In this document: in pieces, positions 1 through 21,906 of the stretch | Position numbering within the stretch: position 1 is the first letter of the stretch | Layout of the letters: the number at the start of each line of letters is the position of its first letter | The notes under the pieces: generated by a model | What the model was told of the DNA's origin: nothing | Database searches by the model: none | Seen by the model: the letters and a program-made list of their open reading frames with translations, nothing else | Position numbers and translations under genes: made by a program | DNA from: a virus | Strand: one strand, 5' to 3' | DNA: 21,906 bases | Virus genome (UHGV): UHGV-1665900

Positions 1-86
1 CGCTGATGTCCGGCAGTGCTTTTGCCGTTACGCACCACCCCGTCAGTAGCTGAACAGGAGGGACAGCTGATAGAAACAGAAGCCAC
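1..86 (-). CDS. insA: IS1 InsA, N-terminal fragment (partial, continues beyond window)
   Basis: Minus-strand frame from GTG at 86..84 translates to (M)[27 protein letters not shown]..., the zinc-finger N-terminus of IS1 InsA. Not in the ORF track because it is truncated by the window edge. Confidence 0.7.
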
Positions 87-141
87 TGGAGCACCTCAAA
101 AACACCATCATACACTAAATCAGTAAGTTGGCAGCATCACC
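1..141 (-). mobile_element. IS1-family insertion sequence, left-end fragment continuing off the window start; terminal inverted repeat at about 119..141
   Basis: Reverse complement of 1..141 reads GGTGATGCTGCCAACTTACTGATTTAGTGTATGATGG...GTGGCTTCTGTTTCTATCAGCTGTCCC..., which matches the IS1 left terminal repeat and 5' region as I recall it from IS1/Tn9. Recognition is from memory, not a search. Confidence 0.8.
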
Positions 142-388
142 ACGTGAATCTCCATGATTTCTTCGCCACTGCGCGGCTTCAATCTAAGTACAATTCATTT
201 GCAGCATTGTCTGCAGCAGCAACCGCGCTATTCCAGATTATTGGTTTGTAATGCTTACCAGCCCCAAATTAATCAATACCCAGTGGTATTAGCAATGTCC
301 ATTTCAAGTACATACGTTCTTAAGACATTTGGGCACTGTCATGTCTGTCGGGGAGGAGGTTAAAATCCTCTCGTGCAAAATTTCTTAG

Positions 389-751
389 CTAGAGAATACA
401 AAGAACATCATCTGGTGTTAACACAGAGTCTTCTACGTACTCAGGGTGGTTACGTAATACATCTCTCTGATGTCTCAAGATCTGCGCTGGAATTTCTTGC
501 TCATCCACAATTTTGGCAGTATCCAGCAAAATACTGCCACACCTTATTTCCAGCGAAACAAAGCGATTCCACTCTGGACCATTAGAACACAAAAGGTCAA
601 ACAAAACCTCACCTGTAGCCTGTGAATTGCCCAGTATAACAGAAAGCCTCTTCTCGATTTCGTGAACTGAAGTCAAGGGGTTCTCGTAGCCAGTCGCCAT
701 AACGACGGCAATGAGAGCCCCTGAGACGTTAACACCTGTTATTTCAAACAA
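389..751 (-). CDS. hypothetical protein, 120 aa, second gene of the AT-rich two-gene cassette
   Basis: ORF from the track. Its start codon is TTG at 751..749 with an AAGGA Shine-Dalgarno about 8 nt upstream, embedded in the last codons of the upstream gene, whose TGA stop is at 746..744. The overlap implies translational coupling. I recognise no family. Confidence 0.5.
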   Translation of the reverse strand: MFEITGVNVSGALIAVVMATGYENPLTSVHEIEKRLSVILGNSQATGEVLFDLLCSNGPEWNRFVSLEIRCGSILLDTAKIVDEQEIPAQILRHQRDVLRNHPEYVEDSVLTPDDVLCIL

Positions 752-1814
752 TATACAAATCCTTAATAATTCCCCATGCCTGTCTGGCCTTAGTCATCAG
801 TCGTGCCATGTCAGAAACCATACGGCTTGTGTCGACAACTATCTCCATATGAAACAGGCCATGACGTTCTCTGTTAAAGAAAGTATAGGCATCATTAATG
901 GTCTTAACCTTAGCTGACGATAAATTGCATCCAAATTGTTGTTTCAGAATAAATTCACTCCCAATTTTATCAAAATAACGCCCGAAACCATCCTGCGTGA
1001 TTGGCATGCCATATCGGTACATTGTTGATTTAAGTACTCCCTCAACTGAACGTAATTCAGGATACAACAACATACAGTAATCGGGTAAATCGGGGGCGGC
1101 GAGTTTAACACACAGCCCAGAAACGAGCAATTTTTCAACATTCTTATGCAATAGTGGGTACGCATCCCCCATTTCACACTCTAGATGTGAGCGAGCAACT
1201 TCTTTCTGAACTATATACGCTTTGCCATCGTCCTGACGAATGAGAACTTTTTCCAGTCCTTGTAAATCGAGTAGCTCTGACAAGTTGAATATAAACACTC
1301 TATAACATGACAATGGACGCCCTTGTATTTGTAGTGTTCCATTTCTGTGATGCAGACTAACTGTCAACTCATCCTGAAATTCTGGCGAATGAATTTTCCA
1401 CACCGTTGTATGAGTGTTCCGTAAGTATTCGTAAAATTGTATATGTGGCTGCTCTGCTGAGAGCTGAAGTACAGATAAAACGTTCGCTTCAACGAACCCT
1501 TGTAACACCATATTTACCTGTTCAAATTCTGCAGGATTGATGGTTTCATAGAGATCATCAGCCAACTCTTTTCCAAGATTATGATTAGCTCCTGTTTGAT
1601 ACTGGACTGTAGACGTCCCTCCGTTATTATAGAAAATGTTAACAGTTGCCAAAGCTTCTCCTGGTTTAGCAAACACAACCCGAAGTCCTGCTCTTGCACC
1701 AGGCATTGGTCCAATTGAATGGACGGAATAGTTTTTATTTTCAATAAATGCCCTAGACGTAGCCTCAATAGTTGTCCGATCTAAATTTAAATTAGTGTAG
1801 TTCCTGACTGTCAT
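744..1814 (-). CDS. hypothetical protein of unknown function (356 aa from ATG at 1814; 393 aa if the unsupported upstream ATG at 1925 is used), first gene of the AT-rich cassette
   Basis: Long uninterrupted minus-strand ORF in AT-rich DNA. The ATG at 1814 has AGGG about 10 nt upstream; the ATG at 1925 has no purine-rich RBS and lies only about 23 nt inside the foreign-DNA junction. No Walker A, HNH/zinc or transmembrane features are visible by eye. Confidence 0.6.
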   Translation of the reverse strand: MTVRNYTNLNLDRTTIEATSRAFIENKNYSVHSIGPMPGARAGLRVVFAKPGEALATVNIFYNNGGTSTVQYQTGANHNLGKELADDLYETINPAEFEQVNMVLQGFVEANVLSVLQLSAEQPHIQFYEYLRNTHTTVWKIHSPEFQDELTVSLHHRNGTLQIQGRPLSCYRVFIFNLSELLDLQGLEKVLIRQDDGKAYIVQKEVARSHLECEMGDAYPLLHKNVEKLLVSGLCVKLAAPDLPDYCMLLYPELRSVEGVLKSTMYRYGMPITQDGFGRYFDKIGSEFILKQQFGCNLSSAKVKTINDAYTFFNRERHGLFHMEIVVDTSRMVSDMARLMTKARQAWGIIKDLYIV

Positions 1815-1873
1815 TTGCTTAACCCTATAAAAAAATTTAGCAAACTCTACAATATAGCCCCTCTTTAGTCTAA

Positions 1874-2236
1874 TCAGGCGCTGTATCCTGAAATCGGGTA
1901 CCGATAATATCCCTCCTGCAGCCATGTGTTGGTGTTAACAAGATACTGTGTATCAATTGAATCCGTCAGATTGCAAAAGTTGATGCCTCTTTCGCGCAGT
2001 TCCTCCACCAGCACGACAAGATGCCGCATACTGCGCCCTAACCTGTCCAGCTTCCAGACAACCAGAGTGTCACCTGCCGATAATGTCCTGAGCAGTTTTT
2101 TCAGTCCGGGCCTTTCGGACTTCGTACCGCTTATCTTGTCTTCAAAAATCAGTTCACATCCTACACAGTTCAACGCATTACGTTGTAGATCGGTGTTCTG
2201 GTCATTTGTTGATACGCGTACATAGCCAATAAGCAT
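1874..2236 (-). pseudogene. pin: Din-family serine DNA invertase (Pin/Gin/Cin/Hin-like), truncated after about residue 96 and fused to unrelated sequence; probably inactive
   Basis: From ATG at 2236 (GGGAG RBS about 9 nt upstream) the translation is [22 protein letters not shown]...DTLVVWKLDRLGRSM.HL..LV.ELRERGINF..LTDSIDT, which is a serine-recombinase catalytic domain. After LTDSIDT it continues QYLVNTNTWLQEGYYRYPISGYSA*, unlike the expected remainder of the catalytic domain and the C-terminal helix-turn-helix. The [12 protein letters not shown] extension in the ORF track is probably not translated. Confidence 0.85.
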
Positions 2237-2290
2237 GGTGGATCTCCCTGACAAAAGCAGGAATGATGCCATTTGCTCGTTATTTCTGCA

Positions 2291-2316
2291 TTTTCATAAA
2301 CGTTGGTTTGGGAGAA
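2291..2316. other. Din-type inversion crossover site, left copy (pix/gix-like)
   Basis: ttttcataaacg-tt-ggtttgggagaa has the two 12-bp half-sites around a 2-bp core that is typical of hix/gix sites. Its reverse complement ttctcccaaacc-aa-cgttt... matches 4164..4189 at 18 of its first 19 positions. Confidence 0.6.
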
Positions 2317-2637
2317 GCGGCAAAACGGAATGTGGGAACAGGGGAAAATCAGATACCTGATATGTCATCATATGCATCAGGTTCAGGCTGGCGAAAAATG
2401 CCAGATGGTTCAATTGAACAGTGGGGACGAATTAGTTTTCCTGGTGAACACGGGCCTGTATCCGCCAATGTTTCATTCCCGATTCCATTTACACAGACAC
2501 CGGGAATTGTAATTGTGTGCGATGGTGGTTTCGGGGGCGGGAATATGTGGGGGGCGACCAACTGGAGCACTACCGGCTTCATAGCTCACTGCAATTATGG
2601 TCTTGAAGGTGGTGCGTTTTTCGCTAAGGGCTGGTAA
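2303..2637 (+). CDS. alternative tail-fibre C-terminal cassette (Sv'-like), promoterless and without its own start; expressed only after inversion fuses it to the constant part of the fibre gene
   Basis: The open frame reads ...[18 protein letters not shown]...[16 protein letters not shown]...AKGW*. The crossover site encodes (N)VGLGE here and (LEN)LGLGE in the fibre gene at 4164..4189, so inversion would keep the frame. Confidence 0.55.
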
Positions 2638-3080
2638 TGATGAAATATCTGTACGTAAACAACCTGGCATATCCTTACGAACTTCAGTCTCTTTATGTTG
2701 AAAAAGGTGAATGGCCTGAAGAAAAAGGTGTTGATATAGACGAAGTAATTTTCAGGGAATATTTCTATGATACACCACCAGAAGGAAAATACAGATGTGT
2801 CGGAGAGGATGGACTGCCTGCATGGGCAGATATTCCTCCACCAACACGTGAAGAACAAATTGCATCAGCCGAAACTAAAAAGCAGCAATTGATTAACCAG
2901 GCCAACGAATACATAAACAGTAAACAATGGCCAGGTAAAGCATCAATTGGTCGTCTGAAAGGTGAGGAACTGGCGCAATATAATTTGTGGCTGGATTATC
3001 TGGACGCACTGGAACTGGTCGATACTTCCGGTGCGCCAGATATTGAATGGTCTACGCCTCCGGCAGTTCAGGCCAGATGA
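2637..3080 (+). CDS. tail fibre assembly protein, alternative copy (U'-like)
   Basis: 147-aa ORF whose ATG overlaps the stop of the Sv' cassette (TAATG). Its C-terminus ...LWLDYLDALELVDTSGAPDIEWSTPP resembles the conserved Tfa C-terminal motif and parallels the minus-strand copy (...LDYIDAVTATDTSTAPDVIWPELP). It converges on that copy. Confidence 0.8.
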   Translation: MMKYLYVNNLAYPYELQSLYVEKGEWPEEKGVDIDEVIFREYFYDTPPEGKYRCVGEDGLPAWADIPPPTREEQIASAETKKQQLINQANEYINSKQWPGKASIGRLKGEELAQYNLWLDYLDALELVDTSGAPDIEWSTPPAVQAR

Positions 3081-3645
3081 CGTCCGGCGCTGTGCTGGTA
3101 TCTGTTGCCGTCACCGCGTCAATGTAATCCAGCACAGCGTTAAGTCGGGTGTTTTCTGGCTGCGTCAGCTTCCGCCCAGCCTGTAATTTCAGTTGAATCA
3201 GACTGATGGAAGCCATTGCAGCATCAATCAGCGACTGGCGCTGTGCTTCTGCCGCTTCTACTGCGGCGCTATGCTGTGCCTCGGTATCCGTCACCCATTT
3301 CTCACCATCCCATTTATCGTATGGCGTTAACGGTGAAAGCGTGACATAACCGTCTTTGATGGCACCGATATAATCCACTGTAACAGCTGCGCCATTTTCA
3401 GTTGAGTAAACGGTCTCATTGCGATGGTCTTCTTCATGGCTCCATCCCTTACCCGTAAATACTGCCACTTTTCCCGGGATGTTTTCGCCCGGGTCAATAC
3501 CAGTGGAACAGGCGGGTATACTTACGCCAGTATTAATATATTCATCAGACCAGCCGGTATATTCATACGTTACTGCATTATAATAAAAACAACGCATATC
3601 GCCCGGCACTGTAGCCAGCCCATTTTCATCAAAAACAGGTATCAT
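3052..3645 (-). CDS. tail fibre assembly protein (U-like, currently expressed orientation)
   Basis: 197-aa ORF immediately downstream of the tail fibre gene with start/stop overlap; conserved Tfa-type C-terminus. Confidence 0.85.
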   Translation of the reverse strand: MIPVFDENGLATVPGDMRCFYYNAVTYEYTGWSDEYINTGVSIPACSTGIDPGENIPGKVAVFTGKGWSHEEDHRNETVYSTENGAAVTVDYIGAIKDGYVTLSPLTPYDKWDGEKWVTDTEAQHSAAVEAAEAQRQSLIDAAMASISLIQLKLQAGRKLTQPENTRLNAVLDYIDAVTATDTSTAPDVIWPELPEA

Positions 3646-4466
3646 TATTTAGCCCTCACCAGAAAGTTAAATGCAATATTTCGTGGACGGGTTTCTGTAT
3701 CTACATTTCCACTAATTTCACCATAACGTTTAACACTACGAGAGCTAAGAGCTCGTAGTGAGGAAGGCACCTTAAGACCGGGTTCGTCCGTTTTAACTAT
3801 TCCCCCGTCACCGTATGTAGCCAGTATTCCTGGGTTTACTCCTTCCCGTGCACTTCCTGCGGCAAGCCCGTCCCCCGTCCACAATTCCATATTGTGTGCA
3901 TGATCCATAATTGTGTGTGATTGCCCTGAAAGTAGGGTACGTCCGACATCAATCCCGCGCCCATCATCCCAGATACGAATGAAATCACCCCGTGCGTCAG
4001 GTAATGCTAGCGCCGGAAACACTTTCGCCAGCACAGGGTAATCAGTGGCAGAGAATTTCGCGCCGTTGAACTTCAAAAACACCATACTGGACCAACTGTC
4101 GATTACAGTATTTGGCATTGCGGCGGACGGCCAGAAGAACGGAACGCCAATAGCTGGAGCACCTTCTCCCAAACCAAGGTTTTCGAGAGCCGTTTTCACC
4201 GTGCCATCCGATTTGATATCGCCAAACGGATTCTTGCGGCTTAACAGCAGCGCACGAAGCGCTGTAAGCAGCTGGTCATGCCGCCCCTTCTCTAGGCTGG
4301 CACCGGATGCCTCCACAACACTGCAAAGTTCCTCCTGCAACATGTCAAAGTAGTCATCATCCAGATCGGTGGCAGGTGTGCCGGTCTGGGGGTTACCACG
4401 GGTAAAACCGTTCTTACCCGCGCCGAACTTATCCTTCTGCGCGGTTTTCGTGTCTATACGATGCAT
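3645..4466 (-). CDS. tail fibre protein (constant N-terminal part plus currently joined variable C-terminal part)
   Basis: 273-aa [49 protein letters not shown]..., an N-terminus typical of enterobacterial prophage side tail fibres. The right crossover site lies inside it at 4164..4189. Confidence 0.85.
4164..4189. other. Din-type inversion crossover site, right copy, inside the tail fibre gene
   Basis: ttctcccaaacc-aa-ggttttcgagag, in inverted orientation relative to 2291..2316. Confidence 0.6.
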
Positions 4467-4469
4467 GGA

Positions 4470-5054
4470 TTACTCCGGATATTTAAAAATTACGTAGGTA
4501 TGCGACGGGCAGAGTTTGTTAAGCACACATTCGACAACGGTGTCGCCCCAGATACGCAGCGCGGAATCACAGGGATCGCCACATGTCATCCAGGTGGTGT
4601 TTGTGGCGGCTGGCATGTTGACCTGCCAGTAATACCGCCATTCCGGCGCATTCACCGCGTCAGTACAGACCGATGAGCAGGTGAACGTGCTTTTGTCGTA
4701 TCGCGTGATGTTGGCATCTGGTCTGCCCAGGGCAGCAAGCTGTGCAAGGTAAAAATCCTCATTGATGCCGCCCGCCAGATTAACCTTCGCATCCAGCCGT
4801 TGCTGACGCTGGCGAAGGGTCTGCGTCCCTGCCGGAATACATTCATCCGGCAGGCCGCACAGACGCTCCCAGCGGTTTATCAGTTCAGTGGTGGTGCGCG
4901 GATCCAGCTCCCGCATCAGGGCATCCGCACGCTGATGAACACGGGTTAATGACGGTGCCGCACCGGCAATCGCCGGATCGCTGGCTGACCACGCCGGACC
5001 GGGGGGCAACAGTGCCGACAACAGACGGATGTAATCATCGTTTGTCACGTCCAT
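4470..5054 (-). CDS. ymfQ: baseplate protein, YmfQ / Mu gp48-like
   Basis: 194-aa [25 protein letters not shown]..., with the position and size of e14 YmfQ, immediately upstream of the fibre gene. Confidence 0.75.
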
Positions 5055-6103
5055 GAAATCGTCCCCAGAACCGCCAGTTCATTTTTTGCAATGGAGATAT
5101 TGTCTGTCGGTGCAAGCAACTGATGGCTGTATTCCCCGTTCGCACCGGAAATCGCCTCACTGATACGCGATACCTTCAGTTCTCCCTGCGGATAACCATC
5201 ACGCAGCAGGAACGAACGCAACTCCGCGGTGATGGCAGCCCGTATTTCCGGTGTGTCCGGCGTCACGCGGATATGAAAATCCACCGTATGTGCCACCGGC
5301 CTAAACACATACAAATCAGAGCCTGCCACCGGGGCCAGTGGCTCGATATGTTGTCTTGCCGCCGTTTCCGTTGATTCTTCCGGAATGGGATTAATCAGGT
5401 CACTGCTGGCAATCATCACACCGACAGTTCCCGTTCCCATCCAGTGACGGTATGTCCATGCGCGGGTAATGCCGGGCACTTCTTTAGCCCAGACAACATA
5501 GTCCCCGTCAGCCCCGCCCTGCGGCGTCCAGTAATACCGCTCAATGACGCGGGCGCGCCACGTTTCCAGCTCTTCAGTATCAAATCCGCCTGTCAGGGTG
5601 TCAGCCACACCGGAAGACGGCAGACCATTCACCGGCGTGACCAGGATTAATGCCGTACCGTCGTCAGCGTTACCGACCGCACCTGCACTTGAGCAGGCGA
5701 TCGGCACGCGCAGGACACCACCGGAGCTGGTTGCATCGTCAGTTGTCGTGTACTGCACCAGGTCATCGCGCTGAATAACACTCCCGGCGGTCACCTTCAG
5801 GCCATCGCTGACACCTTCCCAGCGCATATACCCACTGGCAGCCGTGGCTCCCTTGCGCGGACACCGTTTCATCGCAGCATGTCGCGCCAGCCAGGACTCA
5901 TCGCACAGGTCAGGCAGCATGTTCATTGCCAGATAATCGATGTAACCGTAAACCGTATGCAGCGCCGCCGCATACACCTTTGCCCGCACGTCTTCATCCA
6001 TGCGCCGGAGCGTGTCGCTGACGTCCAGCCTGGCGAATAAATCGTTACGGAGCATACTGATATTTTCTGCCAGCGTCGGGCGCTGAAATTCACTGTCCGC
6101 CAT
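5045..6103 (-). CDS. baseplate J-like protein (Mu gp47-like)
   Basis: 352-aa ORF in the conserved baseplate position between the gp46-like and YmfQ-like genes; overlapping stops and starts. Confidence 0.75.
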
Positions 6104-6518
6104 GCGTTATCGCACTCCACAGATCATCAAAAGAAATCATTACCGGTCCGTCACGACGCCAGAGAGTGATACTGTTACCCAGTTCATTAATCCCGGTGCG
6201 GCGGATATCCAGATCAATACGGGACACCACGCCGTCATCAATCATCCATTGCAGGCATTCGCGGATATACCCCCTTACCGTCTGCACCAGCTGATTGGTC
6301 AGTTTGCTGCGCTGAAGCAGCCACAGTCGGGAGCCGTAACGGTCATTCTGTACCGCAGGCCAGGTATCCCCCCACCATCCCATCGGGACGTCGGCATTGT
6401 CATCAGGTTCAGCCCGCCGCCAGGTGAACAGGGAAATCACCACGGCACGGGTCAGCGGATCCATCGGTGCGCTGGCACAGGTGCGTTTACCGTTCACCGT
6501 CAGCCACAGTTCCATCAT
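6090..6518 (-). CDS. baseplate protein, GP46 family (Mu gp46-like)
   Basis: 142-aa ORF in the conserved position between the V-like and J-like genes. Confidence 0.65.
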   Translation of the reverse strand: MMELWLTVNGKRTCASAPMDPLTRAVVISLFTWRRAEPDDNADVPMGWWGDTWPAVQNDRYGSRLWLLQRSKLTNQLVQTVRGYIRECLQWMIDDGVVSRIDLDIRRTGINELGNSITLWRRDGPVMISFDDLWSAITHGGQ

Positions 6519-7063
6519 GCCTCCATCGCTTTATCAGGTTTGTCGGTGTTACTGCCCTGACCGTTCTCTCTGTGACGATGCCCGTTATAGGCAAGCCGCA
6601 TCGCTGACATGGTGGTGCCGCTGGAGTCGCACAGGTCTTTCACCTGTCCGGTCACTTCCAGGTCCATTTCAAAACGAGCCTTAGGCGCATTGCGAAACGT
6701 GATCGTTTTACCTGCACCGTCCACCACGATCCCCGCCCGGGTCAGCGTCACGGACTGCCCCTGATCGTCATAGACAGCCACCTCACCCGTCTGCAGCCCT
6801 TTCAGGCGGTAGCGTCGGTCCGACACCGTAACAACCACCGCATGAGAACGGTCACCATCCGGAAACAACACCACCGCTTCCGCACCGCTGTTTGCCCTTG
6901 CGGTAAAACCGTAGGGTTCAAGATGTTCAACCCCGGCTTTGGGTTCACCGGCAATCAGGGACACATCCACGGTCTGACATTTCGTGGCGGCACTGATGCT
7001 TTTCACCACCGCCCGCCCAATCAGGCCGAGGAGTTGTCGCTGTATGGTTTCAATCGTCCTCAT
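6515..7063 (-). CDS. baseplate assembly protein V-like (spike, Mu gp45-like)
   Basis: 182-aa ORF in synteny after the hub gene. Confidence 0.7.
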   Translation of the reverse strand: MRTIETIQRQLLGLIGRAVVKSISAATKCQTVDVSLIAGEPKAGVEHLEPYGFTARANSGAEAVVLFPDGDRSHAVVVTVSDRRYRLKGLQTGEVAVYDDQGQSVTLTRAGIVVDGAGKTITFRNAPKARFEMDLEVTGQVKDLCDSSGTTMSAMRLAYNGHRHRENGQGSNTDKPDKAMEA

Positions 7064-8142
7064 CAGAACGGGTCCTCCTGTACTCTGGCTTTTTTCTTTT
7101 TCCGCGCGCCGGGATCTTCGGGTTCAGGCAGATAAGCATCAGGCGGGCCGACACGGATTTCCGTCAGGGTGCCGTTCTGGTCCTGAGTAAACGTGACTTC
7201 CGAGACAAGCAGTTCGGTATTATCGAAACCACAGACCGGATCAAAGACAATCACCCGCTGGTTGGGCTGCCACAGCGTACCGTTACCCTGTCGCCAGCCC
7301 TGCACCACATAGGTGGTTTCATCCGTCCGCGCCGCCCGTTGCCGGGCTTCAAAGTCAGCACGCGCAATACAGCCTGCCCCCGTGGCCTGCCCTGTCTGCC
7401 TGATATACATCGGACGGTAACGGGCAATAAATGCGTCCTCTGTGCGGGCCCGCAGCGCGGTGGTGGTGGCCTCACCGAAATCATCGTCGTTTCCGGCACG
7501 CTGCCCCGCCACCTGGTAAACAGAAAACCGCTCCCGGATACTCTTCTCCGTATCGCAGGAAAGGATGTTTTCCCCGAGTACCAGCGCAGTATGTGCCCGC
7601 GTTGAGCCAATACCGCCAATCACCAGCCTGCCGTGCGGGTCGTCGTAAGCCAGTGCCTGCTGCTGACCGAGTATTTTGTTGATCACCTCAATCACCGTTT
7701 CACCGTGATCAGGCTGGACATCAGGAATAACACCCGACGGCGCACCGTTGTTCACCACCTCAATGCCGAAAGGCGCAGCAAGCGCCTGCGCAATCTGTAC
7801 CAGCGATCGTCCGTTAAAGTGTGTCGGTTCGGCTGCACAGTCAATCAGGTCAGCGGTCAGACTGCGTCCGGCAATACCGGTGCTGACCGAACGGGCATCG
7901 TAACGAACGGGCGTCGCCTCCACCCAGCCGGTGATCACCAGCTCATCACCAATCAGCACCTCCACTTTTGAACCGTTTTTAATGCGCGGCTGAAGCGTGG
8001 TGATACCCTCATCACCCGGCCACTGGCGGGTGATCTCCACACTGAAATCCCGCGCCAGTCGTTCAACACCGGCACCGATGCGCACCGATGTCCAGCCATT
8101 CCACTCCCGGCCATTTACCCGTAGCGTGACATTGTCGTTCAT
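7063..8142 (-). CDS. baseplate hub protein (Mu P / gp44-like)
   Basis: 359-aa ORF following the DNA-circulation-like gene; order N-P-V-gp46-J as in Mu-type tails. Confidence 0.7.
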   Translation of the reverse strand: MNDNVTLRVNGREWNGWTSVRIGAGVERLARDFSVEITRQWPGDEGITTLQPRIKNGSKVEVLIGDELVITGWVEATPVRYDARSVSTGIAGRSLTADLIDCAAEPTHFNGRSLVQIAQALAAPFGIEVVNNGAPSGVIPDVQPDHGETVIEVINKILGQQQALAYDDPHGRLVIGGIGSTRAHTALVLGENILSCDTEKSIRERFSVYQVAGQRAGNDDDFGEATTTALRARTEDAFIARYRPMYIRQTGQATGAGCIARADFEARQRAARTDETTYVVQGWRQGNGTLWQPNQRVIVFDPVCGFDNTELLVSEVTFTQDQNGTLTEIRVGPPDAYLPEPEDPGARKKKKARVQEDPF

Positions 8143-9467
8143 TGCACTGGCACCTTCAGAGGGATCACCGGCACAAAGCCGGGATGCGTAATGGCATTAC
8201 GCCGGATAATGTCCGCATCACGCGCCGCGTTATCAAACCAGGTCGCCGCCAGCACCAGCGCGGGTAAAACCTCATCCGGTGTGCGCTGAATGATCCGTGC
8301 AGACTGTTCAAGGCGCGTGTTGATATCCGCATTCAGATCTGCTTTCACCCGGCGCAGTGCCAGAAACAGCGCATCACTGGTTGTACGGGACAACTCCTTA
8401 TCAATTGCCGTATTCAGTGTGTCGCGAATGTCAGTCAGTTCTTCCCACGTTGGCAGGTCAACCGTGTTTTTCACCGCCGGTGCATTGTTCAGTGCCGGAT
8501 GCGTGACGGAAGGCCAGCCAGTGCTCTGCGCAGGTGTTGTTGACTGCCCCACTGCGGCATTCTGCATCACCGCGGAAGTTGTTGGCGCAGGCAATCGGGT
8601 GACGGCATACGCCGCTTCGCTGATTGCGGTCGTACGAAGGGTACTGGCAACCTCGTTACGCTGATGCGTCGCCGTGGCGGTGGTTTTACTGTCCGTTTTC
8701 CAGACGCCGCGCGGTTGCAGATCGCTGCCGAGGCTGACACCGGAAAGCGTTTTGATCATGGTGACCAGGTCGCTGGCGTTACCATAAAGGCGTTTCCCGG
8801 TACGCCACATTTTCTGCACCTGCTCAACGAAATTTTTGCCTGACGATGGTGGCGGCAGAAGTACCGAGATATCCCCCTGCAACAGCCTGGCAGCATCCGA
8901 TACGGCAGAATCCACCACTTTCATCGCATCAGAAACATACCCAAGCATTGTGCTGGCATTACCGACGACGTCGTTCTGCACAAAATCCGCCACGCCATCG
9001 ATACTGAAACCGCTGAAGCTGTCACTGATGCAGTCATCCAGTGCAGAACAGGATGACATCAGCGTCTGCGCCGTCGCCGCACCTGATGTGGGGTAAGAGA
9101 GTTCTCCCGCTTCGACAAACTTCAGGTCAAAGCGGACAATACGCCCTTCACTCTTCGATGTGCTGACCCGAACCTCTCCATCAACACAGACTTTCAGCTC
9201 ACCGTAAGTCGGATGGACAAGCGTGCCGGGACCGGGTTTATTCAGCGCGTCAATCAGGCGATCGCGCTGGTCAAAGCAGTCATCTCCCACCACATAAGCC
9301 GTGATGGACGGGCGGAAAGTGATTTTCCCCAGGTCTTCAGTATAGGGTTTGTCGCGGTTCGGGTATTCGTGCGTTTCCACACGACGACCGGTTCCCGCAC
9401 TTTCTTCTTCAACCTTAAACGGCACACCGCGAAATGACGCGTCCTGAAGTCTGTCTTTCCACGTCAT
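8139..9467 (-). CDS. DNA circulation protein (Mu N / gp43-like)
   Basis: ORF with N-terminal motif ...WKDRLQDASFRGVPF.... Preferred start is ATG at 9467 (MTWKDRL) with GGAG about 7 nt upstream, rather than the ORF-track start at 9509. Confidence 0.7.
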   Translation of the reverse strand: MTWKDRLQDASFRGVPFKVEEESAGTGRRVETHEYPNRDKPYTEDLGKITFRPSITAYVVGDDCFDQRDRLIDALNKPGPGTLVHPTYGELKVCVDGEVRVSTSKSEGRIVRFDLKFVEAGELSYPTSGAATAQTLMSSCSALDDCISDSFSGFSIDGVADFVQNDVVGNASTMLGYVSDAMKVVDSAVSDAARLLQGDISVLLPPPSSGKNFVEQVQKMWRTGKRLYGNASDLVTMIKTLSGVSLGSDLQPRGVWKTDSKTTATATHQRNEVASTLRTTAISEAAYAVTRLPAPTTSAVMQNAAVGQSTTPAQSTGWPSVTHPALNNAPAVKNTVDLPTWEELTDIRDTLNTAIDKELSRTTSDALFLALRRVKADLNADINTRLEQSARIIQRTPDEVLPALVLAATWFDNAARDADIIRRNAITHPGFVPVIPLKVPVQ

Positions 9468-9480
9468 ATAAACTCCGTAC

Positions 9481-9506
9481 ATAAAAAATCCCACCGGAGT
9501 GGGACT
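9481..9506 (-). terminator. putative intrinsic terminator (probably partial) between the tape measure and DNA-circulation genes
   Basis: On the minus strand: GC-rich hairpin tcccac-tccg-gtggga followed directly by TTTTTTAT. The stem is only 6 bp. Confidence 0.4.
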
Positions 9507-9527
9507 CATTAACAGATTAATTTTTCA

Positions 9528-11363
9528 TTACCTGCCAAAGCGCGTATAGCCAACATCATGGCTGACATCAAAACCGCTGGATCGCGTTTCCATAACCCGC
9601 ATACCCGGAGGCGAATTCACAAAAGAGACCTTGATCTCACCATCAACTTTTGGCGCAGTAGCTTTATTAATCATGAAGGGATTCGGGCCTGTGGCATCGG
9701 AGGCGTTGTTTGACTGAGCCAGATCTACCGCCGGATAAGGTGTGTATCCCCGTGCCGGTATTCCCGTCCCATAAGCATCATAAGCACCCGCGCCCCACTG
9801 CGCAGAGTTAATGGCATCGACCGTGTCTCCGGAACTGTCGGTAAACCACTCAATAATTGGCTTCAGCTTGTCCCACATATCCTGAAACCACTTAACAACC
9901 GGCCCCCAGTTATTGATCACCATCCCCAGCGGCGACCAGGCAAAAACTTTCTTAAGGAGTTCCCAGCCAGCCTCAAAATAAGGACCAATGGTTTCCCAGA
10001 GCTTCTTGAAATAAGGTCCGACAATATCCCAGTTAGTGATAATTAATCCCGCAGCCAGGGCTATCGCCGTCGCAATCATGCCAATCGGCGTCATCGACAT
10101 GATCCTGCTGACAATGCTGATGGCACTGCCCACGCCCATCAATCCCAGTTTCAGAATCGCAAGACCGGCAGCAAGCCCGACGACGCCGCGAATAACCCGG
10201 GGATTTTCATCCGCAAACTTCGTGAATTTTTCCCCCAACTCCCCCAGCCATTGCGTGATATTTTTAGCGTCACCAGAAAATGCGCCGCCAATAGCTGCAA
10301 GACCGTTAGTTGCGGTCCCCGTCATTGCCTCCCACAGGTTGGACAGCGTACCAAGCTGTGCCTGAACACGTTTATTCAGGCTGGCCTGTTTATGCATCTT
10401 CTGCTGGATCTGATCGTAACCATCCTTTCCTTTATCGATCAGAGCATTGACCACCTGAAGGGTTTCGGCATCATCACCAAATATTGCCTTAAGTACACCG
10501 GTTCGCTTAACGTCGGTCAGTTTTCGCAGCTTTGCCAGTTGCCTGAACATGTTATCAAGACCGCCAAAACTCCCTTTGCCATCAGTAAAATCGAGCTGTA
10601 CCCCGAGTTTCTGGCGGGCCATGATTTTATTGACGTCCCTGATTTTCTTAACGCTTAATCCGGACTGGATAACTTTTCGCAGGGCATTACCTGCCGACTC
10701 CCCGTTCATCCCCATCTGATCCATCATGACACTGATGGGGGCAAGACTCTGTGCAGCCTGAAGACCGTCCTTATTCACCATCTTCAGAACAGAGCTGGTT
10801 TTAGTGAAGAATGACAGCATGTTGGTGTCGTCAACGCCCAGATAAAACGCCTTCTGAATTGTGTCGAACAGCCCCATCATGTCTTCTGAGGCCGTTCCGG
10901 TAGCATCCTGCATCTTTGCGGCAAACTCGGCAGCCGCTTCCGGTGTTTTTTTCAGTTGTACCGCAAGATAAGCTGTCGCTTTACCCACACCACCCAGAAT
11001 GTTTTCTGCCGGGATCCCCTGACGCACCAGCATCTGCATCATGTTCTGGAAATCAGCCGTTGTACCGGGTAGCTGGTTACCCAGGCCAATAGCCAGTTTA
11101 TTGATGTCCTGAAAGCTCTTTCCGACCTCACCGTTCGCATCCATCATGGCAACTTTCAGCCCGGTGGCGGCGTTTTCCTGATCGGCATAAGATTTCAGGG
11201 AAAGCGTCAGACCCGCAGCCAGTCCGCCACCAAGCGCCAGCCCACCCTGTGACGCTTCTTCCGCCTGGCGTTTAAATCCCCGGATTTTCTTTTGCATTTT
11301 CGACAGCGCGGGAGAAAGCCTGTCGACACCGGTGATCAACGCCTTAAGCTCAAATTCAGCCAT
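9528..11363 (-). CDS. tail tape measure protein
   Basis: 611-aa ORF, Ala/Gly/Leu-rich with hydrophobic stretches, directly after the chaperone frameshift pair and before the baseplate genes. Confidence 0.85.
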   Translation of the reverse strand: MAEFELKALITGVDRLSPALSKMQKKIRGFKRQAEEASQGGLALGGGLAAGLTLSLKSYADQENAATGLKVAMMDANGEVGKSFQDINKLAIGLGNQLPGTTADFQNMMQMLVRQGIPAENILGGVGKATAYLAVQLKKTPEAAAEFAAKMQDATGTASEDMMGLFDTIQKAFYLGVDDTNMLSFFTKTSSVLKMVNKDGLQAAQSLAPISVMMDQMGMNGESAGNALRKVIQSGLSVKKIRDVNKIMARQKLGVQLDFTDGKGSFGGLDNMFRQLAKLRKLTDVKRTGVLKAIFGDDAETLQVVNALIDKGKDGYDQIQQKMHKQASLNKRVQAQLGTLSNLWEAMTGTATNGLAAIGGAFSGDAKNITQWLGELGEKFTKFADENPRVIRGVVGLAAGLAILKLGLMGVGSAISIVSRIMSMTPIGMIATAIALAAGLIITNWDIVGPYFKKLWETIGPYFEAGWELLKKVFAWSPLGMVINNWGPVVKWFQDMWDKLKPIIEWFTDSSGDTVDAINSAQWGAGAYDAYGTGIPARGYTPYPAVDLAQSNNASDATGPNPFMINKATAPKVDGEIKVSFVNSPPGMRVMETRSSGFDVSHDVGYTRFGR

Positions 11364-11774
11364 GTGTGCGTTTCTCCTGCTCTATCCTGTTTGCCTGACT
11401 GACCAGCAAGGGAATTTCACTGATCGGCATATTCAGCAATTCGAAGGGATTAATGCGCCAGTAGCTGGCGCAGTCAAAGAAGCGATCAGTGAGGTATTCA
11501 GCCGTCAGGCCTGGAGGAAAAAACCAGCCACAAGCCACGCCGCTGCATTCAGGTCTGCCGGAGACATCTGGTCGACAGAGCTTTGCGGCACTTTCGCCAG
11601 CCGCACAATGTATTTCGACACCACATGCGCCAGAAGTCTGACGGACTCATCCTGATTCATCTGGTAGGGATACCCCAGCTCGCGGACATCCTTCCCGGTG
11701 GGTTCATCAAACTCCAGTACGGAGAGTGTCTCACCATGAGCGATAATCGGTTTCTTTAACTCAAGCTCTTTCAT
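11356..11774 (-). CDS. tail assembly chaperone, long form made by programmed -1 frameshift (G-T-like fusion)
   Basis: The 89-aa ORF (11505..11774) and the 60-aa -1-frame ORF (11356..11538) overlap at a T_TTT_TTC slippery heptamer (plus-strand 11517..11523). The -1 frame ends 8 nt inside the tape measure start. Confidence 0.55.
11505..11774 (-). CDS. tail assembly chaperone, short form
   Basis: 89-aa ORF between the tube and tape measure genes. Confidence 0.7.
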   Translation of the reverse strand: MKELELKKPIIAHGETLSVLEFDEPTGKDVRELGYPYQMNQDESVRLLAHVVSKYIVRLAKVPQSSVDQMSPADLNAAAWLVAGFFLQA

Positions 11775-12130
11775 TACTGGTAATCCCCTTCTTCACCGTG
11801 AAATTCAATATCGACCGTGCCTTCTTCGGCATTATGGTTCGCTTCGCCGTGCAGCCAGGCTGACGACAATACATAGACCTGACCGTTCGCCAGCTCGGCA
11901 GTGATGGTCATCTCATCAGACGAGGTGATTTTGCTCACCGGAAAATTCTTCGGCACCTTGAAGGTCCCTTTGACATAAGGCGCACGGTGAGTTTCCTTGC
12001 GGTCCACTGAACCGTCCAGGCCGATGATGTCATCATTGACCGTCCTGTTCATGGGCACCTCAATGCCGCCGGTCAGCGATAGCTGCTGACCGTCAATTTT
12101 GAAATAACAGGTTCCCCCGATACGGGCCAT
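11774..12130 (-). CDS. tail tube protein (Mu M-like)
   Basis: 118-aa ORF immediately downstream of the sheath gene, with start/stop overlap. Confidence 0.8.
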   Translation of the reverse strand: MARIGGTCYFKIDGQQLSLTGGIEVPMNRTVNDDIIGLDGSVDRKETHRAPYVKGTFKVPKNFPVSKITSSDEMTITAELANGQVYVLSSAWLHGEANHNAEEGTVDIEFHGEEGDYQ

Positions 12131-13626
12131 TATGCGGACTCCTCTGAATACTGAAGACGGAACTGGTTAACCACGGCAAAGACACGCAGCTGGTTAACAT
12201 AGTCAGGCGGGAACAGCGTGTTCAGGCGATTTGGATCGCTGGCATCACGCTCCACAACCAGGTACTGCTTAAACAGTTCGTAGTTTTCCACGATGCCCGC
12301 ACGCTCGAGCTGACGGTAGGTTGCCAGCAGTTCGCCTTTGATTACCGCCGGGGTGACAATCGCCTGACCGGGACCAAAGCGGGTACCGTCGCTGGCAAGC
12401 TTGTGACGCCCGTACTTACTGGTAATGACGGATTTCAGTTTGCGCAGTACATACGCACTGGTATGCAGCGTCTCGCTGTCGAGGTAGCTGTTATCCGCAA
12501 CCCCGTAAGCATTTTTCCTGTACGTGGTGACATCACGCTGAATGCGCAGCACCCCGCTTTCGACATACGCCGTTGCCACGCCATGAGACAGCAGGGTCTG
12601 CTGCTCGGTCATCGTGAACCGTTTCCCCTTCGGCGCAGGCAGCATACCCACCAGCTCACCGGTCTGCGTGGGACGTGCCGGATCGTTGCGGATAAACACC
12701 GCTGCGCGGGCGGTACGGCTTGCCGCCAGCTCGTCGGCAGGCGTCTGGGTCTCTTTTTCGTACCCCGCCAGGGTGATGTGCTGCTGGTTAAACTGGTCAC
12801 CTGCGTTCACCAGTTCTGACAGTGTGCCGGTCTTTGCCGTATACACATGACCATACAGCTGACGCGCATAGCTCCAGCGACCGCTGGTATCGTTCATCTC
12901 GGTCACCAGCGTGTTAACGGAGGCCGTGTCGTTGAACGGCAGACCGATATAATCAAACGGCTCATCCGCCATTGCAGCCACCGCACCGGTGAGAACCGGA
13001 GCGCCCGTTCCGGCGGTCCCCGTCGCCACGGCAATCTGTACGCCCGCTGGCAGCACTTCGCCCCCACCGAAGCCGTAGTAATTGAGGCTGACAGGAATTT
13101 CATTCCCACAAAGCCCCTTATGACGCGCGGTCAGCGTGACAACACCAGCCGAAGATGAAGCTGTAAACGGCAGAGTCGGAACGGCATTGATGGCATCTTT
13201 GATACTGCTGGCAATCGTCGTGACGTTATCGCCGTTGGTCACCGGAGCCTGCACGCGGGTACGTCCCACATAGACATTCACCGTGCCGCTTTCGGTTGCT
13301 TCCCCGGTCACCGTCAGCGTAACCGTTGCCGCCGCGCCTGTGGCTTCCGGAACGGCAATCACATACAGCTCACCAAACGGGTCGGTCTGGCGATAAGCCT
13401 CGACCATACGCGCCAGCTGACTTCCCGCACCACAAATCTGGCGTGCATAGTCTGCCGACGGCATCAGCACCAGACTGTTGGCAACAATCTCTGCACCGTT
13501 ATTGGCATGACCAATCAGCAGCGATGCTCCGCTGTCCTGTGCAGTATTCGCAGCCTGGTTATCCATTTCCGCATAAAACAGCGGAACCAGCGTATTCGAC
13601 GGAATGGTGTTAAAGCTTATCGTCAT
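12130..13626 (-). CDS. contractile tail sheath protein (Mu L-like)
   Basis: 498-aa ORF with AAGGTG RBS; size and position typical of a sheath gene. Confidence 0.85.
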   Translation of the reverse strand: MTISFNTIPSNTLVPLFYAEMDNQAANTAQDSGASLLIGHANNGAEIVANSLVLMPSADYARQICGAGSQLARMVEAYRQTDPFGELYVIAVPEATGAAATVTLTVTGEATESGTVNVYVGRTRVQAPVTNGDNVTTIASSIKDAINAVPTLPFTASSSAGVVTLTARHKGLCGNEIPVSLNYYGFGGGEVLPAGVQIAVATGTAGTGAPVLTGAVAAMADEPFDYIGLPFNDTASVNTLVTEMNDTSGRWSYARQLYGHVYTAKTGTLSELVNAGDQFNQQHITLAGYEKETQTPADELAASRTARAAVFIRNDPARPTQTGELVGMLPAPKGKRFTMTEQQTLLSHGVATAYVESGVLRIQRDVTTYRKNAYGVADNSYLDSETLHTSAYVLRKLKSVITSKYGRHKLASDGTRFGPGQAIVTPAVIKGELLATYRQLERAGIVENYELFKQYLVVERDASDPNRLNTLFPPDYVNQLRVFAVVNQFRLQYSEESA

Positions 13627-13780
13627 CGGTGTTCACCTTTTTATTCACGCGCCGGATATCACCCGCTGCTTCACGGCGCAGCCAGTAGTTGTTCTCATCA
13701 ACATTTCGCCCTTCGGCGGGCAAAAGGTCGCCGCGGGCAGGGTCAGGCACTGACCGCCCTTTAACAGGTTTCACAAACAT
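13610..13780 (-). CDS. small hypothetical protein, 56 aa, upstream of the sheath gene
   Basis: Hand-translated (below the ORF-track length cut-off): ATG at 13780 with GAGGA 6 nt upstream gives MFVKPVKGRSVPDPARGDLLPAEGRNVDENNYWLRREAAGDIRRVNKKVNTDDDKL*. It overlaps the sheath start by 17 nt. Confidence 0.4.
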   Translation of the reverse strand: MFVKPVKGRSVPDPARGDLLPAEGRNVDENNYWLRREAAGDIRRVNKKVNTDDDKL

Positions 13781-13788
13781 GATGATCC

Positions 13789-14349
13789 TCAGGAAGGAAG
13801 GGGTATTTCGGTGTGATGTTCGATATCGCCGTCAGGCCCGTTACCGGGATCGAGATAATCAACATCAATCGCCAGCGTTCGCAGTTCATCCAGACTGTTC
13901 AGGTCATCCTGCTGGCGGGTATCGTCTTCGGTCAGCTCGCTGATGACCGAAAAATCGAACTGATAAATCAGCTCATGACGATTCAGATCCAGCAGCGTGC
14001 CGCCGTCATAGGTAATCGGGTTACCGCACGCTTCCGGGTTCCAGCCCAGCAGAGCCTTAAAGAGCATCTGCCGGACATCGTCCACCACATCATACGAGGC
14101 AAACTGACCGCGCTCATCACGCCAGTTACTCAGTATGACAACCACGGAGAAGCCCTCTTTCAGCTCCTGCCAGTAGTCGGTCTGGCTTTTGTTTTCTCCC
14201 GGAGAGTCATCACCCGGTACCACATATGCCGCCGGGAGTTTCAGCTTTCCGACCTCCGGCAGATTTTTGAACTGGGCCGCGCCTGCAACCCGGTTTTCAA
14301 AATACGGACAGCGGGCACGCAGTGCAGCAATAACAGGCGTCAGTTTCAT
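13789..14349 (-). CDS. tail-proximal virion protein (Mu gp37-like / tail completion)
   Basis: 186-aa acidic ORF between the head-tail joining genes and the sheath gene; assignment is by position. Confidence 0.55.
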   Translation of the reverse strand: MKLTPVIAALRARCPYFENRVAGAAQFKNLPEVGKLKLPAAYVVPGDDSPGENKSQTDYWQELKEGFSVVVILSNWRDERGQFASYDVVDDVRQMLFKALLGWNPEACGNPITYDGGTLLDLNRHELIYQFDFSVISELTEDDTRQQDDLNSLDELRTLAIDVDYLDPGNGPDGDIEHHTEIPLPS

Positions 14350-14852
14350 CTGTGTCGTCGCTCCGGCTTCAGTGATTTACGCAATTCCCGCGCCAGAAAA
14401 TAGCGTGTCCAACTGCGGTTCTTTTCAAGCGTTTCCACCATGAAGTTATTACGTGGAGCCAGTCGCCAGCCGCTGCCACCGGATGCACCACGATGATGGC
14501 TGCGACGACGCTTTGCCCCTCGCCTCACGCCATAGAACAAAAAAGCCGGATAAAAATCACCGGTGATACGGCGGTTTCCCTCTCCATTACGCTGGTTAGG
14601 GGCTATACGTGCCATAAAACCAGGGCGATGTTTACTGGCTCTGGGTACCATGTAACCAATCGAACGAGCCAGGCGTCCGGTCTGATAACCGGGGTTTTCA
14701 CCCGGTGCCGACCGCGCACGGCGCATCACCAGCCGACGGGCATCACGCATATGACGCTGACCAATCGTGACAAACGCCCGCCGGACACGGGCGCGGTTAA
14801 AGCGCATCTCCGCGGGCTGCTGAAAATCAACGTGCAAAAAGGAAGTCGTCAT
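14346..14852 (-). CDS. virion morphogenesis / head-tail joining protein, very Arg-rich
   Basis: 168-aa strongly basic ORF in the head-tail joining block; assignment is by position. Confidence 0.5.
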   Translation of the reverse strand: MTTSFLHVDFQQPAEMRFNRARVRRAFVTIGQRHMRDARRLVMRRARSAPGENPGYQTGRLARSIGYMVPRASKHRPGFMARIAPNQRNGEGNRRITGDFYPAFLFYGVRRGAKRRRSHHRGASGGSGWRLAPRNNFMVETLEKNRSWTRYFLARELRKSLKPERRHR

Positions 14853-15237
14853 TGTTGCCTCCGTGACTCTGCCTACATTCGCCCAGCTCCGTACACTCCA
14901 GCAGCAGAAAGCGCCGCGCCCCGTTCAGATCGCGCTGACGTTTCACCCGGTACACACTGTCACCGCAGACCACCTCATAATCAGCGGTGATCCCCCGGCG
15001 GTAACGAATGGTGATGTAATGGGTGATGGCGTCCCCGGTCTGCGCGGTTTCCTGCCAGGTGGTGGCACTGGTCTGGATAACCTTCGCCCATGTCCGGAAC
15101 GTAACCGGGTATTGAGGCTCCACGCCAAAGTTATCCACGGGCATATCCACCCGCAGGCGGATCAGGACGCGTTTATTCAGTTCACCGGGGTCCGGCAGAA
15201 TGTAGGTTGCGCTGGTCTGCGCCTGACGAATTTTCAT
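14827..15237 (-). CDS. head-tail adaptor / head closure protein
   Basis: 136-aa ORF directly after the gp6-like connector; order as in HK97-type head modules. Confidence 0.55.
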   Translation of the reverse strand: MKIRQAQTSATYILPDPGELNKRVLIRLRVDMPVDNFGVEPQYPVTFRTWAKVIQTSATTWQETAQTGDAITHYITIRYRRGITADYEVVCGDSVYRVKRQRDLNGARRFLLLECTELGECRQSHGGNNDDFLFAR

Positions 15238-15557
15238 TGCGGAAAGTACCTGTACGGGCCGACAAGCCAGCCAAAACTCTGCGGCATGTCGAGTTTCTCC
15301 ACTTCCGTAACCGACGAGCGGTTTTCGTAAAAATGGCTGATAAGCATCAGCATCCCCAGACGAATATCATCCGGCAGGTGCAGCCCGTCCGGATCGCTGT
15401 CCGGAATGGTTTCATCCGGTGCATAGAGCTTCCGGTTCAGATACGTTTCCGTCCGCTTTTGTGCCGCACATGCCAGCAGTTGTAGATGGCGGTCATCAGT
15501 ATCGAAATCCTCATCCAGCCGGAGTTGGGCTTTAATCTCTTCCATTGTCAGAAGCAT
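15234..15557 (-). CDS. head-tail connector protein (HK97 gp6-like)
   Basis: 107-aa ORF with N-terminus MLLTMEEIKAQLRLDEDFDTDD..., characteristic of gp6-like connectors. Confidence 0.65.
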   Translation of the reverse strand: MLLTMEEIKAQLRLDEDFDTDDRHLQLLACAAQKRTETYLNRKLYAPDETIPDSDPDGLHLPDDIRLGMLMLISHFYENRSSVTEVEKLDMPQSFGWLVGPYRYFPQ

Positions 15558-15559
15558 AC

Positions 15560-15760
15560 TCAGCCCTCTTTACTGGTCGTGGCTTTTTTCTCTTTTGCCG
15601 CTTTACTGCTTTTTGCACTGATTCCGCGCTCTGCTAACCCGGCCTGAAGTGCAATCTCCTGCACCCGGGCAGGAAGCGCCCCGTCGTCATACTCACCGGC
15701 CCGAATGACCTCAACACGCATACCGTCCGGTGACCATTTCAGATCTTGTTTCAGGATCAT
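15560..15760 (-). CDS. small hypothetical protein, 66 aa, Lys-rich C-terminus
   Basis: ORF between the capsid and connector genes; weak RBS. Confidence 0.4.
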   Translation of the reverse strand: MILKQDLKWSPDGMRVEVIRAGEYDDGALPARVQEIALQAGLAERGISAKSSKAAKEKKATTSKEG

Positions 15761-15782
15761 GATTCTTCACCCGTCAGAACAG

Positions 15783-15802
15783 GGGGCGCGGTTCCGCGCC
15801 CC
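15783..15802 (-). promoter_or_regulatory. GC-rich stem-loop immediately 3' of the major capsid gene
   Basis: Perfect palindrome ggggcgcgg-tt-ccgcgcccc; no U-tract follows on the coding strand. Confidence 0.45.
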
Positions 15803-15809
15803 TGAGTGA

Positions 15810-17015
15810 TTACGCCGCTGCAATCTTCAGCAGTTTGATGGCCTGCGAATCGACCAGCATCCCGCCGGTGCGCTTGGTGGTATAAAAACCGACAAACGGT
15901 TTATTGGTGTACGGGTCACGCAGAATGCGGGTGCCGATACGGTCAACGATGGTGTAACCCCGTTTGAAGTTACCAAATGCAATGGCTTTCGCATCAGCGG
16001 CGATATCCGGCATCTGTTCGTTTTCAGCGATACCGTAACCCGCCAGAGAGGACGGCTGCCCCAGTTCCAGCCCCGGACGCCACAGATAGTTACCCTCGGT
16101 GTCTTTCAGCAAACGGATGGCAAACAGGCTGTTGTTGTTCATCATGAACTTCGCGCCGGTGCGGTGTGCCTTTCGCAGCGTGTAAATCAGTTTGATAATG
16201 GCGTCTGCGGTCACCCCCGTCGCTTCGCCGGATACAATATGCTGAAGTTTGCCGAACGCCCGGACCTTATCGGTTTCATCGGTGGATTCATACGCCAGGA
16301 ACCCTTTCGGCTTCTTGGTACCATCGCCTGAGGTAAAGGCAATTTCTTCCTGTTCGGCAAATTCGGTTGCCAGCTCGCTGTTGATCCAGGCCTCCACGTT
16401 GAAGAAGGCATCGTCCAGCATTTTCTGGGTAGCCTGCGGGTTGCCGTAGATTTCCCCCATGAGAGGTTCAATCAGCTCCAGTCTGGAGGTGGCAGTCTGG
16501 GATCGCGTATCCGTTTCCCCCACCCATCCGGAAGCCGTACCGCCCAGATTCACCAGTTTTTTGTAGTCGGAACCGCCAACGGTGATCACCGTGGCTTCCT
16601 GACGCATCACCACTTCATCTTTCAGCAGGTTAAGAATGTTGCGATCCAGTTCTTCCGGCACGGCGTAGCCACCGTCTTCATTGGTGCCCACCTGCAATGC
16701 CTTACGCTCCAGATCGCGCAGACCGTCTTCACGGCCTTTACGCAGGAAGCCCACAAACGCCTCTTTATGCTCGGTGGCCAGTTTATTTTGCGCTCCACCT
16801 GCCGGACGTTTCAGCTCAAGCAGCTCTTTTTCAAGATCGCTTTTGAGGTTTTCCAGCTCGCTGAGTTTCCCGTTCAGGGTTTCCACCTGCCCGGCAAGTT
16901 TGCCTTTTTCCTGCTCAATCGCATCCACGCGCTTGTCGTTCTTTGCTTTGAAGTCGTCAAACTTCTGCTGCAGCTCCTGCGCGACCTGTTCGACATCTTT
17001 AATATCAACCGCCAT
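15810..17015 (-). CDS. major capsid protein, HK97 type, with coiled-coil N-terminal domain
   Basis: 401-aa ORF with AGGAG RBS; N-terminus ...VEQVAQELQQKFDDFKAKNDKRVDAIEQEKGKLAGQVETLNGKLSELENLKSDLEKELLELKRP; follows the protease gene. Confidence 0.85.
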   Translation of the reverse strand: MAVDIKDVEQVAQELQQKFDDFKAKNDKRVDAIEQEKGKLAGQVETLNGKLSELENLKSDLEKELLELKRPAGGAQNKLATEHKEAFVGFLRKGREDGLRDLERKALQVGTNEDGGYAVPEELDRNILNLLKDEVVMRQEATVITVGGSDYKKLVNLGGTASGWVGETDTRSQTATSRLELIEPLMGEIYGNPQATQKMLDDAFFNVEAWINSELATEFAEQEEIAFTSGDGTKKPKGFLAYESTDETDKVRAFGKLQHIVSGEATGVTADAIIKLIYTLRKAHRTGAKFMMNNNSLFAIRLLKDTEGNYLWRPGLELGQPSSLAGYGIAENEQMPDIAADAKAIAFGNFKRGYTIVDRIGTRILRDPYTNKPFVGFYTTKRTGGMLVDSQAIKLLKIAAA

Positions 17016-17029
17016 CGTATTTCTCCTGA

Positions 17030-17680
17030 TTAGAAGTTCAGATTTTTCAGTGCATTCAGTGCAGAGCCCACATCCTCAGCGTCGCGCAGGGACAGTGCGC
17101 CATAGCCCCCGGCCATGAATGCTTTGGCCTGGGTACGGGAGAGTCCGACATCACGCAGGACTCTTTCGATTTTTTTCTGTTCGGGGATTTCCCCGCGGGC
17201 CAGTGCGTTCTTGACGTCGCTGATCCGCGCCTCGTCGTTAGACGGGAACGTCACCAGGCTGACTTCCCAGAGGTCGATTTCTTTCAGCAGAAAGGCTTCT
17301 TTGCTCCGGTCGTATTCCCAGTCTTTCAGGACGTACCCAATAGAAAGACCGGTTAACGAACCGGCCTTCATGTGTGCATGTGCGCGTTTTGCGAGGGGAT
17401 CATCATCAATAAGCAACCGTCCCCTGACGTAAAGCCCGACATCGTCTTCCTTCATTTCGGTGTAAACACCGATGGGTTCATCCATGCGGTGCTGCCAGAG
17501 CAGCGCAGGTAACGCTTTTCTGTCACTCCACGCCCGCAGGGAAGCAGCAAATGCCCCGGACATCACCACATCATCGTGGCTGTCCTTTACACCAAAGACG
17601 GAGCCATACCCTTCAAACTCACCGGAGTCACTGACAGATTTCAGACTCAGCGGTACATCAAGACGTTGTTTCGTCTGCAT
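17030..17680 (-). CDS. prohead protease, HK97 family
   Basis: Motif ...EFEGYGSVFGVKDSHDDVV.... Preferred start is ATG at 17680 (MQTKQRL) with AAGGA RBS, just after the portal stop, rather than the ORF-track start at 17716. Confidence 0.8.
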   Translation of the reverse strand: MQTKQRLDVPLSLKSVSDSGEFEGYGSVFGVKDSHDDVVMSGAFAASLRAWSDRKALPALLWQHRMDEPIGVYTEMKEDDVGLYVRGRLLIDDDPLAKRAHAHMKAGSLTGLSIGYVLKDWEYDRSKEAFLLKEIDLWEVSLVTFPSNDEARISDVKNALARGEIPEQKKIERVLRDVGLSRTQAKAFMAGGYGALSLRDAEDVGSALNALKNLNF

Positions 17681-18899
17681 TGGCGTTATCCTTCTGCTTA
17701 CCGGCTTTACTGCCATCGGAGGGTTTCGTGGTCATGTTCATCGGTGTGAGATAGACATCACCACCGGGACGCGGATTCATATCTTCCAGGTCGCGGCAGT
17801 CATTGGGAGAGTAAATTCCCCAGTTAATCCCGGTGGCGTAGGCTTCAAAACGGGACTTCATATCCCCGCGCAGTAACGCCCCGGCGTTAAATTTGGCGTA
17901 ATAAACGCCCTGCTTACTTTTTCGAACCAGTCCGGTGTTGATCCGCTGCTCGATGCGGGTCAGATACGGCACCAGTGAATAGTTGATAAATCCCAGCCCC
18001 AGCTCTTCAATATTGTTGAAGGTGGCGCGATCGGTGTTCTGCACCATGTGCAACGGCACCCGGAACAGACGACAGATTTCTTCAAGCTGAAACTTGCGGG
18101 TTTCCAGGAACTGGCTGTCCTCGGCGTTCAGCGCCATCGACTTCCAGTCCAGCCCCATCTCAAGGATCATCGGGCGGTGAGCATTACCAAGCCCGGTGTG
18201 ACGCTCCTCAAAATCTTTCTTCAGGCGCTCGTAAGCCTGATCTGACAGCGTCTGCTCTGTACGCAACACACCCGACGTCACCGCGCCATTGCTGAACAGT
18301 CTGGCCCCGTGCTCTTCGGTCGCTGCCGCCAGCGATATTGCCTCGCGGGCATAGGCGATGGGATTCAGCCCCACCAGTCCGTCCAGCGTCAGCGTGCGCA
18401 CATGCCAGATATCCTCCTGGCTCAGTACATCCGTGGAGCCATCCGGGAATGTGACCTGATAGACCGGCTCCCAGCTACTGTTAAGCTTCGGTACCACACA
18501 GCCGGGATCGACGGGCAGCAGTTCAGCCACTTCGCCAAATGCTTTCACTTTGTAGGCGTAAAAGTTTCCCCGCAGGCACAGACAGGTGACCACCAGCTCC
18601 CAGAACTCCTGCGGCGTCATATAGCCATTGGGATGCGTGGAGATCAGCTTATGCAGACGTTCGCCGGTGGCTCTCTGCTTCAGGCTGCCGTTCAGGTGAT
18701 ACAGGTTGCAGGGCAACATCCCGACCGACTCTGCCAGAACCCTGACACAGGAAAAAACCGCCGTCAGTCGCATGGCCCGCTGGCTGCTGATCTGCTTTCC
18801 GGTATAGGTGTCGTAGGACAACCCGATAGCCTCCGCCAGCTCTGCTGGCGTGGTCACCGGTGCGTCACTTTTTCGTTGAAATAATCCCGAAAAGAACAC
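17658..18899 (-). CDS. portal protein
   Basis: 413-aa ORF with GTG start and GGAGG 6 nt upstream, between the terminase and protease genes. Confidence 0.85.
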   Translation of the reverse strand: MFFSGLFQRKSDAPVTTPAELAEAIGLSYDTYTGKQISSQRAMRLTAVFSCVRVLAESVGMLPCNLYHLNGSLKQRATGERLHKLISTHPNGYMTPQEFWELVVTCLCLRGNFYAYKVKAFGEVAELLPVDPGCVVPKLNSSWEPVYQVTFPDGSTDVLSQEDIWHVRTLTLDGLVGLNPIAYAREAISLAAATEEHGARLFSNGAVTSGVLRTEQTLSDQAYERLKKDFEERHTGLGNAHRPMILEMGLDWKSMALNAEDSQFLETRKFQLEEICRLFRVPLHMVQNTDRATFNNIEELGLGFINYSLVPYLTRIEQRINTGLVRKSKQGVYYAKFNAGALLRGDMKSRFEAYATGINWGIYSPNDCRDLEDMNPRPGGDVYLTPMNMTTKPSDGSKAGKQKDNANADETTS

Positions 18900-19081
18900 T
18901 ATTTACCTCCGCCGACAGACGACTGTGTACGGTCAAGATATCGCGCCACCAGCCACGACCAGAACAGGCACAACGCCCCGGCAACAACAAACCCCGCCGG
19001 GGGATAAATCAGCCAGGCACCATACGCCAGCAAAAGCGCCCCCAGCACGCCCACCAGAGGCGCGAGAATCAGCATGATCAT
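18899..19081 (-). CDS. small hydrophobic protein, 60 aa, two predicted transmembrane helices
   Basis: [49 protein letters not shown]...; GAGGT RBS 6 nt upstream of the ATG; its stop overlaps the portal GTG start. Confidence 0.5.
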
Positions 19082-19092
19082 AATTACCTCAG

Positions 19093-20826
19093 TTAAAGCG
19101 AGCGGATCCCATAGGACTCAATGTGGTCAGACAGCGTGTCTTCTTTCTCGTACAGCATGGCTCTGCCAACCGCCATAATCAGCGCAACTGCACCATCGAT
19201 TTTGTTTTCCGCCTGCTCTTTGACGGGCTTCACCACATCATCGTTACCCGGAATGGTTTTGCCGACCACGTTGCCGATACACCAGGTCATGATGGGATTA
19301 CCATCATGATGAAAGCGCCCCGATTCAATTGCCGCTTCCAGCTCTTTCATCGGGTCGGACATGTTGGTGTAATTCTGAATGATAGTGATGGGGTTCAGGT
19401 CTTCATCAGCAAGGTCATGTGACAGCCCGGTCGCCCCGAAGGGGTCGATTGGTGACTCACTGACCGGGCTGATTTTGTTCGCCGCTTTGGCCTCCTCGAG
19501 GATGTAGCGATAATCCACTTCCGCACCATCGGTAACGGTCAGAACGCCCATTTCCACCCATTTCTGAAAGCGTTCGGCTGTCCGTCGATCTTCATTTTTC
19601 TCGACGCTGTACACCGTGTCATACGGTACCCAGAAACGCGGGGCCACACTGTAGTAATGCGTTTTACCGTCAATCTCGCGGGTATAAAGTCGCGCCATGC
19701 TGTTCATATCCAGCTTACGCGCCAGGTCAAAGGCCAGAATGCACGGCTGCCCCTCGAACTGCTCAAGGGTCAGTGATTTATCCTCGCAGCTCTGCCAGCT
19801 TACCAGGTTGAAATACGCCGAACGCGCCGACACCCAGATATTGAGGTGTTTTGTTTTAAAGACGTTTGCCAGACGGGCGTTATTTTTCGCACGCTGCTGC
19901 TGACTTAACAAAAATTCGCGATAAACCGACACGCCAATATTTGGATTGGCTTTTTCCAGCACCTGCGGGTCGGTCCAGTCGTCACCTTCATCAACGGTAT
20001 AGATGATCCCGAACAGTTCATCGTTAGGCACCGAGCCGTTGAGCATCTCGATGACTTCCCGCCGTTTGTCGTAGCACGGCCCCTCAATGTTGTACCCGGC
20101 GGTGGTGATGGCCCACATCAGTGGCTGACGTCGCGCCCCCATCCCGGTAAGCATTGTGGTATAAAGCGCATCGGTGGCATGCTCGTGATATTCATCCACC
20201 ACCGCACAGTGGGGTGATGAACCATCACCGGGGTTACCGATCAGCGGTTCAAAACGCGCACCATCCTCCGGACGGTTCATGTTTGAGGCGTTAACCTCAA
20301 TCCCGAACGCTTCCGTCAGCATGGGTGTGCGTTTACACATCAGTCTTGCCGGACGAAAGACTTCCCACGCCTGTTTCTCCGTCGTGGCACCGGAATACAC
20401 TTCCGCGCCGAACTCGTTATCACAGGCAAAACAATACAGGGCGACACCGGCAGAGATTGCCGATTTGCCGTTCTTACGGGGGATTTCGGTATACACCTCA
20501 CGGAAGCGGCGCAGCCGGGAGCCTTTATTGACCCAGCCAAACGCGCAGCAGATCACAAAGAGCTGCCACGGCTCCAGCGTGATAGGCATCCTCTTGAATG
20601 CCCACTCACCCTTGGTGTGCGGCAACAGCTGAATAAATTTGGCGGCCCGTTCAGCCAGGTCCTTGTCGAAGCGGTAACGAAACGACTTACTTTTTTCCGC
20701 CATCAGGTCATCAAGATGGCGCTGGCAGGCCTGAATCACAAACTGGCAGGCCACAATCTTTCCGCGCACGACATCACGGGCATACTGATTGGCTGCATTT
20801 ACGTTGGGGTAAGATTTCCGGCTCAT
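19093..20826 (-). CDS. terminase large subunit
   Basis: 577-aa ORF with a Walker-A-like motif PRKNGKS, located between the small terminase and portal genes. Confidence 0.9.
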
Positions 20827-20839
20827 GATTCGATGATTT

Positions 20840-21325
20840 TCAGATTGTCAGAAACGGGTTAGTGGCTTTCTTCTTCCCCGCCAGGCCAATCAGACGCTGG
20901 CGGCTGCTGGGGTCGAGTCCGAGCATTGCCCCCGTGCTGCTCATCTCGGACTCCTGTTCTTTTTTGGCGGTCAGCTCCGGATTTTTGACCATGCCGCCCA
21001 TTGCACCGGTGATGGTGTTGCCCTGTCTGGCAATATTTTTCACGGCACGTCGCCAGAATTCATAGGCCACACACCACCGCTCAAGTACCGCCAGGTCAGT
21101 CACGCACAGCAGGCCCTGACCGCAGAGTTCTTTGGTTGTCAGTTGCCACATGATCGTGGCGAGAGGGAGATCTTCTTCAGCGAACCACTCCGGTGGCTCA
21201 ACACCTTTGATGGGCGTAAAAACAGGTTCATCTTTATTCAGGGCTCGCTTGCCGGGGTTTCCGGCCAGCGCCTTGCGCGCCGTTGGCTTGGGGCGACGCC
21301 CGGAACGCCCCGCCGTTCCAGCCAT
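20840..21325 (-). CDS. terminase small subunit
   Basis: Basic N-terminus, directly upstream of the large terminase. Preferred start is ATG at 21325 ([11 protein letters not shown]) with AGGAG 8 nt upstream; the ORF-track start at 21334 is a GTG with no spacing to that RBS. Confidence 0.8.
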
Positions 21326-21375
21326 ATGCGGCACTCCTGGTTAAATTTCATTTTTCGCGGGTATAAAAAAACGAT

Positions 21376-21424
21376 GGGGCGGGCAGTCCGGAAGACGTCA
21401 GGTCACAGGGATTTGACCCGCCCC
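21376..21424. other. GC-rich inverted repeat between the HNH and small terminase genes; candidate packaging (cos) region or terminator
   Basis: ggggcggg (21376..21383) pairs with cccgcccc (21417..21424). On the minus strand it is followed by atcgttttttta. Confidence 0.4.
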
Positions 21425-21450
21425 TCCCCTCTGTCAGTGGGAACTGATTC

Positions 21451-21801
21451 TTACTTCAGCCGTTCACGGGCCGTCTTCGCCTTATGACACGGCCAGCACA
21501 GGCTCTGCAGATTACTGTCGGCATCAGAGCCGCCATACGCTTTAGGAATGATGTGGTCAACGGTTTTCGCCTCACGCACCACACCAGCACGCAGACATAG
21601 CTGACACAGGCCTTTGTCACGCTTCAGGACACGCACGCGGATAACATCCCACTTCGAACCATAACCGCGCTGATGACGAGATTGTCCTGGCTTGTATTGC
21701 TTCCAGCCTTCGCTTTTATGGCTTTCGCAGTAGCCTGACGGGTCCGTGGTTGTAGAGCGGCAGCCGCGAACACGGCAGGCTTTTGGGATTCTAGGGGGCA
21801 T
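21451..21801 (-). CDS. HNH endonuclease (terminase-associated)
   Basis: 116-aa ORF with CxxC...CxxC and H-N-H motifs (CQLCLRAG...VDHIIPKAYGGSDADSNLQSLCWPCHKAKT), immediately upstream of the terminase genes. No RBS is visible. Confidence 0.85.
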   Translation of the reverse strand: MPPRIPKACRVRGCRSTTTDPSGYCESHKSEGWKQYKPGQSRHQRGYGSKWDVIRVRVLKRDKGLCQLCLRAGVVREAKTVDHIIPKAYGGSDADSNLQSLCWPCHKAKTARERLK

Positions 21802-21906
21802 ATAAAAAATTTATAATAAGTAAAATAATAAAGAAAAATACTCAAAGGCAATTATCTTGACTCAAATACAAATCTAGAAGAGATGAGCTTATCAAGCATT
21901 TTCATA

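Follow-up and report, generated by a model that had tools for sequence, protein, structure and literature searches.

An IS1 element at the cargo end of an rnlAB-carrying prophage probably stands in place of 752 bp of internal cargo DNA

The virus genome UHGV-1665900 (21,906 nucleotides, one strand; this whole stretch is called the window below) begins within what appears to be an IS1 element that directly adjoins the cargo region of a prophage. The locus therefore raises the question of what the insertion sequence did there, i.e. whether it merely inserted, removed the DNA next to it, or deleted or displaced the original end of the prophage together with its attachment-site junction, the last being a possibility raised by an earlier reading of the letters without database searches (the sequence-only reading). 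The features of the window that concern the element itself are the following.

1..141, minus strand: IS1 nucleotides 1-141, counted from the end with the left terminal inverted repeat (IRL), as reverse complement; determined against full 768-bp copies at the same junction in complete genomes
119..141, minus strand: IRL of IS1, 23 bp, GGTGATGCTGCCAACTTACTGAT; exact pattern match
1..86, minus strand: 5' part of insA with a GTG start at 86, reading leftwards and away from the cargo; translation

The identity, coordinates and orientation of the IS1 end were confirmed. The 23-bp IRL is the sole match to an IS1 inverted repeat in the window, with none expected by chance (100 shuffles), and translation of the reverse complement of 1..141 yields the N-terminus of InsA (28 codons) leftwards from the GTG at 86, a start that corresponds to IS1 nucleotide 56. 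Across these 141 positions the window shows no difference from the IS1 copy of the complete genome L003 and a single one from that of L001, at window position 15, where its base is unlike that of L001 and E. coli E6 and the same as that of L003. In the complete genomes that share the junction, RefSeq places over window 1..141 the feature 'IS1-like element IS1B family transposase, programmed frameshift'; in L001 this coding sequence (7389-8086) is in two pieces with a programmed frameshift, in keeping with the -1 frameshift by which IS1 makes InsAB', and has a boundary equal to window 86, L001 position 8001 being window position 1. InsA of the L001 copy gave Pfam matches to Zn_ribbon_InsA and HTH_Tnp_IS1, PF03811 (E = 3e-21) and PF12759 (E = 1.7e-30), and InsB, encoded outside the window and tested in relatives, matched DDE_Tnp_IS1 in the L001 copy (PF03400, E = 9.8e-78). 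Furthermore, the right inverted repeat (IRR, GGTAATGACTCCAACTTATTGAT) lies at the far end in L001 and L003, 768 bp from the IRL, and the length between the junctions is 768 bp in 8/8 complete genomes, the window holding the first 141 nt. IS1 is 768 bp long and generates target duplications of 8 or 9 bp (PMC12428005). The first base outside the element is 142, and no promoter or terminator of relevance to IS1 stood out from background in a scan of 1..2400. Thus the IRL match, the InsA translation, the RefSeq annotation and the Pfam matches bear out the sequence-only reading that the window starts inside an IS1 whose left inverted repeat ends at 141; insA is indeed transcribed away from the cassette, and the flank from 142 onward starts ACGTGAATC, as had been read.

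The stop of the element at position 1 is of technical origin. The window is the entire metagenome contig k141_1033 (21,906 bp, ENA ERZ27272196), which was found through a protein look-up with the 120-aa truncated invertase encoded further on in the window. We take the name k141_1033 to follow the MEGAHIT convention for a final k of 141, and the IS1 portion of the contig, 141 nt, is exactly one assembler k-mer. A de Bruijn assembler would halt at the first k-mer lying wholly within a repeat, given more than one IS1 context in the sample. The junction recurs in five further contigs, whose sources are two draft genomes at NCBI and three sequencing runs assembled by Logan, and these also end inside IS1, at 28, 30, 30, 103 and 204 nt into the element. 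Moreover, the look-up with the 120-aa invertase (its true start) returned the source contig and six other places, every one of which ends inside IS1; the 132-aa version of the protein, beginning at the first ATG, is not on record. The IS1 appears cut because the short-read assembler stopped at the repeat, and the 141-nt cut is an assembly signature, not a biological truncation. The claim that the window opens inside IS1 hence stands for the element and needs correction as to the reason, which is that the window is the complete contig.

To see what lies beyond the contig end, the junctions were followed in complete genomes. Of 5,426 complete E. coli genomes, eight contain the full length of a 120-nt query made up of 60 nt from each side of the right junction (IS1 and flank); a left-junction query hit the same eight, exactly 768 bp away in each, plus a ninth genome, E. 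coli E6 (L012). In all eight complete genomes IS1 is bordered by CAGTTGGAA on the left and ACGTGAATC on the right (sequence read in L001 and L003); the longer left flank reads ...ACAGTTGGAA (elsewhere given as AAGCAATACAGTTGGAA and GCCACGAAAACAAGCAATACAGTTGGAA). A target-site duplication of 8-9 bp is absent from the eight genomes, so that the search for a duplicate of 142..150 proposed by the sequence-only reading, run here in the complete relatives, returned none, the two flanks being CAGTTGGAA and ACGTGAATC. The comparison with IS1-free relatives, likewise proposed, gave a defined difference. 5CRE51 (L004), a relative without the IS1, has the end of the left flank at 7248 and the first base of the right flank at 8001 (= window 142); IS1 stands in place of the 752 bp between them. 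Two junction searches of the complete genomes for intermediates, in which IS1 would have an intact duplication at either breakpoint, found none. The adjacent deletion at which the sequence-only reading had hinted therefore finds support in the 752 bp missing relative to IS1-free relatives and in the lack of a duplication in 8/8 closed genomes.

Missing duplications at insertion sequences are usually due to adjacent deletion or to recombination between insertion sequences (PMC11708052, E. coli experimental evolution lines). At the present locus, IS1 would have landed in the cargo region of the prophage, and the 752 bp adjoining it would then have been lost, either by an IS1-promoted adjacent deletion or by recombination between two direct IS1 copies; either route would leave a single IS1 with unmatched flanks. 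It is probable that this structure, IS1 plus the 752-bp loss, with the same far junction as in the complete relatives, is also that at the IS1 of the window, because window 142..2133 is 100% identical to L001 (1,992 bp), the recombinant invertase gene pin is shared and L001 lies at thrW. L001 is evidently a deletion derivative of a window-like prophage at thrW, since the mosaic pin is common to both up to 2133 and the two diverge thereafter; no complete E. coli genome covers at least 80% of window 1..9000, so that the exact arrangement of the window, which GCA_003291935.1 shares, does not occur among the closed genomes, and L001 is the nearest. Our confidence goes no higher because of the case of E6.

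E. coli E6 (L012 9061-9828) retains the left junction but has a new right one, with 11 internal differences in its IS1 and with rnlAB and pin deleted. Its arrangement resembles the outcome of a later recombination event with a second IS1 copy, and shows both that the instability lies on the IRL side of this IS1 and that the locus keeps rearranging.

These observations bear on three other accounts of the window's IS1. A simple insertion with an intact 8-9-bp duplication of ACGTGAATC and nothing lost is the default outcome of IS1 transposition (PMC12428005), and the far end of the window's element is not in the contig; however, the corresponding arrangement ACGTGAATC followed by GGTAATGACTCC (the duplication, then IRR) occurs in 0/8 complete genomes with the junction, and the account needs an independent hit at the same nucleotide and in the same orientation, which makes it very improbable. 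The IS1 of the window might instead border a different and possibly larger rearrangement, e.g. through recombination with another chromosomal IS1, in which case the far flank would not be the 379-codon open reading frame (ORF) found there in the relatives. The far side does lie beyond the contig, the contig break shows at least two IS1 contexts in the sample, E6 is a reciprocal case with the same left junction, a new right junction and another IS1 variant, and the base at window 15, L003-like and not that of L001 or E6, suggests that IS1 copies at the locus exchange sequence. Since the left junction is nevertheless the same in 8/8 complete genomes with the right junction, L001 included, we consider such a rearrangement unlikely. 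A mis-assembly, in which an IS1 end was joined to the prophage contig and the source strain has no IS1 at this place, could appeal to the contig end being a repeat k-mer, but the identical junction is present in eight closed genomes and five further contigs, and the k-mers across 141/142 are unique flank-plus-IS1 sequence; its probability is practically nil. The loss of 752 bp at an IS1 with the far junction of the complete relatives thus remains the preferred reading, and the content of the lost segment and its surroundings in the relatives are as follows.

264 bp of the 752-bp segment: unassigned sequence
28 bp, identical: copy of the ssrA 3' end (L004 7513-7696, 184 bp together with the next part)
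156 bp, 90-95% identical: homology to the DNA downstream of ssrA in about 4,190 genomes
Within the 752-bp segment: upstream (promoter) region and first 53 codons of an 89-codon ORF
L004 7841-8110: the intact 89-codon ORF (WP_000429347.1 in relatives)
Window 142..251, plus strand: 3' remnant of the 89-codon ORF, 36 codons plus stop, cut by the putative IS1-associated deletion
L001 6201-7340 and L004 6076-7215: conserved 379-codon ORF between the partial thrW repeat and IS1 (in L004, its position)

The 156-bp stretch of ssrA downstream homology includes a terminator-like hairpin. The 89-codon ORF had no match in Pfam or PADLOC, and neither had the 379-codon ORF. The full 752-bp segment is present, as in 5CRE51, in only six genomes among 72 genomes that carry the rnlAB module, of which about 64 are without the IS1. 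The remaining IS1-free carriers are presumably arranged like L002, with the module directly after an intact ssrA; in L002 the ssrA-type sequence is the real junction between chromosome and element. The 184-bp ssrA-like piece of L004 is possibly a relic of such an ssrA-type attachment site. As a candidate for the true attachment junction in L004, the 28-bp ssrA match was rejected, given that the homology runs 156 bp into the ssrA downstream flank; it is further excluded because the prophage occupies thrW and has a partial thrW repeat of its own farther outward.

The end of the prophage can be located in the relatives. The prophage of 5CRE51 is complete and integrated at thrW, with its integrase abutting tRNA-Thr and proA, and its cargo end runs past the 752 bp and through the 379-codon ORF to a partial thrW repeat. 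The IS1-bearing L001 retains the partial thrW repeat about 1.6 kb beyond IS1. The real junction between prophage and chromosome is this repeat, and the deletion removed internal cargo DNA, not the prophage end, because the repeat survives in L001. The proposal that IS1 had removed the prophage end or its attachment junction is therefore not upheld, while a deletion did take place and it included attachment-site-like sequence. Directly beyond the thrW repeat, L001 carries a P4-like satellite (1-5600), which encodes an integrase, a polarity-suppression protein and a retron-like RNA-directed DNA polymerase; in 5CRE51 this position is taken by an integrase together with HsdM and an ATPase of the ORC/CDC6 type. 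Defence-carrying elements are arrayed in tandem at thrW.

On the other side of the IS1 remnant, the window continues with the cargo genes, the invertase gene and a tail-fibre segment.

389..751, minus strand: rnlB-family antitoxin gene (Pfam RnlB_antitoxin PF15933, E = 3.5e-24; RefSeq product name in relatives)
744..1814, minus strand: rnlA-family toxin gene (RNase LS type, HEPN), overlapping rnlB by 8 nt; 356 aa in relatives
1874..2236, minus strand: truncated gene of a Pin-type serine invertase, 120 codons, with Pin homology only at 1946..2236 (about 97 codons)
2016..2037, no strand: crossover interval inside pin (alignment; Blast identity with L014 begins at 2016)
2298..4182, no strand: invertible tail-fibre segment of 1,885 bp with 20-bp inverted repeats at 2298-2317 and 4163-4182

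The cargo is a predicted RnlA/RnlB type II toxin-antitoxin system. The Pfam domains RnlA_toxin_N, RnlA_toxin, RnlA-toxin_DBD and HEPN_RnaseLS (PF19417, PF15935, PF19034 and PF18869) were found on 744..1925, and the matches of RnlA and RnlB are all above the curated cut-offs; neither protein matched a model of PADLOC-DB 2.0. IS1 lies 247 bp downstream of the rnlA-rnlB operon, at the cargo ('moron') end of what is probably an SfV/e14-like prophage integrated at thrW, and rnlAB was left untouched by the deletion. The position of the element beside a cargo module could also mean that it is one arm of a composite transposon that mobilised rnlAB, and the module is indeed found both at ssrA and in thrW prophages whose tails differ. 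Yet the 21.9-kb window contains no second IS1 end, the junction is the only query match in three genomes, which accordingly are free of further IS1 IRL ends, the module occurs more often without the IS1 (about 64 of 72 genomes), and the boundaries shared by the modules are the ssrA-like sequence and pin, not IS1 ends. The composite transposon is effectively refuted, with scarcely any probability left to it.

The sequence-only reading had placed an invertase truncation about 1.8 kb from position 141, which agrees with the truncation point at about 1946. Of the invertase, only the N-terminal Resolvase domain gave a Pfam match, which covers residues 15-109 of the 132-aa ORF and positions 2-106 of the 145 in the profile. 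Intact pinE has 184 codons in L013 and L014, and its homology to the window gene stops at about 1946; the C-terminal helix-turn-helix DNA-binding domain of an intact Pin/Gin/Hin/Cin invertase (about 184 aa expected) is absent. The truncation is common to all 72 module-carrying genomes. In addition, the gene is a mosaic, being of the rnlAB-module type to the left of 2016-2037 and, to the right, pinE of an SfV/e14-like prophage (L014). Judging from this pattern, the cargo block may have been joined to the present backbone by homologous recombination within the conserved invertase gene. From about 4,020 on, the window and the late regions of phages SfII, SfI, SfIV and SfV share 97-98% identity. 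The adjacent tail-fibre segment is flipped in L005, a draft genome with the same truncated invertase (99.8% identity), and two Logan contigs break off precisely at 2317, as they might if their read sets contained both orientations. Inversion would need an invertase in trans, because the adjacent one is without a DNA-binding domain. In other prophages (L013 5796-7290 and L014 5833-7221) the slot after pin holds either mcrA beside an icd fragment, as in e14 (an e14-like relative at icd), or a GIY-YIG (LEM-3-like) gene.

The cargo region had been attributed to at least two rearrangements, and at least three can be counted in 1..2300: the truncation of pin at about 1946, the crossover in pin at 2016-2037 and the insertion of IS1 with the loss of 752 bp. 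The block is joined to tails of different kinds, those of a lambda-like siphovirus in L003, L004 and L012 and those of an SfV/Mu-like myovirus in the window and L005, and the IS1 scar is common to L003, with lambda-like tail genes, and to the SfV-like window and L005. The IS1 event would therefore be old, in that strains sharing the 379-codon ORF, IS1, rnlBA and the truncated pin have different tail modules. The scar may predate a swap of the backbone, or the block may have moved between backbones by recombination. Tentatively, and with somewhat less than an even chance in our estimate, the block of partial thrW repeat, 379-codon ORF, IS1, rnlB-rnlA and truncated pin could be a persistent cargo stub at the thrW hot spot, which prophages with unrelated tails join by homologous recombination in the invertase and tail-fibre region, the ssrA-like piece being a relic of an earlier stage of integration at ssrA. 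If so, the predicted RnlAB defence cargo and the IS1 scar outlive successive prophage backbones.

RefSeq genomes already carry annotations of the element, its junction and the genes beside it, and the mechanism is one that textbooks give for insertion sequences, so that nothing here is new. For annotation, it matters that the IS1 interrupts neither rnlAB nor the attachment junction and is not to be taken as the prophage boundary. Furthermore, the locus is a clear case from nature in which the missing target duplication of an IS1 goes back to a loss of known extent (752 bp), and it shows the cargo end of this prophage family to be a patchwork of a truncated and recombinant pin, an IS1 scar and an ssrA-like relic. 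It thus provides context for studies of RnlAB cargo and of prophage mosaicism at thrW and ssrA; beyond that, its importance lies mainly in correct annotation.

The structure resembles the IS-associated deletions described in PMC11708052, which likewise show one insertion sequence with unmatched flanks and a missing block that starts exactly at its end; compared with those cases, the putative deletion is small here (752 bp), is known only through the comparison of natural isolates, and its mechanism is deduced from the end state. As an element, the IS1 is no different from the IS1A/IS1B-type IS1 of Escherichia coli, with which it shares the 23-bp IRL, the insA start and the InsA N-terminal sequence, the copies of the relatives having in addition the 768-bp length, the IRR, the InsA zinc ribbon and helix-turn-helix, the InsB DDE domain and an annotated programmed frameshift; it differs in its setting, being without the 8-9-bp target duplication that a fresh insertion would carry. 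The prophage end is built like those of e14 and the SfV-SfII prophages, which also have pin followed by a variable cargo gene, and the invertible segment and pin match e14-like prophages; in contrast to these, pin is truncated and recombinant here and is followed by rnlAB, the remnant of a small ORF, and IS1. The RnlA-RnlB system was first described in the CP4-57 prophage of E. coli K-12, located at ssrA, and is active against T4 dmd mutants. The predicted system of the window has all four RnlA domains and the RnlB domain, with the toxin gene upstream of and overlapping the antitoxin gene, and in most relatives the module lies directly beside ssrA, the likeness to the K-12 system being one of Pfam domains.

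Follow-up and report, generated by a model that had tools for sequence, protein, structure and literature searches.

A probable divergent allele of rnlA-rnlB, a toxin-antitoxin system from Escherichia coli, beside a truncated invertase in an e14-family prophage

The best-described relative of the locus reported here is the rnlAB operon of Escherichia coli K-12, in which the toxin gene comes first and the overlapping antitoxin gene lies downstream (PMC5535158). A second, internal promoter for rnlB has been reported inside rnlA, approximately 280 nt upstream (PMC5535158). The K-12 antitoxin RnlB is unstable and needs continuous synthesis; upon T4 shut-off RnlB is lost and RnlA degrades most of the late T4 mRNAs, which the phage counters with an antitoxin of its own, Dmd (PMC5308261, PMC11990801, HIDEN-SEQ preprint). 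Since wild-type T4 has Dmd, K-12 RnlAB blocks only dmd-deficient T4 (PMC5308261). RnlA is known to exchange a resting dimeric state for the canonical HEPN dimer, in which the RX4H motifs are brought together, and RnlB binds this active dimer so that the entrance of the substrate groove is blocked (PMC8266594). Residues R255, E258, R318 and H323 are indispensable to K-12 RnlA activity, the last two being those of the HEPN RX4H motif, while V206 and D245 have been used as probes of the two dimer states (PMC8266594). RNase HI stimulates free RnlA and is also required for full repression by RnlB (PMC5308261). A related pair, LsoA-LsoB, is an anti-T4 system likewise countered by Dmd, and RnlAB and LsoAB each possess their own cognate antitoxin (PMC5308261). 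RnlAB is listed as a system in the DefenseFinder literature.

We found a closely comparable gene pair near the left end of the virus genome UHGV-1665900, analysed here as a stretch of 21,906 nt (hereafter the window, meaning the whole of that stretch). The features discussed below are as follows.

1..141, minus strand: terminal 141 nt of IS1, bounding the cassette on the left and collinear with IS1B in locus L001
142..388, no strand: spacer 3' of rnlB, not homologous to K-12
142..251, plus strand: 3' portion of a hypothetical 89-aa ORF (WP_000429347.1) interrupted by IS1, without a Pfam match
389..751, minus strand: rnlB-family antitoxin gene, 120 aa, TTG start (Pfam, PDB, RefSeq)
744..1814, minus strand: rnlA-family toxin gene, RNase LS-type HEPN endoribonuclease of 356 aa with NTD-NRD-HEPN/DBD organization (Pfam, PDB, RefSeq)
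849..866, minus strand: HEPN RX4H motif R317-H-G-L-F-H322, equivalent to K-12 R318...H323 (alignment)
1041..1052, minus strand: codons R255..E258 (ELRSVEG; alignment to K-12 RnlA)
1815..1949, minus strand: rnlA upstream region, with DNA homology to K-12 up to 1861 and unique junction sequence at 1862..1949
1950..2236, minus strand: 5' remnant of a pinE-type serine invertase (Resolvase N-terminal domain; homology to the intact pinE locus L004 from 1950)
2298..4182, no strand: invertible tail-fibre segment between 20-nt inverted repeats (2298..2317 and 4163..4182)

The cassette consists of two overlapping minus-strand ORFs, 744..1925 (393 aa, or 356 aa from an internal ATG at 1814) and 389..751 (120 aa), an arrangement given in a preliminary description of this DNA and borne out by the ORF listing. 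The AT-richness noted there is real as a contrast, the GC content being 41.3% over 389..1948 (40.4% in rnlA and 44.1% in rnlB) vs. a mean of 54.5% in the remaining window, but it is less marked than was claimed, and the value of 37–38% GC quoted for the cassette was wrong. Both rearrangement junctions proposed to bound it, the IS1 end at 141 and the truncation of the invertase at about 1948, were confirmed. On the left, the junction lies at 141/142, as the near-identical locus L001 carries an annotated IS1B collinear with the first 141 nt and IS1-free relatives match from 142 only; positions from about 119 to 141 are presumably the terminal inverted repeat of the IS1 end. On the right, the breakpoint within the invertase falls at 1949/1950. 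The IS1 insertion, 247 nt downstream of rnlB, would be the later event. In strains JJ1886 and 410 the 89-aa ORF is intact (8841..9110 in locus coordinates, where 9001 equals window position 142). Scanning the entire window for Rfam families and tRNAs gave no matches.

The 393-aa reading of the first gene matched every one of the four Pfam families that describe RnlA, well above their gathering scores: RnlA_toxin_N (PF19417; residues 43–123, E 1.2e-22), RnlA_toxin (PF15935; residues 135–220, E 7e-19), RnlA-toxin_DBD (PF19034; residues 240–361, E 1.7e-33) and HEPN_RnaseLS (PF18869; residues 271–373, E 5e-12). Taken with the alignments to 4i8o and 6y2p, these matches place in the protein the complete three-domain architecture of RnlA, i.e., an N-terminal TBP-like domain, a repeated TBP-like domain and the C-terminal, Dmd-binding HEPN domain. 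The alignment with crystallised K-12 RnlA (PDB 4i8o, 6y2p) runs from end to end (E ~1e-166) with a single 1-residue gap, at a global identity of 71.4%. All four residues essential in K-12 are kept (R255, E258, R317 and H322, corresponding to K-12 R255, E258, R318 and H323), and V206 and D245 are conserved as well. The absence of a P-loop, an HNH motif or a transmembrane segment is what is expected of a HEPN RNase. RefSeq protein WP_001730411.1, labelled "type II toxin-antitoxin system RnlA family toxin", is identical to the window RnlA and has the same coordinates.

The start at 1925 was rejected as the beginning of rnlA. Homology to K-12 RnlA begins exactly at the methionine of ATG 1814 (M38 of the long ORF), RefSeq places the start at the same codon, and the 37-aa N-terminal extension of the longer reading enters the pin remnant. 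Of the 356–393 aa initially allowed for this protein, the lower figure is thus retained, while the K-12 homology and the RefSeq record leave the 393-aa form unsupported.

The second protein is recognized just as readily. Pfam RnlB_antitoxin (PF15933) aligns over profile positions 2–93 of 94 (E 3.5e-24), well above the gathering threshold, and K-12 RnlB in the crystal structure (PDB 6y2p_C) is matched with E 4.4e-51 and a global identity of 66.9%. Again, RefSeq holds an identical protein with the same coordinates (WP_000461705.1, "RnlB family antitoxin"). Its TTG start (751..749) overlaps the rnlA stop codon TGA (746..744), the two genes sharing 8 nt (744..751), and an AAGGA Shine-Dalgarno sequence is located 8 nt upstream of the TTG, within the end of rnlA; the initial reading of this start and ribosome-binding site was confirmed in the sequence. 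The toxin-first order, the 8-nt overlap and the TTG start of the antitoxin gene are all found in K-12 rnlAB. Compared with K-12, dN/dS is 0.11 for rnlA and 0.21 for rnlB, which indicates that both genes are under purifying selection. Judging by these ratios and by the family matches (E 1e-12 to 1e-166), neither ORF resembles a chance reading frame; both are far from it. As a side observation, 29% of the RnlA residues and 33% of the RnlB residues differ from the K-12 prototype.

We conclude, with a probability of roughly 0.9, that the two genes form an intact and divergent allele of rnlA-rnlB, the type II toxin-antitoxin and abortive-infection system known from E. coli. This assignment is based on the families to which the proteins belong, their domain architecture and catalytic residues, the layout of the operon, the purifying selection on both genes and a mobile, variable genetic context.

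As to that context, the pin remnant comprises 287 nt, i.e., about 96 of 184 codons, and its frame continues into unrelated sequence up to a stop at 1874. The resulting ORF (1874..2272) retains the Resolvase N-terminal domain (Pfam, E 8.5e-32), and the C-terminal half of the invertase is missing. In serine invertases, the C-terminal half holds the DNA-binding domain. Inside the adjoining invertible segment, Gp53-like_C and Caudo_TAP genes are found in both orientations. Because pin is truncated, this segment is probably locked; acquisition of rnlAB would have cost the phage its invertase and thereby probably frozen the host-range switch of its tail fibres. The slot beyond pinE carries different cargo in each of five sister e14-family prophages: mcrA, a LEM-3-like GIY-YIG nuclease, a TrlF-family AAA ATPase, an AAA ATPase adjoining another truncated invertase, and a RES-family (RES-domain) NAD+ phosphorylase. 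It had been proposed that the cassette occupies a moron position just beyond the tail-fibre and invertase genes, the one in which e14 carries mcrA, and a comparison of the slot in related prophages had been suggested; the mcrA-bearing relatives and the variety of the other cargo support the proposal well. The pinE-distal slot of e14-family prophages is hence a swap site for defence cargo, and arrival of the cassette would have replaced the 3' half of pinE together with whatever cargo followed, which in e14-type relatives is mcrA.

The window allele occurs at no less than 99% identity in 74 of 5,426 complete E. coli genomes (~1.4%), including the ST131 strain JJ1886, and the K-12 allele in 363 genomes of the same set. 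No genome in this set has more than one rnlAB copy, the two alleles are never found together, and every copy lies on the chromosome, within a prophage or island context. The settings of the window allele are diverse. In JJ1886, the cassette is found at the end of a lambdoid prophage, adjoining ssrA; in strain 410, it is located at the end of an e14-like element; and in Res13-Lact-PEB01-20, where it has the same IS1 insertion as the window, it adjoins a P4-like satellite carrying a reverse transcriptase. The segment common to JJ1886 and strain 410 starts within ssrA, 27 nt from its 3' end, a limit resembling an att-type boundary. In all near-identical copies the cassette is still joined to the pin fragment, up to window position 2133 or further, indicating that the replacement of the pin 3' half happened once and that the joint has since moved between contexts. 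From position 1946 onward, the window corresponds to a myovirus-type e14-family prophage that about 700 genomes share at ~97.5% identity. In none of these is rnlAB joined to the full prophage, and the arrangement of the whole window is absent from the complete E. coli genomes. Moreover, a tblastn search of 50,697 phage records gave no RnlA homologue, so the allele is undocumented on any deposited phage genome. Among plasmids, we found distant RnlA/LsoA relatives only (≤42% identity), and a scan of species-representative genomes, its reach limited by exact-peptide seeding, returned just two loci, both from E. coli and both K-12-like (71%).

On mobile DNA, a type II toxin-antitoxin pair of classic layout, kept together with the adjoining pin fragment in several unrelated contexts, is also what would be seen if the pair were purely selfish, using post-segregational killing to stabilize a prophage remnant or island and conferring no meaningful natural protection against phages. 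The limitation of the K-12 prototype to dmd-deficient T4, the wild-type phage being equipped with the Dmd counter-antitoxin (PMC5308261), points in the same direction. Yet, an anti-phage phenotype has been demonstrated for the K-12 homologue (PMC5308261, PMC11990801, HIDEN-SEQ preprint), and the retention of dmd by T4 implies real selective pressure from RnlA-type toxins. Genetic neighborhoods argue likewise for defence, as the sister prophages fill the slot with other defence genes and K-12 rnlAB adjoins abpAB and a gene with a GmrSD domain. Addiction and defence are, furthermore, not mutually exclusive, and we consider it very unlikely that addiction is the only role of the cassette.

Blastn detects DNA homology to K-12 (~73%) over 405..1861, that is, both genes and 47 nt upstream of rnlA. 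This upstream block contains a 13-nt box, TATTGTAGAGTTT (1842..1854), perfectly conserved with respect to the sequence upstream of K-12 rnlA, which is probably part of a promoter or operator. A consensus sigma-70 scan of the minus strand upstream of rnlA found no site scoring at least 9/12, and the conserved 47 nt are the basis for assuming that rnlA would be expressed from the new junction. Within rnlA, weak minus-strand matches to the promoter consensus are present at 973..946 and 1239..1210, and a conserved candidate, TTGCTC-17-TGnTAAACT, is located near 1100–1135. An apparent island of synonymous-site conservation around the latter (rnlA codons 227–252) was considered as the internal rnlB promoter, and the conservation was not significant (permutation p = 0.47).

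The lack of consensus promoters upstream of rnlA, the rearrangement junctions on both flanks and the IS elements found inside rnlA in some carriers of the allele would suit a silent, decaying relic, left unexpressed after pin truncation and IS1 removed its promoter or terminator. The IS elements do indicate that the toxin is dispensable or counter-selected in the lineages concerned. However, both ORFs of the window are intact, their products are identical to those of copies in other strains, the dN/dS values speak of constraint, and the K-12-shared upstream DNA with its perfectly conserved box has been retained; besides, if the antitoxin were silenced, the toxin gene left behind would kill the cell or soon disappear. 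We therefore regard a silent relic as extremely improbable.

The notion of an undescribed two-gene system of a new family, whose sole prior support was that neither protein had been recognized by eye, gained nothing from testing and is discarded, as Pfam, PDB and RefSeq all assign both proteins to RnlA/RnlB. What the preliminary description had presented as a candidate undescribed defence or addiction module is a toxin-antitoxin pair with a documented anti-phage role, and it is not undescribed, both products being already named in RefSeq; the profile searches it had proposed against Pfam and PDB led to known families. Other libraries were less telling. NCBIfam gave noise only (E > 0.02, far under the cut-offs) and PHROGs weak matches to two families of unknown function. 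PADLOC-DB v2.0.0, a comparison likewise suggested at the outset, had no matches to the window proteins, yet the K-12 RnlA and RnlB prototypes used as a control also gave none, which makes this negative result uninformative and shows that the library evidently lacks an RnlAB model.

For the divergent rnlAB allele, the K-12 system is our guide to activity, lability of RnlB, phage range and Dmd sensitivity, each of which is presumed to be similar. In an uninfected cell, RnlB would be bound to RnlA in its active state, the canonical HEPN dimer, and block access to the catalytic cleft. Shut-off of host expression by a T-even-like phage would lead to the loss of unstable RnlB, and the freed RnlA, stimulated by RNase HI, would degrade phage and host mRNA and abort the infection; phages with a Dmd-type antitoxin would escape. 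Because loss of the genes also frees the stable toxin, the prophage end that carries the pair would have in it an addiction module. Given that K-12 RnlAB stops dmd-deficient T4 only, real-world protection may be narrow.

It is conceivable, but in our view unlikely, that the window allele is a functionally insulated RnlAB variant, whose toxin would be neutralised neither by K-12 RnlB nor by a T4-type Dmd. This proposal has two grounds, the sequence divergence and the literature on cognate antitoxins. If it were true, the allele could protect against wild-type T-even phages able to overcome K-12 RnlAB, and the absence of any genome with both alleles would be a matter of redundancy or incompatibility.

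The RnlAB system is already known, well characterised and annotated in public records, and the identification made here has little significance beyond correct annotation. It does establish that a second rnlAB allele, diverged by ~30%, is in circulation and offers a counterpart to the K-12 allele for comparing specificity towards antitoxin and Dmd; whether the two differ in either respect is the sole question with novelty.

Among known systems, K-12 RnlA-RnlB (RNase LS; CP4-57 prophage; PDB 4I8O, 6Y2P) is the closest. Both have the same three-domain toxin and antitoxin fold family, collinear over the full length, and share R255, E258 and the RX4H motif, the toxin-first operon with its 8-nt overlap and TTG start, and the 47 nt of upstream DNA. 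Both are also low-GC cargo on a prophage. They differ in sequence, the proteins being 71% (RnlA) and 67% (RnlB) identical and the DNA ~73%, in the C terminus of RnlB, which is 3 residues shorter in the window, and in genomic home: K-12 rnlAB lies inside CP4-57, whereas the window-type rnlAB is joined to a truncated pin and occupies the end of a prophage of the e14 family or of lambdoid type.

LsoA-LsoB (pOSAK1 of E. coli O157:H7; PDB 5HY3) belongs to the same RnlA/LsoA HEPN toxin superfamily and has the same toxin-then-antitoxin order. In contrast to the K-12 comparison, identity to LsoA is only ~18–21% (tblastn, lsoA plasmids), and phmmer aligns 5hy3_A over residues 102–370 with E 9.5e-14. 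Unlike the window pair, LsoAB is plasmid-borne. The sequence clearly assigns the window pair to the RnlAB and not to the LsoAB type. In turn, mcrA and the other pinE-distal cargo of e14-family prophages share with the cassette the position beyond the invertase and the role of variable, defence-type cargo, but they are unrelated in proteins and mechanisms, and in the window the invertase itself was lost through the insertion.

As for the whole window, its joining of rnlAB to a full-length e14-family prophage was found in none of the complete E. coli genomes compared (0/5,426). Relatives are of two sorts: in some, the prophage has kept pinE intact and carries other cargo; in the others, rnlAB and the truncated pin adjoin shorter remnants. 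The arrangement in the window may thus be the one in which the replacement first took place.

We compared the pinE-distal slot at five sister-prophage loci, and each of the examined prophages possesses its own gene set there: mcrA (L004), a gene encoding a GIY-YIG nuclease (L006), a TrlF AAA ATPase with hypothetical proteins (L007), an AAA ATPase (L008), and a RES NAD+ phosphorylase with two hypothetical proteins (L009). Some of the unnamed slot genes (WP_059309174.1, WP_053897774.1, and WP_042005101.1) could represent uncharacterised defence candidates.

On the prophage side of the junction, the window retains an invertase remnant and a tail-fibre segment:
1950..2236, remnant of the pin invertase gene, with about 96 of 184 codons left
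2298..4182, invertible tail-fibre segment, bounded by 20-nt inverted repeats (2298..2317 and 4163..4182)
Inside the segment, two pairs of gp53-like and tail-fibre-assembly genes are positioned in opposition to each other. Since pin is cut so short, the host-range switch is probably frozen, barring another Pin/Gin-type invertase acting in trans.

At the opposite end, rnlAB is neighbored by a short ORF:
142..251 (+), 3' part of a hypothetical ORF of 89 aa, WP_000429347.1 (intact copy at 8841..9110 of L002, a locus from a relative free of IS1)
This ORF, for which no Pfam match was obtained, accompanies rnlAB in genomes without IS1, while the window copy has been decapitated by the IS1 insertion. 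Insertion sequences also occur at the window-type rnlAB of some other carriers: in NZ_CP180632.1 (hits H6/H38) rnlA is split by ISVsa5, and in NZ_CM151362.1 (hit H2) IS2 divides the locus match into two pieces, which suggests that the toxin is now and then inactivated.

In relatives, a P4-like satellite is localized immediately to the left of the cassette (6056..9598 in L001, the near-identical locus with IS1B); it encodes a reverse transcriptase together with a partner gene, a retron-like organization. The satellite is adjoined by a further gene:
L001 10201..11340 and L003 7076..8215, conserved hypothetical protein of 379 aa
This gene, whose product likewise gave no Pfam match, is placed between a thrW-type and an ssrA-type att copy.

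In our search of E. coli genomes, no genome combined the K-12-type allele of rnlAB with the window-type one: the 437 carriers have exactly one copy apiece. In the ST131 strain JJ1886, the window-type allele adjoins ssrA, the integration site of CP4-57, the K-12 prophage carrying rnlAB.

Follow-up and report, generated by a model that had tools for sequence, protein, structure and literature searches.

Organization of the tail-fibre locus

The sequence analysed here, a stretch of 21,906 nt from the virus genome UHGV-1665900 (hereafter the window), belongs to an e14-like prophage, which combines a lambdoid early region with an HK97-type head and a Mu-type tail. Positions 4470-21906 hold a complete-looking structural module, with HK97-type head genes (HNH, TerS, TerL, portal, S78 protease, capsid) and Mu-type baseplate and tail genes (gp45, gp46, gp47, gp48, sheath, tube, tape measure, DNA circularisation protein). 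TerL is an extremely widespread protein, listed in 18,417 index blocks. The remainder of the window contains an invertible tail-fibre segment, an invertase gene that is cut short, an rnlA-rnlB gene pair and the end of an IS1 element (Table 1).

Table 1. Position and assignment of the features of the locus in the 21,906-nt window.
Feature	Position	Strand	Basis or remark
IS1 end at contig edge	1..132		IS1B transposase annotated in L003 and L004 at the corresponding place
rnlB, antitoxin	389..751	-	Pfam RnlB_antitoxin, E = 3.5e-24; overlaps rnlA
rnlA, RNase LS-type HEPN toxin	744..1814	-	four RnlA Pfam domains; RnlA family toxin in PGAP
pinE-type serine invertase ORF, cut short, pseudogene	1874..2236	-	120 aa; Pfam Resolvase, Gin, PGAP
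Read-through tail, non-homologous	1874..1949	-	24 codons and stop, 47% GC; without invertase homology
pin-homologous part, codons 1-96	1950..2236	-	aligned at DNA level with intact pinE from JB2, CX15 and K-12
Putative Fis-dependent recombinational enhancer equivalent	2151..2218	-	pin nt +19 to +86; by homology
Invertase-proximal crossover site	2294..2316	-	inverted repeat I1; central TT 2303-2304; pattern search
Invertible segment, 1,873 bp	2304..4176		measured between central dinucleotides; in silico inversion reproduces L005
Alternative fibre C-terminus Sv', gp53-like C domain	2305..2637	+	Pfam Gp53-like_C
Alternative assembly gene, silent in present orientation	2637..3080	+	Pfam Caudo_TAP, E = 6e-32
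Assembly gene paired with expressed Sv	3052..3645	-	Pfam Caudo_TAP, E = 1e-27
Tail-fibre gene, constant N-terminal part and Sv	3645..4466	-	273 aa; in-frame over crossover site
Distal crossover site within tail-fibre gene	4164..4186	+	central AA 4176-4177; pattern search

A pattern search of the window for crossover sites returned exactly two, against 0 expected by chance. The repeats are 20 nt long and differ by one mismatch, their longest perfect match being about 15 nt. Their core is the same as that of the P-segment repeats of the K-12 prophage e14 (TTGGTTTGGGAGAAG / CTTCTCCCAAACCAA, as quoted in PMC12529663). The constant N-terminus of the fibre is encoded outside the segment, which itself contains two alternative C-termini together with a convergent pair of assembly genes. 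The convergent genes share 29 nt at their 3' ends (3052-3080), in the middle of the segment. Flipping the segment yields a predicted in-frame fibre of 207 aa, and a 207-aa gene is also called in L005, a contig of an isolate assembly (GCA_003291935.1).

The gene order is the same as that of the e14 P segment (stfP-tfaP / tfaE-stfE, pinE, mcrA). Upstream, both prophages have the YmfQ and baseplate J genes; the invertase gene adjoins one crossover site, and defence-type cargo follows at the prophage end. They differ in that e14 is a 15-kb remnant whereas the prophage of the window has a full structural module, and in the length of the segment, which is 1,873 bp in the window versus 1,797 bp in e14, with different fibre variants. 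Moreover, pinE is cut after codon 96 in the window, where rnlAB stands in place of its 3' half and of mcrA. By its layout, the locus fits the e14 P-segment/Mu G-segment type of fibre host-range switch.

The invertase stub and the cis elements of inversion

The shortened invertase gene starts with an ATG at 2234-2236 and ends with a TGA at 1874-1876, on the minus strand. A first reading made from the letters of the sequence only (the sequence-only reading) had described homology to Gin and Pin up to about residue 96, followed by 24 unrelated codons to a stop, and alignments with Pfam, Gin and PinE confirm this description. The Resolvase family PF00239 covers residues 3-97 of the 120-aa ORF (E = 6e-32), corresponding to positions 2-106 of a profile of 145. 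The alignment of the stub with the structures of Mu Gin (4M6F and 3UJ3, 193 aa) is confined to residues 1-97 (E = 3e-47). When PinE of JB2 (184 aa) was compared by tblastn with the six-frame translation of the window, residues 1-96 only were matched, at 96.9% identity. Residues 97-120 of the stub (QYLVNTNTWLQEGYYRYPISGYSA), in which invertase homology would speak against the description, as that reading had itself remarked, matched no invertase in the Gin and PinE comparisons. The same allele is annotated by PGAP as 'recombinase family protein, incomplete, missing C-terminus'.

The remainder of the catalytic domain and the helix-turn-helix (HTH) domain had also been reported as missing, which the tblastn search bears out: with full-length JB2 PinE as query, the residues beyond 96 had no match in any of the six frames of the 21.9-kb window. 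This rules out that the rest of pin is frameshifted or displaced inside the window. Neither a Pfam match to an HTH domain nor a second invertase was found in the window.

In Hin, a catalytic core of about 100 residues is followed by helix E (residues 100-134), which forms the dimer and tetramer interfaces, and by the HTH domain (residues ~143-190), which binds the site (PMC2724282). The stub keeps the nucleophile Ser9 (codon TCA at 2210-2212, motif YVRVSTNDQ) and the conserved arginines of the catalytic core. Its homology stops at residue 96/97, leaving it without the oligomerisation helix E. The break had been placed in the middle of the catalytic domain; this is right for the domain as Pfam defines it, with helix E included, but structurally the break falls at the end of the core, before helix E. 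Because helix E and the HTH DNA-binding domain are both missing, the 120-aa stub should be inactive. In contrast to Mu Gin, with which its core aligns, P1 and P7 Cin and Salmonella Hin, it would be a non-functional member of the group.

DNA alignment gives base 1950, the second base of codon 96, as the last one in common with intact pinE, and the breakpoint as 1949/1950. The sequence-only reading had located it correctly but one base away, at 1948/1949. Its account of the base composition does not hold. The read-through tail, said to be AT-rich, has a GC content of 47.4% (1874-1949), equal to that of the homologous part (1950-2236), so that no change of composition coincides with the breakpoint. 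The AT-rich stretch is found at 1815-1873 (30.5% GC), beyond the stop codon. A scan for promoters and terminators around the junction found nothing exceeding shuffle expectation.

Inversion by enzymes of this family also involves a cis-acting enhancer with two Fis sites. That of hin is situated in the part of the gene that codes for the N-terminus, about 100 bp from hixL (PMC2724282, PMC3798978), and that of cin is annotated at +19..+86 of cin in the GenBank record of phage P7; in both genes it is within the first ~90 nt of the CDS, and equivalent DNA is present there in the window. Alignment with cin, gin and pinE shows conservation of this region, which is identical to its counterpart in the prophage CX15, where pinE is intact. 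Prophages in which pinE is intact share both crossover sites, the 1,873-bp segment and the enhancer-equivalent region with 100% identity. As assigned by homology, the retained 287 nt of the stub include the predicted enhancer, and all cis elements for inversion appear to survive.

Cargo exchange and spread of the junction

The products of the rnlA-rnlB pair contain the domains PF19417, PF15935, PF19034, PF18869 and PF15933, and are 71% (RnlA) and 69% (RnlB) identical to their K-12 homologues. PADLOC, which has no fitting model, returned no match to RnlA or RnlB. Domain architecture, gene order and gene overlap are the same as in the rnlA-rnlB pair of K-12 CP4-57. The pair of the window differs from it in allele and in location, being joined to the pin stub at a prophage end in every case. 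Judging by domains and order, it is an RnlA-RnlB type II toxin-antitoxin system; RnlAB is known as an anti-T4 system with an anti-phage RNase (PMC5308261, PMC8266594). The start of rnlA is disputed among gene callers, most of which place it at the ATG 1812-1814 (356 aa), while one call of 393 aa starts at the ATG 1923-1925 (744-1925, minus strand) and overlaps the tail of the pin stub. The alignment with K-12 RnlA begins at the start of the 356-aa form.

In relatives, the intact pinE measures 555 bp and is followed by mcrA (JB2, L002 2796-3629; K-12 e14, L013 5347-6180) or by a GIY-YIG nuclease gene (CX15; LEM-3-like, L018 1333-2106). In the window, rnlAB and the IS1 end stand in for the 3' half of pin and the mcrA-type cargo. 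The cargo behind pin thus differs among otherwise similar prophages, which suggests that the position after pinE is an exchangeable slot for defence cargo at the prophage end. The cargo swap that took place here removed half of pin. IS1 terminates both the contig of the window and its 98-kb sister contig; L005 runs 63 nt further into IS1 than the window does. In 5CRE51, which has no IS1, a 270-bp hypothetical ORF extends across the insertion point (L001 5841-6110).

The pin-rnlA junction (window 1780-2120) occurs in 72 of 5,426 complete E. coli genomes, in single copy. The 135 nt that separate the rnlA start from the breakpoint are likewise found in 72 genomes, in single copy and with at least 99% identity. 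This equal number of single-copy, near-identical occurrences points to a single ancestral junction event. DNA homology of the window to K-12 ends 49 nt upstream of rnlA. The 88 nt between the end of this homology (1861) and the pin breakpoint, at 1862-1949, are DNA without an assigned origin and occur, among complete E. coli genomes, only in the 72 carriers of the junction.

In the complete genomes that bear the junction, the stub is annotated by PGAP as an incomplete recombinase pseudogene, and the junction adjoins decaying lambdoid prophages near thrW. Loss of the second crossover site is frequent among these copies, as in 5CRE51, and those in Res13 and VE-F5 have lost the pin 5' end as well. 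Because the second crossover site is gone, the copies in lambdoid context are uninformative on inversion.

Up to position 2133, the window is identical to the thrW-linked lambdoid remnant of Res13; from position 2016 on, it is identical to the CX15-type e14-like prophage with intact pinE. All three are identical over 2016-2133. This pattern of a match to Res13 on the left, a match to CX15 on the right and a shared interval between them indicates that the stub was joined to the e14-like prophage by homologous recombination in the 5' half of pin, with the exchange in 2016-2133. The chimera may have arisen when two prophages recombined, or when a phage genome integrated through homology in pin. 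Among the 5,426 complete E. coli genomes, the chimera was found in neither orientation, the best match reaching 97.7% with an intact pinE. A search for the exact junction gave 0 matches in species-representative genomes and 2 in JGI metagenomes, both in lambdoid-remnant context and silent on orientation.

Orientation of the segment and state of the switch

In public assemblies, 14 contigs encode a protein identical to the 120-aa stub, among them the window itself, a metagenome contig (ENA ERZ27272196, k141_1033). The segment has the orientation of the window on 9 of these contigs and is flipped on 2, while the other 3 end exactly at 2317. One of the flipped contigs, L005, encodes the identical stub, and its flanks are 99.96-99.98% identical to the window, rnlAB and the IS1 end included. 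When the window was inverted in silico at 2304-4176, it reproduced L005 with 4 mismatches over 12,236 nt and 0 at the junctions. The segment is precisely inverted at the crossover centres in a lineage that carries the stub allele.

The three contigs that end at 2317 (L009, L010 and a similar one) run unbroken from the IS1 end past the truncation point as far as the inner border of the crossover repeat. Such an end is expected in a k-mer assembly graph where one left context has two continuations, which suggests, indirectly, that both orientations were present in those reads. L009 and L010 are Logan contigs of SRR22388991 and ERR2010953 (window 112-2317), with no branch at the truncation point.

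The sequence-only reading had held that the switch is probably locked and the host range fixed, a view at odds with the intact cis elements and with the precise inversion of L005 beside an identical stub. Since the cis sites are intact and a near-identical sister contig is flipped, the fibre switch is probably not locked. We consider it likely that the stub is a pseudogene whose missing part was replaced by rnlAB, that the junction was spread by recombination, and that the segment can still be inverted by a trans-acting Pin-family invertase. According to this scheme, codons 97-184 of pinE and the cargo that followed would have been swapped for rnlA-rnlB by an old illegitimate recombination, and homologous recombination within the conserved 5' half of pin would then have dispersed the junction. 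The stub protein, keeping the catalytic core with Ser9 but neither helix E nor HTH, would be inactive. Any invertase of the Pin/Gin/Cin/Hin type produced elsewhere in the cell could still act on the 1,873-bp segment, which would be flipped in trans by the invertase of a paralogous prophage.

The stub being without helix E and DNA-binding domain, a paralogous Din invertase from another prophage, acting in trans on a segment of the window type, is the likeliest agent of inversion. The sequence-only reading had allowed for a trans-acting Din invertase as an exception to locking; this was the right caveat, and it describes the likeliest state. Plasmid-borne PinQ inverts the e14 P segment (PMC12529663). 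The proposed likeness is to the action of PinQ and PinR on e14 and of Fin of Fels-2 on the Salmonella H segment (PMC12529663). In these systems the cis invertase (PinE or Hin) is intact too, whereas in the window the trans route would be the only one.

The pin-junction probe is matched by 83% of complete E. coli genomes, at a median of 2 places per genome; within the probe, the pin 5' half alone is multi-copy, the rnlA-proximal part being single-copy. The pin 3' half is matched in 36-61% of complete E. coli genomes. At least one additional place matching the pin 5'-half probe is present in 50 of the 60 junction-bearing chromosomes listed.

The main alternative is that, the cis invertase being dead, the segment is frozen in its present orientation with the 273-aa fibre, which would fix the host range. 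The stub without helix E and DNA-binding domain, the absence of another invertase from the 21.9-kb window, and the lack of a clearly matching pin 3' half in 39-64% of complete E. coli genomes are all consistent with freezing. So is the effect of the whole-gene pinE deletion of the Keio collection in K-12, which is reported to lock the P segment although pinQ and pinR are present (PMC12529663). This result means that chromosomal paralogs at native expression may not suffice for inversion. Another explanation of the locking is possible, namely that the deletion also removed the enhancer that homology would place at +19..+86 of pinE; the enhancer is neither discussed nor mentioned in PMC12529663 in connection with the Keio deletion. 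If the deletion does lock the segment by loss of the enhancer, then retention of the stub would be what keeps the segment of the window invertible. Evidence against freezing comes from the sister contig, which has an identical stub, only 4 SNPs in 12.2 kb and a precisely inverted segment, and from the three assemblies that end exactly at the crossover repeat. Both sets of fibre and assembly ORFs are intact, moreover, and the cis sites are all wild-type. We regard a frozen segment as unlikely.

The two orientations could also be older than the truncation, the stub having recombined independently into two oppositely oriented copies of the prophage, in which case the difference in orientation would be uninformative on present-day invertibility. 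The locus is demonstrably recombinant, with its crossover in 2016-2133, and the segment inverts freely in prophages whose pinE is intact, inversions of the P segment being reported in 33% of 562 genomes (PMC12529663). However, a rare exchange would be needed twice in a single 118-bp interval and in near-identical backgrounds, which share the IS1 insertion and differ by only 4 SNPs in 12.2 kb. Contigs that end exactly at 2317 and do not branch where pin is truncated would also be left unexplained. An independent double origin of the chimera is possible but unparsimonious, and we judge it still less probable than freezing.

Least credible of all is inversion without an invertase, by RecA recombination at the short inverted repeats, or by a stub that is still active: despite the single mismatch between the 20-nt repeats and the Ser9 and core arginines kept in the stub, the longest perfect match is only about 15 nt, shorter than efficient RecA recombination in E. 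coli requires. An active stub would also have to do without the interfaces of helix E and the site binding of the HTH domain (PMC2724282).

An extension of the trans-acting scheme is that the truncation is more than decay, the stub having been retained for its enhancer and the proximal crossover site, which would make the switch a 'client' under the sole control of the invertase of another prophage, and that the former pin promoter may now also read into rnlAB. We find this doubtful; if true, it would amount to an obligate dependency between prophages, exceeding the case of PinQ and e14.

The components of the locus belong to known biology, that is, a fibre switch of the e14/Mu type, Pin paralogs acting in trans and exchange of cargo at the prophage end, and no new mechanism is involved. 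The window adds rnlAB to mcrA and the GIY-YIG nuclease gene as a further example of exchangeable defence cargo in the slot after pin. It also indicates that a pseudogenised invertase beside an invertible segment does not amount to a frozen switch. The deciding factors are whether the crossover sites and the enhancer at the start of the invertase gene are preserved, and whether the cell has a paralogous invertase elsewhere; this bears on how phase-variable tail-fibre and host-range loci are scored in genome surveys.

Follow-up and report, generated by a model that had tools for sequence, protein, structure and literature searches.

A probable e14-type tail-fibre inversion segment beside a truncated pinE gene in a prophage genome

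Fibre gene, alternative tips and crossover sites

The window (the whole stretch of DNA analysed, 21.9 kb in length) carries on its minus strand, at 3645-4466, a fibre gene encoding a protein of 273 aa: a constant part of 101 aa (4164..4466), ending in LGLGE, is followed by a tip of 172 aa (aa 102-273; 3645..4163). The constant part and the first two residues of the tip (aa 1-103) share 99% identity with the short tail fibre found in Shigella phages SfI, SfII and SfIV. We characterized the tip as Collar/T4 gp37-like. It contains an HxH motif (MDHAHN); its match to Pfam Collar is weak (E 0.0027, below the gathering cutoff); it also matches the tip of T4 gp37 (PDB 2xgf, E 3e-5) and is 59-64% identical to the side tail fibres of phages mEp043, mEp213 and vB_EcoM-683R1. 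The next gene on this strand (3052..3645) encodes the Tfa chaperone of this tip, 197 aa in length (Pfam Caudo_TAP, E 1.2e-27; phrog_105).

A second set of genes is found on the plus strand. An ORF of 124 aa (2263..2637), with its own ATG at 2263, consists of an 18-aa leader running through GLGE and a tip of 106 aa (2317-2634); RefSeq relatives are annotated as 'gp53-like domain-containing protein'. This tip matches Pfam Gp53-like_C (E 1.3e-7), the short tail fibre gp92 (PDB 9zd7, E 7e-7) and the fibre feet of R-type pyocins (R2 pyocin fibre). It is followed by an alternative Tfa gene of 147 aa (2637..3080, plus strand; Pfam Caudo_TAP, E 6e-32; phrog_188), located where the initial annotation had placed it. 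The two tfa genes are convergent and overlap by 29 nt. In both cassettes a TAATG overlap joins a stop to a start: the fibre stop to the start of Tfa197, and the stop of the 124-aa ORF to the start of Tfa147. Judged by these Pfam and PDB matches, both tips, whose comparison with known receptor-binding domains had been proposed, can be recognised as receptor-binding modules, and they may differ in receptor or host specificity. A single orientation is seen in the contig, with the Collar/gp37-like tip and Tfa197 in the expressed position and the Gp53-like tip and Tfa147 silent. A scan for a promoter of the silent cassette and for terminators in the segment gave four promoter-like and two terminator-like matches, no more than in shuffled sequences.

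The two gene sets lie in a predicted invertible segment of 1875 bp, counted from core to core (2303..4177) and delimited by two 26-bp sites in inverted orientation. The left, pinE-proximal site (2291..2316, minus strand; core at 2303-2304) lies within the 124-aa ORF and reads TTCTCCCAAACC-AA-CGTTTATGAAAA, or TTTTCATAAACG-TT-GGTTTGGGAGAA on the plus strand; the right site (4164..4189, plus strand; core at 4176-4177) lies within the fibre gene and reads TTCTCCCAAACC-AA-GGTTTTCGAGAG. Each is made of two imperfect 12-bp half-sites around the identical 2-bp core, the architecture of Din-family sites. The AA core is the same in both, and the sites agree at 21 of 26 positions, including 18 of the first 19. 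In a repeat search the top inverted repeat of the region was the pair 2298-2317 / 4163-4182 (20 nt, 95%). A search with the 19-mer, allowing up to three mismatches, returned exactly two occurrences in the 21.9-kb window, with none in 100 shuffles; the two sites reported by the initial annotation are real and are the sole copies in the window.

A multi-inversion arrangement, shufflon-like or Min-like, was considered and rejected, as only two sites were found with the 19-mer (up to three mismatches) or with the looser core pattern AAACCNNGGTTT (up to one mismatch), which gave no further site within the segment. One unrelated match was returned at 14686.

The constant part of the fibre lies outside the segment except for its last residues, which are encoded by the right site; the fibre gene reads ...LENLGLGE there, as the initial annotation had said. 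The same annotation had the cassette at the left site encode LGLGE as well; its actual reading is N-V-G-L-G-E, and LGLGE is restored only upon inversion. The proposed plus-strand cassette does exist, as an ORF with its own start codon and not as a bare fragment. The proposed exchange of tips also stood, with sizes of 172 and 106 aa in place of about 175 and about 111 aa.

Inversion product and the two orientations in public assemblies

In-silico inversion at the 2-bp core gave an uninterrupted fibre ORF of 207 aa, in which aa 1-101 of the constant part continue in frame, with no frameshift, into the 106-aa Gp53-like tip. The 273-aa and 207-aa ORFs have aa 1-101 in common, and a Caudo_TAP gene lies downstream of each tip. 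Inversion of this exact interval reproduces real genomes: the inverted construct is present with 100% identity over 2685 nt in eight complete E. coli genomes (CX04, CX07, CX21, 0H15, 0H18, 0H24, D2 and CAVP776), while siblings CX05, CX15, 0H23, 0H25 and 0H26 have the orientation of the window at the same chromosomal coordinates as their inverted relatives. The identical allele, with both tips and both Tfa genes, is found at 100% over 2016-4700 in either orientation in complete E. coli genomes including CX04-CX21, 0H15-0H26, D2 and JB2. The unbroken 207-aa ORF and the inverted arrangement in natural genomes support the proposal that inversion swaps a tip along with its Tfa. The orientation heterogeneity that the initial annotation suggested looking for is seen in public assemblies, where sibling strains have either orientation.

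A contig of the isolate assembly GCA_003291935.1 matches the inverted construct at 8233 of 8236 nt and shares the truncated pin, rnlAB and IS1 of the window. Its junctions are exactly those predicted from exchange at the core, with the asymmetric C/G position outside the core staying in place; none of the mismatches is near the junctions. Two Logan unitigs stop precisely at 2317, which is the last base common to both orientations, as is expected from a k=31 graph when reads hold both continuations. Two other contigs span the left site in the orientation of the window.

Relation to the P segment of K-12 e14 and to other inversion systems

The P segment was reportedly first described by Plasterk and van de Putte in 1985, and Mehta et al. 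are reported to have worked in 2004 on that of e14, a cryptic prophage of E. coli K-12. In Mu (G/Gin), P1 (C/Cin) and Salmonella (H/Hin), which belong to the same mechanism class, a serine DNA invertase acts on two 26-bp sites with 12-bp half-sites and a 2-bp core. Mu and P1 resemble the window in that the constant N-terminus of the fibre is outside the segment and alternative C-termini with Tfa (U/U') genes are inside; in the window, too, the constant part is in frame with either tip, each tip having its own Tfa gene. The Mu fibre protein S (PDB 5yvq) has weak similarity to the window's constant part (E 0.05-0.25) and is about 500 aa in length, compared with 207 or 273 aa for the window fibre. 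The Salmonella system differs in that Hin controls a promoter, unlike the coding fusion of the window. The site sequences of the window are of the e14 type, not gix, cix or hix.

For comparison with K-12 (stfP-tfaP / tfaE-stfE, with pinE), we took the e14 sites directly from NC_000913.3. The left site is identical at 26 of 26 positions to the pinE-proximal site (position 6606 of the K-12 extract), and the right site is likewise identical to the site within stfP (position 4804). The term 'e14 P-segment design', used in the initial annotation, is therefore literally correct. The P-segment repeats given for K-12 by Kirigo et al. 2025 (TTGGTTTGGGAGAAGG / CCTTCTCCCAAACCAA; PMC12529663) are contained in the 26-bp sites of the window.

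Beyond the crossover sequences, the window has the StfP constant region (K-12 StfP aa 1-103 are 99% identical to the window fibre) and the neighbouring ymfQ (97% identical at the level of YmfQ) and baseplate J genes of the e14 locus. It also has the same gene order, the same 29-nt tfa overlap, a pin gene divergent beside the silent cassette, and one Gp53-like_C tip and one Collar tip. The cargo is of the same domain types as the K-12 pairs StfP tip/TfaP and StfE tip/TfaE and consists of diverged alleles: the Collar-type tip shares 42% identity with that of K-12 StfE, the Gp53-like tips have no BLAST-detectable similarity, Tfa197 is 63% identical to TfaE, and Tfa147 is 58% identical to the C-terminal part of TfaP. 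At the sequence level, the cargo of the window is an allelic variant of the K-12 cargo. The segment is 1875 bp long in the window versus 1797 bp in K-12.

Two further differences concern the surroundings. While K-12 e14 is a remnant, the window prophage has a full late operon, complete from terminase to baseplate, with baseplate genes of the Mu-gp45/46/47/48 type; this late region is about 97.6% identical to e14-family prophages, and a relative in strain JB2 is situated at the e14 position, with the icd fragment, mcrA and pinE. Also unlike K-12 e14, the window has rnlAB and IS1 in place of the 3' half of pinE and mcrA.

We characterized the locus as the P segment of an e14/SfV-family prophage, operating as a Din-family (Gin/Hin/Cin/Pin) site-specific tail-fibre inversion switch, and assign to this whole account a probability of about 0.88. 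In the predicted mechanism, the constant part of the fibre (aa 1-101) ends in the right 26-bp site, and the 1875-bp segment supplies two back-to-back cassettes, each a receptor-binding tip with its own Tfa chaperone. Bound at each site, a dimer of a serine invertase would cut the AA/TT core and turn the strands through 180 degrees, which would place the other tip and its Tfa, fused in frame, after the constant part and downstream of the late promoter.

Truncated pinE and the ways in which the segment may be inverted

The initial annotation recognized an e14-type switch correctly and missed that the adjacent invertase gene is truncated. Only codons 1-96 of the 184 codons of pinE remain (1948..2236, minus strand), and the ORF continues out of homology to 1874. 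We located the breakpoint from the protein alignment and BLAST coordinates: DNA homology to intact pinE ends at about 1946-1949, and the truncated Pin is 96.9% identical to K-12 PinE over aa 1-96 and unrelated beyond. Pfam Resolvase covers residues 3-97 (profile positions 2-106 of 145), with no HTH domain. Of the protein, the region of the catalytic Ser10 is retained; helix E and the DNA-binding domain at the C-terminus are missing. The remainder of the gene has been replaced by rnlA-rnlB (toxin-antitoxin) and an IS1 end. The full-length adjacent serine invertase of Din-family systems (about 180-190 aa) is thus missing, with the cis-acting substrate complete, and no other resolvase-family ORF was found in the 21.9-kb window. 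As the truncated Pin is without the dimerisation helix and the DNA-binding domain, it is presumably unable to catalyse inversion. With pinE cut after codon 96 the switch would not be drivable in cis; only an invertase encoded elsewhere could operate it.

The complete E. coli genomes with the identical allele differ from the window in that their pinE is full-length (184 aa) and precedes mcrA or a GIY-YIG gene. The allele joined to truncated pin and rnlAB was seen in none of 5,426 complete genomes, where no locus spans at least 80% of window positions 1-4700; a search with the truncated Pin protein detected the arrangement of the window in draft and metagenome assemblies.

Among the latter, the near-identical GCA_003291935.1 contig, which combines this truncated pin and rnlAB with the opposite orientation, suggests that, after pinE was truncated, inversion of the segment took place in trans. 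Inversion of the e14 P segment in trans by PinQ is documented experimentally (PMC12529663). We regard it as about an even bet that, with the prophage's own invertase destroyed by rnlAB, the tips are still switched in trans by the invertase of another prophage. If so, host-range switching, or a surface defence of the StfE2 kind, would hinge on cross-talk between prophages.

Alternatively, the segment could be a frozen relic that no longer inverts in its host, leaving the fibre permanently Collar/gp37-like. The loss of all but codons 1-96 of pinE and the lack of another resolvase-family ORF in the window fit with this, as do the two contigs that cross the left site in the window's orientation. 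A K-12 pinE mutant was reported by Kirigo et al. to have its P segment locked in one orientation (PMC12529663), so native levels of other invertases may be too low. Against it stand the GCA_003291935.1 contig, which shares truncated pin, rnlAB and IS1 with the window and has the opposite orientation at three mismatches in 8236 nt, and the two unitigs that break exactly at the branch point 2317. Both sites, moreover, are still identical to functional K-12 sites at 26 of 26 positions, and PinQ is able to flip a P-type segment in trans (PMC12529663). We consider a frozen segment rather unlikely.

Another explanation is that the segment serves the host: the leader-plus-tip ORF near pin (2263-2637 or its inverted counterpart) would block adsorption of other phages, inversion being a defence switch. 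There is a precedent in K-12 e14: once the P segment has inverted, StfE2, in which the stfP tip is joined to the start of stfE, is reported to prevent T2 from adsorbing (Kirigo et al. 2025; PMC12529663). The equivalent ORF of the window has its own ATG and an 18-aa leader resembling K-12 StfE (68% over 25 aa), and the neighbouring cargo, rnlAB, is a defence cassette. However, unlike in K-12 e14, the late operon is complete from terminase to baseplate, and virions therefore probably still make use of the fibre; the tips are strongly diverged from those of K-12, and scanning against shuffles gave no promoter-like signal above chance upstream of 2263. A role of this kind appears improbable to us.

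The module of rnlAB and truncated pin, with identical RnlA, is common at prophage ends of several types and, in many lambdoid prophages and remnants, adjoins the tail-fibre/Tfa genes; it may have spread by homologous recombination within pin. One could imagine that such recombination in the 5' part of pin grafted the module onto two oppositely oriented prophages, with no later inversion. In line with this, the identity of the window is 100% with one relative as far as position 2133 and with CX15 from position 2016 onwards, which fits a recombination joint within 2016-2133. Such a history would require two independent grafts with identical sequence on both sides, which makes a single inversion more parsimonious, and the three differences in 8236 nt between the window and the GCA_003291935.1 contig are not near the junctions. 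We consider two grafts quite improbable. That the sites are an inverted repeat arisen by chance and take no part in site-specific recombination, a reading for which only the shortness of the repeat (20 nt) speaks, is refuted by their identity to experimentally defined K-12 sites and by the natural occurrence of the exact inverted product, along with the absence of matches in shuffles, and has practically no probability left.

Earlier work had described the P-segment system (Plasterk and van de Putte 1985; Kirigo 2025), and the main value of the present analysis is correct annotation. As the locus is an e14-type P segment, the 273-aa 'hypothetical protein' and the 124-aa 'gp53-like' ORF are alternative ends of one tail-fibre gene, and assemblies of the region may legitimately differ in orientation. 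The locus also offers a small useful case suggesting that the substrate of a Din-family switch can outlast the linked enzyme and be served by invertases of other prophages; such a reading of an enzyme-less switch agrees with PinQ flipping the e14 segment in trans (PMC12529663) and opens no new question.

A candidate Fis-dependent recombinational enhancer (2152..2214) is predicted within the retained 5' part of pin, from two Fis-like 15-mers whose midpoints, 2159 and 2207, show the expected spacing of 48 bp. The nearer midpoint is 96.5 bp from the crossover core, which fits the hixL-enhancer distance of roughly 100 bp (PMC3798978); the indication is weak, as the motif is degenerate and, in its crude form, has a frequency of about 20 per kb.

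Crossover sites and alternative fibre tips

The invertible segment (1875 bp, core to core 2303-4177) lies between two 26-bp crossover sites in inverted orientation. On the plus strand the left site, at 2291-2316, reads TTTTCATAAACG-TT-GGTTTGGGAGAA and the right site, at 4164-4189, reads TTCTCCCAAACC-AA-GGTTTTCGAGAG; compared on opposite strands, the two have the central AA dinucleotide in common and are equal at 21 of 26 positions. The site pair, with its match at 18 of the first 19 positions, had been pointed out in the initial annotation and was confirmed by the sequence, by a repeat search that ranked it first in length among the inverted repeats of the region (20 nt, 95%, arms 2298-2317 / 4163-4182), and by counts of the 19-mer with up to three mismatches (exactly two occurrences in the window, 0 in 100 dinucleotide-preserving shuffles). 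A scan with a looser core pattern found no third crossover site in or near the segment. An 18-nt inverted repeat inside the segment (2990-3007 / 3116-3133, 83% complementary) was rejected as a recombination site; it reflects the conserved C-terminal motif (WLDYLDA / VLDYIDA) of the convergent Tfa genes.

The fibre gene (3645-4466, minus strand) encodes 273 aa, of which the first 103 share 99% identity with K-12 StfP and likewise with the 'short tail fibre' of Shigella phages SfI, SfII and SfIV. Its present tip (residues 102-273) matches the receptor-binding tip of T4 gp37, HxH motif included (PDB 2xgf, E 3e-5), with a sub-threshold match to Pfam Collar. The silent cassette (ORF 2263-2637, plus strand) consists of an 18-aa leader running through GLGE and an alternative tip belonging to Gp53-like_C, which also matches gp92 (PDB 9zd7) and R-type pyocin fibre feet. 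Two alternative tips had been correctly proposed, with lengths now revised from about 175 and 111 aa to 172 and 106 aa; the LGLGE assigned to the left junction is NVGLGE in the silent cassette. Each tip is followed by a Tfa chaperone gene whose start overlaps the stop of the preceding ORF (TAATG), encoding 197 aa at 3052-3645 (minus strand) and 147 aa at 2637-3080 (plus strand); the two Tfa genes are convergent and overlap by 29 nt.

The genes upstream of the fibre are YmfQ/Mu gp48, baseplate J/gp47, gp46, gp45 and gpP-like. Beyond them the operon extends to the terminase and to an HNH gene. The stretch 4470-21801 (HNH endonuclease, small and large terminase, portal, protease, major capsid, sheath, tube, tape measure and Mu-type baseplate) is apparently the whole late operon of a myovirus-like prophage of e14/SfV type. 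Prophages in roughly 700 complete E. coli genomes share about 97.6% identity with it.

Identity with the e14 P segment and its two orientations

We compared the locus with the cryptic prophage e14 of K-12, which carries the P segment (stfP-tfaP / tfaE-stfE) and the invertase gene pinE. The MG1655 e14 sites, TTCTCCCAAACCAACGTTTATGAAAA adjoining pinE and TTCTCCCAAACCAAGGTTTTCGAGAG within stfP, are identical to those of the window at 26/26 positions, and both contain the 16-nt repeats given for the 1797-bp P segment by Kirigo et al. (PMC12529663). Furthermore, in strain JB2 the same allele occupies the e14 position (icd fragment, mcrA, pinE). The locus is therefore the e14 P segment itself, beyond the mere likeness of design to Mu G and e14 P that had been proposed and is borne out here. 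The cargo, judged by sequence, is allelic relative to K-12. The K-12 genes tfaP and tfaE converge with the same 29-nt overlap, and identity between the Tfa proteins is 58-63%. The collar-type tip shares 42% identity with that of StfE, while the Gp53-like tip has no BLAST similarity to the StfP tip, yet both match the same Pfam family. In K-12 terms, the window has the StfP N-terminus joined to an StfE-type tip.

A frameshifted or interrupted fibre gene after inversion had been named as the outcome that would speak against the proposal. Reverse-complementing 2303-4177 produced a 207-aa fibre ORF, open throughout, which has residues 1-101 in common with the present fibre. We searched complete E. 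coli chromosomes with this inverted construct (2685 nt, window 2016-4700 with the segment flipped) and found it at 100% and in one piece in eight of them: D2, CX21, CX07, CX04, 0H24, 0H18, 0H15 and CAVP776. The native arrangement matched at 100% in six other genomes (CX15, CX05, 0H26, 0H25, 0H23 and LR536430). With the query of opposite orientation, each genome gave only an internal match of 1885 nt, located on the other strand. Within the CX and 0H series, members are almost equal in genome size and have the locus at the same coordinates in opposite orientations, e.g. CX15 at 3871672-3874356 (native) and CX07 at 3871671-3874355 (inverted). All of these genomes have full-length pinE. Both the observation and the interpretation of the initial annotation were correct: this is a Din-family fibre switch of textbook type and specifically the e14 P segment. 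It has been described before, and hundreds of genomes already carry piecemeal annotations of it.

An 18,368-nt linear record deposited as CX15 'plasmid unnamed5' (NZ_CP081745.1; locus at 8001-10684) duplicates CX15 chromosomal DNA around the prophage end, with the segment opposite to that in the chromosome. It is probably no plasmid but an assembly leftover from an inverted sub-population.

Truncated invertase and proposed inversion in trans

What is new here, and of modest interest, is a truncated invertase together with circumstantial evidence for inversion in trans. The pin ORF adjoining the left site (1874-2236, minus strand) is PinE-like only in its first 96 residues (93/96 match) and unrelated thereafter; DNA homology to intact pinE stops at about 1946-1949. 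Pfam recognised only the first two thirds of the Resolvase catalytic domain, from the N-terminus, and gave no HTH match. Serine invertases cannot work without helix E and the C-terminal DNA-binding domain; the truncated pin is therefore predicted to be dead and the switch would be undrivable in cis. What is left of pin includes its 5' 290 nt. Hin and Gin systems have a Fis-dependent enhancer in the 5' region of the invertase gene, at a distance of about 100 bp from the proximal site (PMC3798978); a crude scan, with a motif too frequent to weigh as evidence, placed two Fis-like 15-mers in the 5' part of pin, 48 bp apart, the nearer 96.5 bp from the core.

An exact look-up of the truncated Pin protein identified the window as contig k141_1033 of the metagenome assembly ENA ERZ27272196. 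It also yielded a 98-kb contig of an isolate assembly (GCA_003291935.1) in which truncated pin, rnlAB and IS1 end are the same as in the window. Its called genes stand in reverse order relative to the window, with the 207-aa fibre and the 147-aa Tfa first; it matches the inverted construct at 8233/8236 positions, and the prediction holds exactly at both junctions. A single asymmetric position adjoins the core on its outer side (C at 2302, G at 4178) and is unmoved, which confines the exchange to the shared TTGGTTTGGGAGAAG, consistent with exchange at the core. Two Logan unitigs (SRR22388991 and ERR2010953) span from 31 nt inside the IS1 end (window 112) to exactly 2317, which borders the left site on its inner side and is the last base common to both orientations. 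A k=31 graph breaks at the last shared base when both continuations occur in the reads, which suggests two continuations (orientations or alleles) in these read sets despite the truncated pin.

The most parsimonious reading of these sequences is that the segment inverted after truncation of pinE, by an invertase supplied in trans. It was shown experimentally that PinQ of prophage Qin flips the e14 P segment in trans; a caveat is that a pinE mutant was reported as locked in the same paper (PMC12529663). Another is that the module of rnlAB and truncated pin, which is often found where lambdoid prophages and remnants end, may spread through recombination inside pin. A third is that the window itself matches one lineage up to 2133 and another from 2016, both at 100%.

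The rnlAB cassette and a possible recombination joint

In place of the 3' half of pinE (pin junction at about 1948) the window carries the rnlA-rnlB toxin-antitoxin cassette (389-1814) of RNase LS, an anti-phage system: rnlA at 744-1814 (356 aa) and rnlB at 389-751 (120 aa), both on the minus strand. Downstream of pinE there appears to be a hot spot for cargo: K-12 and JB2 have mcrA there, CX15 a LEM-3-like GIY-YIG gene and the window rnlAB. An identical RnlA occurs in 1378 blocks of the assembly collection, and in most of 10 places among the matches listed it directly follows tail-fibre and tfa genes in lambdoid prophages. The window opens inside an IS1 end (1-142), with an IS1B-family transposase in the matching genome L002; this repeated element is probably the reason for the end of the metagenome contig at that point.

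Window 1-2133 is 100% identical to L002, with rnlAB-linked pin remnants, and the window from 2016 onward is 100% identical to CX15, with intact-pinE prophages; the two parts occur together in no complete E. coli genome. Their overlap of 118 nt (2016-2133) could be a homologous-recombination joint, or the window could have the ancestral arrangement behind the remnants.

The same truncated pin and rnlAB also stand beside other invertible-looking fibre segments in lambdoid prophages and prophage remnants, at 8808-11850 of L003 (E. coli strain 410) and 2420-6549 of L015. There a long Stf ending in a Gp53-like tip is accompanied by a Tfa and by a second Gp53-like cassette that is reversed. Over the pin 5' region and left-site stretch, identity between L003 and the window is only about 93%.

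Follow-up and report, generated by a model that had tools for sequence, protein, structure and literature searches.

Tail assembly chaperones made in a short and an extended form by ribosomal frameshifting have been described in several phages. In lambda, the major tail gene and the tape measure gene are separated by two ORFs that overlap, from which the G and GT proteins arise by a -1 frameshift at G_GGA_AAG (Levin, Hendrix and Casjens, 1993; Xu, Hendrix and Duda, 2004, 2013, 2014; PMC5009743). There, a low-level slip fixes the ratio of the short to the extended chaperone and requires no stimulatory structure, and the system supplies the functional model in which G binds the tape measure protein and T the tube subunit. 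The FETUD tail operon of P2 is described as yielding E and E+E' through a -1 slip on T_TTT_TTG (Christie et al., 2002, cited in PMC3091744), and the P2 record NC_001895 places this -1 frameshift at GGT_TTT_TTG, with an E of 91 aa and an E+E' of 142 aa. For Mu gp41, a -2 frameshift is reported (Xu et al., 2004, cited in PMC5009743 and PMC2628397). Tandem slippage on an X_XXY_YYZ heptamer is likewise found in dnaX, IS911 and IS3 cassettes. Here, a viral sequence of 21,906 nt (UHGV virus genome UHGV-1665900; "the window" denotes this whole stretch) was analysed, in which an SfV/SfII-type prophage, whose contractile tail is Mu-like, very probably carries a programmed -1 ribosomal frameshift site in its chaperone gene. 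A sequence-only reading had assigned it to the conserved G/G-T type. Position, phase, conservation and a startless -1 ORF bear out this assignment; the closest proven relative, however, is P2 E/E+E' with T_TTT_TTG and not lambda G/GT.

The features are compiled in Table 1. The 89-aa ORF ending in VAGFFLQA, proposed earlier as a chaperone gene and called G in the following, is present on the minus strand, and its protein matches Pfam PF10109 Phage_TAC_7, the family of P2 E, FluMu gp41 and gp14 (55.3 bits versus a cut-off of 25; E=6.8e-15). The match covers residues 4-86 and profile positions 2-78 of 79 and stops at the slip site. PGAP names the product "phage tail assembly protein", and among solved structures no chain is related to G by sequence. 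Taken together, G is assigned as the tail assembly chaperone of an SfV/SfII-type prophage. Its ATG overlaps the stop codon of the tail tube gene (TAATG), and the pair of G and its -1 extension, called T, is placed between the tube and tape measure genes, the latter being preceded by an AGGAG (11378..11374) of its own. The neighbouring tail genes resemble those of Mu, with sheath L, tube M, DNA circularisation N and gp45.

Table 1. Features of the chaperone region in the window
Feature	Position	Strand	Description
Tail tube gene, directly upstream of G	11774..12130	minus	118 aa; Pfam PF10618 Tail_tube, E=6e-33
Zero-frame chaperone gene G	11774..11505	minus	89 aa, 9.9 kDa; stop TGA 11507..11505
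Slippery heptamer T_TTT_TTC	11523..11517	minus	X_XXY_YYZ phase; GGT TTT TTC = Gly84 Phe85 Phe86
-1 frame extension T	11356..11517	minus	53 codons, PPGLTAEY...EKRTHG; TGA 11358..11356
Predicted frameshift product GT	join(11774..11517, 11517..11356)	minus	139 aa, 15.8 kDa
Hairpin uGCGCCAG-cua-CUGGCGCa	11454..11472	minus	stem of 8 bp, loop of 3 nt; within the T ORF; invariant
Tape measure gene, downstream	9528..11363	minus	611 aa; Pfam PF10145, TIGR01760

At the end of G, the coding strand reads GCT GGT TTT TTC CTC CAG GCC TGA. The canonical heptamer claimed just before the stop occurs in exact phase, its first T being the third base of the Gly codon, and 9 nt lie between the heptamer and the stop codon of G. 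The -1 frame, for which about 50 more codons had been estimated, begins with a CCT codon that re-reads the last base of the heptamer, and 48-49 of its 53 codons fall past the G stop. Before its TGA is reached, the tape measure gene (ATG 11363..11361) has already begun, so that the two share 8 nt; that they overlap had been noticed before. The +1 frame shuts two codons beyond the G stop. According to the favoured explanation, most ribosomes would read this end in the zero frame up to the TGA and release the 89-aa G. In a minority, with tRNA-Phe on UUU in the P site and on UUC in the A site, the two tRNAs would slip back one base onto U_UUU_UU, re-pairing with UUU, and translation would proceed in the -1 frame for the length of T. 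The outcome would be a GT fusion having its first 86 residues in common with G. With 139 aa and a computed mass of 15.8 kDa, compared to 89 aa and 9.9 kDa for G, this predicted product agrees with the fusion of about 15 kDa anticipated earlier. Its junction would read ...AAWLVAGFFPPGLTAEYLTDR, with the junction tryptic peptide VPQSSVDQMSPADLNAAAWLVAGFFPPGLTAEYLTDR, while the zero-frame C-terminal peptide of G is ...WLVAGFFLQA. By homology to P2 and analogy to lambda, G and the G part of GT may form a coat on the tape measure protein, recruitment of the tail tube protein may fall to the T domain, and the slip efficiency would fix the G:GT ratio needed for correct tail assembly, with neither G nor GT expected to end up in the virion. 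We infer that the slippage is ribosomal rather than transcriptional, and likewise how efficient it is and what part either product takes in assembly.

The resemblance to P2 extends over several levels. Gene order (sheath, tube, chaperone, tape measure), the codon context GGT_TTT_TTN (Gly-Phe) and the -1 direction are the same, gpE matches PF10109 over the same profile positions (2-78 of 79) and ends this match at its proven slip site, and the fusion stop overlaps the tape measure start in both. Likewise, the product sizes are nearly identical with 91/142 aa in P2 and 89/139 aa here. Differences are that the P2 heptamer ends in G instead of C, that its stop follows 18 nt after the heptamer instead of 9, that whole-protein identity is only about 24%, and that the rest of the tail module here is Mu-like and not P2-like. 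The T profile aligned to E' over 33 columns with an hhalign probability of 77% (E=2e-5), whereas in the window T gave no hit at E<=1 to PF06528 Phage_P2_GpE, and the T of a Bordetella relative reached this family only below threshold (15.7 bits versus 23). This suggests a remote homology of T to P2 E', a resemblance rather than family membership. T additionally matches phrog_32181 (E=4e-40).

Lambda and Mu are more distant, each in its own way. Lambda likewise has its two overlapping ORFs in the stretch that separates the major tail gene from the tape measure gene, and the low-level -1 slip fixing the chaperone ratio is, by inference, shared as well; nevertheless, no sequence similarity to the present chaperone is detectable, Gly and Lys tRNAs act on another heptamer in lambda where Phe/Phe would act here, and the lambda tail is that of a siphovirus and not contractile. 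With Mu, the flanking tail genes and the slot of the chaperone gene are shared, and gp41 scores 24.7 bits on PF10109, just under the 25-bit cut-off. However, gp41 has 144 aa and belongs to PF23746 Gp41_Mu, for which G gives no hit, it lacks an in-phase heptamer, and its extension lies in the +1/-2 frame, beside CGG_GGG_CGA. Mu gp41 was rejected as the closest relative on account of the missing BLASTP similarity and the different frame. A Mu-like tail module apparently can carry a P2-style -1 site instead of the -2 site of Mu. This introduces no new principle and extends a textbook mechanism to another lineage.

How far such an arrangement could arise by chance was estimated with mononucleotide shuffles of the window, counting ORFs of at least 60 aa that had an in-phase heptamer in the last 30 codons and at least 40 open -1 codons past the stop. 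Such a combination occurred in 1.4% of the shuffled-window ORFs, and the real window held only two further hits by this definition, both being spurious ORFs nested out-of-frame in real genes. Since the chance rate is about 1.4% per ORF, the arrangement in a single sequence is no more than suggestive. Its conservation in relatives, on the other hand, and its location after the tube gene and before the tape measure gene place it far beyond chance, and it is the comparative evidence which decides the case.

For this comparison, related loci were retrieved with subgroup alignments, all lineages together being too diverse. An in-phase T_TTT_TT(C/T/G) is kept in nearly all of about 75 distinct related loci and reaches lineages with only about 35-45% protein identity; the -1 frame, too, has stayed open in essentially all of the relatives examined. 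T_TTT_TTC is invariant in 15 and 29 distinct subfamily sequences, and T_TTT_TTT or T_TTT_TTG stands at the homologous position in the remaining lineages. In-phase T_TTT_TTN was found in EPP-1, AH07, SfIV, ST64B, phiP27, BgVeeders33, DVM-2008 and PG1 as well as in Bordetella PBb002 and 12 enterobacterial genomes. The exceptions are four variants with 1-nt indels and one unverified phage record without a T-run. The latter, the distant Paraburkholderia phage IPK, has GGC_TTC_TTC with the -1-frame T ORF still present, so that the heptamer is not universal. Loss of the -1 ORF with the heptamer retained, which the sequence-only reading had named as speaking against its proposal, occurred in no locus examined. 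The first T of the heptamer is always the third base of a codon (GGT, CGT, AAT, AGT, GAT or CCT), its last base varies between C, T and G, and the zero-frame stop follows 9, 30, 48 or 63 nt past the heptamer, depending on the lineage. Zero-frame products correspondingly range from 89 to 111 aa, and the predicted GT has 138-140 aa in all lineages. In protein databases, essentially all homologues have 89 aa and the only three full-length "fusions" are scrambled indel artefacts; the two-frame arrangement is thus maintained.

Selection acts on both the heptamer and the -1 frame. In GGT, TTT and TTC, no silent site varies among 15 distinct sequences, with a diversity of 0.64-0.76, roughly 0.6-0.8, at the silent sites adjoining the heptamer. 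Of the 133 degenerate codons of the gene, the heptamer forms the strongest silent-site minimum, and a run of five invariant silent sites at this place gave a permutation p=0.007. In the region coding only for T, variation by -1-frame codon position amounts to 0.21/0.13/0.41, which indicates purifying selection on the -1 ORF as a coding sequence. That heptamer and open -1 frame are a functionless coincidence, only the 89-aa protein being made, could be argued from the chance rate given above and from the weakness of the bare UUUUUUC (see below). The retention of site and ORF across lineages at 35-45% protein identity, the frozen silent sites, the selection on the -1 frame and the homology to the proven P2 unit leave this explanation with next to no credibility, and the comparative data appear to refute it effectively.

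The selected -1 ORF could also be read as an independent small gene of 60 aa with a GTG start at 11538. Such an ORF (11538..11356) is indeed contained in the ORF list, ON470584 annotates the downstream ORF as a hypothetical protein, and phrog_32181 represents a 63-aa family of such calls. This GTG, however, is without a Shine-Dalgarno (SD) sequence and is not conserved, and the -1 ORF has no conserved start codon or SD among the relatives. Two loci (L020 and L102) hold no ATG, GTG or TTG anywhere in it, SfIV and a further locus (L099) have their sole ATG four codons from its end, and in the majority of the remaining loci a candidate start appears only past the most conserved motif, FDCASYWRINP, and lacks an SD. 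Independent initiation of T was rejected on these grounds, an independent gene is very unlikely, and the -1 ORF apparently cannot start by itself.

A programmed frameshift of the ribosome and a slippage of the RNA polymerase would lead to the same protein. In the latter case, one U would be added on the run of six T (seven in the SfIV/ST64B group), joining G and T in a single frame, and the resulting ...GFFPPGL... would be identical to the ribosomal fusion. The site is a homopolymer run, as this mechanism would need, and in E. coli genes the heptamers UUUUUUU and AAAAAAA are underrepresented whichever of the three phases is considered, which Sharma et al. credit partly to transcriptional slippage. 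Moreover, DNA variants with one additional base at or near the run (T8 in L023; GGG in L110/L111) encode exactly the predicted fusion, so that an insertion at the run gives a functional frame. Still, six bases are short for efficient polymerase slippage, known bacterial cases of which involve runs of about 8-10 bases. Furthermore, it is the phase and not the length of the run that is conserved, with C or G as the last base in many lineages where a T would lengthen it, and for the P2 homologue, annotation and citation alike speak of a translational frameshift. The fixed phase of the first T combined with the variable last base is what ribosomal X_XXY_YYZ slippage would require. Transcriptional slippage is accordingly considered improbable, and the ribosomal frameshift is preferred.

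The same variants raise the question of a phase variation at the DNA level, in which a one-base change of the run would toggle the prophage between a G-only and a GT-only state. Among about 170 related loci, four have the two frames joined by an insertion of 1 nt, namely L023 (T8), L024 (one G more, 30 nt downstream) and L110/L111 (GG to GGG). These are rare, all affect homopolymers, stem from older assemblies of draft or metagenome kind (L110 and L111 from consecutively numbered IMG ones) and fit sequencing error or decay. In addition, the region recurs at 95-100% identity in more than 1,000 complete genomes of E. coli, the "fusions" of the protein databases are the artefacts mentioned above, and a GT-only state should be assembly-defective by analogy to lambda. 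Such a switch is therefore hardly probable, and a ribosomal frameshift remains the preferred reading of the two-frame arrangement.

With regard to the efficiency of this putative frameshift, UUUUUUC and UUUUUUU belong to the efficient H_HH.U_UU.Y class in E. coli (PMC4066793). In an E. coli reporter, UUUUUUC gave 0.12% frameshifting when bare, which is about twice the background, and 7.6% with a pseudoknot (PMC4066793, Table S3). Because the bare heptamer gave only 0.12%, a useful GT yield probably needs sequence context or a stimulator beyond it. A search for a downstream stimulatory RNA structure, recommended in the sequence-only reading, yielded no canonical one: the first 60 nt past the heptamer fold no better than shuffles (z=+0.15), and no stem-loop or pseudoknot 5-9 nt past the heptamer could be demonstrated. 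Over 117 nt downstream, z reaches -3.3, and a weak outer helix of 5 bp that never varies starts 6 nt downstream; the long-range helix of this domain is broken in divergent members. A stricter control by synonymous recoding is no more than suggestive: z is -1.85 for the window and falls below zero in 15 of 16 lineages, yet natural mRNAs as a rule have slightly more structure than their recoded versions. Lineages with TTTTTTC show downstream folding of z -1.2 to -3.7 and those with TTTTTTT of +0.6 to -1.5. An SD-like element 6-17 nt upstream was sought as conserved GGAG, AGGA or GAGG and found in no lineage. In this respect, the site differs from dnaX, IS911 and IS3, the only conserved hairpin being 44 nt away.

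If the frameshift takes place as proposed, the proteomes of a very common prophage family lack a tail assembly protein that is probably essential, as the records examined annotate no 139-aa product. In E. coli, the region occurs in about 1,100 of 5,426 complete genomes, and it is also present in the reference genomes of SfV, SfII, SfI, SfIV, ST64B and phiP27. PGAP leaves a 141-nt gap over the extension, the word "frameshift" is absent from the SfI and SfIV genome papers, and among the prophage clusters visible in the screen of Sharma et al. (2014) the present chaperone family is not apparent. This is of practical relevance for the engineering of SfV-type tail clusters, e.g., Pseudomonas tailocins, where the slip site would be lost unnoticed if the chaperone gene were recoded or codon-optimised.

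The conserved hairpin (Table 1) begins 32 nt past the G stop, at a distance of 44 nt from the heptamer, and is located in RNA that only frameshifted ribosomes would translate. Its stem is identical in more than 40 distinct subfamily sequences, four silent sites included, and only a loop base varies; the silent sites of the hairpin have the second-lowest diversity in the gene. As the stem never varies, covariation offers no proof of pairing. The distance of 44 nt is too far for a canonical stimulator. An intrinsic terminator was rejected as there is no terminator-like site, a known RNA family was rejected as there is no Rfam match, and the hairpin sequence has no second copy elsewhere in the window. 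Tentatively, and with considerable doubt, it might be a functional cis-element of a kind undescribed for tail chaperone frameshifts, either a distal modulator of the slip or an mRNA boundary or stability element. As a modulator, it would compensate for the weak U_UUU_UUC; as a boundary or stability element, it would set the ratio of the abundant sheath, tube and G to the scarce tape measure and baseplate proteins. Pointing this way are the low diversity at its silent sites, the downstream folding values of the TTTTTTC and TTTTTTT lineages given above, and a GC-rich stem that lies about 45-65 nt downstream in each of P2, a Burkholderia phage and a Pseudomonas element, over the same protein motif.

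The tail assembly chaperone gene of this very common SfV-type prophage is very likely decoded by a -1 programmed frameshift of the P2 E/E+E' type, and it can be taken as nearly certain that recoding of some kind at the T-run yields a fusion (GT) of the zero-frame ORF (G) with its -1 frame extension (T). On the minus strand, the genes for tail sheath, tail tube and G, 141 nt without a zero-frame gene, and the tape measure gene follow each other in 5' to 3' direction, as identified by Pfam and NCBIfam. G matches PF10109, a family described as 'tail assembly chaperone proteins, E, or 41 or 14', with 55.3 bits (cut-off 25); residues 4-86 are covered, so that the match stops precisely where the proposed slip site lies. 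The sequence-only reading had described an 89-aa ORF ending in VAGFFLQA, an X_XXY_YYZ heptamer just before its stop and an open -1 frame of about 50 codons overlapping the tape measure start, and this description proved accurate. The 3' end of G reads GCT GGT TTT TTC CTC CAG GCC TGA (A G F F L Q A stop), the first T of the heptamer being the third base of the glycine codon, which is the phase required by tandem -1 slippage. After the slip, the -1 frame continues with CCT CCA GGC CTG and stays open for 53 codons up to a TGA overlapping the tape measure ATG, which has its own AGGAG; the +1 frame shuts two codons beyond the G stop. The predicted products are G of 9.9 kDa and GT of 139 aa and 15.8 kDa.

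Coordinates of the features discussed
Feature	Coordinates	Strand	Remarks
Tail sheath gene	13626..12130	-	498 aa; PF04984, PF17482, PF17481
Tail tube gene	12130..11774	-	118 aa; PF10618
G ORF	11774..11505	-	89 aa; PF10109 Phage_TAC_7
GTG in -1 ORF	11538	-	
Heptamer	11523..11517	-	T_TTT_TTC; X_XXY_YYZ phase
Region without zero-frame gene	11364..11504		141 nt
Long-range helix	11492..11483 with 11426..11417	-	10 bp
Hairpin	11472..11454	-	perfect 8-bp stem
AGGAG	11378..11374	-	
Tape measure gene	11363..9528	-	611 aa; PF10145, TIGR01760; ATG 11363..11361
-1 frame TGA	11358..11356	-	
Invertible tail-fibre segment	2263..3080	+	
Resolvase-type DNA invertase ORF	2272..1874	-	132 aa
rnlA	1925..744	-	
rnlB	751..389	-	

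Among ORFs of at least 60 aa in shuffled versions of the window, 1.4% showed an in-phase heptamer in the last 30 codons followed by at least 40 open -1 codons past the stop, so that a single sequence is weak evidence and the case depends on position and comparison. Apart from this site, the real window held just two matches to these criteria, both of them spurious ORFs nested out of frame inside real genes. With the predicted fusion as tblastn query, both halves were recovered as separate matches lying in different frames, to identities as low as 39-44%, and junctions were compared in about 75 distinct sequences from phage records, 160 viral contigs and 12 bacterial genomes of nine genera (Shigella, Edwardsiella, Buttiauxella, Scandinavium, Citrobacter, Atlantibacter, Kluyvera, Erwinia, and Pantoea). 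The heptamer precedes the zero-frame stop by 9 nt in the window's subfamily (GGT_TTT_TTC), by 63 nt in SfIV, ST64B, and phiP27 (CGT or AAT_TTT_TTT), by 48 nt in phage PG1 (C_CCT_TTT_TTG), and by 30 nt in Burkholderia phage BgVeeders33 (GGG_TTT_TTT_C), Pseudomonas DVM-2008 (AGT_TTT_TTC), and Bordetella PBb002 (GAT_TTT_TTG). Across lineages, the zero-frame product ranges from 89 to 111 aa, the fusion is constant at 138-140 aa, and its end coincides with the tape measure start in all lineages compared. The codon before the T-run differs between lineages and is T-ending in all, and the last base of the heptamer is C, T or G, which argues for a constraint on the X_XXY_YYZ heptamer and not on run length.

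For selection on site and frame, 15 distinct members of the subfamily to which the window belongs were compared. Third codon positions were variable at 75 of 82 in the G-only region, and diversities of 0.21/0.13/0.41 by -1-frame codon position in the T-only region indicate coding periodicity in the -1 frame. Silent-site diversity amounts to 0.64-0.76 immediately upstream of the heptamer, and the silent sites of GGT, TTT, and TTC are invariant. Over 133 degenerate codons scanned, with a mean silent diversity of 0.41, the deepest minimum was at nt 250-266, i.e., the heptamer plus the short dual-coding overlap, with the longest invariant silent-site run located there (permutation p=0.007). T as an independent gene was rejected: the GTG within its ORF has no Shine-Dalgarno (SD) sequence and is not conserved, two related loci (L020, L102) are devoid of ATG, GTG or TTG throughout the -1 ORF, SfIV and a further locus (L099) have their sole candidate start four codons from the end, and elsewhere the first candidate start usually lies downstream of the conserved FDCASYWRINP motif. 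Thus, the conserved half of T is reachable only from G.

In phage P2, E (91 aa) and E+E' (142 aa) are recorded with a -1 frameshift (PMC3091744), the site in the P2 record being GTC GGT TTT TTG, 18 nt upstream of the E stop. Like the GT stop here, that of E+E' overlaps with the start codon of the tape measure gene, and P2 gpE matches PF10109 over profile positions 2-78, likewise ending at the slip site. The T extension of the window falls short of the Pfam threshold for PF06528 (E' family). A Bordetella relative has the FHWPPSEL motif in common with P2 E', and a 10-sequence T-domain profile aligned to P2 E' over 33 columns (probability 77%, E=2e-5). On the basis of the PF10109 match, this motif and the profile alignment, the whole G-T unit is regarded as a diverged homologue of P2 E/E+E'. 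The proposed correspondence to the conserved tail-chaperone frameshift upstream of tape measure genes is supported by position and by the site being kept across lineages, with P2 E/E+E' as its type. In phage Mu, the flanking genes resemble those of the window, but the chaperone gene does not: Mu gp41 (144 aa) belongs to PF23746, shows no similarity to the window's G in BLASTP and contains no in-phase X_XXY_YYZ heptamer (NC_000929, 2950..3117). Its extension is in the +1/-2 frame, adjoining CGG_GGG_CGA, in agreement with the published -2 frameshift (PMC5009743, PMC2628397). Either kind of site, -2 or P2-style -1, can thus occur in a Mu-like tail module. By analogy with the lambda/P2 model summarised in PMC5009743, G would coat the tape measure and T would recruit the tube protein; the G:GT ratio would be critical, and neither protein would be expected in the virion. 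Besides, a Phage_TAC_7-domain protein of Burkholderia gladioli (Bg_9562) is reported to be a secreted antifungal effector (PMC5581363), which would be an unexpected second role for a member of this chaperone family.

The heptamer is frameshift-competent, its yield being context-dependent. In E. coli, -1 frameshifting without stimulator, with IS911 stimulators and with the IS3 pseudoknot was 0.12%, 0.89%, and 7.6% for UUUUUUC, 0.33%, 0.45%, and 10.2% for UUUUUUU, and 0.12%, 0.25%, and 0.77% for UUUUUUG, the P2 heptamer (PMC4066793, Table S3), with a background of about 0.05% in this assay of Sharma et al. (PMC4066793). Transcriptional slippage would yield a +1U transcript encoding the identical protein, so that the two mechanisms are indistinguishable from protein data alone. 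In favour of ribosomal slippage are the constancy of phase, the variation in the last base, the shortness of the run and the P2 precedent, and we infer that the slip is ribosomal.

Four loci carry 1-nt insertions joining G and T in one frame. In L023 (IMGVR_UViG_2534681784_000009; T8 where ST64B has T7) and in L110/L111 (IMGVR_UViG_2585427747_000001 / 2585427730_000011; GG to GGG before the run), the encoded product is precisely the predicted -1 fusion, and in L024 (IMGVR_UViG_2529292715_000008) an extra G 30 nt downstream joins the frames there, giving a product close to it. These might alternatively be GT-only prophages; all four insertions lie at homopolymer positions of draft assemblies and are most likely due to sequencing error or prophage decay. 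In a large protein database, nearly all homologues have 89 aa, and all three full-length 'fusions' proved to be scrambled indel artefacts. Paraburkholderia phage IPK (PV588664.1, ~1140..1400; UNVERIFIED record) features GGC_TTC_TTC (Gly-Phe-Phe) in its homologous chaperone gene, with neither T-run nor in-phase heptamer; its T ORF nevertheless lies in the -1 frame, which opens no earlier than 9 nt before the G stop (ACT GAG GGC GCG TAA), and its slip site, if any, must differ.

A search for a downstream stimulatory RNA structure, suggested by the sequence-only reading, established no stimulator, the first 60 nt folding like shuffles (z=+0.15), and no conserved upstream SD element precedes the heptamer among the lineages compared. 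Extending the stretch to 117 nt downstream gave z=-3.3 against shuffles, the fold comprising a weak outer helix starting 6 nt past the heptamer, a long-range helix and a hairpin (uGCGCCAG-cua-CUGGCGCa). Some double changes occur in the long-range helix among relatives, yet it is broken in divergent members. The hairpin stem, including four silent sites, is identical in more than 40 distinct relatives with only the loop base differing, and as it never varies it offers no covariation evidence. It encodes C-A-S-Y-W-R within the T ORF, ranks second in strength among the silent-site minima of the gene and begins 44 nt past the heptamer, which is too far for a canonical stimulator; it does not resemble a terminator, has no match in Rfam and occurs only once in the window. 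The downstream folding excess loosely follows heptamer type, with z-scores of -3.3, -3.7, -2.5, -2.0, -3.5, -2.8, -3.5, and -1.2 at TTTTTTC loci, -1.7, +0.4, and -2.4 (P2) at TTTTTTG loci, and +0.45, +0.6, -1.1, -0.4, and -1.5 at TTTTTTT loci, from few and phylogenetically non-independent lineages (117 nt for the window, 120 nt for loci L004-L009, L014, L017, L020, L099, L102, L105, and L107-L109). A GC-rich stem about 45-65 nt downstream was also seen in P2, BgVeeders33, and DVM-2008, each over the same aromatic protein motif. Upon synonymous-codon resampling from each locus's own usage, z was negative in 15 of 16 lineages and -1.85 for the window (4% of recodings as stable), which is suggestive only, since some excess of structure over recoded versions is common in native mRNAs. 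The hairpin reflects a genuine constraint, and it alone among the features here might offer something new.

Shigella phages SfII, SfI, and SfV and Escherichia phages vB_EcoM-689R6 and SKA5 share 98-99% identity with the region, an E. coli APEC O78 prophage shares 99.9%, and matches occur in 1,099 of 5,426 complete E. coli genomes. The structural module in the window is complete, with HNH endonuclease, terminase, portal, protease, capsid, connectors, sheath, tube, chaperone, tape measure, Mu N-like and gp45-like proteins, baseplate, and fibres. Although the frameshift is a known kind of recoding, ribosomal slippage is annotated in none of the nine annotated records inspected, including RefSeq/GenBank SfV, SfII, SfI, SfIV, ST64B, phiP27, and E. 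coli prophages, each showing a gap or a separate call. The 141 nt are left empty by PGAP, and ON470584 annotates the -1 ORF as a separate hypothetical protein. T matches phrog_32181 (E=4e-40), a 63-aa family labelled 'unknown function' which appears to be made up of mis-called frameshift extensions. At the left end of the window, an RnlA/RnlB (RNase LS toxin-antitoxin) cassette abuts and overlaps a short invertase ORF. The latter comprises the N-terminal catalytic domain alone, and the adjacent invertible tail-fibre segment may therefore be locked.

Follow-up and report, generated by a model that had tools for sequence, protein, structure and literature searches.

The window analysed here is a stretch of 21,906 nucleotides of viral DNA (UHGV virus genome UHGV-1665900), in which an intact head module surrounds a small gene on the minus strand. 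This gene (18899–19081) consists of 60 codons, beginning with ATG, and a TAG stop. It is preceded by the gene for the terminase large subunit (TerL; 19093–20826, minus strand; PF03354 and PF20441), whose TAA stop codon (19093–19095) lies 11 nt upstream of its start, and it is followed by the portal gene (17658–18899, minus strand; PF04860, E=4e-108), which starts with GTG. A sequence-only reading of this DNA had described a 60-residue ORF with two hydrophobic helices and a GAGGT ribosome-binding site, coupled to the portal gene by overlapping stop and start codons and carried inside the packaging operon. All of these features hold. The Shine-Dalgarno sequence GAGGT is found at 19086–19090 on the minus strand, 4 nt 5′ of the ATG. 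At the TAGTG junction the TAG of the small gene and the GTG of the portal gene share one base. A second Shine-Dalgarno sequence, GGAGG (18906–18910, minus strand), serves the portal gene from inside codons 58–59 of the small gene (GGA GGT), an arrangement that recurs in enteric relatives. A consensus scan gave no promoter-like site near 19082–19200 and no terminator after 18899. The only terminator-like hairpin, within the gene itself (19036–19063), was set aside, being no more stable than shuffled sequence (z=−1.5).

With 61 ORFs of at least 30 aa overlapping the 6 kb listed, a length of 60 codons is not significant by itself, and it is conservation that marks this ORF as a real gene. Its product is 100% identical to YmfR (b1150) of Escherichia coli K-12, encoded in the cryptic prophage e14. 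Judged by this identity, the ORF is ymfR, an already-named E. coli prophage gene. Near-identical prophages carry it in RefSeq under the label “ymfR: protein YmfR”, with InterPro IPR020297 named in the record, and some 30% of complete E. coli genomes contain it. A search for relatives led by the window protein returned only near-identical (98–100%) E. coli copies. The start context GAGGTAATTATG and the junction GGAGGTAAATAGTG are identical in e14, where ymfR lies between a terminase remnant (aaaE/ymfN) and a portal remnant (beeE). These flanking terminase and portal genes are truncated in e14, whereas the whole head module is intact in the window.

YmfR belongs to PHROG 502, annotated “membrane protein”, with an E-value of 2.5e-28 and residues 1–55 aligned to positions 3–57 of the 58-position profile. 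Homologues are numerous: one search yielded 167 at E≤1e-3 and a second yielded 172 representatives of clusters at 50% identity, almost all of 50–70 aa in both cases. The family, widespread phage inner-membrane helical hairpins of roughly 45–85 aa, shares the motif G-x2-G … Y-G-A-W-x2-Y-x-P-A-G-F … G, which is also found in the window protein. Phages of Proteobacteria, Staphylococcus and Mycobacterium carry it, as do prophages of Chloroflexi and Leptospiraceae. Among cultured phages, members are known from phiP27, ST64B (Sb3), SfI, SfII, phiKO2 (gp3), Marinobacter AS1 (gp3), Azospirillum Cd (gp30), Staphylococcus phiRS7 (Orf3) and Mycobacterium Bipper (gp10). Against the family profile, the small proteins of phiKO2, phiRS7, Bipper, Azospirillum Cd and Marinobacter AS1 score 33–81 bits; shuffled sequences of the same composition, made from the phiRS7 and Bipper proteins, do not exceed 16 bits. 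The cultured-phage members resemble YmfR in length class, two-helix hairpin, YGAWL.Y.PAGF motif, position after TerL and before an HK97-type portal gene, and overlap of the stop codon with the portal start. They differ from YmfR in the N-terminus and C-terminal tail, and those of high-GC or Gram-positive hosts carry a short charged N-terminal extension.

The protein is almost entirely built for the membrane. Two hydrophobic segments, at approximately residues 2–25 and 31–46, reach Kyte-Doolittle maxima of 2.67 and 1.81 (19-residue window) and are separated by the turn YPPAG; an AlphaFold2 model places helices at residues 2–25 and 27–57 (mean pLDDT 73). The first predicted transmembrane (TM) helix (residues 2–25; 19007–19078, minus strand) contains the conserved residues G11, G14, Y20, G21, A22 and W23. 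A tight turn, Y26-P-P-A-G30 (18992–19006, minus strand), is predicted to be periplasmic and, together with its flanks, forms the best-conserved motif of the family. The second TM helix (residues 31–46; 18944–18991, minus strand), delimited like the first from hydropathy, the AlphaFold model and conservation among 94 members, holds an invariant G35. A short, sequence-variable polar tail, R47…GGGK (18902–18943, minus strand), ends in the Gly codons that contain the portal ribosome-binding site. Since the turn is without a charged residue in 73 of 94 family members and Lys or Arg is present in the C-terminal tail in 91 of 94, the positive-inside rule predicts an N-in/C-in topology. By hydropathy, about 45 of the 60 residues (~75%) would be embedded in the membrane. 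G21, W23, P28, G30 and G35 are each at least 94% conserved in the 94 sequences. Because the conserved residues are nearly all intramembrane glycines and aromatics, they point to helices that pack or oligomerise within the bilayer rather than to a soluble interface.

Comparisons with other protein families offered little by way of function. Pfam gave four weak, sub-threshold matches, all to unrelated membrane-protein families, and NCBIfam gave nothing above threshold. A sequence profile search of the PDB found nothing (best E=0.74), and Foldseek with the AlphaFold hairpin against BFVD returned generic helical hairpins, none at E≤0.001. The literature found on ymfR and on phages ST64B, SfII and phiKO2 consists of gene lists, with no functional study among it. 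One positional counterpart is lambda gpW, a soluble protein likewise encoded by a small gene in the slot between TerL (A) and portal (B). YmfR, in contrast, is almost wholly hydrophobic and has no gpW-type Pfam match, and the label “head-tail joining protein W” given to its homologues in some GenBank records is a positional misannotation. Some other genome records leave ymfR out altogether. The Neisseria “holin” NGO0488 (49 aa; PMC1931599) was also considered as a relative and discarded; it has one TM helix, is encoded between replication genes and rusA, and is unrelated.

At the level of selection, ymfR behaves as a protein-coding gene. The median dN/dS among enterobacterial orthologues is 0.31, indicating purifying selection, and more than 30 diverged orthologues of this group keep the reading frame open while the antisense frames gain stops. 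Frameshifted copies are confined to 2 of 34 enteric loci (L167 and L185). Across 37 non-redundant enteric loci, the similarity of YmfR follows that of the portal protein closely (Spearman 0.84, p about 8e-11), in contrast to that of TerL (Spearman 0.26, p=0.13), which varies between 32 and 100% identity in these loci. Thus, ymfR has stayed with the portal gene where TerL has been exchanged.

The position of the gene is preserved far beyond the enterobacteria. The order TerL–small ORF–portal is found in 80 of 80 IMG/VR loci retrieved via distant family members, and in approximately 55 of the 60 distinct variants of these loci the small ORF shares 1 or 4 nt with the start of the portal gene. The same gene order is annotated in Klebsiella phiKO2, Staphylococcus phiRS7, Mycobacterium phage Bipper, Azospirillum Cd and Marinobacter AS1. 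Both the slot and the stop/start overlap are kept over very divergent head modules from several phyla, with portal identity as low as ~27%. Wherever a family member was examined it adjoins the portal gene, and in none of more than 160 loci does it lie beside an endolysin gene. A tblastn search of cultured phages with a distant portal protein led to Firmicutes and gut phages only. This recurrence of one spot in phages of many bacterial phyla suggests that ymfR is not a recently acquired add-on. PHROGs files PHROG 502 under “moron, auxiliary metabolic gene and host takeover”, a category that is not supported by the synteny seen here.

Nevertheless, not every head module of this type carries the gene. 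The view that the TerL–portal junction is usually direct in HK97-type modules was borne out: in HK97 itself TerL (542–2056) and portal (2056–3330) abut with no gene between them, and among 41 sampled non-enterobacterial loci with related portals, 36 of which had a readable junction, 27 were direct and the other 9 had a small two-TM ORF. ymfR is present in all 34 enterobacterial loci whose portal is at least 70% identical. It is absent from gammaproteobacterial sister lineages with portals 48–71% identical (Gilliamella, Halomonas, Alishewanella and others), and distant lineages have it again. From its absence in HK97 and the sister lineages it follows that the portal has no general need of YmfR. 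Where ymfR is missing, TerL itself overlaps the portal start, which makes the coupling a general feature of operon design and not a specific sign of a YmfR–portal partnership. Portal N-termini compared with and without ymfR do not separate, both groups having an M..F..LF-type start.

Taken together, the best reading is that YmfR is a late-expressed, optional membrane protein of the head module that is linked to the portal. ymfR is an integrated, optional member of the head module that comprises P27-TerS, TerL and an HK97-type portal–protease–capsid set; it lies in the late operon and has its own GAGGT site for translation. Owing to the overlap of its stop with the portal start, ribosomes terminating on ymfR can re-initiate on the portal. 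The protein is predicted to lie N-in/C-in, its helices joined by a very tight YPPAG turn, and may act late in virion morphogenesis at the cytoplasmic membrane. Its likeliest role would be to position or help newly synthesised portal protein, or the initiation of proheads, at the membrane, raising the efficiency of assembly without being essential, as the sister lineages manage without it. We put the probability of this explanation, an integrated optional head-module gene that acts late at the membrane in aid of the portal or prohead, at roughly 0.4. Two considerations that weigh against it are the frameshifts in 2 of the 34 enteric copies and the cytoplasmic parts of YmfR, which, being short and weakly conserved, provide little surface for binding a soluble portal protein.

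We know of no membrane step in HK97-type head assembly. T4 provides a functional analogy, though its genes 40 and 20 are not neighbours. There, the portal protein gp20 is membrane-bound and the viral chaperone gp40 aids assembly of the portal dodecamer as heads are initiated at the inner membrane (PMC9958956). No sequence relationship between gp40 and YmfR is claimed. In a bolder version of the portal-assisting role, the whole family would be a dedicated, portal-coupled membrane factor serving to nucleate procapsid assembly of the HK97 type at the cytoplasmic membrane or to tether it there, with YmfR acting as an oligomeric ring of hairpins or as a recruiter of the ymfR–portal mRNA and its ribosomes to the membrane. 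We regard this version as distinctly unlikely.

Among other explanations, the one that survives best is that YmfR is a late hairpin of the holin, antiholin or viroporin kind, without a part in assembly, which would oligomerise in the inner membrane and modulate the membrane potential or the time of lysis during head filling. Class II holins or pinholins such as phage 21 S68 measure ~60–70 aa and have two TM helices rich in glycine, an N-in/C-in arrangement and a charged C-terminal tail, and YmfR fits them in size, helices, predicted topology and tail. The glycines conserved within its helices suggest oligomerisation, and conservation is concentrated in the membrane part and not in the cytoplasmic tail. 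Other phages also place lysis genes amid packaging genes, for example T7 with 17.5, 18.5 and 18.7. However, YmfR matches no Pfam holin family, and its constant neighbour is the portal gene and never an endolysin gene. The start M1-I-M3, which might have been a dual-start motif of the holin kind, is confined to the E. coli variant, relatives starting with MFL, MIL or MK. In addition, a 98.9%-identical prophage possesses a complete lysis cassette elsewhere, where genes for a holin of the lambda family, an endolysin and a lysis protein lie upstream of its HNH gene. A late membrane effector of this kind seems unlikely.

The sequence-only reading had raised the possibility of a moron, such as a superinfection-exclusion factor, and this part of it was not supported, while the small membrane-protein gene in the head operon, extra relative to HK97, was. 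Small membrane proteins are known from within the late structural operons of temperate phages, as in HK97 gp15 and the lambda-type morons, and a moron of this kind could shield the lysogen by blocking the entry of superinfecting DNA at the inner membrane, in the manner of gp15. YmfR is a small inner-membrane protein absent from HK97, it is patchy among related portals, and it is intact in the decayed e14 despite its truncated terminase and portal neighbours, all of which would suit such a role. However, morons have their own promoter and terminator, a composition unlike their surroundings, and a variable presence among close relatives. YmfR differs from HK97 gp15 and the lambda-type morons in lacking signals of its own and any compositional shift (GC3 is 0.69 in ymfR, 0.64 in TerL and 0.69 in portal) and in keeping its position across phyla. 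A PADLOC scan of YmfR matched 0 families at E≤1. Coupling to the portal across phyla, Gram-positive phages included, is not what exclusion specific to a host receptor predicts. Moreover, under SOS in K-12 the e14 copy is induced together with the lytic genes, rising with other e14 genes by a log2 fold change of 4.5 (PMC10012262). Deletion of ymfR in K-12 reportedly leaves the host without a phenotype, in a test to which phage challenge did not belong (PMC9145139). On this evidence a lysogen-protecting role is very unlikely.

More doubtful still is a virion-associated YmfR, packaged at or near the portal and released on infection to help build a channel for the DNA across the inner membrane. 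Its attraction is that ymfR always adjoins the portal gene and is inherited with it. Against it, ~45 of 60 residues are predicted to be membrane-embedded and the capsid of a tailed phage gives no lipid environment. The family is found with different tail types, as inferred from the named phages, and the tape-measure protein normally supplies the conduit in such phages. No virion proteomics reporting YmfR was found. A precedent exists in PRD1, in which the tiny membrane proteins P20 and P22 (4.7 and 5.4 kDa) are integral to, and needed for, the unique DNA-packaging vertex (PMC4267777). PRD1, unlike tailed phages, has an internal membrane, and P20 and P22 are virion components; homology is not claimed. 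Hardly credible, finally, is a functionless peptide whose translated ORF would act only as a spacer and fix the level of portal translation through termination–reinitiation, as the nearly universal portal stop/start overlap and the portal ribosome-binding site within the ORF might suggest, given the motif kept across phyla, the dN/dS of about 0.3 and the related phages that couple the portal straight from TerL with no such ORF.

In itself, ymfR is ordinary, a named K-12 y-gene. By comparison, few uncharacterised genes of the HK97-type head module hold their place as constantly as the YmfR family does, in E. coli prophages as in phages of Staphylococcus and Mycobacterium. If the tethering version were true, membrane-associated head initiation, so far a speciality of T4, would be widespread in temperate HK97-like phages of Gram-negative and Gram-positive bacteria. 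If the portal-assisting reading is correct and YmfR acts in head assembly, it would introduce a membrane-linked step into an assembly process regarded as taking place free in the cytoplasm; should YmfR instead be a late membrane effector, it would represent a new class of phage small membrane protein. Either way, neither the “gpW” labels nor the PHROG filing under “moron / host takeover” is a reliable guide to this family.

The minus strand of the window carries a complete HK97-type packaging and head operon. ORF listing and domain searches place in it an HNH endonuclease (21451-21801), a P27-family small terminase (20840-21334), the large terminase subunit TerL (19093-20826), the portal (17658-18899), a prohead protease (17030-17716) and the major capsid protein (15810-17015). 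Between TerL and the portal the ORF listing gives ymfR (18899-19081, minus strand), which encodes a 60-aa product. The sequence-only reading gave no strand for this ORF; all elements of its description, a two-helix membrane protein behind a good ribosome-binding site, were found in place by sequence, hydropathy and AlphaFold2. The gene starts 11 nt past the TerL stop and is preceded by GAGGT. At its far end (TAGTG), the TAG stop of ymfR and the GTG start of the portal have one base in common, and the two final glycine codons of ymfR make up the portal ribosome-binding site, GGAGG. Further downstream, if the protease ORF is taken at its longest (start 17716), its first 59 nt (17658-17716) lie within the end of the portal gene; its true start is uncertain because RefSeq gives a near-identical prophage a later one, with a 23-nt overlap.

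Counting every ORF of 30 aa or more that overlaps the 6 kb listed gives 61, and an ORF as long as ymfR could readily arise by chance; the case for a gene therefore depends on conservation. YmfR matches PHROG 502, a "membrane protein" family, over its whole length (E=2.5e-28). A search of a 5.8-billion-protein collection returned 167 homologues, almost all of 60 aa, from Escherichia, Salmonella, Citrobacter, Klebsiella, Yersinia, Hafnia and other hosts, and phmmer, run exhaustively against 1.84 billion cluster representatives, gave 172 matches at E<=1e-3, nearly all of 50-70 aa, with the common motif G-x2-G-x5[13 protein letters not shown]3-G. More than 30 diverged enterobacterial orthologues keep an open frame (54-64 aa) while their antisense frames gain stops, and their median pairwise dN/dS is 0.31, with synonymous sites near saturation. 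The homologue is apparently frameshifted in two of 34 enterobacterial loci, L167 and L185 (just upstream of the portal start, 3501). L167, a second copy in Shigella flexneri SFBU0723, has a TerL-portal gap of 192 nt rather than 193, and in L185, from Xenorhabdus bakwenae, the family profile matches two overlapping partial ORFs; ymfR therefore decays in some prophages.

The gene and its family are already known and named. Prophages in 1,635 of 5,426 complete E. coli genomes match this region of the window at 98-99% identity, and RefSeq names the gene ymfR there. With 100% identity the protein equals YmfR (b1150) of e14, a cryptic prophage of K-12, in which the gene is flanked by remnants of a terminase gene (aaaE/ymfN) and of a portal gene (beeE). 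Records of phiP27, ST64B (sb3), SfI, SfII and 118970_sal3 call it "membrane protein" or "putative integral membrane protein". The SfIV records (KC814930/NC_022749) leave the homologue without annotation, and the SfIV paper numbers the portal orf-3. Several recent records (ON470603, ON470584, ON470580, PQ793804) label it "head-tail joining protein W", a positional misannotation, since YmfR is a hydrophobic hairpin with no gpW match. The literature searched mentions ymfR in gene lists only, and no functional study was found there. With an antibiotic that triggers SOS, ymfR goes up along with the rest of the e14 genes (log2FC 4.5; PMC10012262); it appears among many membrane-protein clones in an overexpression screen (PMC10299036), and it has been used as a neutral integration site since its deletion reportedly leaves the host phenotype unchanged (PMC9145139).

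At its left end (389-1925, minus strand) the window holds an RnlA/RnlB (RNase LS) toxin-antitoxin pair, which is not at this position in the closest E. coli match and has the look of genuine cargo or defence at that end of the prophage. The antitoxin (389-751) matches PF15933 (E=3.5e-24), and the toxin (744-1925) matches PF19034, PF19417 and PF15935 and has a HEPN domain. In the neighbouring tail-fibre switching region (1874-4466), a truncated Pin-type resolvase of 132 aa (1874-2272) overlaps the rnlA start, followed by a gp53-like tail-fibre C-terminus (2263-2637, plus strand) and two opposed tail-fibre assembly genes (2637-3080, plus; 3052-3645, minus). The invertase appears to have been cut short by the toxin-antitoxin insertion.

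Two surveys of the TerL-portal junction were made. The first comprised 80 IMG/VR loci; its queries were distant, mostly high-GC members of the YmfR family, so retrieval was blind to genomic context. A small ORF lay between TerL and the portal gene in 80 of 80. The portals fall to 27-41% identity with that of the window, and the TerLs are about 20-30% identical to its TerL. About 55 of 60 distinct variants of the small protein (45-77 aa) overlap the portal start with their stop, by 1 nt (TGATG, TAATG, TAGTG) or 4 nt (ATGA). The second survey took 80 loci from one-genome-per-species contigs with a portal motif as sole query, so retrieval was blind to ymfR, and scored them with a profile built from 94 family members. 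Each of the 34 enterobacterial loci (portal identity 70% or more) gave a strong match immediately before the portal gene, and strong matches also came from Rhizobium, Shinella, Alloalcanivorax, Pseudoalteromonas, a Burkholderiales MAG and a Phycisphaerales MAG. The profile found none in sister lineages among the Gammaproteobacteria whose portals are 48-71% identical (Gilliamella, Motilimonas, Amphritea, Neptuniibacter, Halomonas, Endozoicomonas, Alishewanella and others), where the TerL stop overlaps the portal start directly, nor in the Firmicutes loci of this set, whose TerL-portal gaps are 5-31 nt. The junction in HK97 is likewise direct, with no gene between.

Gaps above 100 nt in the second set always held a small ORF with two transmembrane segments. 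Those of Dehalococcoidia, Anaerolineales and Leptospiraceae score 14-19 bits against the profile, where 2,000 composition-matched shuffles reach at most 11, and by this sequence comparison they are weak but genuine family members. The gap ORFs of a betaproteobacterium (L223), Arcobacter (L226), Nonomuraea (L230) and Acrocarpospora (L234) are architectural analogues only, their homology to YmfR being undetectable; similar architectures may have come to occupy the slot on separate occasions, or the family may have diverged past recognition. Cultured phages also encode members: phiKO2 gp3, Marinobacter AS1 gp3, Azospirillum Cd gp30, Staphylococcus phiRS7 Orf3 (38 bits) and Mycobacterium phage Bipper gp10 (33 bits), all five between TerL and an HK97-family portal with a stop/start overlap. 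From both surveys and the cultured phages, ymfR is therefore an ancient, optional, position-locked element of the HK97-type head module and no recent insertion.

Inheritance follows the portal. The 37 non-redundant enteric loci compared hold TerLs of several lineages, with 32-100% identity to that of the window, and portals of 70-99%. YmfR similarity correlates with portal similarity (Spearman 0.84, p about 8e-11) but not with TerL similarity (Spearman 0.26, p=0.13). Recombination joints thus fall between TerL and ymfR, and ymfR moves with the portal-protease-capsid block.

YmfR is predicted to form an N-in/C-in hairpin. Hydropathy gives hydrophobic stretches at residues 2-25 and 31-46 with the turn YPPAG between, all basic residues lie within the C-terminal tail, and the AlphaFold2 model has helices at 2-25 and 27-57 (mean pLDDT 73). 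Conservation falls mainly on glycines embedded in the membrane (G11, G14, G21, G30, G35) and on aromatic residues at the interface (Y20, W23, Y26, F31). The short cytoplasmic tail varies in sequence, except for a basic residue that follows helix 2 and for the terminal glycines, which the portal ribosome-binding site forces. Across the family, C-termini are often G-rich or (K/E)-G-x (GGGK, GGE, KEG, GD) because the portal Shine-Dalgarno (GGAGG, AAGG or GAGG) sits in the final codons (18902-18910 in the window), a nucleotide-level constraint that mimics protein conservation.

ymfR is part of the late operon, and its translation is coupled to that of the portal. YmfR would act at a late stage and at the inner membrane, in a task connected with the portal, most likely by placing or assisting newly made portal, or prohead initiation, at the membrane. 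T4 offers a precedent, in which the portal initiator gp20 is membrane-bound and needs the viral chaperone gp40 (PMC9958956); a looser parallel is PRD1, with its packaging vertex built by P20 and P22, both small membrane proteins (PMC4267777). Against such a role, HK97 and the sister lineages assemble without ymfR, YmfR exposes very little cytoplasmic surface to a soluble portal, and TerL joins the portal by stop/start overlap also where ymfR is missing; the membrane-assembly mechanism is therefore proposed with low confidence. Its main rival, a holin- or viroporin-like late membrane effector, fits the class II holin architecture of YmfR, but no Pfam holin family is matched, ymfR never adjoins an endolysin in the loci surveyed, and the near-identical prophage carries a separate lambda-type lysis cassette.

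A moron is expected to have its own promoter and terminator, deviant composition, and presence or absence among close relatives. The sequence-only reading was right to see a membrane protein gene inside the packaging operon, but its suggestion of a moron or exclusion factor is not supported: a consensus scan found no promoter upstream or terminator downstream of ymfR, GC3 is 0.69 against 0.64 for TerL and 0.69 for the portal, and YmfR matches no PADLOC defence model. Inside ymfR, a terminator-like 12-bp stem is followed by TTTTG (19036-19063, minus strand), and the SfII record has a feature called "terminator" at the corresponding position; this hairpin (-22.6 kcal/mol) has a z-score of only -1.5 against shuffles, so nothing indicates a functional terminator there.

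To a gene that already had a name, the analysis adds how deeply its position is conserved, that it is inherited together with the portal, and that it is spread over several phyla. Although no surprise in itself, ymfR is a good candidate for a simple knockout study.

Follow-up and report, generated by a model that had tools for sequence, protein, structure and literature searches.

We analysed a 21,906-nt stretch of the virus genome UHGV-1665900 (hereafter the window, meaning this whole stretch), the end of which, at position 21906, falls within the prophage. At the right end of the window, an HNH endonuclease gene, a gap, a small terminase gene and a large terminase gene follow one another in this order on the minus strand, which is the coding strand here:

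21451–21801, minus strand: HNH endonuclease gene (open reading frame of 116 amino acids with an N-terminal zinc ribbon and an HNH domain; Pfam PF01844, E = 3.6e-15)
20840–21325, minus strand: small terminase gene terS of the P27 family (Pfam PF05119, Terminase_4/P27, E = 2.6e-21)
19093–20826, minus strand: large terminase gene terL (Pfam PF03354 and PF20441; ATPase and nuclease domains)

Pfam agrees with the original prediction that the gap is flanked by an HNH gene (PF01844, 21801..21451) and a small terminase gene (PF05119), whereas the size of 116 bp given for the gap probably needs correction. The open reading frame listed for terS begins at GTG 21334, which overlaps an AGGAG ribosome-binding site (21338–21334). 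Homologues and annotated relatives begin at ATG 21325 (MAGTAGRSG...), which on this comparison is more likely to be the start than GTG 21334, so that the gap more likely spans 125 bp (21326–21450). Among solved structures, the HNH protein is best matched by the GVE2 HNH protein (5h0m, E = 8.9e-13), and judged by homology it would be the accessory nuclease of the packaging machine; the same kind of sequence comparison returned no solved structure for TerS. The TerS stop codon (TGA, 20842–20840) lies 13 nt ahead of the terL ATG (20826), whereas terS and terL overlap by 4 nt in annotated relatives; the TerS C terminus is thus slightly shorter here. On the other side of the HNH gene, the AT-rich segment 21802–21906 corresponds to the end of a 555-nt hypothetical open reading frame that, in a close Escherichia coli relative, lies between Rz1 and HNH. 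Shigella phage SfV differs from the window in lacking this reading frame, its HNH gene lying 26 nt after Rz1; the 555-nt frame may be a moron-type insertion.

The gap had attracted attention because of an 8-bp G/C inverted repeat with a 33-nt spacer and a T-run after it on the coding strand, and a repeat search returned exactly that arrangement. The arms, GGGGCGGG at 21376–21383 and CCCGCCCC at 21417–21424, are complementary at 8/8 positions; on the coding strand the order is GGGGCGGG-N33-CCCGCCCC-ATCG-TTTTTTT, with the T7 run (21365–21371) 4 nt past the stem, and the gap reads ...GAGGGGAGGGGCGGGTCAAATCCCTGTGACCTGACGTCTTCCGGACTGCCCGCCCCATCGTTTTTTTATACCCGCGAAAAATGAAATTTAACCAGGAGTGCCGCATATG. A perfect 8-nt inverted repeat with a spacer of 3–60 nt also arose in 1,754 of 20,000 dinucleotide-preserving shuffles of the gap (8.8%), and the whole window contains 40 such 8-nt repeats, compared with 22 ± 6 in shuffles. 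The repeat alone is therefore statistically unremarkable, and it is homology and conservation, not symmetry, that make the interval look functional. The window contains just one other 8-nt inverted repeat made entirely of G and C, GGGGCGCG/CGCGCCCC (15783–15802, 4-nt loop), which sits just past the stop codon of the major capsid gene (15810..17015, minus strand) with no clear T-run after it and may be a hairpin or attenuator following that gene.

Homology places the interval within a well-characterized group of phages. The last 1.2 kb of the window is 95–97.5% identical to Salmonella phage 118970_sal3 and to Shigella phages SfII, SfV, SfIV and SfI, and from terS to the tail genes (the morphogenesis module, about 17 kb) the window is 97–98% identical to SfII, SfI and SfV. 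The linear GenBank records of SfV, SfII, SfIV and SfI all start or stop within the HNH–terS gap. For SfI, end sequencing by run-off on virion DNA, compared with the prophage, revealed that 10 nt were absent, 5'-TGCCCGCCCC-3', and these were taken as cos (PMC3636060); a passage of the same paper describes the SfI cos as nearly identical to that of SfV (PMC3636060), and SfI, SfII, SfIV and SfV have been reported to have an identical cos site (PMC3851460). This 10-mer is present once in the window, as an exact match:

21376–21385, minus strand: cohesive-end sequence TGCCCGCCCC

Over the 130 nt around it, the window differs from the SfI junction, the ends of which were mapped by run-off, by four single bases (126/130 identical); two of these, at 21409 and 21375, belong to the cos core, and the family varies at both positions. 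SfV is 100% identical to the window over the 73 nt downstream of the start of its record. In the record of the Stx2e phage phiP27, a cos-site feature is placed on the aligned CGCCCGCCCC, which matches TGCCCGCCCC except at the first base. For Edwardsiella phage EPP-1, the last bases of the linear record are ...ACTGCCCGCCTC, which puts its end precisely on the aligned boundary, and the record begins again at the aligned +1; the SfI record likewise ends with the cohesive 10-mer. Given these matches and the shared register with phiP27 and HK97 (see below), the HNH–terS interval is very probably the cos site of a prophage, an integrated temperate myovirus resembling SfV, SfI and SfII, as had been proposed in predicting a packaging site between these two genes. 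The element is already known as the cos of SfV/SfI-type phages, which is HK97-like and HNH-dependent. Like the cos sites of SfI, SfV, SfII, SfIV and phiP27, that of the window lies between HNH and a P27-family terS, and it shares with them a G-box, the 33-nt spacing and a conserved block downstream; annotated relatives have the same HNH–cos–terS–terL order.

The match also gives the inverted repeat a different meaning, as TGCCCGCCCC (21385–21376) consists of the terS-proximal repeat arm (21376–21383) plus two bases. By alignment to SfI, one arm would itself be the cohesive end, and the cut would not fall within the spacer. During packaging, the terminase (TerS and TerL) together with the HNH protein would cut the concatemer at 21376–21385, leaving staggered ends with a 10-nt single strand, TGCCCGCCCC (21385–21376, coding strand). 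The predicted positions are between 21376 and 21375 for the coding-side cut (top strand) and between 21386 and 21385 for the bottom-strand nick. Because the 10 nt are absent from both outward SfI run-off reads, the ends would protrude at their 3' side; by analogy with this 10-nt gap and with the HK97 register, the single-stranded TGCCCGCCCC is most probably a 3' overhang.

That the site is used in this particular prophage is suggested by its 97–98% identity to SfII, SfI and SfV. An inactive relic, that is, a cos by descent in a defective prophage that never uses it in this host, is unlikely. The regulatory, replication and lysis regions lie outside the view offered by the window, which stops within the prophage at 21906, and the terS stop 13 nt before terL, in place of the overlap of relatives, would fit such a relic. 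Against it, all packaging, head and tail reading frames in the window are open, the roughly 17 kb of 97–98% identity is to plaque-forming phages, and the cos core departs from that of SfI at only two positions, both family-variable. A related helper phage can, moreover, use a cos in trans.

We then mapped conservation across relatives of what is very probably an SfV/SfI-type cos. Alignment-based searching of genome contigs, with each species represented by a single genome, yielded 62 loci whose TerS homologues range from 98% to 30% in protein identity. They belong to Enterobacterales, Xenorhabdus, Gilliamella, Morganella, Comamonas and others and comprise 56 distinct sequences; viral contigs gave only loci that were 98–99% identical, too alike for measuring conservation. 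Roughly 95 nt upstream of terS align nearly gap-free across the family, and the information profile of the 56 distinct relatives resolves three conserved modules, namely an upstream box, the cut region and a downstream block. The elements other than the cohesive end itself are as follows:

21410–21429, minus strand: upstream box GGGGAGGGGCGGGTCAAATC (G-box and TCAAATC), conserved in the 56 relatives and containing the HNH-proximal repeat arm (21417–21424)
21390–21409, minus strand: spacer that is variable in sequence but constant in length (20 nt); its columns carry little information, and insertions or deletions are very rare in the family
21386–21389, minus strand: GGAC before the overhang, which with the next two bases gives AC/TG (predicted bottom-strand nick, 21386/21385)
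21341–21369, minus strand: downstream block TTTTTATACCCGCGAAAAATGAAATTTAA, +7 to +35 from the cut, A/T-tract-rich and near 2 bits per column

In the cut region, GAC/YGCC.CC (21389–21376; the slash marks the predicted cut), the left overhang edge AC/YG is almost invariant (A in 53, C in 55, Y in 56 and G in 54 of the 56 relatives), whereas the right overhang edge is poorly conserved. Five variable bases separate this region from the downstream block, whose information content remains near 2 bits per column in Comamonas too, despite a TerS of only about 50% identity. HK97 TerS binds +15 to +29 downstream of the cut and recognizes an A-tract (PMC11331095); as the block occupies the equivalent place, we assign it by inference to the P27-family TerS, and it is likely, by this analogy, to be a cosB-like candidate binding site of that protein. 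The upstream box, similarly by analogy, may be recognized by TerL or HNH, or may act as a termination signal like lambda cosQ. The block contains five bases of the T7 run. The T-run that had been described is present on the coding strand, but it is part of a conserved block downstream of the cut and not the tail of a terminator. Around the cut, the family consensus is GAC-N11-GTC, and Xenorhabdus loci (L112–L134, alignment columns about 44–68) have a different, locally co-varying dyad flanking the overhang, exemplified by CCCCAAGG-GACTGCCA-CCTTGGGG in L122 and CCCAC...GTGGG in L124; in some lineages, the nick region may thus be a centre of two-fold symmetry.

The same set of relatives bears on whether the inverted repeat could itself be the signal, with a symmetric dimer or a cruciform on both arms defining cos, which we consider very improbable. 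The repeat is perfect, 8/8 and all G+C, in the window, SfV and SfI, and its arms are 41 bp apart from start to start, close to four helical turns. Among the 56 distinct relatives, however, complementarity is 8/8 in only 4 and 7/8 in 2, falling to 6/8 or less in the other 50; at three of the eight pairs, more than 60% of relatives have bases that do not pair, and the changes are uncompensated. Sliding the partner by one column leaves pairing almost as high (69.2%) as in register (70.1%). The repeat is also broken in satellite-like copies of the cos core (TGCCAGCCCC in L159; left arm GGGGGTAG in L160; described below), HK97 and Bacillus phage Gamma lack the same repeat, and, as noted above, chance produces one in 8.8% of gap shuffles. 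A G-rich box and a C-rich overhang account for the inverted repeat, whose symmetry is not conserved and which is probably an incidental by-product.

Least likely of all, and scarcely credible, is the intrinsic terminator that had been offered as the alternative to a packaging site, an RNA hairpin GGGGCGGG...CCCGCCCC followed by AUCG-U7 that would stop HNH transcripts before terS: the arms can pair in the window sequence, with U7 4 nt later, and the predicted RNA fold includes the 8-bp stem, but the fold is of ordinary energy (z = −1.36; equalled or bettered by 17 of 200 shuffles), pairing in the 56 relatives (70.1%) is no higher than in column shuffles (72.2%), covariation is below that of shuffles, RNAalifold returns 0 consensus pairs and Rfam no match. 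A terminator has a short-loop G+C stem directly before its U-run and pairing that is kept in relatives; here the stem encloses a 33-nt loop, 4 nt intervene before the U-run and pairing is not kept, and promoter and terminator scans of 20500–21906 found neither. Because TTTTT is still present in 43 of the 50 relatives in which complementarity has dropped to 6/8 or less, the T-run is conserved independently of the stem. Late transcription in lambdoid phages, furthermore, must pass through cos to reach the head genes from the lysis genes.

Returning to the cos site, we compared its modules with those of more distant phages. TerL is 26% identical to HK97 gp2 (E = 2e-29) and the HNH protein is 38% identical to HK97 gp74 (E = 4e-11), whereas TerS has no sequence similarity to HK97 gp1. 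In HK97, the cohesive ends protrude by 10 nt at the 3' side, and cleavage at cos is stimulated by gp74 (both PMC9410871, PMC11331095). An ungapped position-specific scoring matrix (PSSM) of the upstream half of the family site, from the G-box to the overhang, was used to scan the HK97 genome on both strands. It produced a single match, at 36.3 bits (next best −9.0; mean −74, s.d. 15), whose final position coincides with the terminal base of the record, where the right cohesive end of HK97 is known to lie. Aligning the interval with HK97-like cos regions had been suggested as a check on the original prediction, and this match puts the two in register. A matrix for the downstream block found no match at the HK97 cos. 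A resemblance between ACCCG plus a T-tract in HK97 and ACCCGCG plus an A-tract in the window was considered as homology and rejected, given that the downstream matrix misses the HK97 cos.

HK97 thus resembles the window in its HNH–cos–terS–terL order, a G-run, TCAAATC, the 31-nt distance to the overhang and GAC/CGCC; it differs in a TerS that is unrelated by sequence, in having no counterpart of the downstream block, in its overhang (CGCCGCCAAA) and in lacking the 8-bp inverted repeat. Of the features of the HK97 type, the window has the TerL, the cos-adjacent HNH and the cut-site register, and it does not have a gp1-type TerS with its +15 to +29 sequence.

Phage Gamma shows a similar pattern. 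Its record carries CGCCGCCCC at both ends, giving the junction GGGTAGGGGCGGGTCGAAAAACATTCAGGGCGGTCTGTCCGTAC/CGCCGCCCC (GGGTAGGGGCGGGTCGAAA-N-GTAC/CGCCGCCCC), which scores 25.5 bits against the family matrix (second best −2.3). Its TerS is annotated as P27 family (TIGR01558), and its nickase N.phiGamma is 35% identical to the HNH protein of the window (E = 3e-16). Against this likeness, and the junction in register, stand an end of 9 nt instead of 10, a different downstream block, a G-box that overlaps the HNH stop codon and the lack of the same repeat; BLASTP could not align the TerS proteins of Gamma and the window. In both Gamma and GVE2, which infect Gram-positive hosts, the G-box overlaps the HNH stop codon (GGG TAG GGG CGG), so that in these phages the upstream cos element is physically fused to the end of the HNH gene. 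GVE2 has a similar junction, but scores poorly against the ungapped matrix owing to a 1-nt length difference. The first overhang base lies 31 nt from the T of TCAAATC/TCGAAA in the family, HK97 and Gamma alike, and phi105 has TTAAATC 31 nt ahead of its annotated 7-nt cos. As the upstream box is common to HK97 and Gamma, it is likely to be read by the proteins they share, TerL and HNH. That the upstream matrix finds the HK97 cos and the downstream matrix misses it suggests that the upstream half is tied to TerL and HNH, and the downstream block to the type of TerS.

The cohesive ends of lambda are 5' overhangs of 12 nt; its cos works with gpNu1 as TerS, R sites and an IHF site, and no HNH protein is involved. 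The likeness of the cosQ–cosN–cosB arrangement to the window is one of functional analogy only: ahead of the terminase genes, a nicking region has an element on its upstream side and a region for TerS binding on its downstream side. There is no sequence relationship; here the end, as mapped in SfI, is 10 nt, TerS belongs to PF05119 and an HNH gene is present. The element in the window is not a lambda-type cos.

Conservation at the left edge of the overhang points to a possible division of labour between the nucleases. The cos-adjacent HNH enzymes of Gamma, GVE2, phi105 and other phages are strand-specific nickases that cut at CG/GT, which is AC^CG on the other strand (Xu and Gupta, PMC3592412), with AC^TG as a strong secondary nick site (PMC3592412). 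The HK97 and Gamma junctions both carry AC/CG, and in Gamma the nick site AC^CG is the left edge of the terminal repeat of the record. AC/YG falls exactly at the left overhang edge in the family, HK97 and Gamma, and with a 3' overhang it is the non-coding strand that must be cut there. In phi105, AC/CG is one base off the annotated overhang, which supports the idea of an HNH nick in part only. We tentatively suggest that AC/YG (21386/21385) may be the HNH nick on the non-coding strand, the HNH assignment being made by inference, and that TerL would cut the coding strand 10 nt downstream, at a place set by geometry and not by sequence. The poor conservation of the right overhang edge fits a coding-strand cut that is set by distance. 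Which nuclease cuts which strand is a question that papers from 2024–2026 still treat as open (PMC11331095, PMC12967558).

The HNH–terS region is common in E. coli, occurring in 1,223 of 5,426 complete genomes. A blastn search of the same 5,426 genomes with the gap matched 1,648 of them, including 1,082 with the full HNH–terS context, and about a third of the records sampled match the cos core only, with no gene under the match. The cos-core copies that we inspected align to window positions 21346–21433:

NZ_AP023433, 1792839–1803100 (L159/L161): cos-core copy
NZ_CP010200, about 3533500 (L160): cos-core copy
NZ_AP027704, about 71100 (L164): cos-core copy

These three cos-only islands are small, and the stretches read contain no HNH or terminase gene. 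One, of about 10 kb, lies between cspD and clpS and encodes an integrase, an Icd-like protein, a primase, an SSB, a protease–capsid fusion and a DUF1441 protein; the other two encode a PerC-family regulator, and one of them also a P4-family primase. Their cos cores are identical to the window at 72–86 of 89 positions and retain the G-box, and in two of the islands the repeat is disrupted. From their gene content, the islands look like phage satellites that carry the SfV-type cos of a helper, a principle already described for PICIs with a lambda-type cos (PMC6739421). Because they carry the cos core only, the islands delimit a self-contained signal of about 83–100 bp, roughly 21346–21428.

For the window itself, these results amount to the ordinary annotation of a known element. 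They fix the genome ends of a very common E. coli and Shigella prophage type and indicate cos rather than headful packaging. The conservation map separates, at base resolution, a module shared with HK97 and Gamma from one that is specific to the type of TerS; it gives a testable assignment of the HNH nick, and the satellite-like copies delimit the minimal signal. What is modestly new is the architecture that the site has in common with HK97 and Gamma, the coincidence of AC/YG with HNH nicking specificity and the copies in satellite-like islands. If the assignment of the AC/YG nick is true, each strand at the cos of HNH-dependent phages would be matched to the nuclease that cuts it. The G-box/TYAAATC at −31, AC/YG and a TerS-specific block would then form an ancient module extending from Gamma to HK97 and SfV, a tripartite module that the satellite-like islands of E. 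coli would copy whole in order to be packaged.
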